NCBI GenBank assembly: GCA_030390025.1
Contig: CM059432.1
Coordinates: 94,738,001-94,802,000 of the forward strand
Source: Squalus acanthias
Lineage: Eukaryota
DNA: 64,000 nt
Reading direction: 5' to 3'
The notes under the pieces are model-generated. The model searched no databases and had not been told where the DNA came from. It worked only from the letters and a program-made list of their open reading frames with translations. Positions 1-64,000 of the stretch are shown one piece after another. The translations under genes were made by a program, and so were the position numbers. Each line of letters starts with the position of its first letter. Position 1 is the stretch's first letter.

Positions 1-239
1 TCCAGCATAATTCTTTATAAATTTATTTCTCCCTAGCCCTCAATTGTTCCAATCCAAATTACGTTTCGCTTTTTACTTTAACTTTAATCCCTCTGACAGG
101 TACCAGTGTGTTTAACTCCATCCTGATTGTTTCAAAGTCAGTTTCTCTATGGAGTATATGTCAGTGCCTTGATGATTTAAAACATTGTCTCACTCTCCGG
201 AGCCACATTTACCATTTCATGTTGTGCTGTTGTCAAGTA

Positions 240-429
240 ACTGAGCATGCCTGAGACCTGTTCTTCAGTGCAAATTGATAAAGAGGAGGTACTAGAAAGG
301 CTGGCTGTACTTAAAGTAAAGGGAAAGGGCGGGGGAGTGGGACTAGCTGAAGTGCGCTTGCAGAGAGCTGGCACGGGCTCGATGGGCTGAATGGCCTCCT
401 TCTGTGCTGTAACCATTCTATGATTCTAA
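240..429 (+). mobile_element. CR1 LINE remnant (short ORF2 piece plus 3' UTR with attctatg tail)
   Basis: The 3' end gggagtgggactagctgaagtgc...ttctgtgctgtaaccattctatgattcta matches the CR1 3' end at ~46595-46702. Confidence 0.7.
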
Positions 430-1106
430 ATTCACCATGCATTTCCGCATGCTAATTGCTTCATATGTAACAAATCACATCTGCACATATACACCAGTAT
501 CCCAATATCATGCCACACGTGCCATCTGATACAAGCTATTCTTGGGCTTTCAGGAGATCTTATCAAAAGATTGTGGGGTATCTGGAGATCTTTGCTCATC
601 TCCGCCTGCATGGTCCTAATGTCTCGGGTAGTGGCCAGGCTATCAAATTCAGTTTTCTTAAAAAGTTCATAGGCAAGGACACAAACCTCTCCAGGAGAAA
701 GCTATCAATTTACTGTTTTCACCTGCACTTTCCTGACTTTTACTATGATGTACATTACTACCAGATTGATACATTTTGGTAAATTGCACCCAGATGATTT
801 ATTCCAATTCAACTGAGAAAATGATTGTTTAGAAAAATTCCCATTTGGGGGTGTAATGGAGCATTTCCTGTTTCTATCTTACATCTAAGTGGGGCATGTC
901 ATTAATTACCATTCTATCTCATTCATGAGCGCTGGAGGAACTTTACTGTCCAATACAATATTCTCATGATATCTTTAAAACAAAAATCAAATGTTCCCAC
1001 TTGCTCCAAGTTATCAATACATTTTGTTTGTTTATTCTTTATTTTAGAGGACCTTTTATTTCCCAAAAATAACCTAATATATAGTTCCTGAATCAATTTT
1101 ATCAGT

Positions 1107-1280
1107 TCAAAACTCTAATAAATTTGTCAAACACAATTTCCCTTTCATAAAACCATGTTGACTCTGCCTAATCATGTTATGATTTTCTAAGTGACTTGAT
1201 ACCACTGCCTTAACAATGGATTCCAGCATTTTCCCGATGACTGCTGTCAGGCTAACTGGCCTGTAGTTCCCTGTTTTTTC
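1107..1280 (-). mobile_element. CR1 RT fragment (minus strand)
   Basis: Translates to EKTGNYRPVSLTAVIGKMLE...QHGFMKGKLCLTNLLEF, a CR1 RT N-terminal motif. Confidence 0.85.
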
Positions 1281-2879
1281 TAAAGCCGACAAATCCCCTG
1301 GACCTGATGGCCTACATCCTAGGGTTCTAAAAGAGGTGGCTGAAGAGATAGTGGATGCATTGGTTTTGATCTTTCAAAATTCCCTAGATTCTAGAATGGT
1401 CCTAGTGGATTGGAAGATAGCATATGTAACACTGCTATTCAAGAAAGGAGTGAGAGAGAAAACAGGGAACTATAGGCCAGTCAGCCTAACATCAGTCATT
1501 GGGAAAATGTTGGAATTCATTATTAAAGAAGTGGTAACAGGGCACTTAGAAAATGATAATATGATTAGGCAGAGTCAACATGGTTTTATGAAAGGGAAAT
1601 CGTGTTTAACAAATTTATTTGAGTTTTTTGAAGATGTAACTAGCAGGGTAGATAAAGGGGAACCAGTGGATGTAGTATATTTGGATTTCCAAAAGGCATT
1701 CGATAAGGTGCCACATAAAAGGTTATTACACAAGGTGAGGGCTCATGGGGTTGGGGGTAGTATAGTAGCATGGATAGAGGATTGGTTAATGGACAGAAAA
1801 CAGAGAGTAGGGATAAACGGATCTTTTTCAGGTTGGCAGGTTGTAACTAGCAGGGTGCCGCAAAGATCAGTGTTGGGGCCTCAGCTATTTACAATCTATA
1901 TTAATGACCGAGATGAAAGGACCAAGTGTAATGTATCCAAGTTTGCTGATGATACAAAGCTAGGTGGGACAGTAAGCTGTGAGGAGAACACAAAGAGCCT
2001 GCAAAGGGATATAGATAGACGAAGTGAGTGGGCAGTAAGGTGGCAGATGGAGTATAATGTAGGGAAATGTGAGGTTATTCACTTTGGTAGGAAGAATAGA
2101 AATACAGAATATTTTTTAAATGGTGAGAAACTTTCAAATGTTGGTGTTCAGAGCAATTTGGGTGTCCTCGTGCAAGAAACACAGAAAGCTAGCATGCAGG
2201 TACAGCAAGCAATAAGGAAGGCAAACGGCATTTTGGCCTTTATTGCAAGGGGCTTGGAGTATAAGAGTAAGGATATCTTGCTACAATTGTACAGGGCCTT
2301 GGTGAGCTCACACCTGGAGTACTGTGCACAGTTTTGGTCCCTTATCTAAGGAAGGATATACTTGCCTTGGAGGCGGTGCAATGAAGGTTCACTCGATTGA
2401 TTCCTGGGATGAGAGGGCTGTCCTATGATGAGATATTGTGTAGAATGAGTCTATACTCTCTGGATGTTTAGAAGAATGAGAGGTGATCTCATTGAAACAT
2501 ACAAGATTCTGAAGGGGACTGACAGGGTAGATGCTAAGAGTTTGTTTCCCCTGGCTGGAGTGTCTAGAACTAGGGGGCATAGTCTCTGGATAAGGGGTAG
2601 GCCATTTAAGACTGAGATGAGGAGGAATTTCTTCACTCAGAGGGTTGTGAATCTTTGGAATTCTCTGTCCCAGAGGGCTATAAATGCTGAGTCTTTGAGT
2701 ATATTCAAGGCTGAGATAGATAGATTTTTGGACTCTAGGGGAATCAAGGGATATGGAGATTGGGTGGGAAAGTGGAGTTGAGGTCGATGATCAGCCATGA
2801 TCTTATTGAATGGCGGAGCAGGCTCGACGGGCTGTATGGCCTACTCCTGCTCTTATTTCTTATGTTCTTAAGTTCTTAA
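1281..2879 (+). mobile_element. 5'-truncated CR1 (HER1-like) LINE, RT pseudogene plus 3' UTR
   Basis: ORF 1336-2349 has NYRPVSLTS, QHGF, DFQKAFDKV, VPQRSVLGP and KFADD. The frame breaks at ~2345 and resumes in ORF 2464-2781. Tail is ttatgttcttaagttctt. Confidence 0.95.
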
Positions 2880-3249
2880 ATGATCCCAAATCGAAATAGC
2901 AGTAGTGTTGGGCTGACAGGTTTTGTCAATGTTCAATTTTATTTCCCCAGAACTTTCTTCCAAGAACCACCTAGACTGCTCTCAACCAGTTTATTTTAAT
3001 GAAAATTCAATTATCCCCTTTAACTTCAGGTAGATTTTCCATTCTTGTATCAATTTATCTTTTCAGTTCCAATTCAGAAACAAGTGATGCCCAGGCTAGG
3101 TGGTTTTACATGGTGTTTTAACATTAGAGACAGAAGTGCTTGCAATTAGTTTGGAGGTAGCTTCCATATGGATTTGTGGCAAAAAGGGAAAATGGCTGCA
3201 GGGAAGAAGGGTTCTGGCCTACACCGAGCTTTCACTATGTTTTTTCATT

Positions 3250-3380
3250 GATCTCCATTCATATATTTGACAGGTCTTCCTGTCAAATGTATGAAGGGAG
3301 ATTCCCTTCTATGATTGGCTCCTCATGGCCCACGTGATCCCAGGGATGCTGCGAACTACATGCGCCCCTGGGATATGTGG
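3250..3380 (+). mobile_element. Internal fragment of the hairpin-rich MITE family seen at 35456-36205
   Basis: ctccattcatatatttgacagg...tgtcaa...gaagggagattcccttct...catggcccacgtgatcc is nearly identical to 35942-36040. Confidence 0.75.
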
Positions 3381-4428
3381 GTCCCACCCAAAACACAGGA
3401 ACCATTAAAACCTATCACAGAACCCATTAAAGACATGCATAAAGATAGGAGTGCTAGGCCCAGCAAGAAACCCAAAACATGAGGACAATGCAAACTCTGA
3501 TTAAACAACAGATCAACAGGACGCAAGCCATTTGACACTTAGTAAAGTCGTTACTGTTGACGAGGTCTTACAATGACCAGGATTTGATTTGGTTTTGACA
3601 AGGCCAGCTCAATTTAGTATAATTGAAGGCCCATCAAGCAGTTACAACAGTTCAGTAAGAAGAGAGTTCAGGACAATTTAACACCAAGTTAAACCCATCA
3701 AAACTTAACAAGCCCACAAAACCAAGACAATGGAATGAACAGGCCTCAACTGAAACCTAAATCACTTCAACACGAAACTGATTTAGTAAGGGGTTTTGAC
3801 GTGAAAAAGACAAAGGGTCCGAACAGTATAATTGAGAGCCCAATCCCCCAAGAAGCTCTCTCTCAGCTTTGTTCCAGGGGCAGCAAGTTCCAGCAAGACA
3901 CAGACGGGTCTACCAGCCACACGACACGAGCAGGAGGAGGAGAGAAGCAGCAAGTTCCAGCAAGACACTCGACGACCAGACCACCATTGCAGATTTCACA
4001 GACCGGTACCATGTGGGGACGGCAGGCCCCAAAGGACAAAAAGAGAGTACCTCAAAATCGCAATCAACTTACCTGGCTGGATTTCGCACTGTCAAAACCC
4101 CTGTTTGGTGAGCATTATCCCTGATCTCCTGAAACCGAAACCTAGCTAGATAGTGGGATTTTTGGGAGGGATAAGGGTTTTTGTATATTGTCATTCTCCC
4201 TCGCCTGTACCGTGTGTTCCCCAACCTGTTTAACTGTTAAGTGTGTTTTAAGTTTGTTACCTTTTTCTTTTAATAAAAGTCAAAATTCTTTCATCGGAAC
4301 CTGTTGTCTGCTGCATCTTTATTCACTACCCCTAAATAAGTCCAAGGTCTGAACCAGGGGCGTGGGAGCGATTCGAACCGCTCACTGAGTCAGAGGTGAG
4401 GCTGACCCCTACCACACCACCCCCTACA
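3380..4428 (+). mobile_element. 5'-truncated solo LTR, same family as 42637-43878
   Basis: Ends ccaccccctaCA and has AATAAA at ~4272. Shares tagtaaagtcgttactgtt...gaggtcttacaatgacc with the reverse complement of ~43332-43370. Confidence 0.8.
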
Positions 4429-4429
4429 C

Positions 4430-7400
4430 CTCAGACTGTCCAGGTAGTGCAATTATTGCTTTAGCATCCCTATGGACTGCCCAGTGACTGTTCTGGTTGA
4501 GCTGTGACTCCTGTTTTATCTGATCTACATTAGCGTCCTTGGGTTTCAGAGTAGGGTCATCAGCGAAATCTGCAGTGGATACCTCTTGTCTTCTCGCAGC
4601 AGCCTGGAGCGTGGTGCTCCTCGTCAAAGAACGGGCGATGCTGGGAAACCACTGGGTGTAGGCATCATGAAAGCTGTCTTGAAAGTGGGCACACAGCTGC
4701 ATTAACTACTGTCAGCTATCACAGACCAGCTGGACAATAAGGGAGTGAAAGCTTTTGTGGTTGATAAAGATGCCAAGCTAGTCAGCAGGAGCCCTAATAG
4801 CCACATGTGTGCAATCGATGGCATTCTGCACTTGTGGGAATCCTGCACTTGTGGGATCCTGCGATGGCTGCAAAGCCCACAGCCTTTCCCTGCTGGCTCC
4901 TGGGGTCCATGGGGAAGATGATGAAGTAATTAACCCCAGAATACGGGATCATCCTGGCTTCTTTTCTGGCTTTCTCTTCACTACCAACCATCTCCTTAAA
5001 ACCTTCTCCCCTTCCCCCTGACCCTCACCTTCATCAAGTGCGAGGAGCTCAAGGACTTCTTTGCCACTAAGATTAAAACTATCCATTCACTGGCTCTGCT
5101 GCTTGCTGACCTTCCTCTTTCACACCAATCCATACTTCCCCTCAGATAACCCTGTTCTAGCCCTGAACCTACATCTTTTTCCAGTTTCTCTTCTATCTCC
5201 CCTCAAAGCCTCTCTGAGCTCATCTTGTCCGTGAGACACACCTCCTGCTCCCTTGACCCCATTCCCACTAAACTGCTGACCACCCAACTTCCTTTTCTGT
5301 TCTCCATGCTAGCTGATATTGTAAATGGTTCCATCACCTCAGGTACTGTACTATCCCTTTCAAATCTACCATCATCACCACCCTTATCAAAAAAACACTC
5401 TTGATGACCTCTGTCCTTGCAAACATCTGCCCCATCTCCAACCTCCCTTTCCTCTCTAAAGCTCTTGAATATGTTATCAGTTTTCAAATCCATGCCCATC
5501 TGTCCTGCAACTCTAATCAGGTGAATGTGACTGTGGTGCGTTATCCCTCCTCATTCTCCTCAACTGCTCTGTAGCTTTTGACACAGTCAACCACACCATC
5601 CTCCTCCAACACTTCTCCTCCATTGTCCAGCTCAGTGGGACTGCCCTCGCCTGATTCCACTCTTACCTGCCAATTGTAGTCAGAGCATCTTCAGCAATGG
5701 CTTCTCTTCTCGACCCTGCACTGTTATCTATGGAGTCCCACAAAGATCTATCCAAAGCCCTGGCCATTCTTCTTCCTAATCTACATTCTGCCCCTTGGTG
5801 ACACCATCCAAAGATATTGGGTCAGCTTCCGCCTGTACCTTCACCTCTCCATTACCTCTCTTGACATTTCCACTGCCTCTGTGTTTTCAGACTGCATTAT
5901 GTCTTGAATAAGCTGCAAATTTCTCCAGTTAAACATTAGGAAGGTCAAAGCCATTGTCAGCAGCCCCCACTATAAATTATGTACCCTTGCCAGCAATTCC
6001 ATCCTCTTCTCTGGCCATTGTCTCAGGTTGAACAGGACTGTTCACAACCATGGAGTGTTATTTGACTCTGAGCTGAGCTTCTGACTCCATATCCTTTCCA
6101 TCACAAAGATCGCCTACCTCTGTCTCCATAACATCACCTGCCTCTGCTCCTGTTTCAGCCCATCTTCTGCTGAAACCTTCATCCGTGCTTTTATCACCTC
6201 CAGACTCGATTATTTCAATGCTCTCCTAGCCGGCCTTCCATCCCCCAACATACATAAATTTCAGCTGATCCAAACCTCTGCAGCCTATATCCTAACGTGC
6301 ACCAAGTCCCACTCACCCATCACCCCATCCTTGCTGACCTACATTGGCTCCCGGTCTCATAATACCTCCAAATTAAAAGTATCATCCTCATGTTTAAATT
6401 CCTTCATGGCCTCGCCCCTCCCTATCTCTGTAACCTCTTCTATCCCTACAGCCCACCTGAACGCTCTGTTCCTCCGACTCTAATCTTTTGTACATCCCTT
6501 CTTTCATTTCCCCCACCATTAGTAGCCGAGCGTTCAGCCATCTAGGCCACACGCTCTGGATTTCTCCCTTTAACACCCTCCTTAAAACCCATCTCTTTGA
6601 CCAACCTTTTCATCACCCCTCCTAATATCTCCTTATTTGGCTTGGCATCTATTTTTGTATGATTACACCCCTGTGAATTGCCTTGGAACGTTTTTCTACA
6701 TTAAAGGCACTATATAAATGCAAGTTGCTGTTTGTAGGTTGGCATTCATGTTGGAGAGGAAGTTAGCTTCTCGCCTGTCATGTCTCTTTGCTAAAGCCCC
6801 CTCAGGTAAGGTCCTGGATTAACCAGCTGGCGACGAGTAAGCTTGGTACACGGCAGATTCGTACATCCAGAACATAAAGGTGGCTTACACGATGCAAACT
6901 GCCCTGTGCAGGTTTTTCACCACACTGAAAGTAGATGACTGTTATATAGACAATGAAAAAACTGAGACTCGGGACGACAGCTGCTGGAACGTTTTACCTG
7001 GAAGCCGGATATGAGAATACATGCTCATATATCCAGGACTAAATGCCTACCATGACTGGGTTGTAGAGAATCAAGCAGCGGCAGGTGAAAATCTGTACCT
7101 CCAGCTGGCTGAAGCAGTGTTTAATGGGATATGGTGTGTGTCCATGCTGTGGTCAGGAGGATGGTGGTAATGCATTCACATAACTTATGGTGATTTGTGT
7201 TGCTCACCATGAGGATCTCCTGAAACTTGCTGTCCACCTAGCGAAGGACAAATCTGCACCCTCAGTTGTCTGACAACTAACTAATGACTATCCTTTTTGG
7301 AGGAAGATAAGTGGGGACTCTTTGGGGCTAAGGTGGCAGTAGAAGCGCAGAACCAAGTCAAATAAACCTCTGTGGTAGACTAATCTGATACCGTAAGCAG
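4430..7400 (+). mobile_element. Possible very old L1/Tx1-like ORF2 C-terminal remnant, split by the L2 at 4950-6735
   Basis: Only degraded peptides are visible: HPEHKGGL (~6860) and CPCCGQED (~7136, like a zf-RVT knuckle). Many stops and frameshifts. Confidence 0.25.
4950..6735 (+). mobile_element. L2 LINE, degraded
   Basis: Plus strand encodes SCSLDPIPTKLL, YGVPQRS and TSRLDY. The 3' end taaaggcactatataaatgcaagttg is shared with the other L2 copies. Confidence 0.9.
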
Positions 7401-8256
7401 GCAGCTCTGCAGTACACCAGAGCACTGTCAATGATAGATTAACCAGCTTGGCTCATTAATGGAACCTGGAGGGATAGATCTGTCACTGGGGATCAGAATT
7501 CTTCCTACTCAGCTGCAGATAATCCTGCAAGCCAATACCCCAATGGGTAGTGACCCTAGCTGAACTAGCAACAGGAAGCAGTCCTGGTAAGCACAAGTTT
7601 AGCTGATTAAACACCAGCAGTACTCCTCTGCACACTTGGGCTTGCTGAGCCATGAATCTGCCAATTTGTGCCTAGACTCTGTGGACATATAAAGTGGGAT
7701 GTGTCTTTGAGCAAACAGAAACCTGCAATTAAATATAGATTTCTCAGTAGCTTGATTTAGAGGGGGAAAATTCGGTACCTTAGCAGCTCCCGTTAGCCCC
7801 AGCAGATGGTGGTAACGAGGCGCTAGAGCATTATCGCCGGGGTGAAGTGAATTCAATGTCGCACGCCAAATCCCACCTCCCCCCCCCAGCAGCGCCACTG
7901 CTAACAGTTATTACCGGGAGCCTCAACGCCAGGTGGACCATGACGTCAGTGAGTGTGCAAAGCTCACTGGCTGCCTGATCTGCAAAATTGATTGTCACCA
8001 CTTAACTTAGCGCCTGGAGGAAACAGTGACAGGGAGAGCTGACGTGAAGCAGCAGGAAGCCGGCTCCAGGAACATTATTTAAAGGGATCATCAGTAATAA
8101 GTCGCAGCTGTAGGTTAGTGGAGTTTCAGTGCTTTCTTGTCAGTTTCACATAGTGCAAAAGTCTCATTCAGTAATTTCAAGGTTATTTAGTATGAGGAGT
8201 GTTGTGGCAAGTATAAAGTAGCTACATTGACTCTTTAAAAAATCAAACTTGGCTAC

Positions 8257-9445
8257 ATGAATTGGGGCTGTACTGGCAGTCGAATACGCCCTCCAGGATC
8301 GACTGGAGGGAGCGGAGGCAGCGAGAAAGATTGGAACATGTGGCCAGAGGGAGGAAGAGGGCCATCAGGGCTCTCAACTGGAGGCCTTATGCTCTGAGGG
8401 TATTCCGAGAGCACTTCTACCTCCAATTAAGTGAGGAGCAGTATATTAGCAGTGTATTAGAACTCTGCCACCTCCTGAAACCAGACCTCCATCCTCAGAT
8501 CAGGACAACCACAGCTCTCTCAGTGGCAGTCAAGGTCACCATTGCCCTCAGTTTCTTCGCCAGCGGATTCCTCCAGTCTGCAAGAGGAGACATAGCTAGC
8601 ATCTCATAGTTCGCTGTCTATGGCTGCATCCGGGAGGTCACAGAGGCTCTCTACAGTAGGAAAAGGGAAAACATTTCCTTCCCCATCACCAGAGAGAAGC
8701 AGGACGAGCGTGCATGTGGCTTTGTCAGGATAGCGGGATTCCCCATGGTGCAGAGTGCAAAGCCATATGGCTTTGCGGGCACCTCATAACAATCCTGAGA
8801 TCTTCCATAACCGCAAAGGCTACCACTCACTTAATGTGAAGTTGGTGTGCAACCACAGACAGAGAATCCTTAATGTCAATGCCCGCTATCCTGGCAGCAG
8901 CCACGATGCCTTCATCCTGCGCCAGACCGGTGTGCCAGTATTCTTCCAGCCACCACGTCAAGCTCGCAGCTGGCTGGTTGGAGACAAGGGTTATCTGCTC
9001 TCCACCTGCCTCATGACCCCCCCTCCGCAACCCCAACACTCCTGCCCAGCACTCATATAATGAGAGCTATGCTGCCACCAGGAACATCATCGAGCAGACC
9101 ATCGGGGTGCTCAAGCAATGGTTCCGCTGCCTTGACCACTTGGGAGGAGCCCTCCAGTACTCGACTAAGCGGGTGTCCCATTTCGTGGTGGTCTGTTGCA
9201 TGCTCCACAACTTGGCCATCATGAGGGACCAGCCCTTGCCACCAGGGATTGCGGGACCACCTCAGGAGGAGGAAGAGGGAGAGGAGGAGGAGGAGGAGGA
9301 GGAGGAGGAGGAGGAGGACGAGGAGGAAGAGGAAGATGAGGAGGACGAGGAGGACGAGGAGGAGGACGAGAAAGGAGGCAGCCACTCAATCGGCCATCTG
9401 GAAGGGTGGTCCGTGACTGCCTCAACAGCGGTTCGAATGAATTAA
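8257..9445 (+). pseudogene. Harbinger (HARBI1-like) DDE transposase, frameshifted
   Basis: Three ORF pieces carry VAVKVTIALSFFASG, NRKGYHSLNV...ARYPGSSHDAFIL...GDKGY and LKQWFRCLD...CCMLHN, then a poly-Glu tail. Colinear with 27819-28979. Confidence 0.92.
9265..9370 (+). repeat. (GAG)n-rich trinucleotide repeat encoding the acidic transposase tail
   Basis: Runs of gaggaggag are visible directly. Confidence 0.9.
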
Positions 9446-9605
9446 ACCCCAGATCCCCGTTGCTCACCACATCCCCATCATTCCACTCCTGTCGCAGGCC
9501 ATATCACAGCGCAAAGCTGAAATGAGACATACCACAAAAGAATCCAAACGGAATTAATAAATTCATCAAAAATGAGTGAAAACATATTTACAACAAAAAT
9601 ATTAA

Positions 9606-11483
9606 CTATTCACCCTTGTGCAATCCCTTAGTGCCTCTCATTGCTGTGCCTTTGCCTACTCTAGTGCTCCTATGAAGTGTTCGCCCAGTGGCTGCAGCAG
9701 GGCTGGAGGAAGGCTGCTGAGAGTCCGTGCGGGAGACTTCAGATGGCCTTGCAGGACGCCCTCGACCAGCTCTGGGCCTGGAAGGCCTGGCTATAGACTG
9801 CACCACCTCAGCATGGGCAGCAGCAGTCTGGGCTGGCTGGATGACAGGCAGCAACAAGGGCAATGGCAGAGTGGCAGTCGTGGGAGCAGGAATGCTGTCA
9901 TCCTGAGAGAGGACAGCAGGTTCCTGCTCCACTGCCACACCCCCAGGGCAGCACCTCAGCATCCCTAGCAATCTGTTGGAGCACAAATTGCTGGCCTGCT
10001 AAGACACCGTGAAAGCCCCAGTCGATGGTGGTATAACCAACCACGATGACAGCAGTCAGAGCTTGCGTGGCATCAAGCTGAGACTGTATGAGAGCAGTCT
10101 GAGATTGAATGCCACCAAGCATAGGCTGCATTACAGCATTAAGACATTGCGTCACTTCAGCCTGTGCTGCAATGGAAGCTGCCAGATTGCCCATCACATG
10201 CAGCACCAGGTCTGGGTCGCCACAGTTTCTCTGGGAGTCTACCATCCTTTGCAGACTGGAAATGATGGGCTCCATGGTGTGCGCAGAGCTTTGTGCAATG
10301 TTGGAGGCGGACTCCTCCACGCTCCTTATCATTGCCGAGAGGCTCTCGGGCACCCTTGCCATTGCACCTATCATCTCCGTGTGCATGCCCATCACCCTTT
10401 TTCTAAATGCCTCCCCATCAAGGTCTTCATCTGAGTCCTGTGCAGCAGAACTTGCGCACGAACTCGCCCTCCAGGGAGCTGGCCCCCGAGCTACCCTTTC
10501 CCCCTGGCCTTGTTGCAGCTCACTCGTCCCCGGTGACTCACCCTGTGCAGATTCCGCTACTATACTAGCTTCTAAAGAATGCATAGTGCCAGTATCTGAG
10601 CTGGTGCCTGCAGGTGAGACATGCAGTGACGCGGTGTGTTGTTCCTCCTCCTCTTCTCCCGCCTCGCTGTCTACGGTGCCCTCAGGGATAGGCTGCTCAG
10701 GTGCTTGCTCACAAGAGTCGGGATAAGGTGAGGGGAGGGGGACAGGAAGGGAGAAATGCATGCATACAGCATGATTAGCTGGAAAGTGTGAAACGCTTGT
10801 GGGGTGAGGGGGGAAGTGGGATGTGAGAAGAAGGAGTAGGGATGAACAGACCGTTGTTGTCTCCAAGGGGTCAACATCGCCGGTGGTCACAGTGCCCACC
10901 ACCTGGCACCCAATAATCTGCAGCACGCTATTCTCCAGCGCAGACAGTGGTTGGGTGTTGGCTTGTCCCCCACCTGTGCGCTCCTGCTCCCTCCTGTTGT
11001 GAGCCACCTTGGCCTGCAAGAGAAAGGAAAAGTGTGTGAGTGAGTGTGGAGCAATGTGTTTGGGTGATGTGCTTGCCATAGTTGAATAGCTGTCATTGTG
11101 TGCAAGGAGTGAGATGTGGGTGTGACTTTGGTAGGTAGAGATTGTTGATGGGTGAGTGCTGGGGGTGTGGTGCTTTGGGCAGTGTGTGAAAACTATGGTT
11201 CAGATGGTGGTATGTAGCATTTGTTCTAGCATTCTCTCACCCTGACCACCTGAGTGAGGTCGTTAAATTTCTTCCTGCACTGTGTATGAATCCTGGGGAC
11301 CACAGTGCTGCCCGAGATGTGTTGCGCTACCTCCCTCCACATGGTGCGGAAGACTTGCGGCGAGGGCCTCCTGCCACTTGCCAGGTAGAGCACTGTCCTC
11401 CGTCTCTCCACAGTGAACACCAACGCCTCCAATGCTTGATTGCTGAATCTGCGGGCTCTCTCCCTGGGGCGTGGATCTGCCAT
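9606..11483 (-). pseudogene. Harbinger Myb/SANT-like partner gene (spliced; frameshift near 9940)
   Basis: Exon 1 is 11483-11241 (RFSNQALEALV...MWREVA...QCRKKFNDL, donor gtgaga). Exon 2 starts at 11013 after ttgcag (AKVAHNRREQERTGGG). The C-terminus is split between ORFs 9898-11079 and 9606-9986. Confidence 0.85.
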
Positions 11484-12039
11484 GAGTACAGCTGCTTCAG
11501 TCCTCTGACTCCTTCTCCTTGATCTGCTGCTACTTGCTGAGGTTCTGCAGCATTAATGAACCTCCCCTTTAAGAACTGGAAAAAGCCTGTGGCAATCATG
11601 ACTTGTGATTAGACTGCACCTGATATTGGTCCACCCACTGAGTGTAACGCCAAAGAGCTTGGGCTTAAAGACTTGAATTAGTGCTCCAATAATTTCTTTG
11701 AGCAGTGAGCATAAATTTTGCGTGCAGTCTAAAGCATTAGCGCCTGGCGCTAATTCTCCAACTTTTCTAATTATACCACCCATTCCTGGGCTATAATGAA
11801 TTTCTAGCCCAGAGACTCTTAAACATGGTGATGATTTTCTACATTTGTCAGATATCTGGCTGACTCAAAAATGAAATGGTTCAAAGCTGCTGTAATATTT
11901 GTACTGATGTCAACATCTAGCTGTGATTGCTTATATCATGTATAACCATAAGTGACTAAACCTGTTTCATAGTTTAGTCTGTTACAAAAAGTGTCTAGCA
12001 TGGTTGATATTAATCACGTCCTGAAGTGAGGTTGGCATG

Positions 12040-13140
12040 TAGTGGAAATCCTATGTGTAAATACAGAAATGCTGTGGCTGCACCTCTTCAACGGTGCCAT
12101 TAGGCATCTCAGTCAACTTCATCATGAAGATTTGCACATTAGCTCCACTGCTACAACTGCTCCGTCTGTGGCAATTAAAGTGACAATAGTCCTCAACTTT
12201 CATGGCTCTAGATCCTTCCAGGCTGCCACAGGGATCTGTGCAACTTTAGCCAGGAAGCTGTCAGGGCATGCATCCAGCAGGTGATGGATGCCCATTTTTA
12301 TAGAACAGCTAAATTCATCCACTTCAGCATCACCCCTAGACAGCAGAGGCACAGACCCAGGGGTTTGTAGAGGATAGCTAGATTCCCCAGGGTGCAGGGT
12401 TCCACAATGGCACCAAGCAGCCGCTGACATATGTGAATGGGAAGAAATTCCATTCCTTGGTTGTCCAGCTCATACGTGATACTAACCAAGCTGTGTCCTT
12501 ACTCGCCACTCCAAGGGCATCAGAGAGCAAATTCCGCAGAATGTCATCATTGACTGATCGACTTCAGTAGCAGCGCCTCAGCCATACTTTCTTCTACGCA
12601 CCCTACCAGATGACACCAACGCAGATTTCTGTGGCCCAGAAGTACCCTTGCCAGGAATCCTCACCTGTATGAAGAAGTCTAAGCCTACTGAGTGGTCTAT
12701 TTCCTGATTTACTGTACTGTTCATAAAATAATCATGGGACAAGTGCCTAGTGTATTTCAAAGCAAATATTTATTTTATTGCGAGCTATGGGGTGGAAGGT
12801 TTATGCATGTGAGGATAAGGCCGCCAGTTAAGGACTGTGTGACAATTGTGGTGGGAGAGGTTAAATGAGGGATGTTGGGGTGTGAGGATGATAAAGTGGA
12901 GGAAAGTGTTCTGGGGCTGTACAAAGCAGTTGACGTGTGTTGGGGGAGTTGTAGGTGTCCTTACGCAGGGTGTAGTATGAAGGCTTAGTAGTGTGAATGT
13001 TGTTTTAAGAGGGTGAAAAATGTAGTGATGCCCAAGGTGGGCAGGGAGGAAAGGGAGAATGTGGTGACTTGTTGCCTTTGCCTACCCTCACAAAGTATTT
13101 CCACTTCTTTTAGCATTGTTGAGCAGTGCCAGTGCCAACT
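12040..13140. mobile_element. Highly degraded, internally deleted Harbinger remnant
   Basis: Plus strand gives SVAIKVTIVLNFHGSRSFQAATG, ARFPRVQG and KKFHSLVVQL. Minus strand at ~13080-13125 gives QQC*KKWKYFVRVGK, like Myb helix 3. Confidence 0.7.
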
Positions 13141-15539
13141 TCAAAAAGCAATTATACTTTCCTATGTCAATGGATTGTTTAATTCATAGAATTACGCTGT
13201 GGATGTACTGCTATTTTTGCATTAACACAAAACAGTTTGAGGCACACATCTATGCGAAAGTTGCAGCATTACTTGGGAGTCCAATCTTGAACTATCTCCT
13301 GAGTGCACTAAAGCCAAGCAGTGTGAGACCCCATCTCACTGCTTGGACTTCACACTGAATGGAACATAATTCCACCCCAATGTGAAGCTAGGTTTAAAAT
13401 GTGGTCAGGTGGCCCATTGGATCTTCTGCGAACTTTCTAAACTTAGTACTGAGTCTTTTTAATGTTATGAGCAAATGGATTGTGTCACTGCCCTCTATTG
13501 GCATTAAAAAAAATAACTGGGGAGCAGAACAGGCACATAATTCCCGATGCAAGGGAGATTGGGAATAGTTGGTTTGTATTTGTGAGACATTTTCTTTTAG
13601 GTATTCGGTAATAATCTTTCTCCAGATAAGCCTCCTTAATGCCTTTACCTTGCTGTGTGCTTCTTGGGACAGAGGTGGCCCTGTACCTTCTTGTGCTGGG
13701 TCATGAGACGGCCCTGCAATTGCTGGCATTATGTACAATACGGCAATGGTTCTGCCACCTTTCCAGTGCAAATTGTGTTATCTGAGCGGGTCGACTGAGT
13801 GGTATGGGTGTGGTGTTGCCTTGAAAGACAGCTCTGCCATTTGTGCCAACTCTTGCCATGTCCTGCTGCTGGCACTCCCTCAGCCAGTTCAGTGATCTCT
13901 TTGGGAGCAGACCACAGGGTAAGCAATGAGATTTGGGAAGCCCTGATTCAAGATTCTGTTCAGTATGGTGAACCTAGATAAGACAAACACCTGTACATTA
14001 GAGTCCAAGATCTCCAGTGCCTCAGTCTGAACATACCTGAGAGAATCAATTGGGGCCTCTGTTAAGTGTAGTTCTGCTACAGATAGACCAGACACATGCT
14101 CCAGGGTGGACTGCAGCTCTGTGAAGCAGTCAAAGACCACTGCACCATGCATCTAGTTGACTTCTCCACCATAGCTTTTGTGCTTTGCAGGGTGCTTTGC
14201 ATGCTCTGAGATCACTGCATAAAGTGAGAGTGCTCAAAAATCATGGTTTTTTTATAAGCCCTATGCAGTACCAATCTGTGGCCCTCTGGTCAACAACTTT
14301 CTTCCCTTCTATTATTCCTGTTCACTTATACTTTATGCTACATCTCGTGCTCCCTCAAGAATCTCACTAACTCCATCCACTGTGCTGGATATCACTGTGC
14401 TGGTGCTTGTGACAGGTGGAGTAATTGACATTGGTGCTGTGAAGTGTTTGATTATTTGCTATCTGTGAACTTGGTTATTGATTCCTTGGGAATATCTATG
14501 GTTAACAAGAGAAATACATGTTGCAATGCTAGCTTTGCTTTGTTACCACGGTACATGAAATGTTTTAGAATGACATAGTGATGGAGTGAATGAGCAAGAG
14601 GAAGAATAATCAGCATTGAATGATTCTAGCCTGGAGCTTGGTAAAACCAACCTGCAGTACTCACCCAACTTGGTATATATACTCAGGCCCATAATCTTGA
14701 GGGTTAACTCCTCCAGTTGACTTAAGGGTATAAGTCAATAGGCATCTTCATAGCTGTTGATAGAAGCCCCATTAGAGGACATAGTTTTTCTGATTAGTGA
14801 ACAACATCAATTGAAGATTTCCTTGATAGTTGGAAGATGTGTCATGCATTAATATGGTAGCATGTGAATGCATGAAAGAGGATAAAGGGTTCAGAAGTGA
14901 TAGGAATGCATCCGCATTCAAAATCAAGCGAGTTGAGCTAAAATAAAATCTTTGTTTCAGGTGTGCCATACTTGTATATGCTGCAGGTAACTGCAGTGGG
15001 GTCAGATTGCCAACATTCCAAAAACTTCTTTTTCATCCAGACATGGGAGATGGTATTAGTTTATGCTGTGACCTCCTCGCAGGCAGACTGGAGTGCTGCC
15101 TTTTGAGGAGATTGTTCCTCTGCTCCAAAGAGAGCAACCCTCCCTTATTGTAACTCTTCCAAAAGAACCTACAAGATTAAATCCAATAGGGGGTATTCTC
15201 ATTCTTGACCTAGGCCTACTTCCATCCTTTACATGACTTGAACAAATTTTAACCATCAAAAACAGCATACTTCTAATGCCAAGGTACCACTTTAAATAGG
15301 AGCATTAGAATAGGTTCTAGAAGACAGACACAAGCAAAAGAGTAGAAGACACACACAATACGTGGTCACCAAAGGGTGCACCAGAGGAAAAGCACTTAGC
15401 AAACATGCACTGATAACTTTTAGGAAAGGAAATTGTTGCATTTTATTTCAACTATGTCCAGTTTATTTTTGCTGGTGCAGAATAAGGTAGCAGCAGTTGC
15501 AAGGATGGGTCTCTATGATAGTTCAAGTAATGCAGAGGA

Positions 15540-15885
15540 CAATGTTAGAGGTAATGTTTTAGGCCACTGTTTAGTGCACATGTGGGCCTTCAGACCCTCA
15601 CAAAATAAAGTTTTCTTTGACTTTGGCCCCTTCTCTAAAAACTCTGATGTTGCTTTTCCAAGGACCACTATACCAACTGACCATGAAGGATTCTACTGAC
15701 CAAACCAGCACAATCATGGATTTCAACATCTGGTTACAAAGTGGGACAAGAGGAAAAAGATACCATTCTATCACAACTGAAGCCAATTTGTTGAAAAACT
15801 GGGGCTTTTCAGTAAGGATGGGATGCACCTGAGCCAGGTAGGTGTGAAACTTTTTGCTGCCAATATGGATAAAACACACAGGCAT
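15540..15885 (+). pseudogene. SGNH esterase-like remnant, probably LINE (CR1/L2 group) ORF1
   Basis: Peptides GPLY...IMDFNIWLQ and, after a frameshift, LFSKDGMHLSQVGVKLFAANM (DGxH motif). Confidence 0.5.
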
Positions 15886-15897
15886 TATAGAGTCATA

Positions 15898-16636
15898 GGG
15901 GGAAAAATTGAGTCGCACCTCCTTTGGGGCGCTAACTTCGCCAGGGCGCTACTTTTAGCGCTCCATAAAAATTAGCGCCCCCGCGCCGGAAATTGAGTGG
16001 TTGCGCCTCAAGAGGGAAGCGGGGCGCTACTGGAAGCGCCCCGCATCCCTTTTGGGGTGCTGTGAATCAATATCGTGCAGCTTATTTGCACCGCAGTATT
16101 GCAGGCCTTCCTCCCCTTCTTAAAGGGGAGGAAGGCCTTGCACAGAGCGAACCGGGGCCCAGCTGGGCCCCCGGGGATCGGGAATGCCGGCAAAAGAGCC
16201 CGGCACTCAAGAGAAGTGGAGCGCAGCCGGCACTTCGAGGGGGGGGGGGCTTCACGGGGGCCGGGGACAGCAACGGGGGCAGGTGCTGGCAGGCAGCCAG
16301 CAACAAAAATGGCCGCCCGCCACCTCCCCTTTAACTAGCGCTGCCCCGGCCGCAGGTAGGCCCCCCTGACCCCGTCGGACATAGCGTCCGGCGGAAAGTC
16401 AAGGGGCGCTACCGAAGATCGCGGCCGGAGCGCGAGCGGGGCGCTGCGCATGGCGATGATGTCATCGCCGGCGGCGCAGCGCCACAGGGCGCTACTGGTT
16501 AGCGCCGCCGCTAACCTCCCACTGAATGTCGCGGGAGGCGTGGGCAGCGCCGCACCCGGGCGCTAGTTGCTTTGCGCCCCATTAGCGCCCTCTTAAGGCG
16601 CTAACGGGAGGCGCAAACCAACTGAATTTTTCCCCC
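15898..16636. mobile_element. Harbinger MITE (739 bp) related to the H2/H3 family
   Basis: 16-bp TIR gggggaaaaattgagt / actgaatttttccccc with 1 mismatch. Flanks ata/aga lie inside a CR1 (atagagtc)n tail. The right end matches the reverse complement of the H3 left end. Confidence 0.9.
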
Positions 16637-18520
16637 AGAGAGTCATAACGGCACAGAAGGAGGCCATTCGGCCCATCGAGTCCGTGCCGGCTCTCTGTAG
16701 AGCAATCCAGTCAGTCCCATTCCCCGGCTCTATCCCCGTAGCCCTGCAAGTTTATTTCCCTGAAGTGCCTATCCAGTCTCCCCTTGAAAACATTGAGTGT
16801 GTCCGCTTCCACCACTTCTGTCGGCAGTGAGTTCCAGGTCCTCACCACTCGCTGCGTAAAAAAGTTTTTCCTCATATCCCCCCTGTATCTCTTGCCCAAA
16901 ACCTTAAATCTCTGTCCCCTAGTCCTTGTACCATCAACTAGTGGGAACAGCCTTTCCCCATCTAGTCTATCCAAACCCGTCATAATCTTGTACACCTCTA
17001 TCATAGAAACATAGAAACATAGAAGATAGGAGCAGGAGTAGGCCATTCGGCCCCTCGAGCCTGCTCCGCCATTCGATGAGATCATGGCTGATCATCCAAA
17101 CTCAGTACCCTGTCCCTGCCTTCTCCCCATATCCCTTGATACCTTTAGCCTTAAGAAATATATCTAACTCCTTCTTGAATATATTTACTGACTTGGCCTC
17201 AACTGCCTTCTGTTGTGGAGATTCCACAGGTTCACCACTCTCTGGGTGAAGAAATTCCTCCTCATCTCTGTCCTTTATGGCTTACCCCTTATCTTTAGAC
17301 TGTGACCTCTATCAAATCACCCCGCAACCTCCTTTGCTCTAATGAAAACAAATCCAGCTTCTCCAATCTGTCCTTGTAGCTAAGATCCCCATCCCCAGAA
17401 CCATTTTGGTAAATCTCCCTCTCAAGTGCCTTCACATCCTTCCTAAAGTGTGGTGACCAGAACTGGACGCAATACTCCAGTTGTGGCCTAACCAGCGCTT
17501 TATAAAGGTTCAGCATAGCTTCTCTAATTTTGTACTCAATACCTCTATTTATGAAGCCCAAGATCCCATATGCTTTGCTAACCATTCTCTCAATATGTCC
17601 TGCCACCTTCAGGGACCTATGCACATTAACTCCCAGGTCCCTCTATCCCTGCACACTCTTTAAAACTGTGCCATTAAGTGTATATTGCCTCTCCCTGTTC
17701 CTTCTGCCAAAATGCATCACCTCACACTTCTCTGTATTAAATTCCATCTGCCACTTGTCTGCCCATTCTGCTAGCCTTTCTATGTCCTGTTGCAGTCGAT
17801 TGGTATCATCATCACTGTTTGCCACACCCCCAAGTTTGGTGTCATCGGCAAATTTTGAAATTCTACTCTGTATTCCAATATCCAGGTCATTTATATATAG
17901 CAAAAGAAGCAGTGGCCCCAGCACTGACCCTTGGGGAACACCACTGTCTACCATCCTCCATGCTGAAAAACAGCCATTTACCACAACTCGCTGTTTTCTG
18001 TCCTTAAGCCAATTCCTTATCCAAGCTGCCACTGACCTACCTATTCCATGAGCCTCAATTTTGTTAACCAGCCTTCTATGTGGTACTTTGTCAAACGCCT
18101 TCCGAAAATCCATGAAGACAACATCCATTGCATTCCCTTCATCAATCCTCTCTGTTACTTCATCAAAAAATGCAATTAGATTAGTCAAACACGATCTGCC
18201 TTTTACAAATCTGTGTTGGCTCTCCTTAATTAGTTTAAACTTCTCCAAGTGCCCGTTAATTTTTTCCTTGATTATTGTTTCTGAAACTTTATCCACCACT
18301 GATGTTAAACTGACCGGCCTGTAGTTACGAGGATTGTCCTTACACCCTTTCTTGAACAATGGTGTCACATTTGCCACTTTCCAATCCTCAGGCACCTCCC
18401 CTGCATCTAGGAAAGATTGGAAAATTATGGCAAGCCCTTCCGCTATCTCCTCTCCCAATTCCCTTAGCAACCTGGGATGCAAGCCATCTGGACTAGGTGA
18501 CTTATCCACTCTAATGAAAT
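16637..18520 (-). mobile_element. CR1 LINE (RT region to 3' end)
   Basis: ORFs 17643-18590 and 17295-17624 carry NYRPVSLTS, DFRKAFDKV, GVPQGSVLGP and KFADD. Confidence 0.95.
17004..17304 (-). mobile_element. Short CR1 3' fragment nested in the CR1
   Basis: Has a (catagaaa)n tail and is flanked by the direct repeat acctctatca (16994-17003 and 17305-17314). Confidence 0.85.
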
Positions 18521-18589
18521 TGTAAGTGGAGAAAATAATGTGAAAAATGCCAGAGTGCTTCCAATTCTGTGTTGTGGACCACTGAACCA

Positions 18590-18800
18590 AGAGAGGAGAA
18601 TGGATCTGTAGCTGTTGTAATCAAATCGTGAAGATAGTCAATGAAGGGAAGATAGTGATGATAGGAGATTTCAATTATCCACATAAGGTGGACAAATGAG
18701 AGAAAGGTACAAGAGATAGGAAGCCCGTCAGAAAATATTTATTGATGCAATAAATGATTGCTTCTTAATTATGTGAGGACAAGCAATAGAGAGGATATTA
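18590..18800 (+). mobile_element. Degraded CR1 APE endonuclease fragment
   Basis: IVMIGDFNYP motif at ~18652-18682. Confidence 0.6.
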
Positions 18801-19108
18801 TTTTAGGTGGGCTGGTGCTGTCCTCAAGCGTGTGAACAGCAAAAAAGCTCAACTTTGAAAACACCAGTGGATACTCAAGAATTGAGATTAATTCTGTGGA
18901 TAAAAGTGGAATTTATAATTGAGACCCTGGGGCCACTGTATGAGATACAGAAGCCATTGGAAATCTCTCCGTCCTCTGCAGACACAAAGGGCTGAATTTT
19001 TACCTTTGAGTCGGGTCGGGTGCGTGGGGGCCACATAGTAGGTCGCTGACCCGAACTTTCCATCAGCACGCTCTGCAGTGTGTGTTTAACTTAACTACAT
19101 CATGACTT

Positions 19109-20150
19109 CTTTTTTATTCGTTTATGGGATGTGGGCGTCGCTGGCAAGGCCAGCATTTATTGCCCATCCCTAATTGCCCTTGAGAAGGTGGTGGTGAGCC
19201 GCCTTCTTGAACTGCTGCAGTCTGTGTGGTGAAGGTACTCCCACAGTGCTGTTAGGGAGGGAGCTCCAGCATTTTGACCCAGCGACGATGAAGGATCGGC
19301 GATATACTTCTAAGTCAGGATGGTGCGTGACTTGGAGGGGAACTTGGAGGTGGTGGTGTTCCCATGCGCCTGCTGCCTTTGTCCTTCTAGGTGGAAGAGG
19401 TTGCGGGGTTGGGAAGTGCTGCCGAAGAAGCCTCGGCGAGTTACTGCAGTGCATCTTGTAGATGGTACACACTGCAGCCATGGTATGCCGGTGGTGGAGG
19501 GAGTGAATGTTTAAGGTGGTGGATGGGGTGCCAATCAAGTGGGCTGCTTTGTCCTGGATGGTGTTGAGCTTCTTGAGTGTTGTTGGAGCTGCACTCATCC
19601 AGGCAAGTGGAGAGTATTCCATCACACTCATTACTTGTGCCTTATAGATGGTGGAAAGGCTTTGGGGAGTCAGGAGGTGAGACACTCGCCACAGAATACC
19701 TAGCCTCTGACCTGCTCTTGTTGCCACAGTAGTTATGTGGCTGGTCCAGTTAAGTTTCTGGTCAATGGTGACCCCCAGGATGTTGATGGTAGGGGTTTCG
19801 GCGATGGTAATGCCGTTGAATGTCAAGGGGCGGTGGTTAGACTCTCGCTTGTTGGAGATAGTCATTGCCTGGCACTTCTGTGGCGCAAATGTTACCTGCC
19901 ACTTATCAGCCCAAACCTGAACGTCTTCCCGGTCTTGTTGCATGTGGGCATGGGCTGCTTCATTATCTGAGGAGTTGTGAATGGCACTGAACACTGTGCA
20001 GTCATCAGCGAACATCCCCATTTCTGACCTTATGTTGGAGGCAAGGTCATTGATGAAGCAGCTGAAGATGGCTGGGCCTAGGACACTGCCCTGAGGAACT
20101 CCTGCAATGATGTCCTGGGGCTGTGATGATTGACCTTCAACCACCACAAC
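19109..20150 (-). mobile_element. CR1/L2-group (Crack/Daphne-like) LINE, 5'-truncated
   Basis: ORF 19170-20153 has GVPQGSVLGP, MFADD, WADKWQVTF and LGVTIDQKLNW. Poly-A-type tail. 8-bp TSD catgactt at 19101-19108 and 20151-20158. The clade name is tentative. Confidence 0.88.
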
Positions 20151-20366
20151 CATGACTTAGTCATGCAGGTTTCCCGGCCAATTAACTGGAGCGGGTCTGA
20201 TGACATCACGGATGACTCGCCTTCAGCTCACCTATTTAAAGGAGCCTTGCACACATCAGAGTTGAAGGTTGTTGGAGGTGGTTCTGAGGTTGTTGTGAGA
20301 GGTGGCTGTTGCTGTTATATAGTTCCAATAGTTTGACTGTGAAGGTGCAAGCATTTATAACCAAGG

Positions 20367-21830
20367 ATGGAGGCTCAGCGCCAGAGGGCTGCGCCCAGGT
20401 TTTCTGATTCCTCCCTGGAAATCCTGCTCCAGGAAGTGAGAGCACGCAAGGAGGTCCTGTTCCCTGGTGATGGGAGTTAGAGGCCAGCATCTGCAACAAA
20501 GAGGGCATGGCTGGAGATCGCCTAGGAAGTAAGCAGCAGGGGTGTTGTGAGCCGCTCCTGGATCCAGTGTCGGAAGCGAATTAATGACCTCATGAGGTCA
20601 GAAAAGGTGAGTACAATGCCACATTCAACTACATCCTGATGTGAGTGTCACCCCAACCTCATCACTCTGCCTTTCCAAGCCTACTCCTGCACGTCACTCC
20701 TCACACCAACCTACCTTGCAGGTGCACCCAACCCTCACTGTCTATGCACCTACTCACATCCCCATCTGACTATCCACCACTGACACTCACCCTCAGTCTA
20801 ATGCAATCATAGAATCATAAAAAATAACGCCACAGAAGGAGGCCATTTGGCAATGTCACACCACTCCCTCATAGTCACCCTCTACAGATGTAGGCCATCC
20901 ATCCCCTACACTCATTCCATCACCCTCACTCAAAGTTCTCTGTTTCCCTCCTTGCAGGAGAAGAGAGCCCAGAACAACAGGGAGAGATAGAGAACCGGAG
21001 GTGGCCCTCCAATTTACACTACATTGACGCCAGCAGAGGAGGAGGCACTGGAATTAAGCGGACTGGCAGAGCTGCTGGCGGTGGGAGATGGAGACGGGGG
21101 GACCTCCCAGCAACCTGGTGACAGAATTAAATATCATACAGCCACATGGCATACAACAGTCACTCATGGTGACTTGATGTCAGCAGCCAGTGAAATATGA
21201 ACGTGTGCATTATGGCAACTTACAACATTCTTATCATAACAGTTCTAATTCATGTCTTTACTCTCCCACAGGCCGATCAAGTGCCCCCTGGCACTGTCCA
21301 GCCGGAGGAGGAAGACGACTCCTCAGATGAAGTTGCAGTCTCGGAGGGTGCACCGTCACCTGACCTATGCGCATCCAGCACCAGCACAGATACGCGCACG
21401 TCGGTGGGTCCTGTGAGAGAGAGAGTAATGTTGTCACCTGGTGTCTCACACATCACAAGTGAGCAAGAGCAGATGGTGGAGCCAGGGACAGCAGTGGAGA
21501 GTCCGCGTTGGAGGAAGCAGGACGCTCCAAGCTCTGCCCAGCTGGACGCAGATGCTGAACATCGGGGGCCATCGAGAAAGAGGCTGATCTTGGAGGAGCA
21601 GCAACAAATGCAGGAAGCTCTGGCAACTTTTCCAGCTGCAATGCGCGACTGTAGGGAGAATGGAGGAGTCCATCTCCACAATGAGCAGCACCATGTCGCA
21701 AGCGATGGCGACGATGTGCTCTTCCATCAAAAGGGGGGCTGCCTGTACGGAGGAGCAAATGCTCCAGTCAAACGAGTACATGCTTGCTGTGAACAGCAGC
21801 TTGCAGACTCTTATTGTAGTCATATCTAGG
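20367..21830 (+). pseudogene. Myb/SANT-like (NAIF1/MSANTD-type) Harbinger partner pseudogene, 3 exons
   Basis: Exon 1 reads MEAQRQRAAPRFSDSSLEILL...AWLEIA*EVS...QCRKRINDLMRSEK|gtgagt. Exon 2 starts at ~20959 (EKRAQNNRER*RTGGG) and exon 3 at ~21272. In-frame stops present. Confidence 0.8.
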
Positions 21831-23379
21831 AGGGACATGTGGAGGGCTGGCAGCAGGCTGGAAGATTTTTACGGAAGACTTTTAAAAAAAACTTAAAGGT
21901 ACCTTTTCAGGAGTGGCCTGCAGCAGTCAGTGCCAGGCATCAAAGGGTGGACTGTGCGCAGCTCATTGATACCTTAATGTTGCGTTGGGGTCCTATGTAT
22001 GTCATAGAACCCCATTAGTATATTACAAATATGTACTACTGTTTTAATGTGTGTAATTCACTGAGGTAGAAAGTACAGAGATCACTTTTTTCAGTCTCTC
22101 TCTCTTGTTCTACCTTCTATCACTGCACTGTGAATGTTTAAACAGCAGTGCAAAACCAGTAAATAGCAAACGAAAATGAAAGTGTTGACAACATAGCAGA
22201 TGGGGTAGTTTTTAGAACTTGTTATTTGGTCTAAGTTCGTCCAACACAAAAATGCTGTTGTCCACAGGTTAGATTGAATCTAAATTAAACAGGAGCTACC
22301 CCAATAACTGACTAAGTTGTCAGATTTTACAACTGTACCGAAACATGTATTTACCCCGATTAACATGGGGTGGACAATTGGGACTGGCAGAAATACAACA
22401 ATAAACCAGATTCTTTTCCCAAAATACTTCAGAACTGTTTAATTGCACCCAAAAGGGATGAGCAAATGCACTGCAGTCAGTCCTCTGCCAATCTCGCTCT
22501 TAAACTTGCGTGTTCTGCACTAAATTCTAAATTGTGAATCAACCCCTGCTTCACTGCAATTCTATCTAATTAGGTATGTTTGCAGTAATTATATTGTCAC
22601 AGGCCAATGTTTCCATGTAAATAGTGATAATATTTTTTCCAGAAAATCAACCTGTTCTGCAATTGGGTTAGTTTTGTGGGAAATATATTTTCACTATTTA
22701 CACAGAGGCTCTGGCCTGTGAAAATATAATTTTTCATTTGATGGAAACCAAGTGGGGAATTTACAGATACCTCTTAATACAGAAAACAGTTGTTTCATTT
22801 CTGCAAAACTAGAAACCTAGCAAAAGCTGACAACAGCTTCAAAAAAGCTGGTGCCATATTTAAAATGCTTCTGCCATTTTGTTCAAGGATCTCACTTGTT
22901 GCACACTGAGGGAAGCAAGGATGTCTAAAAATGCAAAGTACCATTTAGTTCAGCAAAGTACATTGCCTCAAAAACAGCATGGCGTGAATTCCCAAATTGC
23001 AGCAATGCCAAAGACTAAGGGGGAGAAATTCGGTATCTCCCCATTTGGGGCGCAATTATCGGTCGGGCGCAAAGTTTAGCGCCTGGCGCAAATTATCGCC
23101 TCCGACTGCAAACTTGGCTTCTATCGCCCCTGGAGGTGATTGGAGCGCTAAATCAGGCGCTTCACACCTCTCTTAAGGCGCTAATGCCGAGGAGCAAGGC
23201 GCTACCTCAGAGTGTGGGCGAAGCTCATGTGATGTCAGTTAGCAATGGGACACAGACACACTGGCACCGGCCAGTTCTTAAAGGGGAGGGTCGATCTTGC
23301 TCTCCAGCCACACCCTGCTCATTGCAGCCTTGAATCTCGGCCTGGACAAACCTCAACTTCAAACCTGCTGCAAAGAACA

Positions 23380-25142
23380 ATGGAGAGGCCCAGGGAATGA
23401 GCTCAGCGCTTCAGCGACCGGGCCTTGATGGCTCTGGTTAGCGCAGTGGAGCACCGAAGATCAATACTCTACCCACAGGGTGGCAGAAGGTCATTGCCCC
23501 GCGACTATAGAAGAATGTGGAGGGAGGTGGCTCAGCACGTCTCCTCCAGGAGCATGGTGCCCAGGACCCACAAACAATGTCGGAATTAGTTCAACAACCT
23601 CAGTCGGGTGGTCAGGGTGAGTGGCTGCTTTTCAATACCTCTACATCTCTCCATCTCAATCTCACTCTGTGGCCAAAGGGTTTAAAAACCCCAAATGCCC
23701 AACACTCATCCAAGACCTATGGCCATCTCATAAAACACACGCACATTCCACACCTTGCATACATTAAGGGCTATTCAACTATGGGAGGCACATCAGGCAA
23801 GCACATGGCTGCATATTTACTCAGACGCCGTCCTTTTTCTTGCAGGCCAAGCTATCTCATAATAGGTGGCAGCAGCAACGGATGGGTGAAGGGCCGGCTG
23901 AGCTGCGGATCCTCAGCGATTTGGAGGCGCGCATCCACAGGATCGTTGCCAGCCAGGTGATAGGTCCCGTGGCCGCTGGAGATGTCGACCCTCTTGGGGA
24001 CAAGAATGGTAAGTTCATCAGCTTTCTCTCCTCTCTCATTCCACTTGTCCCTCACAACACCAGCCTTTTACACTTTCAATCCAACTTACTAAATGTCTCC
24101 AGTCCTTGCTCCCTTACTGCCCCCCTGTCCTGACGCTAAAGCCACTCTTGTACCTCCCTGCTTTCAGATAGTGAACCACCAGCTGAGCAGCCTGTCCCTC
24201 AACCAACCAGTGGGAGCGACGGCCCAGGCGAGGAGGAAGAGGAAGCCGGAGCCTCAGCGCCAGCGTCTCCCGAGGAAGCCCATGCCCACACTGGGACCAC
24301 GCCTTCCCTGGAGGGGAGCAGGAGGGAAGGGTCTGATGAGGTTGAAGCTCCAGGACTCAGCGGGCTGCAGCAATGCCATGTGGCTAGGGAAGCTCGGGGG
24401 CCTTCTCCCCGGAGGGAGAGTAGGCCAGCGAGTCCTGCTGCACTGGACGCAGAGGAGGAGCGGCTCATCGCTGAAATGAACACCCAGGCGTTGAACATGC
24501 ACACTCAACTCATGGGTGCAGTGGGAAGGGTGCCCGAAAGCATTGATGGACTGGCTAGGAATGTGGAGCACTCCGCTGCAGCACAGGCCGATGCAACGCA
24601 ACGGCTTAGTGCTGCAATTCAGTCACTGGCTGCTGCGATCCAATCTCAGACTGCTCTCATGCAGTCTCAGATTGAGGCCACGCAAGCACTGACTGCTGCC
24701 ATCGTCGCTGGGTAAGCCACATTGCCCCGGGGCTCTCACGGCGCCGCAGTAGGCCAGCAATCTGTGCTCCAGCAGATTGCTCCGGATGCTGAGGTGCTGC
24801 CCCGTGGGAGTGACAGTGTGTCGGTCGAGCAGGGAGGTGCTGTCCTCTCTCAGGATGACAGCATTCCTGCTCCCATCACTGTCACTTCCCCATTGTGCTT
24901 GCCACCTCCTGAAACACAACCAGCCCAGACTGCTGCCGCCCATGCAGAGTTGGTGCAATCTGCAGCCGGGGCCTCCAGGCCCAGAGCTGGTCGAGGGCGT
25001 CCTTCAAGGGCATCTGTAGTCTCTGCATCTGACATTCAGCAGCCTTGCTGCAGCCACTGGGGCCCCATTACGGAGGAGCAGTAGGGTGGGAAGGGGGGAA
25101 GTGCGTAAGGGATGGAGATCACCCTCGAAGGGCAAACAGTAG
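23380..25142 (+). pseudogene. H2 Myb/SANT partner pseudogene
   Basis: Colinear with the H3 gene, with the same three exons. Premature stops include CGA>TGA at 23398-23400. Confidence 0.88.
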
Positions 25143-25455
25143 GAGGTCTAAATAAATGGTGGGAATGTTTTTATTAATGGTCAACGTTCAGCTGATAACT
25201 TTTGTTTAGTGTTTTGGCGTTTATCTCCAGCTTGTGAGAACCAGTTATGTTAATTAATGATTTGTTGTGTTTGTTTCTATTAGTTTGTCCTGAATAAATG
25301 ACACACACACAGTTTGTTAAATAAAAAAGTTGTTGTATTAAAAATGTACATGTTTGGCCTTTGCAATCATTGCAATCTTTGGCTGGCTATAAGGGTTGCG
25401 GTTTGCTTTCCATGATGTTGTTCTCCATGCCAGAAGCCATCTTCTGAGTAGGGGC

Positions 25456-26593
25456 CTAGAAGCGGCTTGTTATCAGCCGTTTTGGACGGCTCTTGCAGTG
25501 GCAACATTGTGGCCTTGGTGCTGCTGCTGATCATCTTCCTCCTCCTCTTCCTCCTCCTCCTCCGGTGGTGCACCAATCCCTGGTGGAATTGGCTGGGTCC
25601 TCAGGATTGCCAGGTTGTGAAGCATGCAGCATGCAACTATGAAGAGGGAGACTCACTCAGGAGAGTACAGCAGGGCTCCTCCTGAGTGGTCCAGACAGCG
25701 GAACCGTTGCTTGAGCACGCCGATCGTCTGCTCAATGATGTTCCTGGTGGCGAGATGGCTCTCATTGTACCGCAGCTCGGCAGGGGTGTTGGGGTTACGG
25801 AGCGGTGTCATCAGCCAGGTGCAGAGTGGATAACCCTTGTCCCGAGGAGCCAACCACTTGGCTGATGCGGTGCCTGGAAAAGGTCTGGCACACCAGTCTG
25901 GCCCAGGATGAAAGCATCGTGGCTGTTGCCAGGATAGCGGGCATTGACGGCGAGTATCAGCTGTCTGTGGTCACAGACCAACTTGACATTTAAGGAGTGG
26001 TAGCCCTTGCGGTTTTGGAAAACCTCTGCATTTTCATGCGGTGCCCGCAATGCCACATGCGTGCAGTCAATGGTGCCCTGCACCATGGGGAAGCCCGCTA
26101 TCCTAGCAAAGCCACATGCGCGTTCATGCTGTTTGGCTCGGGTCATGGGGAAAGAGATGTACTGGCGTCTCCTTTTATAGAGGGCATTTGTCACCTCCTG
26201 GATACAGCAATGGACAGCGAACTGGGAGATATTGGCGATGTCCCCAGTAGCTGCTTGAAAGGAGCTGGTGGCATAAAAATTCAGAGCCACTGTCACCTTC
26301 ACTGCCACCGACAGAGACGTCCTGGTCCTCCGTTGAGGCTGCAGATCTGGCTGCAGCAGGTGGCAGAGCTCAGTGACCACCTCCTTGCTGAAGTGCAGCC
26401 TGCACAAACACTGCTCCTCAGACAAATGAATGTAGGAGAATTGTTCCCGGAATACCCTGGGAGGGTAAGGTCTCCTGTGCAGAGGCCTGTTGGCCCTCCT
26501 CCCTCTGGCCATGTTTGCCATTCTCTCTCTGCGTCTCTGAAGCCTCCGATTCTGCAGGCGCAGGATGACGCCCCGAATCAGTGCAACTCCCAT
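25456..26593 (-). pseudogene. H2 Harbinger transposase pseudogene
   Basis: ORF 25811-26593 (GTIDCTH, NRKGYHSLNV). A 1-bp deletion at LLGD (~25843) and CGA>TGA at 25653-25655. Confidence 0.93.
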
Positions 26594-27818
26594 AATCTCT
26601 TCTAAATCGATGCAGGGAAGGTCAAATCAAATAGAACCTGCAAAGTGCTGCTCAGTAGCCAGAACTCCTTCACACAGCGTTGAATCTCTCCAGAAGTCTC
26701 TCTCTCTCTCTCTCTCTCAGGATCTCTCTCTCTCTCTCTCTCAGAATGAGTGGTGCAAAAATGTCTCCGACAAAAAAAGGCAGGAAGAGGCCGCCTTTAA
26801 ATAGCGCTCCCCCAGCCCCTTCCTGACTGCAAAACGTTCACCTCGTTGCTAGCGGCAGGCGGAAAGGAAGGGGGCGCCACTCAATATCCGGTCTGGGGCG
26901 CTACCGGGGCGTTGCATGCTTGGCTGATGTCACGATCTGCGGGCGCAGGAGATCGTGGCAGTAGTGTTTAGCGCTGCCGCAAAAACTCTGGTCAATTTTG
27001 CGAGCGGCACAAACATCGCCACGCCCAAGCGCTAGTTGCTTTCCGCCCCGTTAGCGCCCTCTTAGGGCGCAAACGGAAGGCGCTATTCAACTGAATTTTC
27101 CCCCCTAAAACCTTTATTTGTGTCTAGATCCAAACCACACTTCACGTAACACGAACAGTTGTTAGCACCAGGACCATAACTGGTATATTGTACCGCACAA
27201 TTGGACAATGATCCAAGCTATGCAAAAAATGCTCGGAAAAAAATTGCATTTCAAATCCTTTATTTGTAATTTTTTCCCCTGGCATGATGTTTTATTGAGG
27301 GAACATAGGGGTAAAAATTCAGTTGGTTGCGCCTCCCGTTAGCGCCTTAAGAGGGCGCTAATGGGGCACAAAGCCGCTAACGCCCGGGCGCAGCGATGTT
27401 TGCGCCGCTCGGGAACTTAACTAGAGATTGTGCGGCGGCGCTAAACCTTACCGCTGCGACCACCTGCGCGCGCAGATTGTGACGTAATTCCATGGTGCAA
27501 CGCCCTTGTGGCGCCCCGGAGCGGAAATTGAGTGGCGCCCCCTGCCTTACCGCCTGGCGCATCCAACGACCGGAAGACTGGAACGCTATCAATCGCTGTG
27601 GGGCTGGGGGGGGCGCTATTTAAAGGGGGCCTCTTCCTGTCTTTTTCTGTGGTCGACATTTTTGCACCACTCGTTCTGAGAGAGAGAGAGAGATTCGGAG
27701 AGAGAGAAAGAGAGACTTCTGCATTGACTCAACGCTTTGTGAGGTAGTTTTGCCTACTGATCCTAACTTCGCTGGTACTTTAGTTGCTGTCCTTCATTAC
27801 TTTGCTTGCAAAGAGAAT

Positions 27819-28979
27819 ATGGGGGCTGCACTGATTGGGGGCGTCGTCCTGCTCCAGCTGAATCGGAGGAGACAGAGACGCAGAGAGAGAGTGGCAATGA
27901 TGGCCAGACGGAGGAGGGCCAACAGGCGTATGTACAGGAGAGCTTACCCTCCCAGGGTATATCGTGAACAGCTCTCCTACATTCATATGTCTGAGGAGCT
28001 GTGTTTGCGAAGGCTGCGATTCAGCAAGGAGGTGGTCACTGAGCTCTGCCACCTGCTGCAGCCAGATCTGCAGCCTCAAATGAGGTCCAGGACGTCTCTG
28101 TCGGTGGCAGTGAAGGTCACAGTGGCTCTCAACTTCTACGCTACTGGCTCATTTCAAGCTGCTGCTGGGGACCTCGCCAATATCTCCCAGTTCGCGGTGC
28201 ATTGCTGCATCCGGCAGGTCACAAATGCCCTCTTTAAAAGGAGACGAGAGTTCATCTCTTTCCCCATGACCCCAGACAAGCAGCGTGACCGCGCTCTGGG
28301 CTTTGCGAGGATAGCGGGCTTCCCCATGGTGCAGGGCGCCATTGACTGCACGCATGTGGCTTTGCGTGCTCCGCATGAGAATGCCGAGGAATTCCGGAAC
28401 AGAAAGGGGTTCCATTCCTTGAATGTTCAGTTGGTCTGTGACCACAGACAGCTGATACTCGCTGTCAATGCCCACTATCCTGGCAGCTGCCACGATGCTT
28501 TTATCCTGCGCCAGACTACTGTGGCAGAACTTTTCGAGGCACCGCATCAGCCAGTTGGTTGGCTTCTCGGGGACAAGGGGTATGCATTGAGCACCTGGCT
28601 GATGACACCGCTCCGTACGCCCAACACCCCTGCTGAGCTGCGGTACAATGAGAGCCATCAAGCTACCAGGAACATAATTGAGCGCACAATCGGCATGCTG
28701 AAGCAACGGTTCCGCTGTCTCGACCATTCTGGAGGAGCCCTGCAGTACTCGCCTGAGCGAGTATCCAACTTCGTAGTTGTGTGCTGCATGTTGCATAACA
28801 TGGCAATCCTCAGGACCCAGCCAATGCCACCAGGCCTTGGAGCACCACCAGAGGAGGAGGAGGAAGAGGAGGAAAAGGACGAGGAGGATGATCATCAGCA
28901 GCACCAAGGCGGGAGGGTGGCCCACAATGGTCAAACTGCAAGGGCCGTCCGTCAACGGCTAATAGCAAGCCGCTTCTAG
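27819..28979 (+). CDS. Harbinger DDE transposase (HARBI1-like), 386 aa, intronless
   Basis: First ATG is at 27819, matching the H2 start MGVALI. Has an N-terminal HTH region, catalytic motifs GAIDCTH, LLGDKGY and NIIERTIG, CCMLHN, and an acidic tail. Confidence 0.93.
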   Translation: MGAALIGGVVLLQLNRRRQRRRERVAMMARRRRANRRMYRRAYPPRVYREQLSYIHMSEELCLRRLRFSKEVVTELCHLLQPDLQPQMRSRTSLSVAVKVTVALNFYATGSFQAAAGDLANISQFAVHCCIRQVTNALFKRRREFISFPMTPDKQRDRALGFARIAGFPMVQGAIDCTHVALRAPHENAEEFRNRKGFHSLNVQLVCDHRQLILAVNAHYPGSCHDAFILRQTTVAELFEAPHQPVGWLLGDKGYALSTWLMTPLRTPNTPAELRYNESHQATRNIIERTIGMLKQRFRCLDHSGGALQYSPERVSNFVVVCCMLHNMAILRTQPMPPGLGAPPEEEEEEEEKDEEDDHQQHQGGRVAHNGQTARAVRQRLIASRF

Positions 28980-29291
28980 GGGCCTTGCTGTGGAAATGGC
29001 TTCTGCCATTGCTAACAACATCAATGAACCCAGCACGCAACCCCTAAGCCGGCCAAGGCACCAATAATTCCAACCACCAACCATGTATATTTTGAATACA
29101 GAAACTTATTTATTTTACAAACTCTGTATGTTTCAATTCCTCATGACAAACTCATAGAAATAAACACAAAAAAACAGTCAATAACATAACTGGTTCTCAC
29201 AACCTGGAGATAATGTCCAAAACACTAAACAAAAGTTGGACCATGAACCTCGACCTTTAATAAAAAAATAACCAGCATTTTGTCACACCTC

Positions 29292-30268
29292 CTACTTTTT
29301 GCCCTTCGAGGGTGATCTCCTTCCGTTGCGCACTTCCCCCCTTCTAACCCTACTGCTCCTCCGTAATGGGACCTCAGTGGCTGCAGCAAGGCTGGTGAAA
29401 GGCTGCTGCTCGTCAGACCCTGACACTGCAGATGCCCCTGAAGGACGGCCTCGACCAGTTCTGGGCCTGGAGGGCCCGGCTGCAGACTGCACCAACTCTG
29501 CATGGGCGGCAGCAGTCTGTCCTACAGGCGGTGGCAAGTGCAGTGGAGAAGTGACAGTGTTGGCAGCAGGAATGCTGTCATCGTGAGAGAGGACAGCAAC
29601 TCCCTGCTCGCCCGACACACTGGCACTCCCACGGGGCAGCACTTCAGCATCCGGAGCAATCTGCTGGAGAACAGATTGCTGGCCTGCTGCGGCGCGGTGA
29701 CAGCCCCGGGGACATGTGCACGAACCATCGAGGTTGGCAGCAGTCTGTGCTCGCGTGGCCTCAATCTGAGTCTGCATGAGACCAGTCAGAGATGGGATCA
29801 CGGCAGCCAGTGACTGAATTGCAGCACTAAGCGTTAGTGTGGCATCCGCCTGTGCTACAGCGAAGTGCTCCACACTCCTTGCCAGTGACTCAATGCATTC
29901 GGGCACCCTTCCCACTGCACCCATGAGCTCAGTGTGCATGCCCGCCGCCTGAGTGTTCATTTCTGCGATCAGCCGCTCCTCCTCTGCGTCCATTGCAGTA
30001 GGAGTGTCTGGCATACTCTCCCTCTGGGGAGAAGGCCCCCGTTCTTCCCTACCCCCATGGCGTTGCTGCAGCCCGCTGGGTCCTGGAGCTTCACCCTCAT
30101 CAGACCCTTCCCCCCTGCTCCCCTCCAGGGAAGGCGTGTTCCCAGTGTGGGCATGGGCTTCCTCGGGAGAGGGTGGCACTGATGCTCCGGCTTCCTCTTC
30201 CTCCTCGGCTGCAGCTTCACTCCCAGTGGCAGCTTCAGGGCCCGTCTCCTCAGCTGGTGAATCACCAT
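29292..30268 (-). CDS. H3 Myb/SANT partner gene, exon 3 (977 nt, phase 1, includes stop)
   Basis: Acceptor cctgctttcag. The frame continues into ORF 29292-30179, giving an acidic linker, an Ala/Gln-rich helical segment and a basic NLS-like end RRSSRVRR...RRSPSKGKK. Confidence 0.85.
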
Positions 30269-30427
30269 CTGAAAGCAGGGAGGTACAAGAGTGGCTTTAG
30301 CGTGAGGACAGGGTGGCAGTAAGGGAGGAATAAGTGCAGCGAGTTAGCAAGTTGGATTGAAAGTGTCAAAGGCTGGTGTTGTGAGGGACAAGTGGAAGGA
30401 CAGAGGACAAAAAGGTGATGACCTTAC

Positions 30428-30590
30428 CATTGCTGTCCAGAACGGGGTCGGCGTCTCCAGTGGCGACGGGACCGATCACCCGGCTTGCCACAATCCTGTG
30501 GACGCGCTCCTCCAGATCGCTGAGGGGTTGCAGCTGAGGCCGCCCTCCACCTGTCCGTTGCTGCTGTCTCCGATTATGCGCCAGCTTGGC
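30428..30590 (-). CDS. H3 Myb/SANT partner gene, exon 2 (163 nt)
   Basis: Acceptor tttttcttacag and donor gtaag. Encodes AKLAHNRRQQQRTGGG...DPVLDSN. Confidence 0.87.
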
Positions 30591-30620
30591 CTGTAAGAAA
30601 AAGGACAGCATCTGAGTAAA

Positions 30621-30842
30621 TATACAGCCATGGTCTTGCCTGATGTGCCTCCCATAGGTGAATAGCCCTTACTGTATACAGCCATGGTCTTGCCTGATGT
30701 GCCTCCCATAGGTGAATAGCCCTTACTGTATACAGCCATGGTCTTGCCTGATGTGCCTCCCATAGGTGAATAGCCCTTACTGTATGCAGCCATGGTCTTG
30801 CCTGATGTGCCTCCCATAGATGAATAGCCCTTACTGTATGCA
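30621..30842. repeat. Minisatellite, 54-bp unit x4, in intron 1 of the H3 Myb gene
   Basis: cagccatggtcttgcctgatgtgcctcccata recurs at 30625, 30679, 30733 and 30787. Confidence 0.97.
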
Positions 30843-30982
30843 AAGTGTGGAATGTGTGTGTGTGTTTCATGAAAGGGCCATAGGTGTTGGATGAGTGTTG
30901 TGCATTGGGGTTTTAAGACCCTCTGGCCATAGAGTGAGGTTGAGATGGAGGGATGGAGAGGTATTCAGAAAAAGCCACTCAC

Positions 30983-31219
30983 CCTGACGACCCGAGTGAG
31001 GTCGTTGAACTTTTTGCGGCATTGAGTATGGGTCCTGGGCACCATGCTCCTGGAGGAGACGCTCTGAGCCACCTCCCTCCACACTCTTCTGAACTCGCGT
31101 GGCAAAGGCCTCCTGCCACTCTCAGGGAAGAGCATACATCTTCTGCGCTCCACCGCGCCAACCAGAGCATCCAAGGCCCGCTCGGTGAAGCGATGAGCTC
31201 GTTCTCTCACCCTCTCCAT
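30983..31219 (-). CDS. H3 Myb/SANT partner gene, exon 1 (79 codons, Myb/SANT-like DNA-binding domain)
   Basis: MERVRERAHRFTERALDALV...VWREVA...RTHTQCRKKFNDLTRVVR followed by donor gtgagt. Confidence 0.9.
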
Positions 31220-31967
31220 CCTTGGCAGCAAAATGGATTCACAGGTCTCTCCAGGCTGAGATTCAAGGCTGCAATGAGCAGGGTGTGGCTGGGGATCAAG
31301 TTGGCCCCCCCCCCGCTTTAAGAAGTGGCCTGCGCCAGTGTGTCTGTGTTCCCTCGCTAACTGGCAGCAGCTGCGCTGCGCTCGCGCGCTGAGTTAGCGC
31401 CTCACTGCTCGGCCTTTGCGCCTTAAGACAGGTGTGCAGAGCCTGATTTAGCGCTCCACTCACCTCCCGGGGCGGTAAAAGTGAAGTTTCCAGTCAGTGG
31501 CGATAATTAGCGCCAGGCGCTAATATTTGCGTCCAGACGATATTTGCGCCCCAAATGGGGCGTGACCTAATTTTTCCCCCATAGCGTTTTAAAGAACCTA
31601 AATGTCAGTTTATTATAGGTGGACTCAAGCCAAATAATTAGAGAATACAGCACAATATATCATTCCAATTGTAACTGCACCAATATAACAAGAACAGTGT
31701 AAAAAAATTTCATAATACCACTGAAAAACATGAGTTGGATCACTTAATTTATGGAGCTAATTGCTCCAAATTCACCATGACTTTTACACTGTGTGACCAT
31801 GGCAATCAATTGTACTGCTGTAAAAACCATCCTGCCAATTTAGCAGCTCATACAAATGTGGGTGGCAGCACAATTTATTCACTATTATATGGTAAAGTTG
31901 CAACAGAGTTAATGAAATGTAAAAAAGGCCAGGCTCCTGATTTCTGTGCGACAGTTAATATTGGATT

Positions 31968-32118
31968 CTAGGATATTGGACTCTCGGGGAATCAAAGCAT
32001 ATGGGGATCGGGCAGGAAAGTGGAGTTGAGATCGAAGATCAGCCATGATCTTATTGAATAGCGTTGCAGCTCGAAGGGCCGTCTGGCCTACTCCTGCTCA
32101 TATGTTCTTATGTTCTTA
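31968..32118 (+). mobile_element. CR1 3' UTR fragment
   Basis: Matches 2725-2875 and ends in a (tatgttct)n tail. Confidence 0.8.
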
Positions 32119-32965
32119 TTAGGTCAGTGAAAAGCTGTTGTGTGGTAGATTGGGCTGGGGCACTGTCGTGCAGTAGGACATGATTTCTCAACCAAATAAG
32201 TTCCCATTCTTCAGAAGGACTTTTGAGATGTGGGAAGGGAGTATGCATCAAATTTGTAAAACAGCTTCCCAGTGGGAGGGAGAGAAAATCAGTAAGTGAC
32301 TACTGGAGTATCTCTTTAGCAGCCAGTTTAAGAGTGAGATTGGCAGAGGTCTGACAGCAGTGCATTTACTCATCCAGTAGGCCATAAAATGATGCATACT
32401 GTGAGAAGATCTAAAATCAAGAGGGAAATAAAGCATAAATAGAGAGGTTATATAGAGATTAATGGAAAGCTGAAAGTGATTATTAAATTGTAATCCTATC
32501 AAGGTTTCAGAGGATGTCATAAACCATGCGAACACAGCTTGTAGCTCTAAATTTCAACTACAACACTAACTTTCATTTATACAGCCGCCTTAATATAAAA
32601 AAACATACCAAGGTGATTCTTCGAAGTGAAAAAGAATGCCAAGAATTAGTTGGATTGAAATTAGCGAAGGTGACCGAAGACGAGATTAAAGTTCCAGAGT
32701 GTTGGGTCAGATGGTTGAAGGTTCTGAGGTAGGATGCAGAGGAAGCTGGAGTCAGGAGAGTGGAGGGTACACATTGGCACATAGAGCTAGATAATGAGAT
32801 GCAGGTAAGACCATGAAGGAATTTGTAAATCAGGATGAGGATTTTGAATTTAATGTGTGGGGGTGAGGAGCTAAAGGATATTGGTAAGAATATTGCTGAC
32901 AGGGGAGCAGGATTTAGTGCAGGATAGGATGTTGTCAGCCGAGGTTTGGTTCACTCAGAGTTTAT

Positions 32966-33730
32966 GGCCGAAATTTTTACCTGTGAGGCGAGTCGGTTGC
33001 GGGGGGGCTGCGTAGCGTGTCGGCCTCATGCAGCACTCGGCAGCGGGCTGTCCACCGTCTCTTTAACTGAATTGGATCAATTGAGTTAGGCCTGTGGGTT
33101 TCCTGGCCAATTAAATGGAGCGGGTCTGATGACATCATCGATGATTCGCCTTGAGCTCAGATATTTAAAGGGGCCTTCCACACATCACACTTGAAGGTTG
33201 TTGGAGGAGGATCAGAGCTCTTTGGCAGAGATGTGGTTGTTCAGAAACTAAAGATTTTCCATCTGAGGTTTGAGGGAAGCATGCAGTCCCAGCGGCAGAA
33301 GGCAGCGCCCAAATTCTTTTATTCCTCCCTGGAAGTCCAGCTCCAGGGAGTTCGAGCACGCAAGGACATCCTGTTCCCTGGGGATGTATGCAAGAGACCT
33401 TCCAGTGAGACCAAGGGGGCATGGTTGGCGATCGCGGAGGAGGTCAGCAGCAGGGATGTAGTCAGGCAGTCCCGGATCCAGTGCCGCAAAAGATTTAATG
33501 ATCTCATGAGGTCTGGAAAGGTGAGTATAATGCCACATTCAACTACATGCTAACGTGTGTGTCACCCCCAACTCTGTCACTCTGCCTTCCCAAACCTACT
33601 CCTGCACGTCAATCCTCACGCCGACCTACCTTGTAAGATGCACCCATCCCTCACTCTCTTTGCACCTACTCACATCCCCATCAGACTAACCACCACTGAC
33701 ACTCGTCCTCACCCTAATGCAATTATAGGA
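32966..33730 (+). mobile_element. Truncated second-family Harbinger end with Myb/SANT exon 1 (33281-33520)
   Basis: Starts ggccgaaatttttac. Encodes MQSQRQKAAPKF...AWLAIAEEVSS...QCRKRFNDLMRSGK|gtgagt. Homologous to 18988-20800. Confidence 0.8.
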
Positions 33731-33816
33731 AGTAACGCCACAGAAGGAGGCCACAAAATGGTGTCAGCCAGAGCCTTTCCCTTAGGCAAGGAAGCAGGTG
33801 TAGTGTGTGAGTATTT

Positions 33817-34545
33817 GGGGAGAAATTTGGGAGCGCCCCGTTTGGGGCGTTAACTTTTGAAAACTGGAAAAATTAGCGCCAAGTGCTAATGGTTCTCAGC
33901 ATTCTCTAAATTCGGTATTAGCGCTCCAGGAAGGAAGTGGAGCGTTAAATCAAGGGCTCCACTTCCTTCTTGGAGCACTAAATGACACAGGTGGGGCGGT
34001 AGCGCTGCCGAGATCCGAGGCTCCTTTCCTCCCTTAAAGGGAATGGCCATCGCTGTAGGCTCTGCATTGGGACCAGTTAGCTGGTCCCCGATGGCGGCAG
34101 CGATCCGGCCCGATCAGCCCCATGTACTCCAGCAGAGTGCCGGGCTAATCGATCGCGACCGAAGAAAAATGGAAAAAATTGAAATAATGCATTGCAACAA
34201 TTTTTATGCTTACCACGCCAACATCCTCTTTAACTTGCACGCCTGAAGCGCCCAACCTCCCGAACAATGCCTCCTGCAGCTGCCGGTGTTGTCGCCCAGC
34301 GATGCTGCAGGGGGCGGAACCAAAGTTCGGGTCCGGGGCGCTACCGGGGCGATATGCAGGACAATGACGTCATGATCTCTGGGCACAGGAGATCGTGGCA
34401 CAATGTGTTACCGCCGCCGCAAACCTCTCGGCCAATTTAGCGGGAGTTGTTTATTTTGCTGCGCCCGGTCGGTAAGTCATTAGCGCTCTGTTATCGCCCC
34501 CTGGAGGCGATAACGGGAGGCACTAAAGACGTCAATTTTTCGGTC
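33817..34545. mobile_element. Older Harbinger MITE related to 15898-16636
   Basis: Degenerate TIRs ggggagaaattt / aatttttcggtc, multiple tagcgc motifs, and a shared ggggcgctaccg...gacgtca block. Confidence 0.75.
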
Positions 34546-34689
34546 TTTATGTGCTTTTTCCAGCTGTCACTTAATGAACTTGCACAATGGCCACTGAGCT
34601 TCCGCCTCCCCATCACAGGCAAGGTTCCTGAGGTGCGTGAATCCCGTGCGCAACCAGTTAAAGTTCAAACCTGACATTAAAAAGGCAAA

Positions 34690-34770
34690 ATAACAACAGA
34701 AAACGCTGAAAAAACTCAGCAGGCCAGGCAACATCCGTGGAGAGAGAAACAGAGTTAACGTTTCAGGTCG
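34690..34770 (-). mobile_element. Penelope terminal fragment
   Basis: Near-identical to 48047-48122. Confidence 0.7.
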
Positions 34771-35455
34771 AAAGGCAATTAAAAAGGCAATTAAGGGTCT
34801 GTAAACGAGCAGTTAACAACCTCAATGAGGTCGCCCACCACTCCCGAGTGGGTCCGTGGCACGCCTCGAAACACGCCCCAGTGAAAGGCGGAAGTCAGCG
34901 GGATGATGGCGAGTTCCCGACGCGCTGTCAATTTCAGCGCTTTTAACCGCCGACCCGCTCCCAAACCCGCAGGCTCTGTAATGTGAAAATTCCAGCCTAT
35001 GTATCGTGAAGCATGGGAGAGCAGCAAAGCGTTTACAGAAGTCATACCTGGAAGTAACAAATTCATAGTTGAGAGTTTCAGCAGCAGTGTTTATGATGTA
35101 AAGGACAGAAGCAGGCAATGAAGAGGTGGAAGTAGGGGGTCTAAATTTTGAAATAGAATTGCAGTCCAATAGTCCCTCTATATATCCCTTGTCTTTCACA
35201 GAATGTCATTTGGAGATGGTGGGGACTGTTTAATTTAGTCGTTGTTACTTTCCTCACAGTCAGGTGTCAAGTTGGAGGTTTTGATGGCCAGGACATTTCA
35301 TGCAGTTAATGTTTGATGATACCATTACTGAATAATTCAAACTGTGCTAATAATCATAAGAAGTTTGCTGGAATTTAATCTACAGTTGATTACTGACTAT
35401 GTTATTATGAAAATTTAGAGGAATGAGATAGCAATAAATAACGAACAAGATTATT

Positions 35456-36205
35456 GGCCCAGATATTCCAATCCCTAAGGGTGTGTGCGCGCTGTGTACC
35501 CACCCGTAGTGACATCGGAAATGCCGGTTTCAGGCATGCACAGCGCAGTCGCTGAAAACCGGCATTTCCGATCTGTTAAGAATGCTCTTGACAGATCGGA
35601 CGCCTGCCCTGGAGAAGGGCTTCTGCGGGCGGATAGTTCCGCTTTCTGGAGACCCTCCGCCTGCAGAAAACCTTTAGAATTCTTACGCCTGGTAAAAGCA
35701 GACGTAAGGCCTGCTTTTACCAGGATAAGAGTTGAAAAAAGTAAAAAAAAATGTTCAGTCATTTATCATTTAAAAATACTTTAAAAAAGTAAGTTTATTT
35801 TTAGCCCTGTAAAAAACTTTAATTATTATTTATTAATTAAATTTTTCTTTAAAATATTTAATTTATTGTAATTTCAACTAATTTTAAAAATGCGATTTAA
35901 AAAAAAAATTATTTAATGTTTTCAAGTGTTTTTGGGGTGATCTCCATTCATATATTTGACAGGTCTATCTGTCAAGTGTATGAAGGGAGATTCCCTTCTT
36001 TGATTGGCTCCCCATGGCCCACGTGATCCTAGGGACGCTTGCGAACCGAATGTGCTCCTGGGATACGTGGGCCCTGCACACTTGGAGTTTGCGAGGCCCA
36101 GCATCGGAACTATACGCACCTCGGGAGCCCTCAGGTAAGTGCGTAGATTTTTGCCAGATCGGAGGCTTCCGCACGCGGGAAGCCGCCGATCGGAAAATAT
36201 GGCCC
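35456..36205. mobile_element. Non-autonomous TIR element (Harbinger-like MITE) with AT-rich core
   Basis: Ends ggcccagatattcc / ggaaaatatggccc. Related, in opposite orientation, to 63109-63875. Confidence 0.75.
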
Positions 36206-37595
36206 TATAACTTTAAAAAGACTAAATTTAAAGAGATGAGGGCAGAATTGAAACAAGTGGATTGAAGGAGGGTGTTTGTAAACTTTTCAGTAGAAAATAA
36301 ATGGAACATGTTTAAAAGAATAATAGTGGACATGCAGTACAACGACATACCTAAGATCAACAAGCTCAAACTAAGCATAATCCTAAATAGATTAACAAAC
36401 AAATTGAAAGTGAAATAAAGAGGAAAAATAAGCTCCACAAATCTTGCAGGGAGAAAGGAAAAGGGACTTACTAGGATGAATATAGGATCATACCTAAACT
36501 CTGTTGGACTCTAGGTGAATCAAGGGATATGGGGATCGGGCAGGAAGGTGGAGTTGAGGTTGAAGATCAGCCATGATCTTATTGAATGGCAGAGCAGGCT
36601 CGAAGGGCAGTATGGCCTATTCCTGCTCCTAATTCTTATGTTCTTATGTTCTTAAACAAGTTAAAAGCATGATCAGAGGGGCTAAGAGAGTCCTAGAACA
36701 AAAACATACTGTGGAGGAAAATATAACAGTAAAATATTCTTTCAGGACTACAATAGCAAGAGGGCTGTCAGAGAAGAGGTGAGAACATTAAAAGATGCAA
36801 ATGAACTTGAAACTATTTATGAAAACAAGATCGTAAATATTCTGAATAATTACTTCCTCAAAGTATTCACAAGGGAAGACAAAGAACATACCCTCCTCTA
36901 AAAAGGCATGATTCAACTGTTGATATAAGTGTTCTAGACAAGCTGAAAGGGTTTAAAATAAATAAATCCCCAGCATTTATCCTAGACTGTTGAGAAAGAC
37001 TAGTGAGGAGATTTACAAGGCACTGGCAATCATCATGAGGGTATCAATGGACCCTGGGGTAGTACCAGTAAATTGGAAACAGGTTAACAGAGTGCCCATA
37101 TTCAAAAATGGGGACAACACAGACACAGCAACTACAGACCCATGTAAAATAAGGGAATTGATTATCAGGAGTAATCTAATTGGCTTTAGATGGCGAAGAT
37201 CCTGTTGACCAACCTGTTTGATTTCTTTGAGGAAGTGACAAACCAAGTTGGCAGTGGAAAACCCACTGGCATTGTGTACTTAAACCTGCAAAAGACATTT
37301 GATAAAGTTCCACATGAAAGATTACTAATTAAGCTCAAAACTACGGGGATTCAAGGCAAATTTTGGTTGTGGATAAGAAACTGGATGAAAGGTAGAAAAC
37401 AATGGGCACTAGTTAGAGGGGTGCCCGAGTACTCAGTGTTGGGACCACTACTATTTCTGATTTATATCAATTACTTGGATTCTGAAAATCAATGCAAATT
37501 GGTTAAATTTGCAGATGATACCAAACTAGGCAGAGCAGTGAAATTGAAGGAGCCAGCCCAGAAACTACAGAATGATCTTAACAAAATATGTGTTT
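36206..37595 (+). mobile_element. Degraded CR1 ORF2, with a CR1 3' fragment inserted at ~36500-36653
   Basis: Peptides YNFKKTKF, LTNLFDFFEEVT, FDKVPHERL and KFADD. Confidence 0.85.
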
Positions 37596-38482
37596 TTTAT
37601 TCATTCATGGGATATGGCTGTTGCTGGCAAGGCCAGCATTAATTGCCCGTCCCTAATTGCCCTTGACAAGGTGGTGGTGAGCCGCCTTCTTGAACTGTTG
37701 CAGTCCGTGTGGTGAAGGTCCTCCCACAGTGCTGTTAGGGCGGGAGTTCCAGGATTTTGACCCAGCGATGATGAAGGAATGCCGATATATTTCCAAGTCA
37801 AGATGTTGTGTGACTTGTAGGGGAACTTGGAGGTGGTGGTGTCCCCATGCGCCTGCTGCCCTTGTCCTTCTAAGTGGTAGAGGTCGCAGGTTTTGGAGGT
37901 GCGTCGAAGAAGTCTTGGCGAGATGCTTCGATACATCTTGTAGATGGTACACACAGAAGCCTCAGTACGCCAGTGGTGGAGGGAGTGAATTTTTAAGCTG
38001 CTGGATGGGGTGCCAATCAAGAGGGCTGCTTTGTCCTGGATGGTATCGAGCTTCTTGAGTGTTGTTGGAGCTGCACTCATCCAGGCTAGTGGAGAGTATT
38101 CCATCACCTCTCCTAACTTGTGCCTTGTTGATGGTGGAAAGGCTTTGGGGAGTCAGGAGGTGAGCAACTCACCGCACAATACTCAGCCCCTGCCCTGCTC
38201 TTGTAGCCACAGTATTTATGTGGCTGGTCCAGTTAAGTTTCTGTTCAATGGTGACCCCCAGGATGTTGATGGTGGGGATTTGACGATGGCAATGCCATTG
38301 AATGTCAAGGGGAGGTGGTTAGACCCTCTCTTGTTGGATATAGTCATTGCCTGGCACTTGTGTGGCGCGAATATTACTTGCCAATTCTCAGCCCATGCCT
38401 GAATGTTGTCCAGGTCTTGCTGCATGTGGGCACTGACTGCTTCATATCTGAGGAATTGTGAATGGAACTGAATACTGTGCAA
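37596..38482 (-). mobile_element. Crack/Daphne-like LINE, second copy
   Basis: MEYSPLAWMSAAPTTLKKLDTIQDKAA; homologous to 19109-20150. Confidence 0.88.
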
Positions 38483-39599
38483 ACATCATGTGCTCTTGCA
38501 TATATAAACATTGGATGGTATTCACTTTTATAGGGGTAGTTCACAGAAAGCTTTTAGCCTCCTAATTTTGTTTTTTCTTTCTCTCTGATTTTACATCTTC
38601 CATTTTTGTTCACTCTTTGAATACCAAAGATATTTTCAGCATTCAAAACACTCACCTCTTTCCTTCCCTGCAAGATGTCATAAAATTGATTTTCTGCCCA
38701 TTTCTGGAAATGAGTGGCACAAAATGGCTTTAAATAAATAAAATGGTATCAAATAATTTAGGTTTCTTCATAGCATAGTCTTGGAATTAAATAAACATTT
38801 GATTTAGATGCAGAAATGCTATAGAAAAAGAATTGTATGAACTAAATCATCTTTACTTAGAATCATAGAATGATACAGGACAGAATGCGGCCATTCGGCC
38901 CATCGTGCCTGTGCCAGCTCTTTGGTAGAGCTATCCAATTAATCCCACATCCCTGCTCTTTCCCCGTGGCCCTGTAAATGTTTTCCCATCAAGTATTTAT
39001 CCAATTTTCTTTTGTATGTTACTATTGAATCTGCTTCCACCACTCTTTCAGGCAATACAATCCAGATCACAACAACTCACTGTGTAAAAAATGTTTCCTC
39101 ATGTCGTCTCTGGTTCTTTTGCCAATCAACTTAAATCTGTGTCCTCTGGTTACTGAACCTTCTGCCACTGGAAACAGTTTCTCGTTATTTACTCTATAAA
39201 AACCATTCATGATTTTGAACACTGCTATCAAATCTCTTCTTAACCTTCTCTGCTCTAAGGAGAACAACCCCAGCTTCTCCAGTCTCTCCACATAACTGAA
39301 GTCCCTCATCCCTGGTACCATTCTAGTAAATCTCTTCTGCACTCTCTTCAAGGTTATGACATCCTTCCTAAAGTGTGCTGCCCAGAATTGAACAAAATAC
39401 TCCAGCTGAGGCCTAACCAGTGTTTTATAAAGGTTTAGCATAATATATTTGTTTTTGTACTCTATTCCTCTATTAGTAAAGCCAAGGATCCCATATGCTT
39501 TTTCACAGCTTTCTCAAATTGTCCTGCCACCTTCAATGATTTGTGTACATACACTCCCAGGTCTCGCTGTTCCTGCACCTCCTTCAAAATTGTATCATT

Positions 39600-40373
39600 G
39601 GGCTGGATTTTGTCTTGGGGTCGGGTTGGGGTCGTGTCATCCGCATTTCGTGTTCCCCCCTCCCCCGACTCCAGATTAATGTGGATGAATGATGCAATTT
39701 TCACTTAATTGGGCAATTGAGTTCCAGCATGTGGGAACCCATGAACTAATTAGTGGTTTCAGTCTGAAAGTCGCCTCTGATGATGTCATCATTGCTGCTG
39801 CATTGAAGGTCAGAGACTGCCTGCCTGTTGGTGAGAGAGGACCTGCCTGGCTTTTGCTGTGAGTGGACCTGGATGCAAAATATCAGAGAGAGAGAGAGAG
39901 AGAGAGAGAAAATTAGAATTAGAATTTTTTGCACCCAGGTCCTCTCACAGCAAAGGCCAGACAGTCTCTGAAGACATTCAATGCAGCAGCATCAGAGGCG
40001 ACTTTCAGATCTAATACTACTACTACCTTCATCACATCTCCGTTGTAATAGTGGACCTGCAGCTGATAGTCAGCTATCCACTTGTGCTCCCGCCAGGTTT
40101 CACTGGAGTGTTTCACATCAGGCGTACTTCACGTCGGACAAGGGTTAAACTAGCTAAAACATTTCAAAATGGCATTACAGAGCCAATTTAGGGCTTGTTA
40201 AGGGCTTTAATGGCCTCTCCCGCCTCTTGGAGGCGGGATGGAGTCGGGAACCCCGCCACTGATTTTGTCAAAATTGCGTGGAGTCGGGATGGGGTCGGGA
40301 CCCCCGACCCCGCAACATTAACCCCCCCACACGCCTCCAAACCCGACTCCACAGGTCATTCAAAATCCAGCCC
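39600..40373. mobile_element. Harbinger-type MITE (774 bp)
   Basis: Perfect 13-bp TIR gggctggattttg / caaaatccagccc. TSD ATT at 39597-39599 and 40374-40376. The CR1 sequence resumes after it. Confidence 0.9.
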
Positions 40374-40807
40374 ATTGAGTTCATATTGCTTCTCCTCATT
40401 CTTCCTACCACAATGTATCACTTCTCACTTGTTTGTGTTAAATTTCATCTGCCATGTGTCTGCCCATTTTACCAGTCTATGTCCTTCTGAAGTCTGTTAC
40501 TATCTTCCTCATTGTTTACTACATTTCCGAGTTTTGTGTCATCTGCAAACTTTGAAATTATGTCCTGTATATCCAAGTCCAGGTCATTAATGTTTTTCAA
40601 AAAGAGCAGTGGTCCTAATACCGACCCCTGGGGAACACCACTATATACTACCCTCCAGTCTGAAAAATAACTGTTCACCACTATTCTCTGCTTTCTGTCC
40701 CTTAGCCAATTTTGTATCCATACTGCCACTGTCCCTTTAATCCCATGGCCTTTAATTTTGCTAACAAGTCTATTATGTGGTACTTTATCTAATGCCTTTT
40801 GAAAATC

Positions 40808-41127
40808 TTCAACAGCACCTCATAAACCTGTGACCTCTACCACCTAAAAGAACAAGGGCAGCAGGCGCATGGGAACACCATCACCTCCAAATTCCCCTCC
40901 AAGTCACACACCATCCTGACTTGGAAATATATCGCCATTCCTTCATTGTCGCTGGGTCAAAATCCTGGAACTCCCTCACCAACAGCACTGTGGGAGTACC
41001 TTCACTGCATGGACTGCAGCGGTTCAAGAAGGCGGCTCATCACTACCTTCTCAAGGGCAATTAAGGATGGGCAATAAATGCTGGCCTTGCCAGTGATGCC
41101 CACATCCCAGGAACAATTTTTTTTTAA
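40808..41127 (+). mobile_element. Crack/Daphne-like LINE 3' fragment
   Basis: Reverse complement of ~19120-19430. Confidence 0.85.
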
Positions 41128-41979
41128 AGTCCATATCAAAGACCAAAGATCAATCATACTACCCTCATCAACCCTCTCCGTTACTTCATCGAAACACTCA
41201 CTCAAGTTAGTCAAACACGATTTGCCTTCAACAATTCCATGTTGACTTTCATTTATTACTTTTCCAAATGTCTCTAAACATTATTGTCTGTAAAAGTTTC
41301 CCCACCACAGACGTTAGACTGACTGCCCTGTAGTTGCCAGGTTTATCCCTCTCTCCTATTTTAAACAGGGGTGTCACATTTTCAATCCTCCAGTCTTCTG
41401 GCACCGCCCCTATATACAACGAGGATTGGAAGATTGTGGCCAGAGCCTCCGTAATTTACACCCTTACTTCCCTCTGTATCCTAGGTTGCACCCCACCGCC
41501 CCTCCTCCACCCCCGACCGGGTAACTTTATCTTTGAGAACTGCCAACCTTTTAAGTACCTCCACTTTATCTATTATTATCCTATCCAATATTACTACTGC
41601 CTCCTCCTTTATTGCTACATTGACAGCATCCTCTTCTCTAGTAAAATCAGATGCAAAGCACTCATTTAGTACCTCAGCCATGCCCTCTGCCTCCACAAGA
41701 TCTCCATTTTGGTCCCTACCTTTGACTATTCAAATGTTTATAAAAGACATTTCAGTTCCCTTTTATGTTAGCCAAAACTTGTTCTATCAATCAAACCTCC
41801 TTGTAGTCTATGCCTTTCTAAAGTAAAAAGTCCCAGCTCACCAAGGCTATCAAGGTAGCTGAGGGCCTTTAAGCTAAGTATCAGTCTAGAGGCCCTCCTC
41901 TGAATCTTTTCCAAGGCCTCCATGACACCCACCATGTGAGGGAAACAAAACTGGACACAGTGTTCTAGATGAGGCCTAT

Positions 41980-44900
41980 CAACAACAACAACTTGCATTT
42001 ACGTAGCGCCTTTAATGTAGCACAATGTCCCAAGGTGCTTCACAGGAGCGTTTTCAAAAAAAATTGACACAATCCACATAAGGAGATATTAGAACAGGTA
42101 ACCAAAAGTTTGGTCAAAGAGGTAGGTTTTAAGGAGGAGAGAGAGGCAGAGAGGCTTAGGGAGAGAATTCCAGAACCTAGGGCCCGCGCGGCTGAAGGTA
42201 TGGCCACCAATGGTGGAAGAATTCAAATCAGGAATGTGCAATAGACTAGAACTGAAGGAGCACAGAGATCTCGGAGGGTTGTACAGCTGGTAGAGGTTAC
42301 AGAGATAGGGAGGGGCGAGGCCATGGAGGGATTTGAAAACAAGGATGAGAATTTTAAGTTTGAGGTGTTGCTGGATCGGGAGCCAATGCAGGTCAGCGAG
42401 CCCAGGGGTGGTAGGTGAATGGGGCTTTGTGTGAGTTTTGATATGAGCAGCAGAGTTTTGGATGAGTTCAAGTTTATGGAAGGTGGAAGATGGGAAGCAG
42501 GCCAGGAGAGTCTTGGAATAGTCAAGTCTAGAGGTAACAAAGGCATGGATGAGGGTTTCAGCAGCAGATGTGCTGAGGCAGGGGCAGAGTTGGGCGATGT
42601 TATGGAGGTGGAAGTAGACGATCTTGGTGATGGAGCTGTAGGGGGTGGTGTTTTTGTGTCAGCTTTGCCTCTGACTTCTGAGAGGTTCGAATCGCTTCCA
42701 CTCCCTTGGTTCTAGACCTTGGACTTATTTGGGGGTTGTGGTACAAAAGGTGCAGCAGACAACTGAGTTTGATGAAAGAACTTCGATCTTTATTCAAGAA
42801 AGTAAAACACAACACAAACACTCTTAATCACTCTAAAGGTGGGGAACACTTCGGTACAAGCGAGAGAAATAACATTAGAAGAATACTTCACCCCTCCCAA
42901 TCCCACTTCACTAGCTAGGTTGGACTCTGGAGAACCAGGGATAATGCTCACCAAACGAATCCTTGACAGTTGAGAGTTAGGGTTTAGAGTCTTTTGAGTA
43001 AAAAGTTTTGTAAGGCCCTTGTTGCCGCGAGGTGTCCGATGGTCACTGAGGCGGTCGCTCTGGTTTCTTCTTGTGTGTCGGCCTGCTTCTGGAACTGTTG
43101 ACCTTCTTTGTTGAACTGTTTCTGTTGAACTCTGCCTCTGTTTAAACTGTCTTCTTCCCAGCTGTGGAACTGCCTTCTTGCAGAACTGTGGAAACTGCCT
43201 TCTGCCTGCTTGTTGAACTCCTTGCTGGAGAACTCGAACTTGAACTGTTGTAACTGCTTTCTCTTGAACTGCTTGATGGGCCTTCAATTATATTAAATTG
43301 AAGTGGCCTTATCAAAACCAAATCAAATCCCGGTCATTGTAAGACCTCGTTAACAGTAACGACTTTACTAGCGTGTTAACTGGTTTTGTAAATGTGTGAA
43401 GTGGTTTCAGGATAGCTCCATCCTGTCGATCTGTTGTTTAATCGGAGTTTGAATTGTCCTCATGTTTTGGGTTCCTAGGCTGATCTATAGCCTAGTCCTG
43501 GGTGCTCTGTATTATGCATATTTCTTGATGGGCCTTGTAATCGGTTTGATGGGACCTATTGTTCTGGGTGGGGCTGTCTTCTCCTAGGGTCTATTGTCAA
43601 AATGTTAATGCATGCTGGGGCTTTAAGTGAGGTCATCCCGATTCCCCAGACATTGCAATTAACTGCAATACCCAAACTGCTTTTACAGAGGTCGATCCCA
43701 ACTTCCTTCACAGCCTTTTCTCTCTTTACAGGCCCAGACATGTTTTTAAAATGCCAAAACTTGGTTTTTGGTCTTAAATTCCTTATGTTAGGCCCAAATG
43801 TATTTTTATCACTCTGAGGTAGTTCCAAAGTCCTTTTTCCTTAGGTTTTGGGGATCTGTAAATTTTGGAATCCTTACAGAGCGGGTATGTGGTTGGAAGC
43901 TCATCTCGGTCAAATAGGACGACAAGGTTGTGAATGGTTTGGTTCAGCCTCAGACAGGAAAATAGGAGAGGGATAGAGTCGGTGACTAGGGAATGGATTT
44001 TGTGGCGGGGAGCGAAGACAGTGGCTTCGGGCTTCCCATGGGTTGGAGTTCCTAGCTGCAAAGGAAAACGCCCAAATTTTCTTCCAGTGAGTGGAAGTAA
44101 AATTGGCCAGGTTCCTTTACAAGCATGTGCTCCAACCCAACAATTTTCCAATATTCATTGAACCCAGATGATGCAGTGCGCCTGTGCACAGACCCAGGAA
44201 AATCTCCTTGAGGTGACAATCTGTGCTGATGTTTAAGCTCATGGATGGCAAAGGCCTTGTTCACAAGTGAACGGACATTCTGGTGGGAAATACAGAGAGG
44301 GGCAGTGATAGCTGAGCCGCTGCCAGAGTCCACAGGGTCAGCACTGGGAGGGATGAGTTGGGTGGGAAGGGGACTGGCAGTATTAGGCCCCAGCAGGCGC
44401 GCTGGGCGGGAAAGCCGGTGAGAGAGTAGTATGGGACAATTGGGATTTCTGCTCGTAAGGAGGCAGTGACGAGTGCCTCGATGGGCGCTTCGGAGGATGC
44501 GAAGAGAGGCACAAAGGGATGCTGTAGGCTTATCTAAGAGGAAGTCAACCCTGGAATGGCGGCAGGAGAGTAGGAAGGTCGAAGAGTGCTGAAGGGTTGG
44601 GATGGGGATTTGGGAGGGGAGTAATGAAAGGAAGCATGGCGACAGGAGAGAGAGGTCTAGGAGGAGTAAAGAGAAAAGAAGTAAAAAGTGGGAGAAAAAA
44701 GTGGAAATAGAAGTGGTGGGCTCGGGTCCAGAGCGGCAGCCAAAATGCACACGCGAATGGACACAGGAAAAGCTAAAGTTAGATAGACCTGATTTCGTAG
44801 CAATTATTAGGATACGTATATCCTAGTAGTAAATAGGGAATAGAGAGGAGACAATAGGAGGGAGTCCAGAGTTAAAGTCAGAGGTCCCGTTGTGGGATAA

Positions 44901-45230
44901 AGTTGACGTAGGTAGGGTGGAATCAGCATGGAGCATCGATGAACTATTGTCCAAGTTCAGAGACAGGTGTGGTGGGCAAGTAAAGTCCAGAAACTATTTG
45001 AAGGGTAGAGTATTCAAAGACGCACTGATGGAGGTATGTCTGTAGGAATGAAGATCCAGGAGGTGGGCAGAATTGGTTGTGGGGCAGAAAAATAAAACGG
45101 TGGTGAAGTTGGGGTCACTGTAAGATCCAGAAGCGGCGGAGAAATGTACTTCGGCCCAGGAGCGTGAAACTCTAGCCATGAACCAGACGGCTTTGGCAAA
45201 ATCAAGCCAAAGTACTGAAGGTATGATATA
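41980..45230 (-). mobile_element. L2 LINE with large internal deletion, split by a solo LTR
   Basis: (caa)n tail at 41980, then ORF2 C-terminal pieces. APE start HQNVRSLVNKAFAIHEL at ~44235-44290. Confidence 0.8.
42637..43878 (-). mobile_element. Solo LTR (1242 bp; Gypsy- or ERV-type)
   Basis: TGTA...TACA termini. 4-bp TSD GAGC at 42633-42636 and 43879-43882. Poly-A signal on the minus strand at ~42789. The L2 reads through once the LTR is removed. Confidence 0.9.
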
Positions 45231-45524
45231 GATGTCTGGCAATGAAGGAAGGAGGTGGTAAAATAAGAGTGGAGATAGGCAATGTTGTGGAGGTGGAAGA
45301 AAGCAGTCTTTGTGATGGAGCAGATCCAGGGGAGGATGCTCAGCTCAGTGTCCAGCAATACACTAAGGATCTAAACCTCCTGACTGAGTTTGAGATGGTA
45401 GCCGGGAGGTTGATGTAGTCAAGGCTAGAGGCACATGGTTCCTGGCAGGAACTAGACCACTACAGAAATACCAAACTGAATTGAATTTGGCAAAATACTT
45501 TGTGCGGATGCAAGATTTGCAGTA

Positions 45525-46118
45525 TAATTATCACTTCTAGACTTGACTATTCCAACGCACTTCTGGCCAGCCTCCCTAGTTCTACCCTCCATAAACTTGA
45601 GTTCATTCAAAACTCGTTAGCCACCCGTGTGCTAACTTGCACCAAGTTCCGCTCACCCATCTCCCCTGAGCTTGCTGATCTACATTGGCTCCCAATTAAG
45701 CAACGCCTTGACTTTAAAATTCTCATCCTTGTTTCAAATCCCTCCATGGCCTCGTCCCTCCTTATCTCTGTAATCTCCTCCAGCCCTATAATCATCTTAA
45801 AGCTCTGCACTCCGCCTATTCTGGCCTTTTGAACATCCCCGATTTTAAATGCGCCACCATTGGTGGTTGTGTCTTCAACTGCCTAGGACCTAAGCTCTGG
45901 AATTCTCTCCCTAAATTTCTCTGCCTCTCCACTTCTCCTTCCTCCTTTAAGACGCTCCTTAAAACCTACCTCTTTGACCAAGCTTTTGGTCATCTGCCCT
46001 AACATCTCCTTATATGGCTTGGTGTCAAAATTTTTTTTTATAACACACCTGTGAAGTGCATTGGGACGTTAAAGGCGCTATATAAATATAAGTTGTTGAA
46101 TTTGTTGTTGTTGTTGTT
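45525..46118 (+). mobile_element. L2 3' fragment
   Basis: TSRLDYSNALL...LADLHWLP and a (ttg)n tail. Confidence 0.9.
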
Positions 46119-46231
46119 ATAACATATGAAAATGACGGACAGGAAAAGATCAGCTGGTCGATCAAGCCTGCCCCACACTGATGATGGCTAGAGAATCATG
46201 ACTAGACACTTCCTACCTTCCCCCACCTGCG

Positions 46232-46703
46232 GCCTTAGAGAGGGTGTTGAAAAGATTTACGAGAATGGTTCCAGGGATGAGGGACTTTAGTTGCGTGGAT
46301 AGAGTGGAGAAGCTGGGGTTGTTCTCCTTAGAGCAGTGAAGGTTGAGAGGAGCTTTGATAGAGGTGTTCAAAGTCATAAGGGGTCTAGACAGAGTAGATA
46401 GAGAGAAACTGTTCTCATTGGCGGAAGGGTCGAGAACCAGAGGACACAGATTTAAGGTGATTGGCAGAAGAACCAAAGGCGACATGAGGAAAAACTTTTT
46501 TACGCAGCGAGTGGTTATGATCTGGACTGCACTGCTTGAAATGGTGGTGGAGGCAAATTCAATTGTGGCTTTCAAAAGGGCTATAGGGAAAGGGTGGGGG
46601 AGTGGGACTAGCTGAAGTGCTCTCGCAGAGAGCCGGCACGAGCTCAACAGGCTGAATGGCCTCCTTCTGTGCTGTAACTATTCTATGATTCTATGATTCT
46701 ATG
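46232..46703 (+). mobile_element. CR1 3' fragment
   Basis: RGALIEVFK...RTRGHRFK and an (attctatg)n tail. Confidence 0.9.
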
Positions 46704-48044
46704 TAATCTCCTGGGAGAAATTCCTCTCCGACCCCCTTAGGCGATTGAAACCAGTTCAGGAGATCACATGGATCATAATCATTCCCAACAATTCATGACA
46801 CATAAATATATGATACCTAGCACAGAATATTGGCAAATGGTGAAATTTAAGAATGTCTTAAATGGTGTGAAATTGTATTGTCTATTAAAGCTGCCTTGTT
46901 CTGCTAACCTAATAGTTCAGAGAATAGCTGAGCCATGCAGAGTAGGAAGTTCCCTGGTTCAATTCATGGTTGCAGTTGAGTTATCTGATCTCAACCAAAG
47001 TTGCAATAGTGCCCCTACAATTGCCTTGGCACCTCTGGGTTAGGAAGCGGAAAATTAGTTAGGGTAACCGCTCCTCATTACTATACAGTGACTCTTTCTG
47101 GAAATCTGCATATGTACACATTGGGTGAGGACAGCCTGGGCACAATTGTGATGCCCCTGACGATTCAAATAATTTGACAACTCTTACTGTCAAGACTCAC
47201 ACATGATTAATGGTGACTTGGGTGAGGTACATTAGGTTGTTCAGTTACCTCTGCAACTGTACCCCATTGTAGCTGCCCTGGCTGCTATTTTTTCATGGGC
47301 AGGCTGAATGTTCAGTCTGACCATATAGACCACTTATGTGGTTTTCACATTGCTGGTCCGTAGAGATCTTTCCTAGCTATTGGGAAAGGTCCATTGGCCA
47401 GAAATTAAAATTATTATTGTGACTTTCAAACAACTGTACATGTGTTTTTTTGATACATTGCTTTTGTGTTGCTGTTGGTGCTGTGGAATCTGCCCCACAA
47501 TATAAACAGTCCAAACGCCACAGTATCAGAAGCCAAGATAAATAGAATCATTTCTGTTTGAAGTGGTTATTTTAGAGAGTCTGGCCATTAGTTGTCTTAA
47601 ATTGATATGATGAAGGGTTTTAACTGTTTTTTTAGCTTCTATCAAAGTAAATACTATTGTACCTCTAAGTCAACTATGGGATATTGAACTTCATTGACAT
47701 TCAATGAAAGAGGTGGTTGCACCATTGAATTAATTGTCCTTGCCAGTACAATGAAGCACTCAGAAAAACAAAACCATTGTTAGCTACACACCTGGACTTC
47801 ATTCACAAAATGTAAGTTGGCTAACATAGAAAATGCACCCAATACATCAGTATTAGATAACCCCTACATTTTATATGTAAATACCAACATAAATAACTAT
47901 CCTATGTTATAATTAACATTTTGACACCAATTATTGTTGTTTTCCCCACAGCAGCTCAAAGAATTGACTGTTGCACTGAGATTACTACTTCCACCTATAG
48001 CTTTTTGGGCAATAGTGCACAACAGAATGTTTTTTCTGATATAA

Positions 48045-49318
48045 AAACAGAAAATGCTGGAAATACTCAGCAGGTCAGGCAGCATCTGTGGAGAGAGAAA
48101 CAGAGTTAACGTTTTAGGTCGATGACCTTTCGTCAGAACTGGAAAAAGTTAGAGATAAAGCAGGTTTTAAGCAAGTGCAGGGGCAGGGAAAGGGGGGAGG
48201 AGAGGAAAGAACAAAAGGGAAGGTCTGTGATAGGGTGGAAGGCAGGAGAGATTAAATGACAAAAGGAGATGGTAATGGGACAAGAAACAAAAGATGGGTC
48301 TAGTAGAGGTGTAAATGGGAATAGCGGAATCAGCACCTGCTGGCCGAAAAAATGGGGGCAGAGGTTATGATCTGAAATTGTTGAACTCAATGTTGAGTGC
48401 GGAAGGCTGTAGAGTGCCTAATCGGAAGACGAGGTGCTGTTCCTTGAGTTCACATTGAGCTTCATTGGAACAGAGAAGGAGGCCGAGGACAGAGAGGTCA
48501 GAGTGGGAGTGGACCAAAGAATTTAGAATGGCAAGCAACCAGAAGCTCAGCATCACGCTTGCAGACTGAAAGGAAGTGTTCCACAAAGCGATCACCCAAT
48601 CTGCGTTTGGTCTCCCCATTGTAGAGGAGACTGCATTGTGAGCAGCGAATACAGTATACTAAATTGAAAGAAGTACAAGTAAATCGCTGTTTCGCCTCGA
48701 AGGAGTGGTTGGGGACCTGGACGGTGGGAAGGGAAGAGGTAAAAGGGCAGGTGTTGCATCTCCTGCGTTTGCATGGGAAGGTGCCGGGCGAAGGGGAAGG
48801 GGTGTTGGGGGTGATAGATGAGTGGACCAGGGTGTCGCGGAGGGAACGGTCCCTTCGGCATGCTGAAAGGGGAGGGGAAGATGTGTTTAGTGGTGGGATC
48901 ACGCTGGAGGTGGTGGAATGGCGGAGGATAATCCGTTGAACGTGAAGGCTGGTGGGGTGGATGGTGAGGACAAAGGGAACCCTATCGTGGTTCTGGGAGG
49001 GAGGGGAAGGGGTTAGAGCAGAAGTGTGGGAAATGGAACAGACACGGTCGAGGGCCCTGTCAACCATGGTGGAGGGGAATCTTTGGTTGAGCAAAAAAGA
49101 AGACATATCGGAAGCACTAGTATGGAAGGTGGCATCGTCAGAAGAGAGGCGACGGAGATGGAGAAACTGAGAGAATGAAATAGAGTCCTTATAGGAAGCG
49201 GTGTGGGAGGAAATGTAGTCAAGGTAGCTGTGGGAGTCAGTGGGCTTAAAGTGGATATTGGTCGATAACCTATCCCTGGAAATGGAGAGAGAGAAGTCGA
49301 GGAAGGGAAAGGAAGTGT
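48045..49318 (-). mobile_element. Penelope-like retroelement fragment (RT C-terminus plus GIY-YIG endonuclease)
   Basis: ORF 48498-49106 has PCKRRRCNTC, FTCTSFNLVYCIRCSQC and LLYNGETKRRLGDRFVEH. Confidence 0.9.
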
Positions 49319-49452
49319 CTTTCTGATATTGGATTAGTTGGCTGGTGCCTTTTGAACCTACTTGAGGATCTAGGTAAAAAAGCTCCTAGATATTCCTGAC
49401 ACCAATTCTGAAGTACTTATTCTCATAATAAAAGCTATTATACAATATTTAA

Positions 49453-50125
49453 TAAGAACATAAGAATTAGGAGCAGGAGTAGGCCATACAGCCCTTCGAG
49501 CCTGCTCCGCCATTCAATAAGATCATGGCTGATCTTCGACCTCTACTCCACTTTCCCGCCTGATCCCCATATCTCTTGATTCCCCTAGAGTCCAAAAATC
49601 TATCTATCTCAGCCTTCAATATACTCAACAACTCAGCATCCACAGCCCTTTGGGACAGAGAATTCCAAGATTCACAATCCTCTGAGTGAAGACATTCCTC
49701 CTCATCTCAGTCTTAAATGGCCAACCCCTTATCCTGAGACTATGCCCCCTAGTTCGAGACTCTCCAGCCAGGGGAAACAACCTCTCAGCATCTACACTGT
49801 CAATCCCCCTCTGAATCTTATATGTTTCAATGAGATCACCTCTCATTCTTCTAAACTCCAGATATAGGCCCAACCTACTCAATCTTTCATTATAGGACAA
49901 TCCTCTCATCCTAGGAATCAATCTAGTGAACCTTCGTTGCACTGTCTCGAAGGCAAGTATATCCTTCCTCAGGTAAAGAGACCAAAACTTAGGGGATTTG
50001 TTGGCTTTTAGTCCCATTCATTTCTCAAGTACTTTTCTCTACTGATATTAATTACTTTAAGTTCCTCACTCGTATTAGTCCCTTGGTTCCCCACTATTTT
50101 TGGTATTTTTTTGTGTCTTCTACTG
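49453..50125 (-). mobile_element. CR1 fragment with internal deletion
   Basis: ORF 49625-50017 joins GLKANKSP directly to FWSLYLRKDI. CR1 3' UTR present. Confidence 0.88.
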
Positions 50126-50127
50126 TG

Positions 50128-50583
50128 GGTGTCAGCTGTGGCTCAGTGGGTAGCACTCTCACTTCTGAATCAGAAGGTTGTGGGTTCAAGTCCCACTCCA
50201 GAGACTTGAGCACAAAAATCTAGGCTGACACTCAAGTGCTGCATTGTCGGAGGTGCCGTCTTTCGGATGAGATGTTAAACTGAGGCCCTGTCTGCGCTCT
50301 CAAGTGGACATAAAAGATCCCATGGCTCTAATTTGAGAAAGAGTAGTGGAGTTATCCCTCGTGTCCTGGCCAATATTTATCCCTCAATCAACATAACAAA
50401 AACAGATTATCTGGTCATTATCACATTGCTGTTTGTGGGAGCTTGCTGTGCGTAAATTGGCTGCTGCGTTTCCTACATTACAACAGCGACTACACGCCAA
50501 AAAGTACTTCATTGGCTGTAAAGCGCTTTGAGACGTCCGGTGGTTGTGAAAGGCGCTATACAAATCCAAGTGTTTCTTTCTTT
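50128..50583 (+). mobile_element. tRNA-derived DeuSINE (SacSINE1-like)
   Basis: A box tggctcagtgg, B box ggttcaagtcc, Deu-like core gtcctggccaatatttatccctca...aaacagattatctggtcattatc, and an L2-like tail aaggcgctata. Confidence 0.8.
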
Positions 50584-50601
50584 GCAACATTATAAGCCTC
50601 T

Positions 50602-53075
50602 TAGAAAGAAACATAGAAAAATAGGAGCAGGAGTAGGCCATTCGGCCCTTCGAGCCTGCTCCGCCATTCAATATGATCATGGCTGATCCTCGATCTCAAT
50701 ACCATATTCCCGCCCTCTCCCCATACCCCTTGATGCCTTTTGTGTCTAGAAATCTATCTATCTCCTTCTTAAATATATTCAGTGATTTGGCCTCCACAGC
50801 CTTCTGTGGTAAAGAATTCCACAGGTTCACCACCTTCTGAGTGAAGAAATTTCTCCTCATCTCAGTCCTAAATGTCCCACCCCGTAACCTGTGACCCCTC
50901 ATTCTAGACCCCCCAGCCAGGGGAAACATCCTCCCTGCATCCAGTCTGTCTAGCCCTGTCAGAATTTATATGTTTCAATGAGATCCCCTCTCATTCTTCT
51001 AAACTCTAGTGAATACAGGCCTAGTCGACCCAATCTCTCCTCATACGACAGTCCTGCCATTCCAGGAATCAGTCTGGTGAACCTTCACTGCACTCCCTCT
51101 ACGGCAAGTACAGGAAACTCCTTATTAACCGGCACCCAAATATCCGGAAATCTCTCTTAACCGGCAAAATTCTTGAGTAGGTAACCGGGGTTTTCCTTCA
51201 TCTCTCGTTTAAAATTAACTTTAAAAAAAACCCCGAGGCGTTTGCCTTGTATCGGAGCGTATAGATTGGGAGGGGAATGTGCAGCCCGGGTAGGCAGCGG
51301 ACACGACAGATGGTCAGCTGGCGGTCCCCGGGGAGACGGAGCTCCGAATGCAGACGCATGTCAATGTGTATGGGGCTCTCGTACGTTGGGAGATATAACT
51401 CTCCATTATCCGGACTTTTTGATTAACCGGCACCACGCCGGTCCCGTCGGTGCCGGTTAATAAAGAGTTTCCTGTATATCCTTTCTTAGGTAAGGAGACC
51501 AAAGCTGTACACAGTACTCCAGGTGTTGTCTCACCAAGGGCCTGTACAACTGTATTAAGACATCCTTGCTCCTGTACTCAAATCCTCTTGCAATGAAGGC
51601 CAACATACCATTTGTCTTCCTAACTGCTTGCTGCACCTGCATGTTTGCTTTCAGTGACTGGTGTACAAGGACACCCAGGTCCCTTTGTACATCAGCTTTT
51701 CCCAATCTATCACCATTTAAATAATACTCTACCTTTCTGTTTTTCCTACCAAAGTGGATAACTTCACATTTATCCACGTTATAATACATCTGCCATGTAT
51801 TTGCCCACTCACTCAACTTGTCTAAATCACCTTGAAGCCTCTTTGCATCTTCCTCACAACTTTCAATCCCACCTAGTTTCGTGTCGTCAGCAAACTTGGA
51901 AATATTACATTTGGTTCCCTCATCCAAATCATTGATATATATTGTGAATAGCTGGGGCCCAAGCACTGATCCCTGCGGTACCCTACTAGTCACCGCCTGC
52001 CACCCCGAAAAAGACTCATTTATTCCTACTCTCTGTTTCCTGTCTGTTAACCAATTTTCAATCCATGCCAGTATATTACCCCCAATCCCATTTGCTTTAA
52101 TTTTGCACACTAACCTCTTATGTGGGACTTTATCAAAGGCCTTCTGAAAATCAAAATACACCATATCCACTGGTTCTCCCTTATCTATTCTACCAGTTAC
52201 ATCCTCAAAAAACTCCAGTAGGTTTGTCAAACACGATTTCCCTCTCATAAATCCATGTTGACTTTGTCTAATCCTGTTGATATTTTCTAAGTGTCCTGTT
52301 ATCACATCCTTTATAATAGACTCTAGCATTTTCCCTACTACTGATGTTAGGCTAGCCGGTCTGTAGTTCCCTGTTTTCTCTCTCCCTCCTTTTTTAAATA
52401 GTGGGGTTACATTAGCCACCCTCCAATCTGCAGGAACTGTTCCATAATCTATAGAATTTTGGAAGATGACAACCAATGCATCCACTATTTCCATGGCTAC
52501 CTCTTTTAGTACTCTGGGATGCAGATTATCAGGCCCTGGGGATTTATCATCTTTCAGTCCCATTAATTTCTCCAGCACTATTTTTTTACTAATACTAATT
52601 TCCTTTAATTCCTCCTTCTCACTAGACCCTTGGTTACCTAGCATTTCTGGGAAGTTATTTGTGTCCTCTTCCGTGAAGACAGAACCAAAGTATTTGTTTA
52701 ATTGCTCAGCCATTTCCTTGTTTTCCATTATAAATTCTCCCGTTTCTGACTGTAAGGGACCTACATTTGTCTTCACTAATCTTTTTCTTTTTACATACTT
52801 GTAGAAGCTTTTACAATCCGCTTTTATGTTCCTTGCAAGTTTACTCTCACTCTCTATTTTTCCCCTCTTAATCAATCTCTTGGTCCTTTTTTGCTGAACT
52901 CTAAACTGCTTCCAATCCTCAGGCTAGCTACTTTTTCTGGCAACTTTATATCTAATACTATCCTTAACTTCTTCAGTTAGCCACGGATGGATCACTTCTC
53001 CCGTGGCGTTTTTATTTCTCAATGGAATGTATATTCGTTGAGAATTTTGGAATATTTCTTTAAATGTTTGCCATT
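50602..53075 (-). mobile_element. CR1 LINE with a long open RT frame (ORF 51457-52875), interrupted by a MITE
   Basis: 472-aa frame with KSPGPD, NYRP, QHGF, VPQGSVLGP and KFADD. 5'-truncated. Confidence 0.95.
51111..51474. mobile_element. Tc1/mariner-pogo (Tigger-like) MITE, 364 bp
   Basis: 26-bp TIR caggaaactc(c/t)ttattaaccggcacc. TA TSD at 51109-51110 and 51475-51476. Confidence 0.92.
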
Positions 53076-53177
53076 TAGTATTTGACCAATACAATGTGCT
53101 TGTGTAATTCAGAAAACCAGAGAACTTAAAAAAAAGTGAGTAGCTGAATTTATAGCCAATGAGTGACTGGAGATTAT

Positions 53178-53897
53178 GGACTGAATCTTAACCCCCAAAA
53201 ATGAGTAGGTTGGGGTCAGGTGAGATGTTGAAACTTTAAAAATCTCAAACCCGACCCCAACCCACCCACTTCCGGGTTTAATGGAGGCAGGACAAGGGGC
53301 GGGCAACCAACCCACCCCCAGGAGGAGGGCTTGCCATTTAAATATTTTAATGATGCTAGCTGCCTCAGATTTAACCTGCTTTGCAGGTTTAACAGTGGCC
53401 AGCCGAGTTTCCCAAGCCTCGGGAAACCCGGCAGCTGAAGGGAGGCGAGGACAGCTTTGGGGAGATGGTAAGTGCCCTTGCAGCACTGCTTGTGAGCCAG
53501 GAGGAACAGGAATGCTTCCCCACGGCCCCCCACAAGCTCCATAAGACACTCCCCCGGGGTCAGGGATCGGATCTCCCCAGACTTGACCCTTCCCAGGGTC
53601 GGGGATCGGACTCCCCACCATGCTCCCAGTAGCGTGAGATTCTAGTCATTTTTTTTTAAAGTAATTAAAATACTTTGCCAACTCTACTGCTCCCTACCTG
53701 CTCCTCCAGAGTGCTACCCGCCCAACTGGAAGCCAAGCCTATCAATCAGTCTGACTTCCGGGTGGGGAACGTACAGAAAAAAAACTACGCATGCTGTGGA
53801 CTCAAACCATGGCATGCGGGGAAACCCAAACTTCCGGGTTTCCCAACAGAAACCCCCCCCCCCGCCTACACAACACGCCCCTGTCAAGATCGGGGCC
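53178..53897. mobile_element. Probable Harbinger-like MITE
   Basis: Degenerate TIRs ggactgaatcttaac / gtcaagatcggggcc around a GC-rich body of similar size to the other MITEs. Confidence 0.55.
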
Positions 53898-54429
53898 GTT
53901 ATCTCTTTTCTTATTAAATAAATTGCAGTTAAACGAGGTTAAAATTACATTACTATCCTAATTATTAGTTCTATTGACCAACAAAGTTAATGAACAGTCT
54001 ATTGTTATAAAATGTTGGAAATATACAGCAAGTCTCTCAGCATCTGAAAAGAGAAAAGATGGGTTAATGTTTTGAGTGTAGACTTTTTGTCACAACTTAG
54101 TTTCTACAAACCTGTTGTGTATTTCTTGTTTTTATTTCTAATTTCCAGCATTAGAAGTTCTTTTTAATTCTTTATCAATTTTTTTTGAGAAAAAATACAT
54201 ATTTCATTAATATACCATGGAAATAAAGTTTTGGTTAAGCTTTGTTTGTATATGAGTATTTTGTGCCTGCCTGCAATTACAGTAGTTTCTTTCGCTGCTT
54301 TTATAATGACAGTGCCAGAGTGGGAAGAAAGCCCTTTGCTGGAGATGTGCTGGTAGTGTTTCGATAGATGGGAGTGAAACAATGCAAGGCCATCTGCTGC
54401 TGAAAACTTATCCATGCCTTTGTCATCTC

Positions 54430-57352
54430 CGGACAATAAGGTTTAGGTTTAAGATAAAGATTGAGAAGGATATAAGTAAGACAAAGACCAAAGTAGTAAA
54501 TTGGAAAAAAAGCTGATTTTAAAGGGATGAGAATGGAACTAGGGAAAACAAATTGGAACATTTACTGACAAACAAAGAAATAGAACAGCAGTGGAAAACA
54601 TTTAAAATGGTGATCGAGTCCAAGAAAAATATATCACACTAAAAAGCAAGAACAAACTAGCCAGTAATGACACAGCATGGATAAATAAAGAAATAAGGGC
54701 AAAATTGAACGTAAAGGAAAAGGCATACACTAAGTACATAGACAACAAAGGAGAGAATGACAAAAGGGAATATGAAAAGGTTAGGAAAGAAGTCAAAAAA
54801 ACAATTAGGAAGGCAAAGAGAAACTACAACATTAAATTATCAAGGAATATAAAAAGAAATAGTGAAGTATTTTACAGACACATAAATAACAAAAGAAAAG
54901 TGAGGATGGGGATAGGGCCACTAAGGGATACATATGATAAACTCACAGGTAATGACAGCGAAATGGCAGAAATATTAAATAATTACTTTGCCTCGATATT
55001 TACCAGGTGGACATGACATTCGAAGAAGAGATCAAAAAAGATATCAAGACATTTAAGATAGAAAGGGGGGAGATAATTGATAAACTAATCAAACGTTCCC
55101 TAGCCACTGACTCCATCCCTCTCCCTAACATCTGTCTGAGGCTGAACCAGACTGTTCGCAACCTTGGTGTCATATTTGACCCTGAAATGAGCTTCCGACC
55201 ACATATCCGCAGCATAACAAAGACCGCCTATTTCCACCTCCGTAACATCGCCCGTCTCCACCCTTGCCTCAGCTCATCCGCTGCTGAAACCCTCATCCAT
55301 GCCTTTGTTACCTCTAGACTTGACTATTCCAATGCACTCCTGGCTGGTCTCCCTAGTTCTACCCTACATAAACTTGAGGTCATCCAAAACTCGGCTGCCC
55401 ATGTCCTAACTCGTACCAAGTCCTGTTTACCCATCGCCCCTGTGCTCGCTGACCTATATTGGCTCCCGGTTAAGCAACGCCTCAATTTCAAAATTCTCAT
55501 CCTTGTTTTCAAATCCCTCCATGGCCTCGCCCCTTCCTATCTCTGTAATCTCCTTCAGCCCCACAACCCCCGAGATATTTGCGCTCCTCTAATTCTGCCC
55601 TCTTGAGCATCCCTGATTATAATCGTTCAACCATTGGTGGCCGTGCTTCTGTTGTCTAGACCCTAAGCTCTGGAATTCCCTGCCTAAACCTCTCCGCCTC
55701 GCTACCTCTCGTTCCTTCTTTAAGACGCTCACTAAAACCTCCCTCTTTGACCAAGCTCTTGGTCACCTGCCCTAATTTCTCCTTATGTAGCTCGGTGTCA
55801 AATTTTTTGTCTTTTAATACTCCTGTGAAGCGCCTTGGGACGTTTTACTACGTTAAAGGCGCTATATAAATACAAGTTGTTGTTGTTGTAGAGAGGCAAC
55901 AACCCCTAGATTGCAACTGTGCATATTAAAAGAAATTAGGGCAGGGATAGCAGAGGCACTATTACATATCTATAAAAATGTATTAGAAAAGGGAATAGTA
56001 CCAGAGGACTGGCGGACAACTAATGTGATTCCTATGTATAAAAAGGGAGATAGAACAAGCCAAGGGAACTATAGACCAATTAGCTTAATGTCGGTGGTAG
56101 GAAAGATAATGGAATCCTTACTCAAAGATGTAATAGAAAAACAACTAGAAACTGAAAAAATAATAAACAGTAGTCAGCACGGATTCCAAAATGGAAAGTC
56201 ATGCTTGACTAACCTTATTTAATTGTTTGAAGGAGTAATAGGAAAGGTAGATAAGGTTAATGCTGTAGACGTAATATATTTAGATTTCCAAAAAGCCTTC
56301 GATAAGGTACAGCATAGTAGACTCATGACTAAGGTCAGAACATGTGGAGTGAGGGGACAAGTATCAGAATGGATAGCAAGCTGGCTACAAAACAGAAAAC
56401 AGAGAGTAGGGGTTAAAGTTAGTTACTCTGATTGGCAAATGGTGGGAAGTTCCACAAGGATCGGTGCTAGAACCACTGTTGTTGACCATTTACATAAGCG
56501 ATTTGGACTCGGGTATCGTGTGTAATTGTCAAATGAACTTTAATATAGATAAGTGTGAGGCAGTACATTTTGTTAGGAAGAATGAGGAGGCCACATACTC
56601 CTTACAAAATAAGTGTCTAAAGGGGGTAGAGGAACAAAGGGATCTGGGGGTACAGATGCACAAATCACTAAAAGTAGCAATGCAGGTTAATATGGCCATA
56701 AAAAACAAAGCACTGGGATTAATTTCTAGAGAGATAGAATTGAAAAGCAGAGAAGTAATGTTAAACTTGTATAGAACCTTGGTTAGACCACACTTGGTGA
56801 ACTGTAAACAGTTCTGGTCTCCATATTATAAAAAAAGGATATAGAGGCACTTGAGAAGGTGAAAAAAAGATTTACTAGAATTGTACCAGAACTGAGAGGT
56901 TATACCTATGAGGAAAGATTTAACAGGCTGGGGCTCTTTTCTCTAGAAAAAAGAAGACTGAGCGGTGACCTGATAGAAGTCTTTAACATTATGAAAAGGT
57001 TGATAGGGTGGACGTAGAGAAGATGTTTCCACTTGCGGGCGAGACCAGAACTAGGGACCATAAATGTAAGACAGTCACCAATAAATCCATAATAAATCCA
57101 AGCGAATTCAGGAGAAACTTCTTTACCAGAGAGTGGTTAGTATGTGGAACTCGCTACCATGATGAGTAGCTGAGACGAATAGCATAGATGCATTTAAGGG
57201 GAAGTTAGATAAACACATGAGGGAGAAAGGAACAGAAAAACATGTTGATGGGGTTAGATGAAGAAGGGTGGGAGGAGGCTCGTGTTGAGCATAAACACTG
57301 GCATGGACCTGTTGGGCCGAATGGCCTGTTTCTGTGCTGTGAATACTTTGTA
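54430..57352 (+). mobile_element. Degraded CR1 split by an L2
   Basis: ORF pieces 54705-55016, 55911-56222, 56223-56525 and 56464-56844 carry CR1 RT motifs. Confidence 0.9.
55095..55888 (+). mobile_element. L2 3' fragment nested in the CR1
   Basis: VRNLGVIFD...LIHAFVTSRLDYSN, and the tail aaaggcgctatataaatacaag(ttg)n. Confidence 0.93.
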
Positions 57353-58415
57353 GACTCGACCATTCAAATGCTCTCCTAGACGGCCTTCCATTCTCCACCA
57401 TCGATAAATTTCAGCTCAGTCAAAACTCTGCTGCTTGTACCTTAACCCGCACCACCACCCGGTCCTCCATCACCACTCTCCTTGAAAACCTACATTGACT
57501 CCTGGTCCCCCTCATGCTTAAATCCCTTCATGGCCTCTCTCCTATCTCTGTAACCTCCACTGCCTTTGTTTTGTCATGCTGCTTGTCCAACATCCTTGTA
57601 TTGGATGAGCAGAAATTTCCTCCAACTAAATATTGGGAAGACTGAAGCCGCAGTCTTCGATCCCAGCCATAAGATCCATTCCCTAGCTACATTCCCTAGC
57701 TACTGTATCCATCCCTCTCCCTGGCAGCTATCTGAGGTTGAACCAGACCGTTCGCAACCTTGGCATCCTATTTGACCCTGAGCTGAGCTTCCGACCTCCT
57801 CTCCAACACCAAGATCGCCTACTTCCATCTTTGTAACATCGCCTGTCTCCACCCCGCCTCAATTCATCTGCTGCTGAAACTCTCATCCATGCCTTTGTTA
57901 CCTCTAGACTTGACTATTCCAATGCTCTCATGGCCAGCCTCCCACCCTCCGTAAACTTGAGCTCATCCAAAACTCTGCTGCCCATATCCTAACTCGCACC
58001 AAGCCCTGTTCACCCATCACCCCTATGCTCGCTGACCTACATTGGCTTCCTGTCCAGCCATGCCTCGACTTTTAAACTTTCATCCTTGTTTTCAAATCTC
58101 TCCATGTCCTCGTCCCTCCTATCTCTGTAACCTCCTCCAGCCCTACAACTCCTCCCACCCCGAGATATCTGCGCTCCTCCAACTCTGTGTGCCTCTTGCA
58201 CACCTCCGAATGTAATCGCTCCACCATTGGTGGCCGTGTCTACAGCTGTCTAGGTCCCAAGTTCTGGAATTCCCTCTCTAAACCTCTCCACCCCCCTTTA
58301 AGACGCTCCTTAAAACCTACCTCTTTGACCAAGCTTTCGGTCACCTGTCCTAATATTTTGTTTGATAACGCTCCTGTGAAGTGTCTTGGGAGGTTTTACT
58401 AGGTTAAAGGTGCTA
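57352..58415 (+). mobile_element. L2 fragments
   Basis: WMSRNFLQLNIGKTEA, TSRLDYS and an L2 3' end at ~58405. Confidence 0.88.
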
Positions 58416-58539
58416 AAACCGTACAACTAAGCTGGTCTCCCCTCCTAATAGCTCTATCTTTGACTCGGGTTCATTTTTGTCTAATTTCTCGATTACAAAG
58501 CGCTTTGGGTAGTCGCTTTTCAACGTTCAAGGCAGTAGG

Positions 58540-58818
58540 TAAATGCCAATTGTTAAATGACCAAGTAAACAGCTGCGTTTGCCCATATGAAAGATGGCGG
58601 CGATGCACTCACAGTTGACAGGCTGCGATTGGACATGAGCTGTACCTTCCCTTCCCTTCCCCCCACCTTTCCTTCCGTCGAGTCCCCGGATTTCCCAACA
58701 ACAAAAAAAACGGTTTCGCCAAATCAGAGCGGTGGCCGGTGCGCGCAGCCGGGGGCGCTGTGAACTCGTTCGGCTCTCGGGGCTGCAGGCAGCCGCCCTC
58801 CCTCTCCGCGGACTCAGC
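58540..58818 (+). promoter_or_regulatory. MIB1: Putative MIB1 promoter / 5' UTR (CpG-rich)
   Basis: CCAAT at ~58547, inverted CCAAT at ~58628, and a YY1-type motif AAGATGGCGGC at 58591-58601. CpG-dense into exon 1. Confidence 0.6.
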
Positions 58819-59047
58819 ATGAGCGGCTCCAGGAATAACCGGGTGATGATGGAGGGAGTCGGGGCCCGAGTGGTGCGGGGCCCCGACTGGAAATGGGGCA
58901 AACAGGACGGAGGAGAGGGGCATGTGGGCACCGTTAGGAGCTTCGAGAGCCCCGAGGAGGTGGTGGTGGTGTGGGATAACGGGACGGCCGCCAACTACCG
59001 CTGCTCCGGGGCCTACGACCTGCGCATACTGGACAGCGCGCCGACAG
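58819..59047 (+). CDS. MIB1: E3 ubiquitin ligase Mind bomb 1, first coding exon (MIB/HERC2 domain); gene continues beyond the window
   Basis: [77 protein letters not shown] is almost identical to the vertebrate MIB1 N-terminus as I recall it. 229 nt, followed by donor gtaaga. Confidence 0.97.
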
Positions 59048-60879
59048 GTAAGAGTGGCCGCGGGCAGGCGGCCGGCACATTGTGCTCAGCCTGTCTGAAA
59101 CCTGCTTCCTGCAGGCCTCATCCGCGGGGGAGTGAGAATCATCATTAAAGTGACTGCTATTGGAAATAACTCAATTATTCAATCGCTCTGTCCTCATCAG
59201 AGTTACAAGAAAATTAATAATTGTTGAAGTAAATATTATTGGAGTAAGCTACAATTGTGTGGCTGAGTTATTATTGACATTGAAGTGACTGCTACTGAAA
59301 ATGAATACTAGAATAACTTCATTGTCTGGAAACAGGTGGAGTTTTCATGAAATGTCTTTTTGTTTTGTGTTGGTTGGGGTGGCGGGTTAGAAACATAGAA
59401 GAGCAGGAGTACGCCATTCGGTCCCTCGAGCCTTGTGTAAAAACATTACATGTTGTGGTTGGTGCTGACCATCTACTGACGTAAACAGAACTGTTTCAAA
59501 ATTAAAAACAAGCTGTGATTGAACAATTTTTTTTTGGTTGAAAAGTGCAGTATTAACTGGTTATGACTTTCTTCCCTTTCCCCTCACCTACCATTGCTAC
59601 AGTTTTATGATCTTTTGAATGTAGAGAATGCATGGCTTATGTATTTTACGCATGATTCAAACTGTCATTTAGTTTTCTGGACTCTGCATTAATTAGTTTT
59701 CATTAAGGCAGATGATTTGATTAAGCTTTAATGAAATCTTACCTTTATTACACTTCACTTCATAAGTTACTTATGCACCCTCAATTTTGAGTTGTCTGCA
59801 GGGCTTTTTGTAATCTGTGGGATTTATTTTGTGAATGGATGAGCAATGATGGGGCGAGTGACCTTCCTCATCCATACCTGTCTTGTGATCCCATAGCATT
59901 GCTAGGTTACCCTGGATCAGGTGTAATGACTGTCAGAGAAACTGGTCATCTGCAGAGTGTAGTTGGTGAATCATAGTTGGCATATATGCAAATGATAGGT
60001 CTTGCAAATCCAGAAAATGTTGATTAAAAATCTATAGTTGTTAGATGTTCATTGTAGAATCTGATCTAGTAGAAATCTCTGCAACTAACTCATGGCCTTG
60101 AGTATGATTGCTGCTTTAAGGCATTTGAAATAACACCAGCTAGCTAATAAAATGTATTCTATCCATGAGCATATTTCTGCTGGCAGACTTTGTGAATTAA
60201 TACCTAATTATTGGATTATGATTATGACATCCCATTTCTCAGTGGTGGCATTAGTGTATTTCACCCTGTTCCTTTTGTTTCCCTCAGTCTGAATTAAAGC
60301 TTGAAAAAACATAAACCATATTTTTAAACTCTGGATTTTTAAAAATATTAACACCTAAATAGATACTTGTGTTTGATATTCACTTTATAATTTTTTTCTG
60401 TAGTGAGTAATGTTCCAGGACTAGACCATGTTTGAAATATATGGAATAGAGGCATTGTGCATTGATTTGTTATGATTTGCTAAGAAAATGCTAATGTCGT
60501 CAGAAACCTAGCTACCAATCTCCCGTATAAACTAGAATTTAGTTTTTAATGAAAGCTTGAGAGATTCATGCTCGAGTGGGCTTGATTGATTAATTAGATG
60601 AATAAACATAACCAGGAGGGTTTCCAAGATAGTAATCTCTTAGAGCTCAGCTAATATCATAATTCATGAATGTATTGCTCAGGCAGTTGATGTCATTTGA
60701 ACATTTGAGATTTAGACTTGAAACTACTGTCTGTGTACTAGAGAGTTGCTTCTAATGGCAGAAATAGTATTTGGAACGTTAGCTGTCAGCCTGCCCCTGA
60801 AGTCTAGTAGTGCACTTCCAGCATTATTGGCTTGAATGGACTTTCTGCTGAAATTGAAGAAGCCATTGTCAAACTGTTA

Positions 60880-61800
60880 AAGCCACATTTGTGACTTAAG
60901 AAATTGCACATGTATGAGATGCATGCATGCATAGCTTTTTATTGTTTGCATTTGGCTTCGCCTGTCTGTCCATGGACCTTCTCCAGTGTTATGATTGCTG
61001 AATCCACCCTGCATTATAAACAGGACAGAATGAGCACAACACAGACAACATTCAACCAAGGAACGTAAGTGCCAGGCAGTGACTTCTTCGAACAAAAAGT
61101 AAGCCCAACCATCTCCACCCCACCTTCAACAGCACCACAATCGACAAGTTCCCCCACTATCAACAGCTAAAAGGTCACCATTGACGAGAAGGTTAAATGG
61201 ACCAACCATGTCAACGTTGTGGCTGCAAGAGCGGAGGAAAGGCTTGGTATTCTGCGATGAGTGGCTCACCTGCTGACTTTTCTGAAAGCCTCTCCACCAT
61301 TCATGAAGCTCAAGTCAGGAGAGTGATGGAATACTTGCCACTTACCTGGATAGGTGCAGCTGCAACAACACTTGAATTTCAACAGCATCCATAACAAAGC
61401 AGTTTGCTTGATTGCCACTCCTTTCACTGGACTCTATCCACCCCTTCCATCGCTGATGCACTGTAGGTGCAGTATGTACAATCTACAAGATGCATTGCAG
61501 TAGCTCACCAAGGTTTCTGTAACAGCACCTTCCTCTCCTGCGACCCTTACCACTGACTAGAACAAGAACAGCAATATTATGGCAACACCATTCGCTCCAA
61601 GTCGCTTGTTGTCCTGACTTGGAAAATATGACTTCATTGTCACTGGGTCAATATCGTGAAATTCCCTACCTAATGTCATTGAGAGTACCATCGGCACAAG
61701 GAGTGTAGTGGTTCAAGAAGGCCCACCACCAGAACAATTAGGGATAGGGAGTAAATTAAGCTGTGCCAGCATCACCCATGTTCCTGGAAGAAATATTCAA
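60880..61800 (+). mobile_element. Degraded Crack/Daphne-like LINE in MIB1 intron 1
   Basis: LSTIHEAQVRRVMEYLPLTWIGAAATTL; homologous to 19109-20150. Confidence 0.8.
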
Positions 61801-62152
61801 AAAGTTGAAGGATTAAGCATTGTGGAGTTGGTGGGGAAGTTGTTCTTGTTACGGCGGACAGTGACAATGGAGACAATTCCTGCAGTTAATACAAGGTGTC
61901 CTCATTATAACGTTAGAAATTATATTGCATTACTCTGGATTTCAGTGATATTCTGCAGTTGATAGAAAATACTAGTGATATGCAGACAATGCATAATAAA
62001 TAATTTGAGCAAGGTATTTTTTGTGACAAAAATCAAGGGGGTACTTCCATTTTTTTTCCCCGGCCAAGTCTTACTGTGTCAGTGTTTCTTACATCCTCAT
62101 GCTGCTTGCCTTCCTGCCATGCTTTCTAAGCTGGCCTTTCTCCCTTCCAAAC

Positions 62153-62500
62153 TGTCAGTTTGGCTCAGTTGGCATAACTTAGTCTGCAGTTTGTGAGCTC
62201 AAGTTCTGCATCTAATCTATGCTAATATTTCAGTGCTGCATTGTCAGAGGTGCTGTCTTTCAGATGGGATGTTGATGTGAGCCCTGTCTGCAATGGGATC
62301 TTTGAAGAAGTTCCCACGATGCTACTTGAAGAGGTGTTGAGTGTTGTCCTGATGTCTTGGCCAATATTCATCCCTTAACCAATGCCATCAAAAACAGATT
62401 AACTGGCTAGTTATCTCATTTACTATTTGTGAGACCTGTAAATTGGCTGCTCCATTTGCCTGCAAACAATAAACACTACATTTCAAAAGTAATTCTTCAG
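62153..62500 (+). mobile_element. Degraded DeuSINE copy
   Basis: tggctcagttgg A box, and gtcttggccaatattcatccct...aaaacagatt as in 50128-50583. Confidence 0.7.
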
Positions 62501-62595
62501 TTTTGTGTTGAAGAAATCTACAGAACTCAACAATTGTGATTCCTGAAATTAATATCATTTATGCCATTTTTGAAAGAGTAAGATTTTCAGTGTTT

Positions 62596-64000
62596 GAACA
62601 TAAGAAATAGGAGCAGGACTAGGCCATTTGGCCCTTCTCCGCCATGCAATAAGATCATGGCTAATCTTCTATCTCAACTCTACCTTCCCGCACTATCCCC
62701 ATATCCCTTGATTCCCAGTATCTAAAAATCTATAGATCTCTGTCTTGAATATACCCAATGACTGAGTATCCATGGCCCTCTGGGGTAGAGAATTCCAAAG
62801 ATTCACAACCCTCTGAGTGAAGAAATGACTCCTCATCTCAGTCCTAAATGGCTAACCCCTTATTCTGAGACTGTGACTGTTCTCTCACCATTTAAAAAGT
62901 ATTCTGCTCTTCTATTTTTCCTACCAAAGTGGATAACTTCACATTTCTCCACATTACATTCCATCTTCAACGTTCTTGCCCACCCATTTACCATGTCTAT
63001 ATCCCTTTGCAGCCTCTTTGTGTCCTCCTCACAACTTACTTTCCCACCTAGCTTTGTATCATCAGCAAACTTGGATGCGTTACACTCGATCCCTTTATCT
63101 AAGTCAATGGCCCAGAAATTAAACAGTGAGGGTTCCCGCGGGGGTAAGGAATCCCCGCGATATCGCTCCCCGCGATATCGCACTCCGCGCCTACCTTTTT
63201 GCTCCGGGCCCACACGAACTTTAGTCTGAAAGGCTCTCTCTCTTGGAACCGTGCAGTGCTTGCGTGACCCAGAGACGCAATTAGTTTGTGCGAGCTCTGG
63301 GATCACGTGATTCAGTTAGAGCCAATGGCAGCACACCATCTTTCATTCATAATTTTGACAGGAAGACCTGTCAAAGCTATGAATACTATACCCCCCCCCC
63401 CCAAAGAACAGCTAAATCTCAATTAAATTAAAAAAAAAGCCATCACATTAATAAAATAAGTATAGTTAAATAAATTAACCACTTTAAACAAATAAATTTT
63501 TGAAAAAATTTAAAATCTTTTTAAAGTTATAAAAATAAACTTACCTTTCTTTAAAGTCTCTAAAAAAGATAAACCTGTTGAAAAAAATTTAAAATAACAC
63601 TTAATTAACTACTTACCTTGTAAAAAGGGGGTCCTACGCCTGCTTTCTTTATGTGTAAAATGTAATCCACTTACCTGCGCGTTCAAAGCTGAAAAAATAA
63701 CTAAGTGCACTGCGTGCGCACAGCCTGTAGCGCGCACGCGGTTCACTTAGGAACCGCCCCCTTTTGAATTCACGAAGTGCCGGTTTCCCGTGCATGCAGG
63801 AAACCGGCAATTGGAGACCTAATACGCGAGGGTACACAGTGCGTACTCTCGCGTATTAGGTCTAATTTTCGGGCCATTAATATAGATTGTCAATAGCTGA
63901 CGCCCAAGCACTGATTCTTGTGGTACCCTACTAGTTACAGCCTGCCAACTTGAAAATGACCCATTTATTCCTACTTTCTGTTTGCTGTCAGTTTACTAAT
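62596..64000 (-). mobile_element. CR1 fragment interrupted by a MITE, running off the window
   Basis: CR1 3' UTR and SKFADDTKLGG. The RT resumes at 63876. Confidence 0.9.
63109..63875. mobile_element. Harbinger-like MITE with internal hairpins
   Basis: TIRs ggcccagaaatta / taattttcgggcc and flanks aat/att. The CR1 sequence is continuous across it. Confidence 0.85.

Follow-up and report, generated by a model that had tools for sequence, protein, structure and literature searches.

A two-gene Harbinger-type transposon family with many open copies in the genome of Squalus acanthias

A 64,000-nucleotide window of the Squalus acanthias genome (contig CM059432.1, positions 94,738,001 to 94,802,000) contains a DNA transposon that keeps its two reading frames open and is very probably a full-length copy of a two-gene Harbinger-type (PHIS) family of more than 1,100 copies, which amplified long ago and has been neutral since. 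An original prediction, made from the letters of the window, had described this copy as an autonomous two-component Harbinger that might still be mobile. The autonomous type was borne out, both frames being open and a DDE and a Myb domain being matched. The single flagged copy is unremarkable by itself. Judged by sequence it appears ordinary, and the family, rather than any one copy, would be the candidate natural gene-transfer tool. Native activity and long-target recognition are directly testable in this family, given approximately 300 natural copies with open frames, RNA that is spliced, MITEs in the thousands and more than 100 mapped targets. When mutation is slow, as in sharks, 99% identity and open frames need not mean that an element is young or active.

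Structure of the element

The element spans positions 27308-31580 of the window (Table 1). The predicted boundaries agree with this to the base, as do the TIRs, the ATA target-site duplication (TSD) and the 386-aa transposase with its three motifs. The TIRs are 12 bp each and alike at 11 of 12 positions, with one mismatch. A lone 3-bp repeat arises by chance in ∼1 of 64 cases and is weak evidence alone. However, perfect 3-bp duplications flank 85 of the 100 family copies with both flanks (4-bp in 1/100) and 25 of 28 in a further set, and a chance origin was rejected. Because the element boundaries recur across the family, the ATA duplication is taken as a real TSD. Segmental duplication was also rejected, since the flanks differ between copies.

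Table 1. Features of the element, in window coordinates
Feature	Position	Strand	Remarks
Left TSD, ATA	27305-27307	.	Duplicates 31581-31583; 3-bp TSD family-wide
Left TIR, GGGGTAAAAATT	27308-27319	+	Same boundary recurs in other copies
Left subterminal GCGCWAA/TTWGCGC cluster	27339-27444	.	4 motifs here, 5 in most copies
TATA-like TATTTAAA	27617-27624	+	Upstream of transposase; sequence match only
Harbinger-type DDE transposase, 386 aa	27819-28979	+	Pfam DDE_Tnp_4, E 4.6e-40
Common 3' region of convergent genes	28980-29291	.	AATAAA at 29159, 29259 (+) and 29109-29114 (-); sequence matches only
Myb-like gene, exon 3	29292-30268	-	Low-complexity, acidic; splice model
Myb-like gene, intron 2 (159 bp, GT-AG)	30269-30427	-	Skipped in probable RNA runs X11, X14
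Myb-like gene, exon 2	30428-30590	-	Splice model
Myb-like gene, intron 1 (392 bp, GT-AG)	30591-30982	-	Predicted; contains 54-bp tandem repeat
Myb-like gene, exon 1, Myb/SANT-like domain	30983-31219	-	Pfam Myb_DNA-bind_5, E 4.3e-9
Right subterminal GCGCWAA/TTWGCGC cluster	31394-31549	.	6 motifs
Right TIR, read inward GGGGGAAAAATT	31569-31580	-	Pairs with left TIR
Right TSD, ATA	31581-31583	.	Matches left ATA

The 600 end bases hold 10 GCGCWAA-type motifs and the element interior none, while 2000 shuffles gave a mean of 0.15 and a maximum of 2. By analogy, these motifs are likely Myb binding sites. A private G>A at 27368 destroys one of the left motifs in this copy. The TATA-like and poly-A signals that had been pointed out are present as sequence matches. 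Neither the end-confined motif nor the 54-bp tandem repeat of intron 1 had been mentioned in the original prediction.

Coding capacity and transcription

The catalytic triad of the transposase is intact (IDCTH, GDKGY and IIERT, corresponding to D176, D252 and E288). In the predicted structure (pLDDT 87), D176 lies within a strand, D252 just past a strand, and E288 within a helix. A fold search with this model matched integrases and transposases weakly, with no match at E<=0.001 among solved structures, and a sequence search of the PDB gave 3 chance matches only (E 0.07-0.7). The best identity was 71% among the best 120 of 272 protein matches, and the closest proteins among the matches listed were from sharks and rays.

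Changes that set this copy apart from all or nearly all others are L88M, V293M, E353K and A367V in the transposase (residue 293 is M in 2/25 homologues), and V242A, A296G, S424F and K448N in the Myb protein. They are conservative and spare the Myb domain; private changes at catalytic or invariant residues, which would have counted against the prediction, are absent from this copy.

The splice model of the Myb gene, convergent to the transposase, has three exons encoding 458 aa without an internal stop. Exons 2 and 3 have no match in Pfam. Intron 2 was removed exactly (30268 to 30428, CT..AC on the forward strand) in 2/2 probable RNA runs, and skipping was seen in 0/2 probable DNA runs (X1 and X9). 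The RNA runs are presumed rather than recorded as such, a presumption that the exact splice joint supports. Splicing of intron 2 is observed at the family level, and transcripts of the family occur in spliced form in two studies. The joint of intron 1 was absent among the 15 joints displayed (32 further rows exist). Its GT-AG ends are kept in 76-77 of 77 copies, with a length of 230-608 bp and a varying number of the 54-bp repeat units. At the junction of exons 1 and 2, the model reads ...DLTRVVRAKLA and a ray homologue ...DLTRTARDKLA. Exon 1 is 50% identical to this ray protein, the 1 match among 165 candidates (longer proteins), and exon 2 by itself failed to align with it. Intron 1 is therefore a predicted intron, based on GT-AG conservation and one ray homologue. 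The convergent gene first described was thus upheld in its stop-free frame, in intron 2 and, as a prediction, in intron 1.

As for transcription of the individual copy, all RNA depth at 12 listed positions that distinguish it carries the family base, in contigs from which rare variants are dropped and which stem from different individuals. The RNA evidence suggested by the original prediction was accordingly found for the family, and the 12 listed bases that distinguish this copy were not. The flanks of the insertion are uncovered in all 4 runs, and hence uninformative on an empty allele.

Copy number and open frames

Genome-wide, a 26-mer from the transposase is matched exactly 1,156 times, and the left end of the element 7,802 times. 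MITEs of 891-897 bp (∼893 bp), which share their ends with the full element, account for 20 of 30 sampled left ends. Similarity searching returned 35 full-length matches at 98-100%, this copy counted, from 35 scored candidates; two such searches scored 35 of 6,461 and 36 of 2,227 candidates. In a positional sample of 60 copies, 47 were full length, and the other 13, truncated or with large internal changes, were left out of alignments. Both frames are open in 16/60, about a quarter, which extrapolates to ∼300 copies genome-wide (190-460). The supposition that intactness is rare is therefore not supported. Rows L031 and L048 (which repeat the loci of L061 and L062), L040 and L060 (flanks duplicating L038 and L059) and L160 and L174 (already counted) were dropped. 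The comparison took in only ∼105 of the more than 1,100 copies, and this sampling may have overlooked a small subfamily of very recent origin.

Selection and age

Private transposase variants in 77 copies comprise 163 nonsynonymous, 63 synonymous and 11 stop changes, versus a neutral expectation of 167, 63 and 8 (omega 0.97). Variants common to at least 5 copies comprise 17 nonsynonymous and 26 synonymous changes (omega 0.26, p 1e-5). Shared variants in the Myb domain gave an omega of 0.24 (p 0.008), and purifying selection was not seen among those in Myb codons 111-458 of the 77 copies. The first 30 copies alone gave a weak signal (omega 0.39, p 0.09), which became clear at 77. Shared variants are thus under purifying selection and private ones neutral, so that an earlier amplification was followed by decay, and the drift since then has likely been neutral.

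These patterns bear on whether the two genes are a domesticated host pair of the HARBI1/NAIF1 kind, their frames held by selection. Open frames, introns and spliced RNA would fit such a pair, and homologues of the transposase carry the annotation 'putative nuclease HARBI1'. However, a domesticated gene is expected as a single copy without TIR or TSD and under purifying selection after fixation, whereas here TIRs and a TSD are present, the copies are dispersed and number more than 1,100, private variants including stops accumulate at the neutral rate, and the divergence is median. Domestication is exceedingly improbable and was rejected on copy number and an omega near 1.

In the 77-copy tree, terminal branches total 0.447 and internal branches 0.057. 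The terminal divergence of this copy is 0.57%, rank 41/77, which corresponds to median age, and it carries 16 private substitutions. Full-length copies at 98-99% do exist, in line with the original prediction, but the nearest relative of this copy is 0.91% away. No near-identical twin was found among 68 copies, nor among the 30 copies nearest L075, the closest pair being at 0.46%. L075 is a near-central copy (G000:C1:62588183-62592345). Because it lies only 0.08% from its node, insertions continued over time. The family likely amplified millions of years ago, an age calculated with the mutation rate of another species.

Prospects of activity

By analogy with Harbinger3_DR and Ping/Pong, the Myb protein would bind the GCGCWAA motifs of the ends and recruit the transposase, the nuclear import of which would depend on Myb. 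D176, D252 and E288 would carry out cleavage and strand transfer, the element would be excised by the transposase and inserted into its preferred palindrome, and MITEs with shared ends would be mobilised in trans. As its private substitutions are few and conservative, the proteins of this copy may still function if expressed, and its enzymatic competence is plausible on sequence grounds.

A stronger proposal is that the family still transposes in the germ line, with this copy as a working source element. The frames, triad and splice sites are intact, the eight changes listed above avoid invariant columns, family RNA is spliced, and the ∼300 open copies would provide both proteins. Nevertheless, this proposal is decidedly unlikely: no daughter copy was found, the copy carries private substitutions and has lost one left motif, the RNA shows the family base, albeit in contigs with the limits given above, and even for L075, the copy closest to the family centre, no twin came nearer than 0.46%. 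Near-identical dispersed copies, the mark of an active family, did not appear among the ∼105 copies sampled. There was no sign of transcription or present mobility of this copy among the RNA contigs and copies compared. Current activity of this copy or of the family is not supported, nor is the step from intactness to present activity, in view of neutral private mutations, the missing twin, median age and the lost motif.

Returning to an old, neutrally drifting family, it is a tentative possibility that unrepaired natural copies (this one, or better L075) still transpose once both genes are expressed. If so, they would constitute a Harbinger system native to a vertebrate, with a ∼15-bp palindromic target and about one-sixth of its insertions in LINE tails. 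They would also offer a well-folded substrate for the structure of a PIF/Harbinger transpososome, for which PDB sequence and fold searches found no solved homologue. In the portion of the open literature searched, there was no report of activity in cells for a vertebrate Harbinger that had not been reconstructed. A 2024 survey reportedly covers 130 DNA transposons in human cells, and may include Harbingers.

Relationship to known Harbinger systems

The family agrees with the two-gene PHIS type in its DDE transposase with triad, separate Myb/SANT gene, short TIRs starting with G, 3-bp TSD and extended palindromic target (about 15 bp in vertebrates). It departs from PIF/Harbinger in the narrow sense, with TSD TWA (Han et al. 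2015), since TAA/TTA make up 17/85 TSDs, and from NuwaI, with TSD CWG, which was found in 0/85. It would be a new family of a known kind, newness being judged apart from the Dfam and Repbase catalogues.

Zebrafish Harbinger3_DR/Harbinger3N_DR (Sinzelle et al. 2008, as cited in PMC3016246, PMC2836001, PMC9710019 and PMC9392472) was rebuilt from a consensus, and the vertebrate Harbinger assay in these papers relied on the reconstructed element, whereas here ∼300 natural copies have both frames. Compared by their features, the two share a DDE transposase and a Myb-like gene, a 3-bp TSD, a repeated subterminal motif and a palindromic target of ∼15 bp whose left side has AAACAC and right side G-T-x-T-T-T (AAACACCWGGTCTTT in Harbinger3_DR, PMC3016246). 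Unlike the CWG core of Harbinger3_DR, the core here is A/T-rich (WWW in 59/85). NuwaI and NuwaII comprise 11 and 22 families with two intact ORFs, in hosts including bony fish (PMC4482050). NuwaII resembles the present family in its two ORFs (DDE and Myb/SANT), short TIRs starting with GG, size (∼4.7 kb versus 4.3 kb here), and a TSD preceded by C and followed by G (here, 73% of folded half-sites have G at +1). Its TNA core is found here in only 20/85 TSDs, the commonest of which are TAT/ATA (28 of 85, boosted by LINE-tail insertions). Cartilaginous fish are absent from the 12 host types listed for NuwaII (PMC4482050).

Large, recent-looking, transcribed two-gene Harbinger families are also described in slow-evolving genomes of the newt, where they are expanded and expressed (PMC5741667), and the coelacanth (expansion as cited in PMC5381603 and PMC5741667); the host here differs in being an elasmobranch. 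As in rice Ping/Pong with mPing (PMC2836001), there are two proteins, MITEs that outnumber the autonomous element and an extended target preference, but the rice elements are of plants, natively active, and have a TWA TSD and a 9-bp preference. In a reef shark, Tourist/Harbinger elements are reported to be the most abundant DNA transposons (PMC12498223). No Harbinger was reported in the elephant shark by PMC9179366, which called for examination of other cartilaginous fish, and one elasmobranch genome now answers this call. The portion of the open literature searched yielded no account of a Harbinger family from a shark.

Target sites and LINE tails

The target consensus from 65 sites outside LINE tails is TAAAACAC-TWA-GTGTTTTA, palindromic and ∼15 bp long, with TWA as the per-position TSD consensus only when LINE-tail sites are excluded. 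The site of this copy was in the motif training set, and its high score is partly circular. LINE 3' tails received 17/100 and 5/28 insertions (22/128), versus 1.15% of a 390 kb background. Tails were called by a LINE 3'-motif test applied identically to sites and background; for 2/17 calls (L002 and L098) no clear octamer is present where the element inserted, and 1/40 background stretches is non-existent. This test replaced a period-8 test, which gave 19/100 versus 1.0% of background and included one or more false positives. The CR1-type LINEs of this genome end in an 8-bp repeat, TATGACTC and variants, which fits both target half-sites, and this is likely why about one-sixth of insertions lie in LINE tails. 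No report of Harbinger insertion into CR1 tails was found in the portion of the open literature searched.

A dedicated safe-haven strategy, in which LINE tails themselves would be recognised beyond any general sequence preference of the element, is unlikely. The enrichment is ∼15-fold, and the non-tail motif accounts for only ∼6-fold, predicting 7.4% tail insertions versus 17% seen (p 0.0015), although this prediction is biased downward by the exclusion of tail sites from training. Element ends follow GACTCTAT 2,077 times, AACACTAA 254 times and GACACTAT 123 times, and with background counts of 12, 25 and 6 in 390 kb, which are small, the first has ∼8-17 times more ends per occurrence than the other two. 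However, the presence of both half-sites at once in the tail repeat is worth ∼4 bits, which covers this ratio. The scores of tail sites do not exceed those of the remaining sites (median 6.2 vs 6.9), zebrafish Harbinger3_DR has the same motif, and 106/128 insertions, including that of this copy, lie elsewhere. Among the LINEs serving as targets, one carries RVT_1.

Element anatomy and gene content

The anatomy described in the original prediction is correct: the element carries terminal inverted repeats (TIRs), an ATA target-site duplication (TSD), a 386-aa transposase frame with three motifs, and a Myb/SANT gene that splices without stops. The transposase residues D176, D252 and E288 sit in these motifs (IDCTH, GDKGY and IIERT). 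In the predicted structure (mean pLDDT 87, model built from a 26-sequence alignment), D176 lies in a strand, D252 after a strand and E288 in a helix, the arrangement given for the catalytic residues of this superfamily in excerpts of PMC4482050. Among the best 120 of 272 protein matches, the closest are from sharks and rays (best 71%), which points to a cartilaginous fish as the host. Annotated HARBI1-like homologues P0004, P0016, P0017, P0020, P0026 and P0096 lack at least one DDE residue, and their sequences suggest domesticated, non-catalytic derivatives. The decayed relative stands head to head with the flagged copy across a gap of 202 bp.

Harbinger features in the window
Feature	Position	Strand	Remarks
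Whole element (flagged copy)	27308-31580		12-bp TIRs, one mismatch; ATA flanking each end
Transposase ORF	27819-28979	+	386 aa; Pfam DDE_Tnp_4, E 4.6e-40
Myb gene, three exons	31219-30983, 30590-30428, 30268-29292	-	joined, 458 aa without stop
Decayed relative	23019-27105	-	4,087 bp, 83% identical; own TAA/TTA duplication; transposase frameshifted
Older Harbinger relatives and Myb-like remnants	~8400-11400, 4400-4920, 12030-12500, 15898-16636, 34300-34521, 20409-21600		

A Pfam search identified exon 1 of the Myb gene as a Myb/SANT-like domain. In each of the two probable RNA runs the 159-bp intron was cut out exactly where predicted, and the two probable DNA runs showed no such joint; unspliced contigs were present alongside the spliced ones. 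Intron 1 is supported indirectly, by splice-site conservation and one ray homologue. It contains a 54-bp tandem repeat (30621-30842) whose unit number differs among copies, giving intron lengths of 230, 284, 338, 392, 500 and 608, and could serve as a sublineage marker. Counting both orientations, the flagged copy has 10 GCGCWAA motifs in its 600 end bases and none inside (shuffled control: mean 0.15, maximum 2 in 2000 shuffles). Most copies have 5+6 motifs (left+right), the flagged copy 4+6.

By analogy with Harbinger3_DR and Ping/Pong, as described in excerpts of the literature, the Myb protein would bind the subterminal motifs, bring the transposase into the nucleus and position it at the element ends. 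The DDE core would then cut the element out and insert it into a palindrome with a 3-bp stagger, and short non-autonomous elements with the same ends (MITEs) would be mobilised in trans.

Classification

By sequence, the family is placed in the two-gene PHIS/Harbinger superfamily. It falls outside the narrow PIF/Harbinger definition (TSD TWA) and that of NuwaI (TSD CWG), and matches NuwaII in the flanking C and G only. Among vertebrates, Harbingers that are intact, expanded and expressed have already been published for bony fish (PMC4482050), newt (PMC5741667) and coelacanth (as cited in PMC5381603 and PMC5741667). A study of a shark genome (PMC12498223) mentions Harbingers as a class, and PMC9179366 found none in elephant shark. 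No published account of this family was found in the literature searched, supplements aside; by this comparison the family appears new, and its kind, two-gene PHIS/Harbinger, is already known.

Target sites and LINE tails

A perfect 3-bp TSD was found in 85 of 100 copies: TAT/ATA in 28, TAA/TTA in 17, AAA/TTT in 12, CAA/TTG in 11, others in 17 and CWG in 0. Insertion flanks are palindromic, with the consensus TAAAACAC-TWA-GTGTTTTA at 65 sites outside LINE tails, close to the Harbinger3_DR target AAACACCWGGTCTTT reported in excerpts of PMC3016246.

Insertions lay directly behind a LINE 3'-end motif at 17/100 sites and 5/28 further ones, mostly within the LINE's 8-bp tail; the background rate of the motif test was 1.15% of 390 kb. 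Genome-wide, 2,077 element ends follow GACTCTAT, versus 254 and 123 after two consensus-like 8-mers. This excess is likely explained for the most part by the tail repeat supplying both half-sites together; the non-tail motif predicts 7.4% tail insertions, leaving a two-fold residual. The flagged copy's own site lies outside LINE tails. From their sequence we take the tail-bearing LINEs to be CR1-type. The label agrees with excerpts of PMC12498223 on shark LINEs.

One such LINE (L005:5948-7231, minus strand) has a 428-aa open reverse transcriptase stretch (RVT_1) and ends at a Harbinger insertion. At five sampled loci (L011, L016, L069, L106 and L185), elements are stacked head to tail, few bases apart, in one LINE tail, and run X1 contains a 31580-27308 joint of head-to-tail elements with 11 letters between. 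The short element at 15898-16636 has flanks GAGTC-ATA and AGA-GAGTCATA, resembling a LINE-tail insertion. Near-identical target flanks recur at distinct insertions outside LINE tails (L059/L161/L178, L037/L090/L169/L176 and L013/L051); the sequences suggest further repeat-borne insertion hot spots.

Family size and spread

A similarity search of the 3.7 Gb genome scored 35 candidates; each was full length at 98-100% identity, and the flagged copy was one of them. Searched exactly, a transposase 26-mer occurs 1,156 times, a left-end 26-mer 7,802 times and a somewhat less strict 24-mer 18,445 times. When the first 30 left ends along contig 1 were sorted by what follows them, 20 proved to be MITEs of 891-897 bp and 2 to be deletion derivatives of 726-740 bp; 5 ran on into this family and 3 into a sister family, 93% identical. 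The sister family (L034, L036, L045) shares the left end, and its transposase is open in 2/3 (part fetched).

In a sample made up of the first 60 transposase matches along contig 1, 47 were full length, 34 had an open transposase, 24 kept the Myb frame and splice sites, and 16 had both frames open (one with an HDAF-motif change, one with an 18-bp in-frame deletion). Both frames were kept in 19 of the best 30 matches by similarity.

Runs from five other organisms (B-F; X7-X10, X12-X14, X18) hold near-identical elements: they contained 54-65% of the flagged element's words, and contigs from two of the five reach ~99% identity to it (e.g. 4 differences in 750 bases). On this sequence evidence, the family would be either common to relatives, through shared ancestry and a slow clock, or transferred horizontally between species.

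Age, selection and activity

The tree of 77 copies is star-like (terminal branches 0.447 vs internal 0.057). Private transposase variants (163 N, 63 S, 11 stops) match the neutral expectation (167, 63, 8), whereas variants common to at least 5 copies show purifying selection (omega 0.26, p 1e-5), as do shared variants in the Myb domain (omega 0.24, p 0.008). Outside that domain, no constraint on shared Myb variants was detected in the 77 copies (omega 2.0, p 0.26). Purified shared variants with neutral private ones are the expected legacy of working sources followed by neutral decay. The closest pair among the 20 MITEs is 0.67% apart.

The proposal that the flagged copy is uniquely competent is not upheld: extrapolation gives ~300 copies genome-wide with both frames open (190-460), its terminal branch of 0.57% ranks 41/77, and its nearest sampled relative is 0.91% away. 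At the epaulette shark rate of 7e-10/base/generation (95% CI 1.4-14.1e-10; excerpts of PMC10587355), 0.57% corresponds to ~8 million generations (4-40 million), a crude figure since the rate is from another species and branches shorten with unsampled relatives; it points to an insertion millions of years old. At 12 listed flagged-copy-specific positions (e.g. 28080, 28695, 29128, 29944, 30966, 31440), RNA depth was entirely of the family base, a weak comparison because rare variants are lost from contigs.

The flagged copy's unique or nearly unique changes (transposase L88M, V293M, E353K, A367V; Myb V242A, A296G, S424F, K448N) fall outside invariant columns and the Myb domain, so its two proteins may well be functional. 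L075:401-4563 (G000:C1:62588183-62592345) lies nearest the family centre, with 7 differences from column majorities and a branch of 0.08%; it had no partner below 0.46% among the 30 best matches fetched. It keeps both frames open and, judged by sequence, is the better assay candidate.
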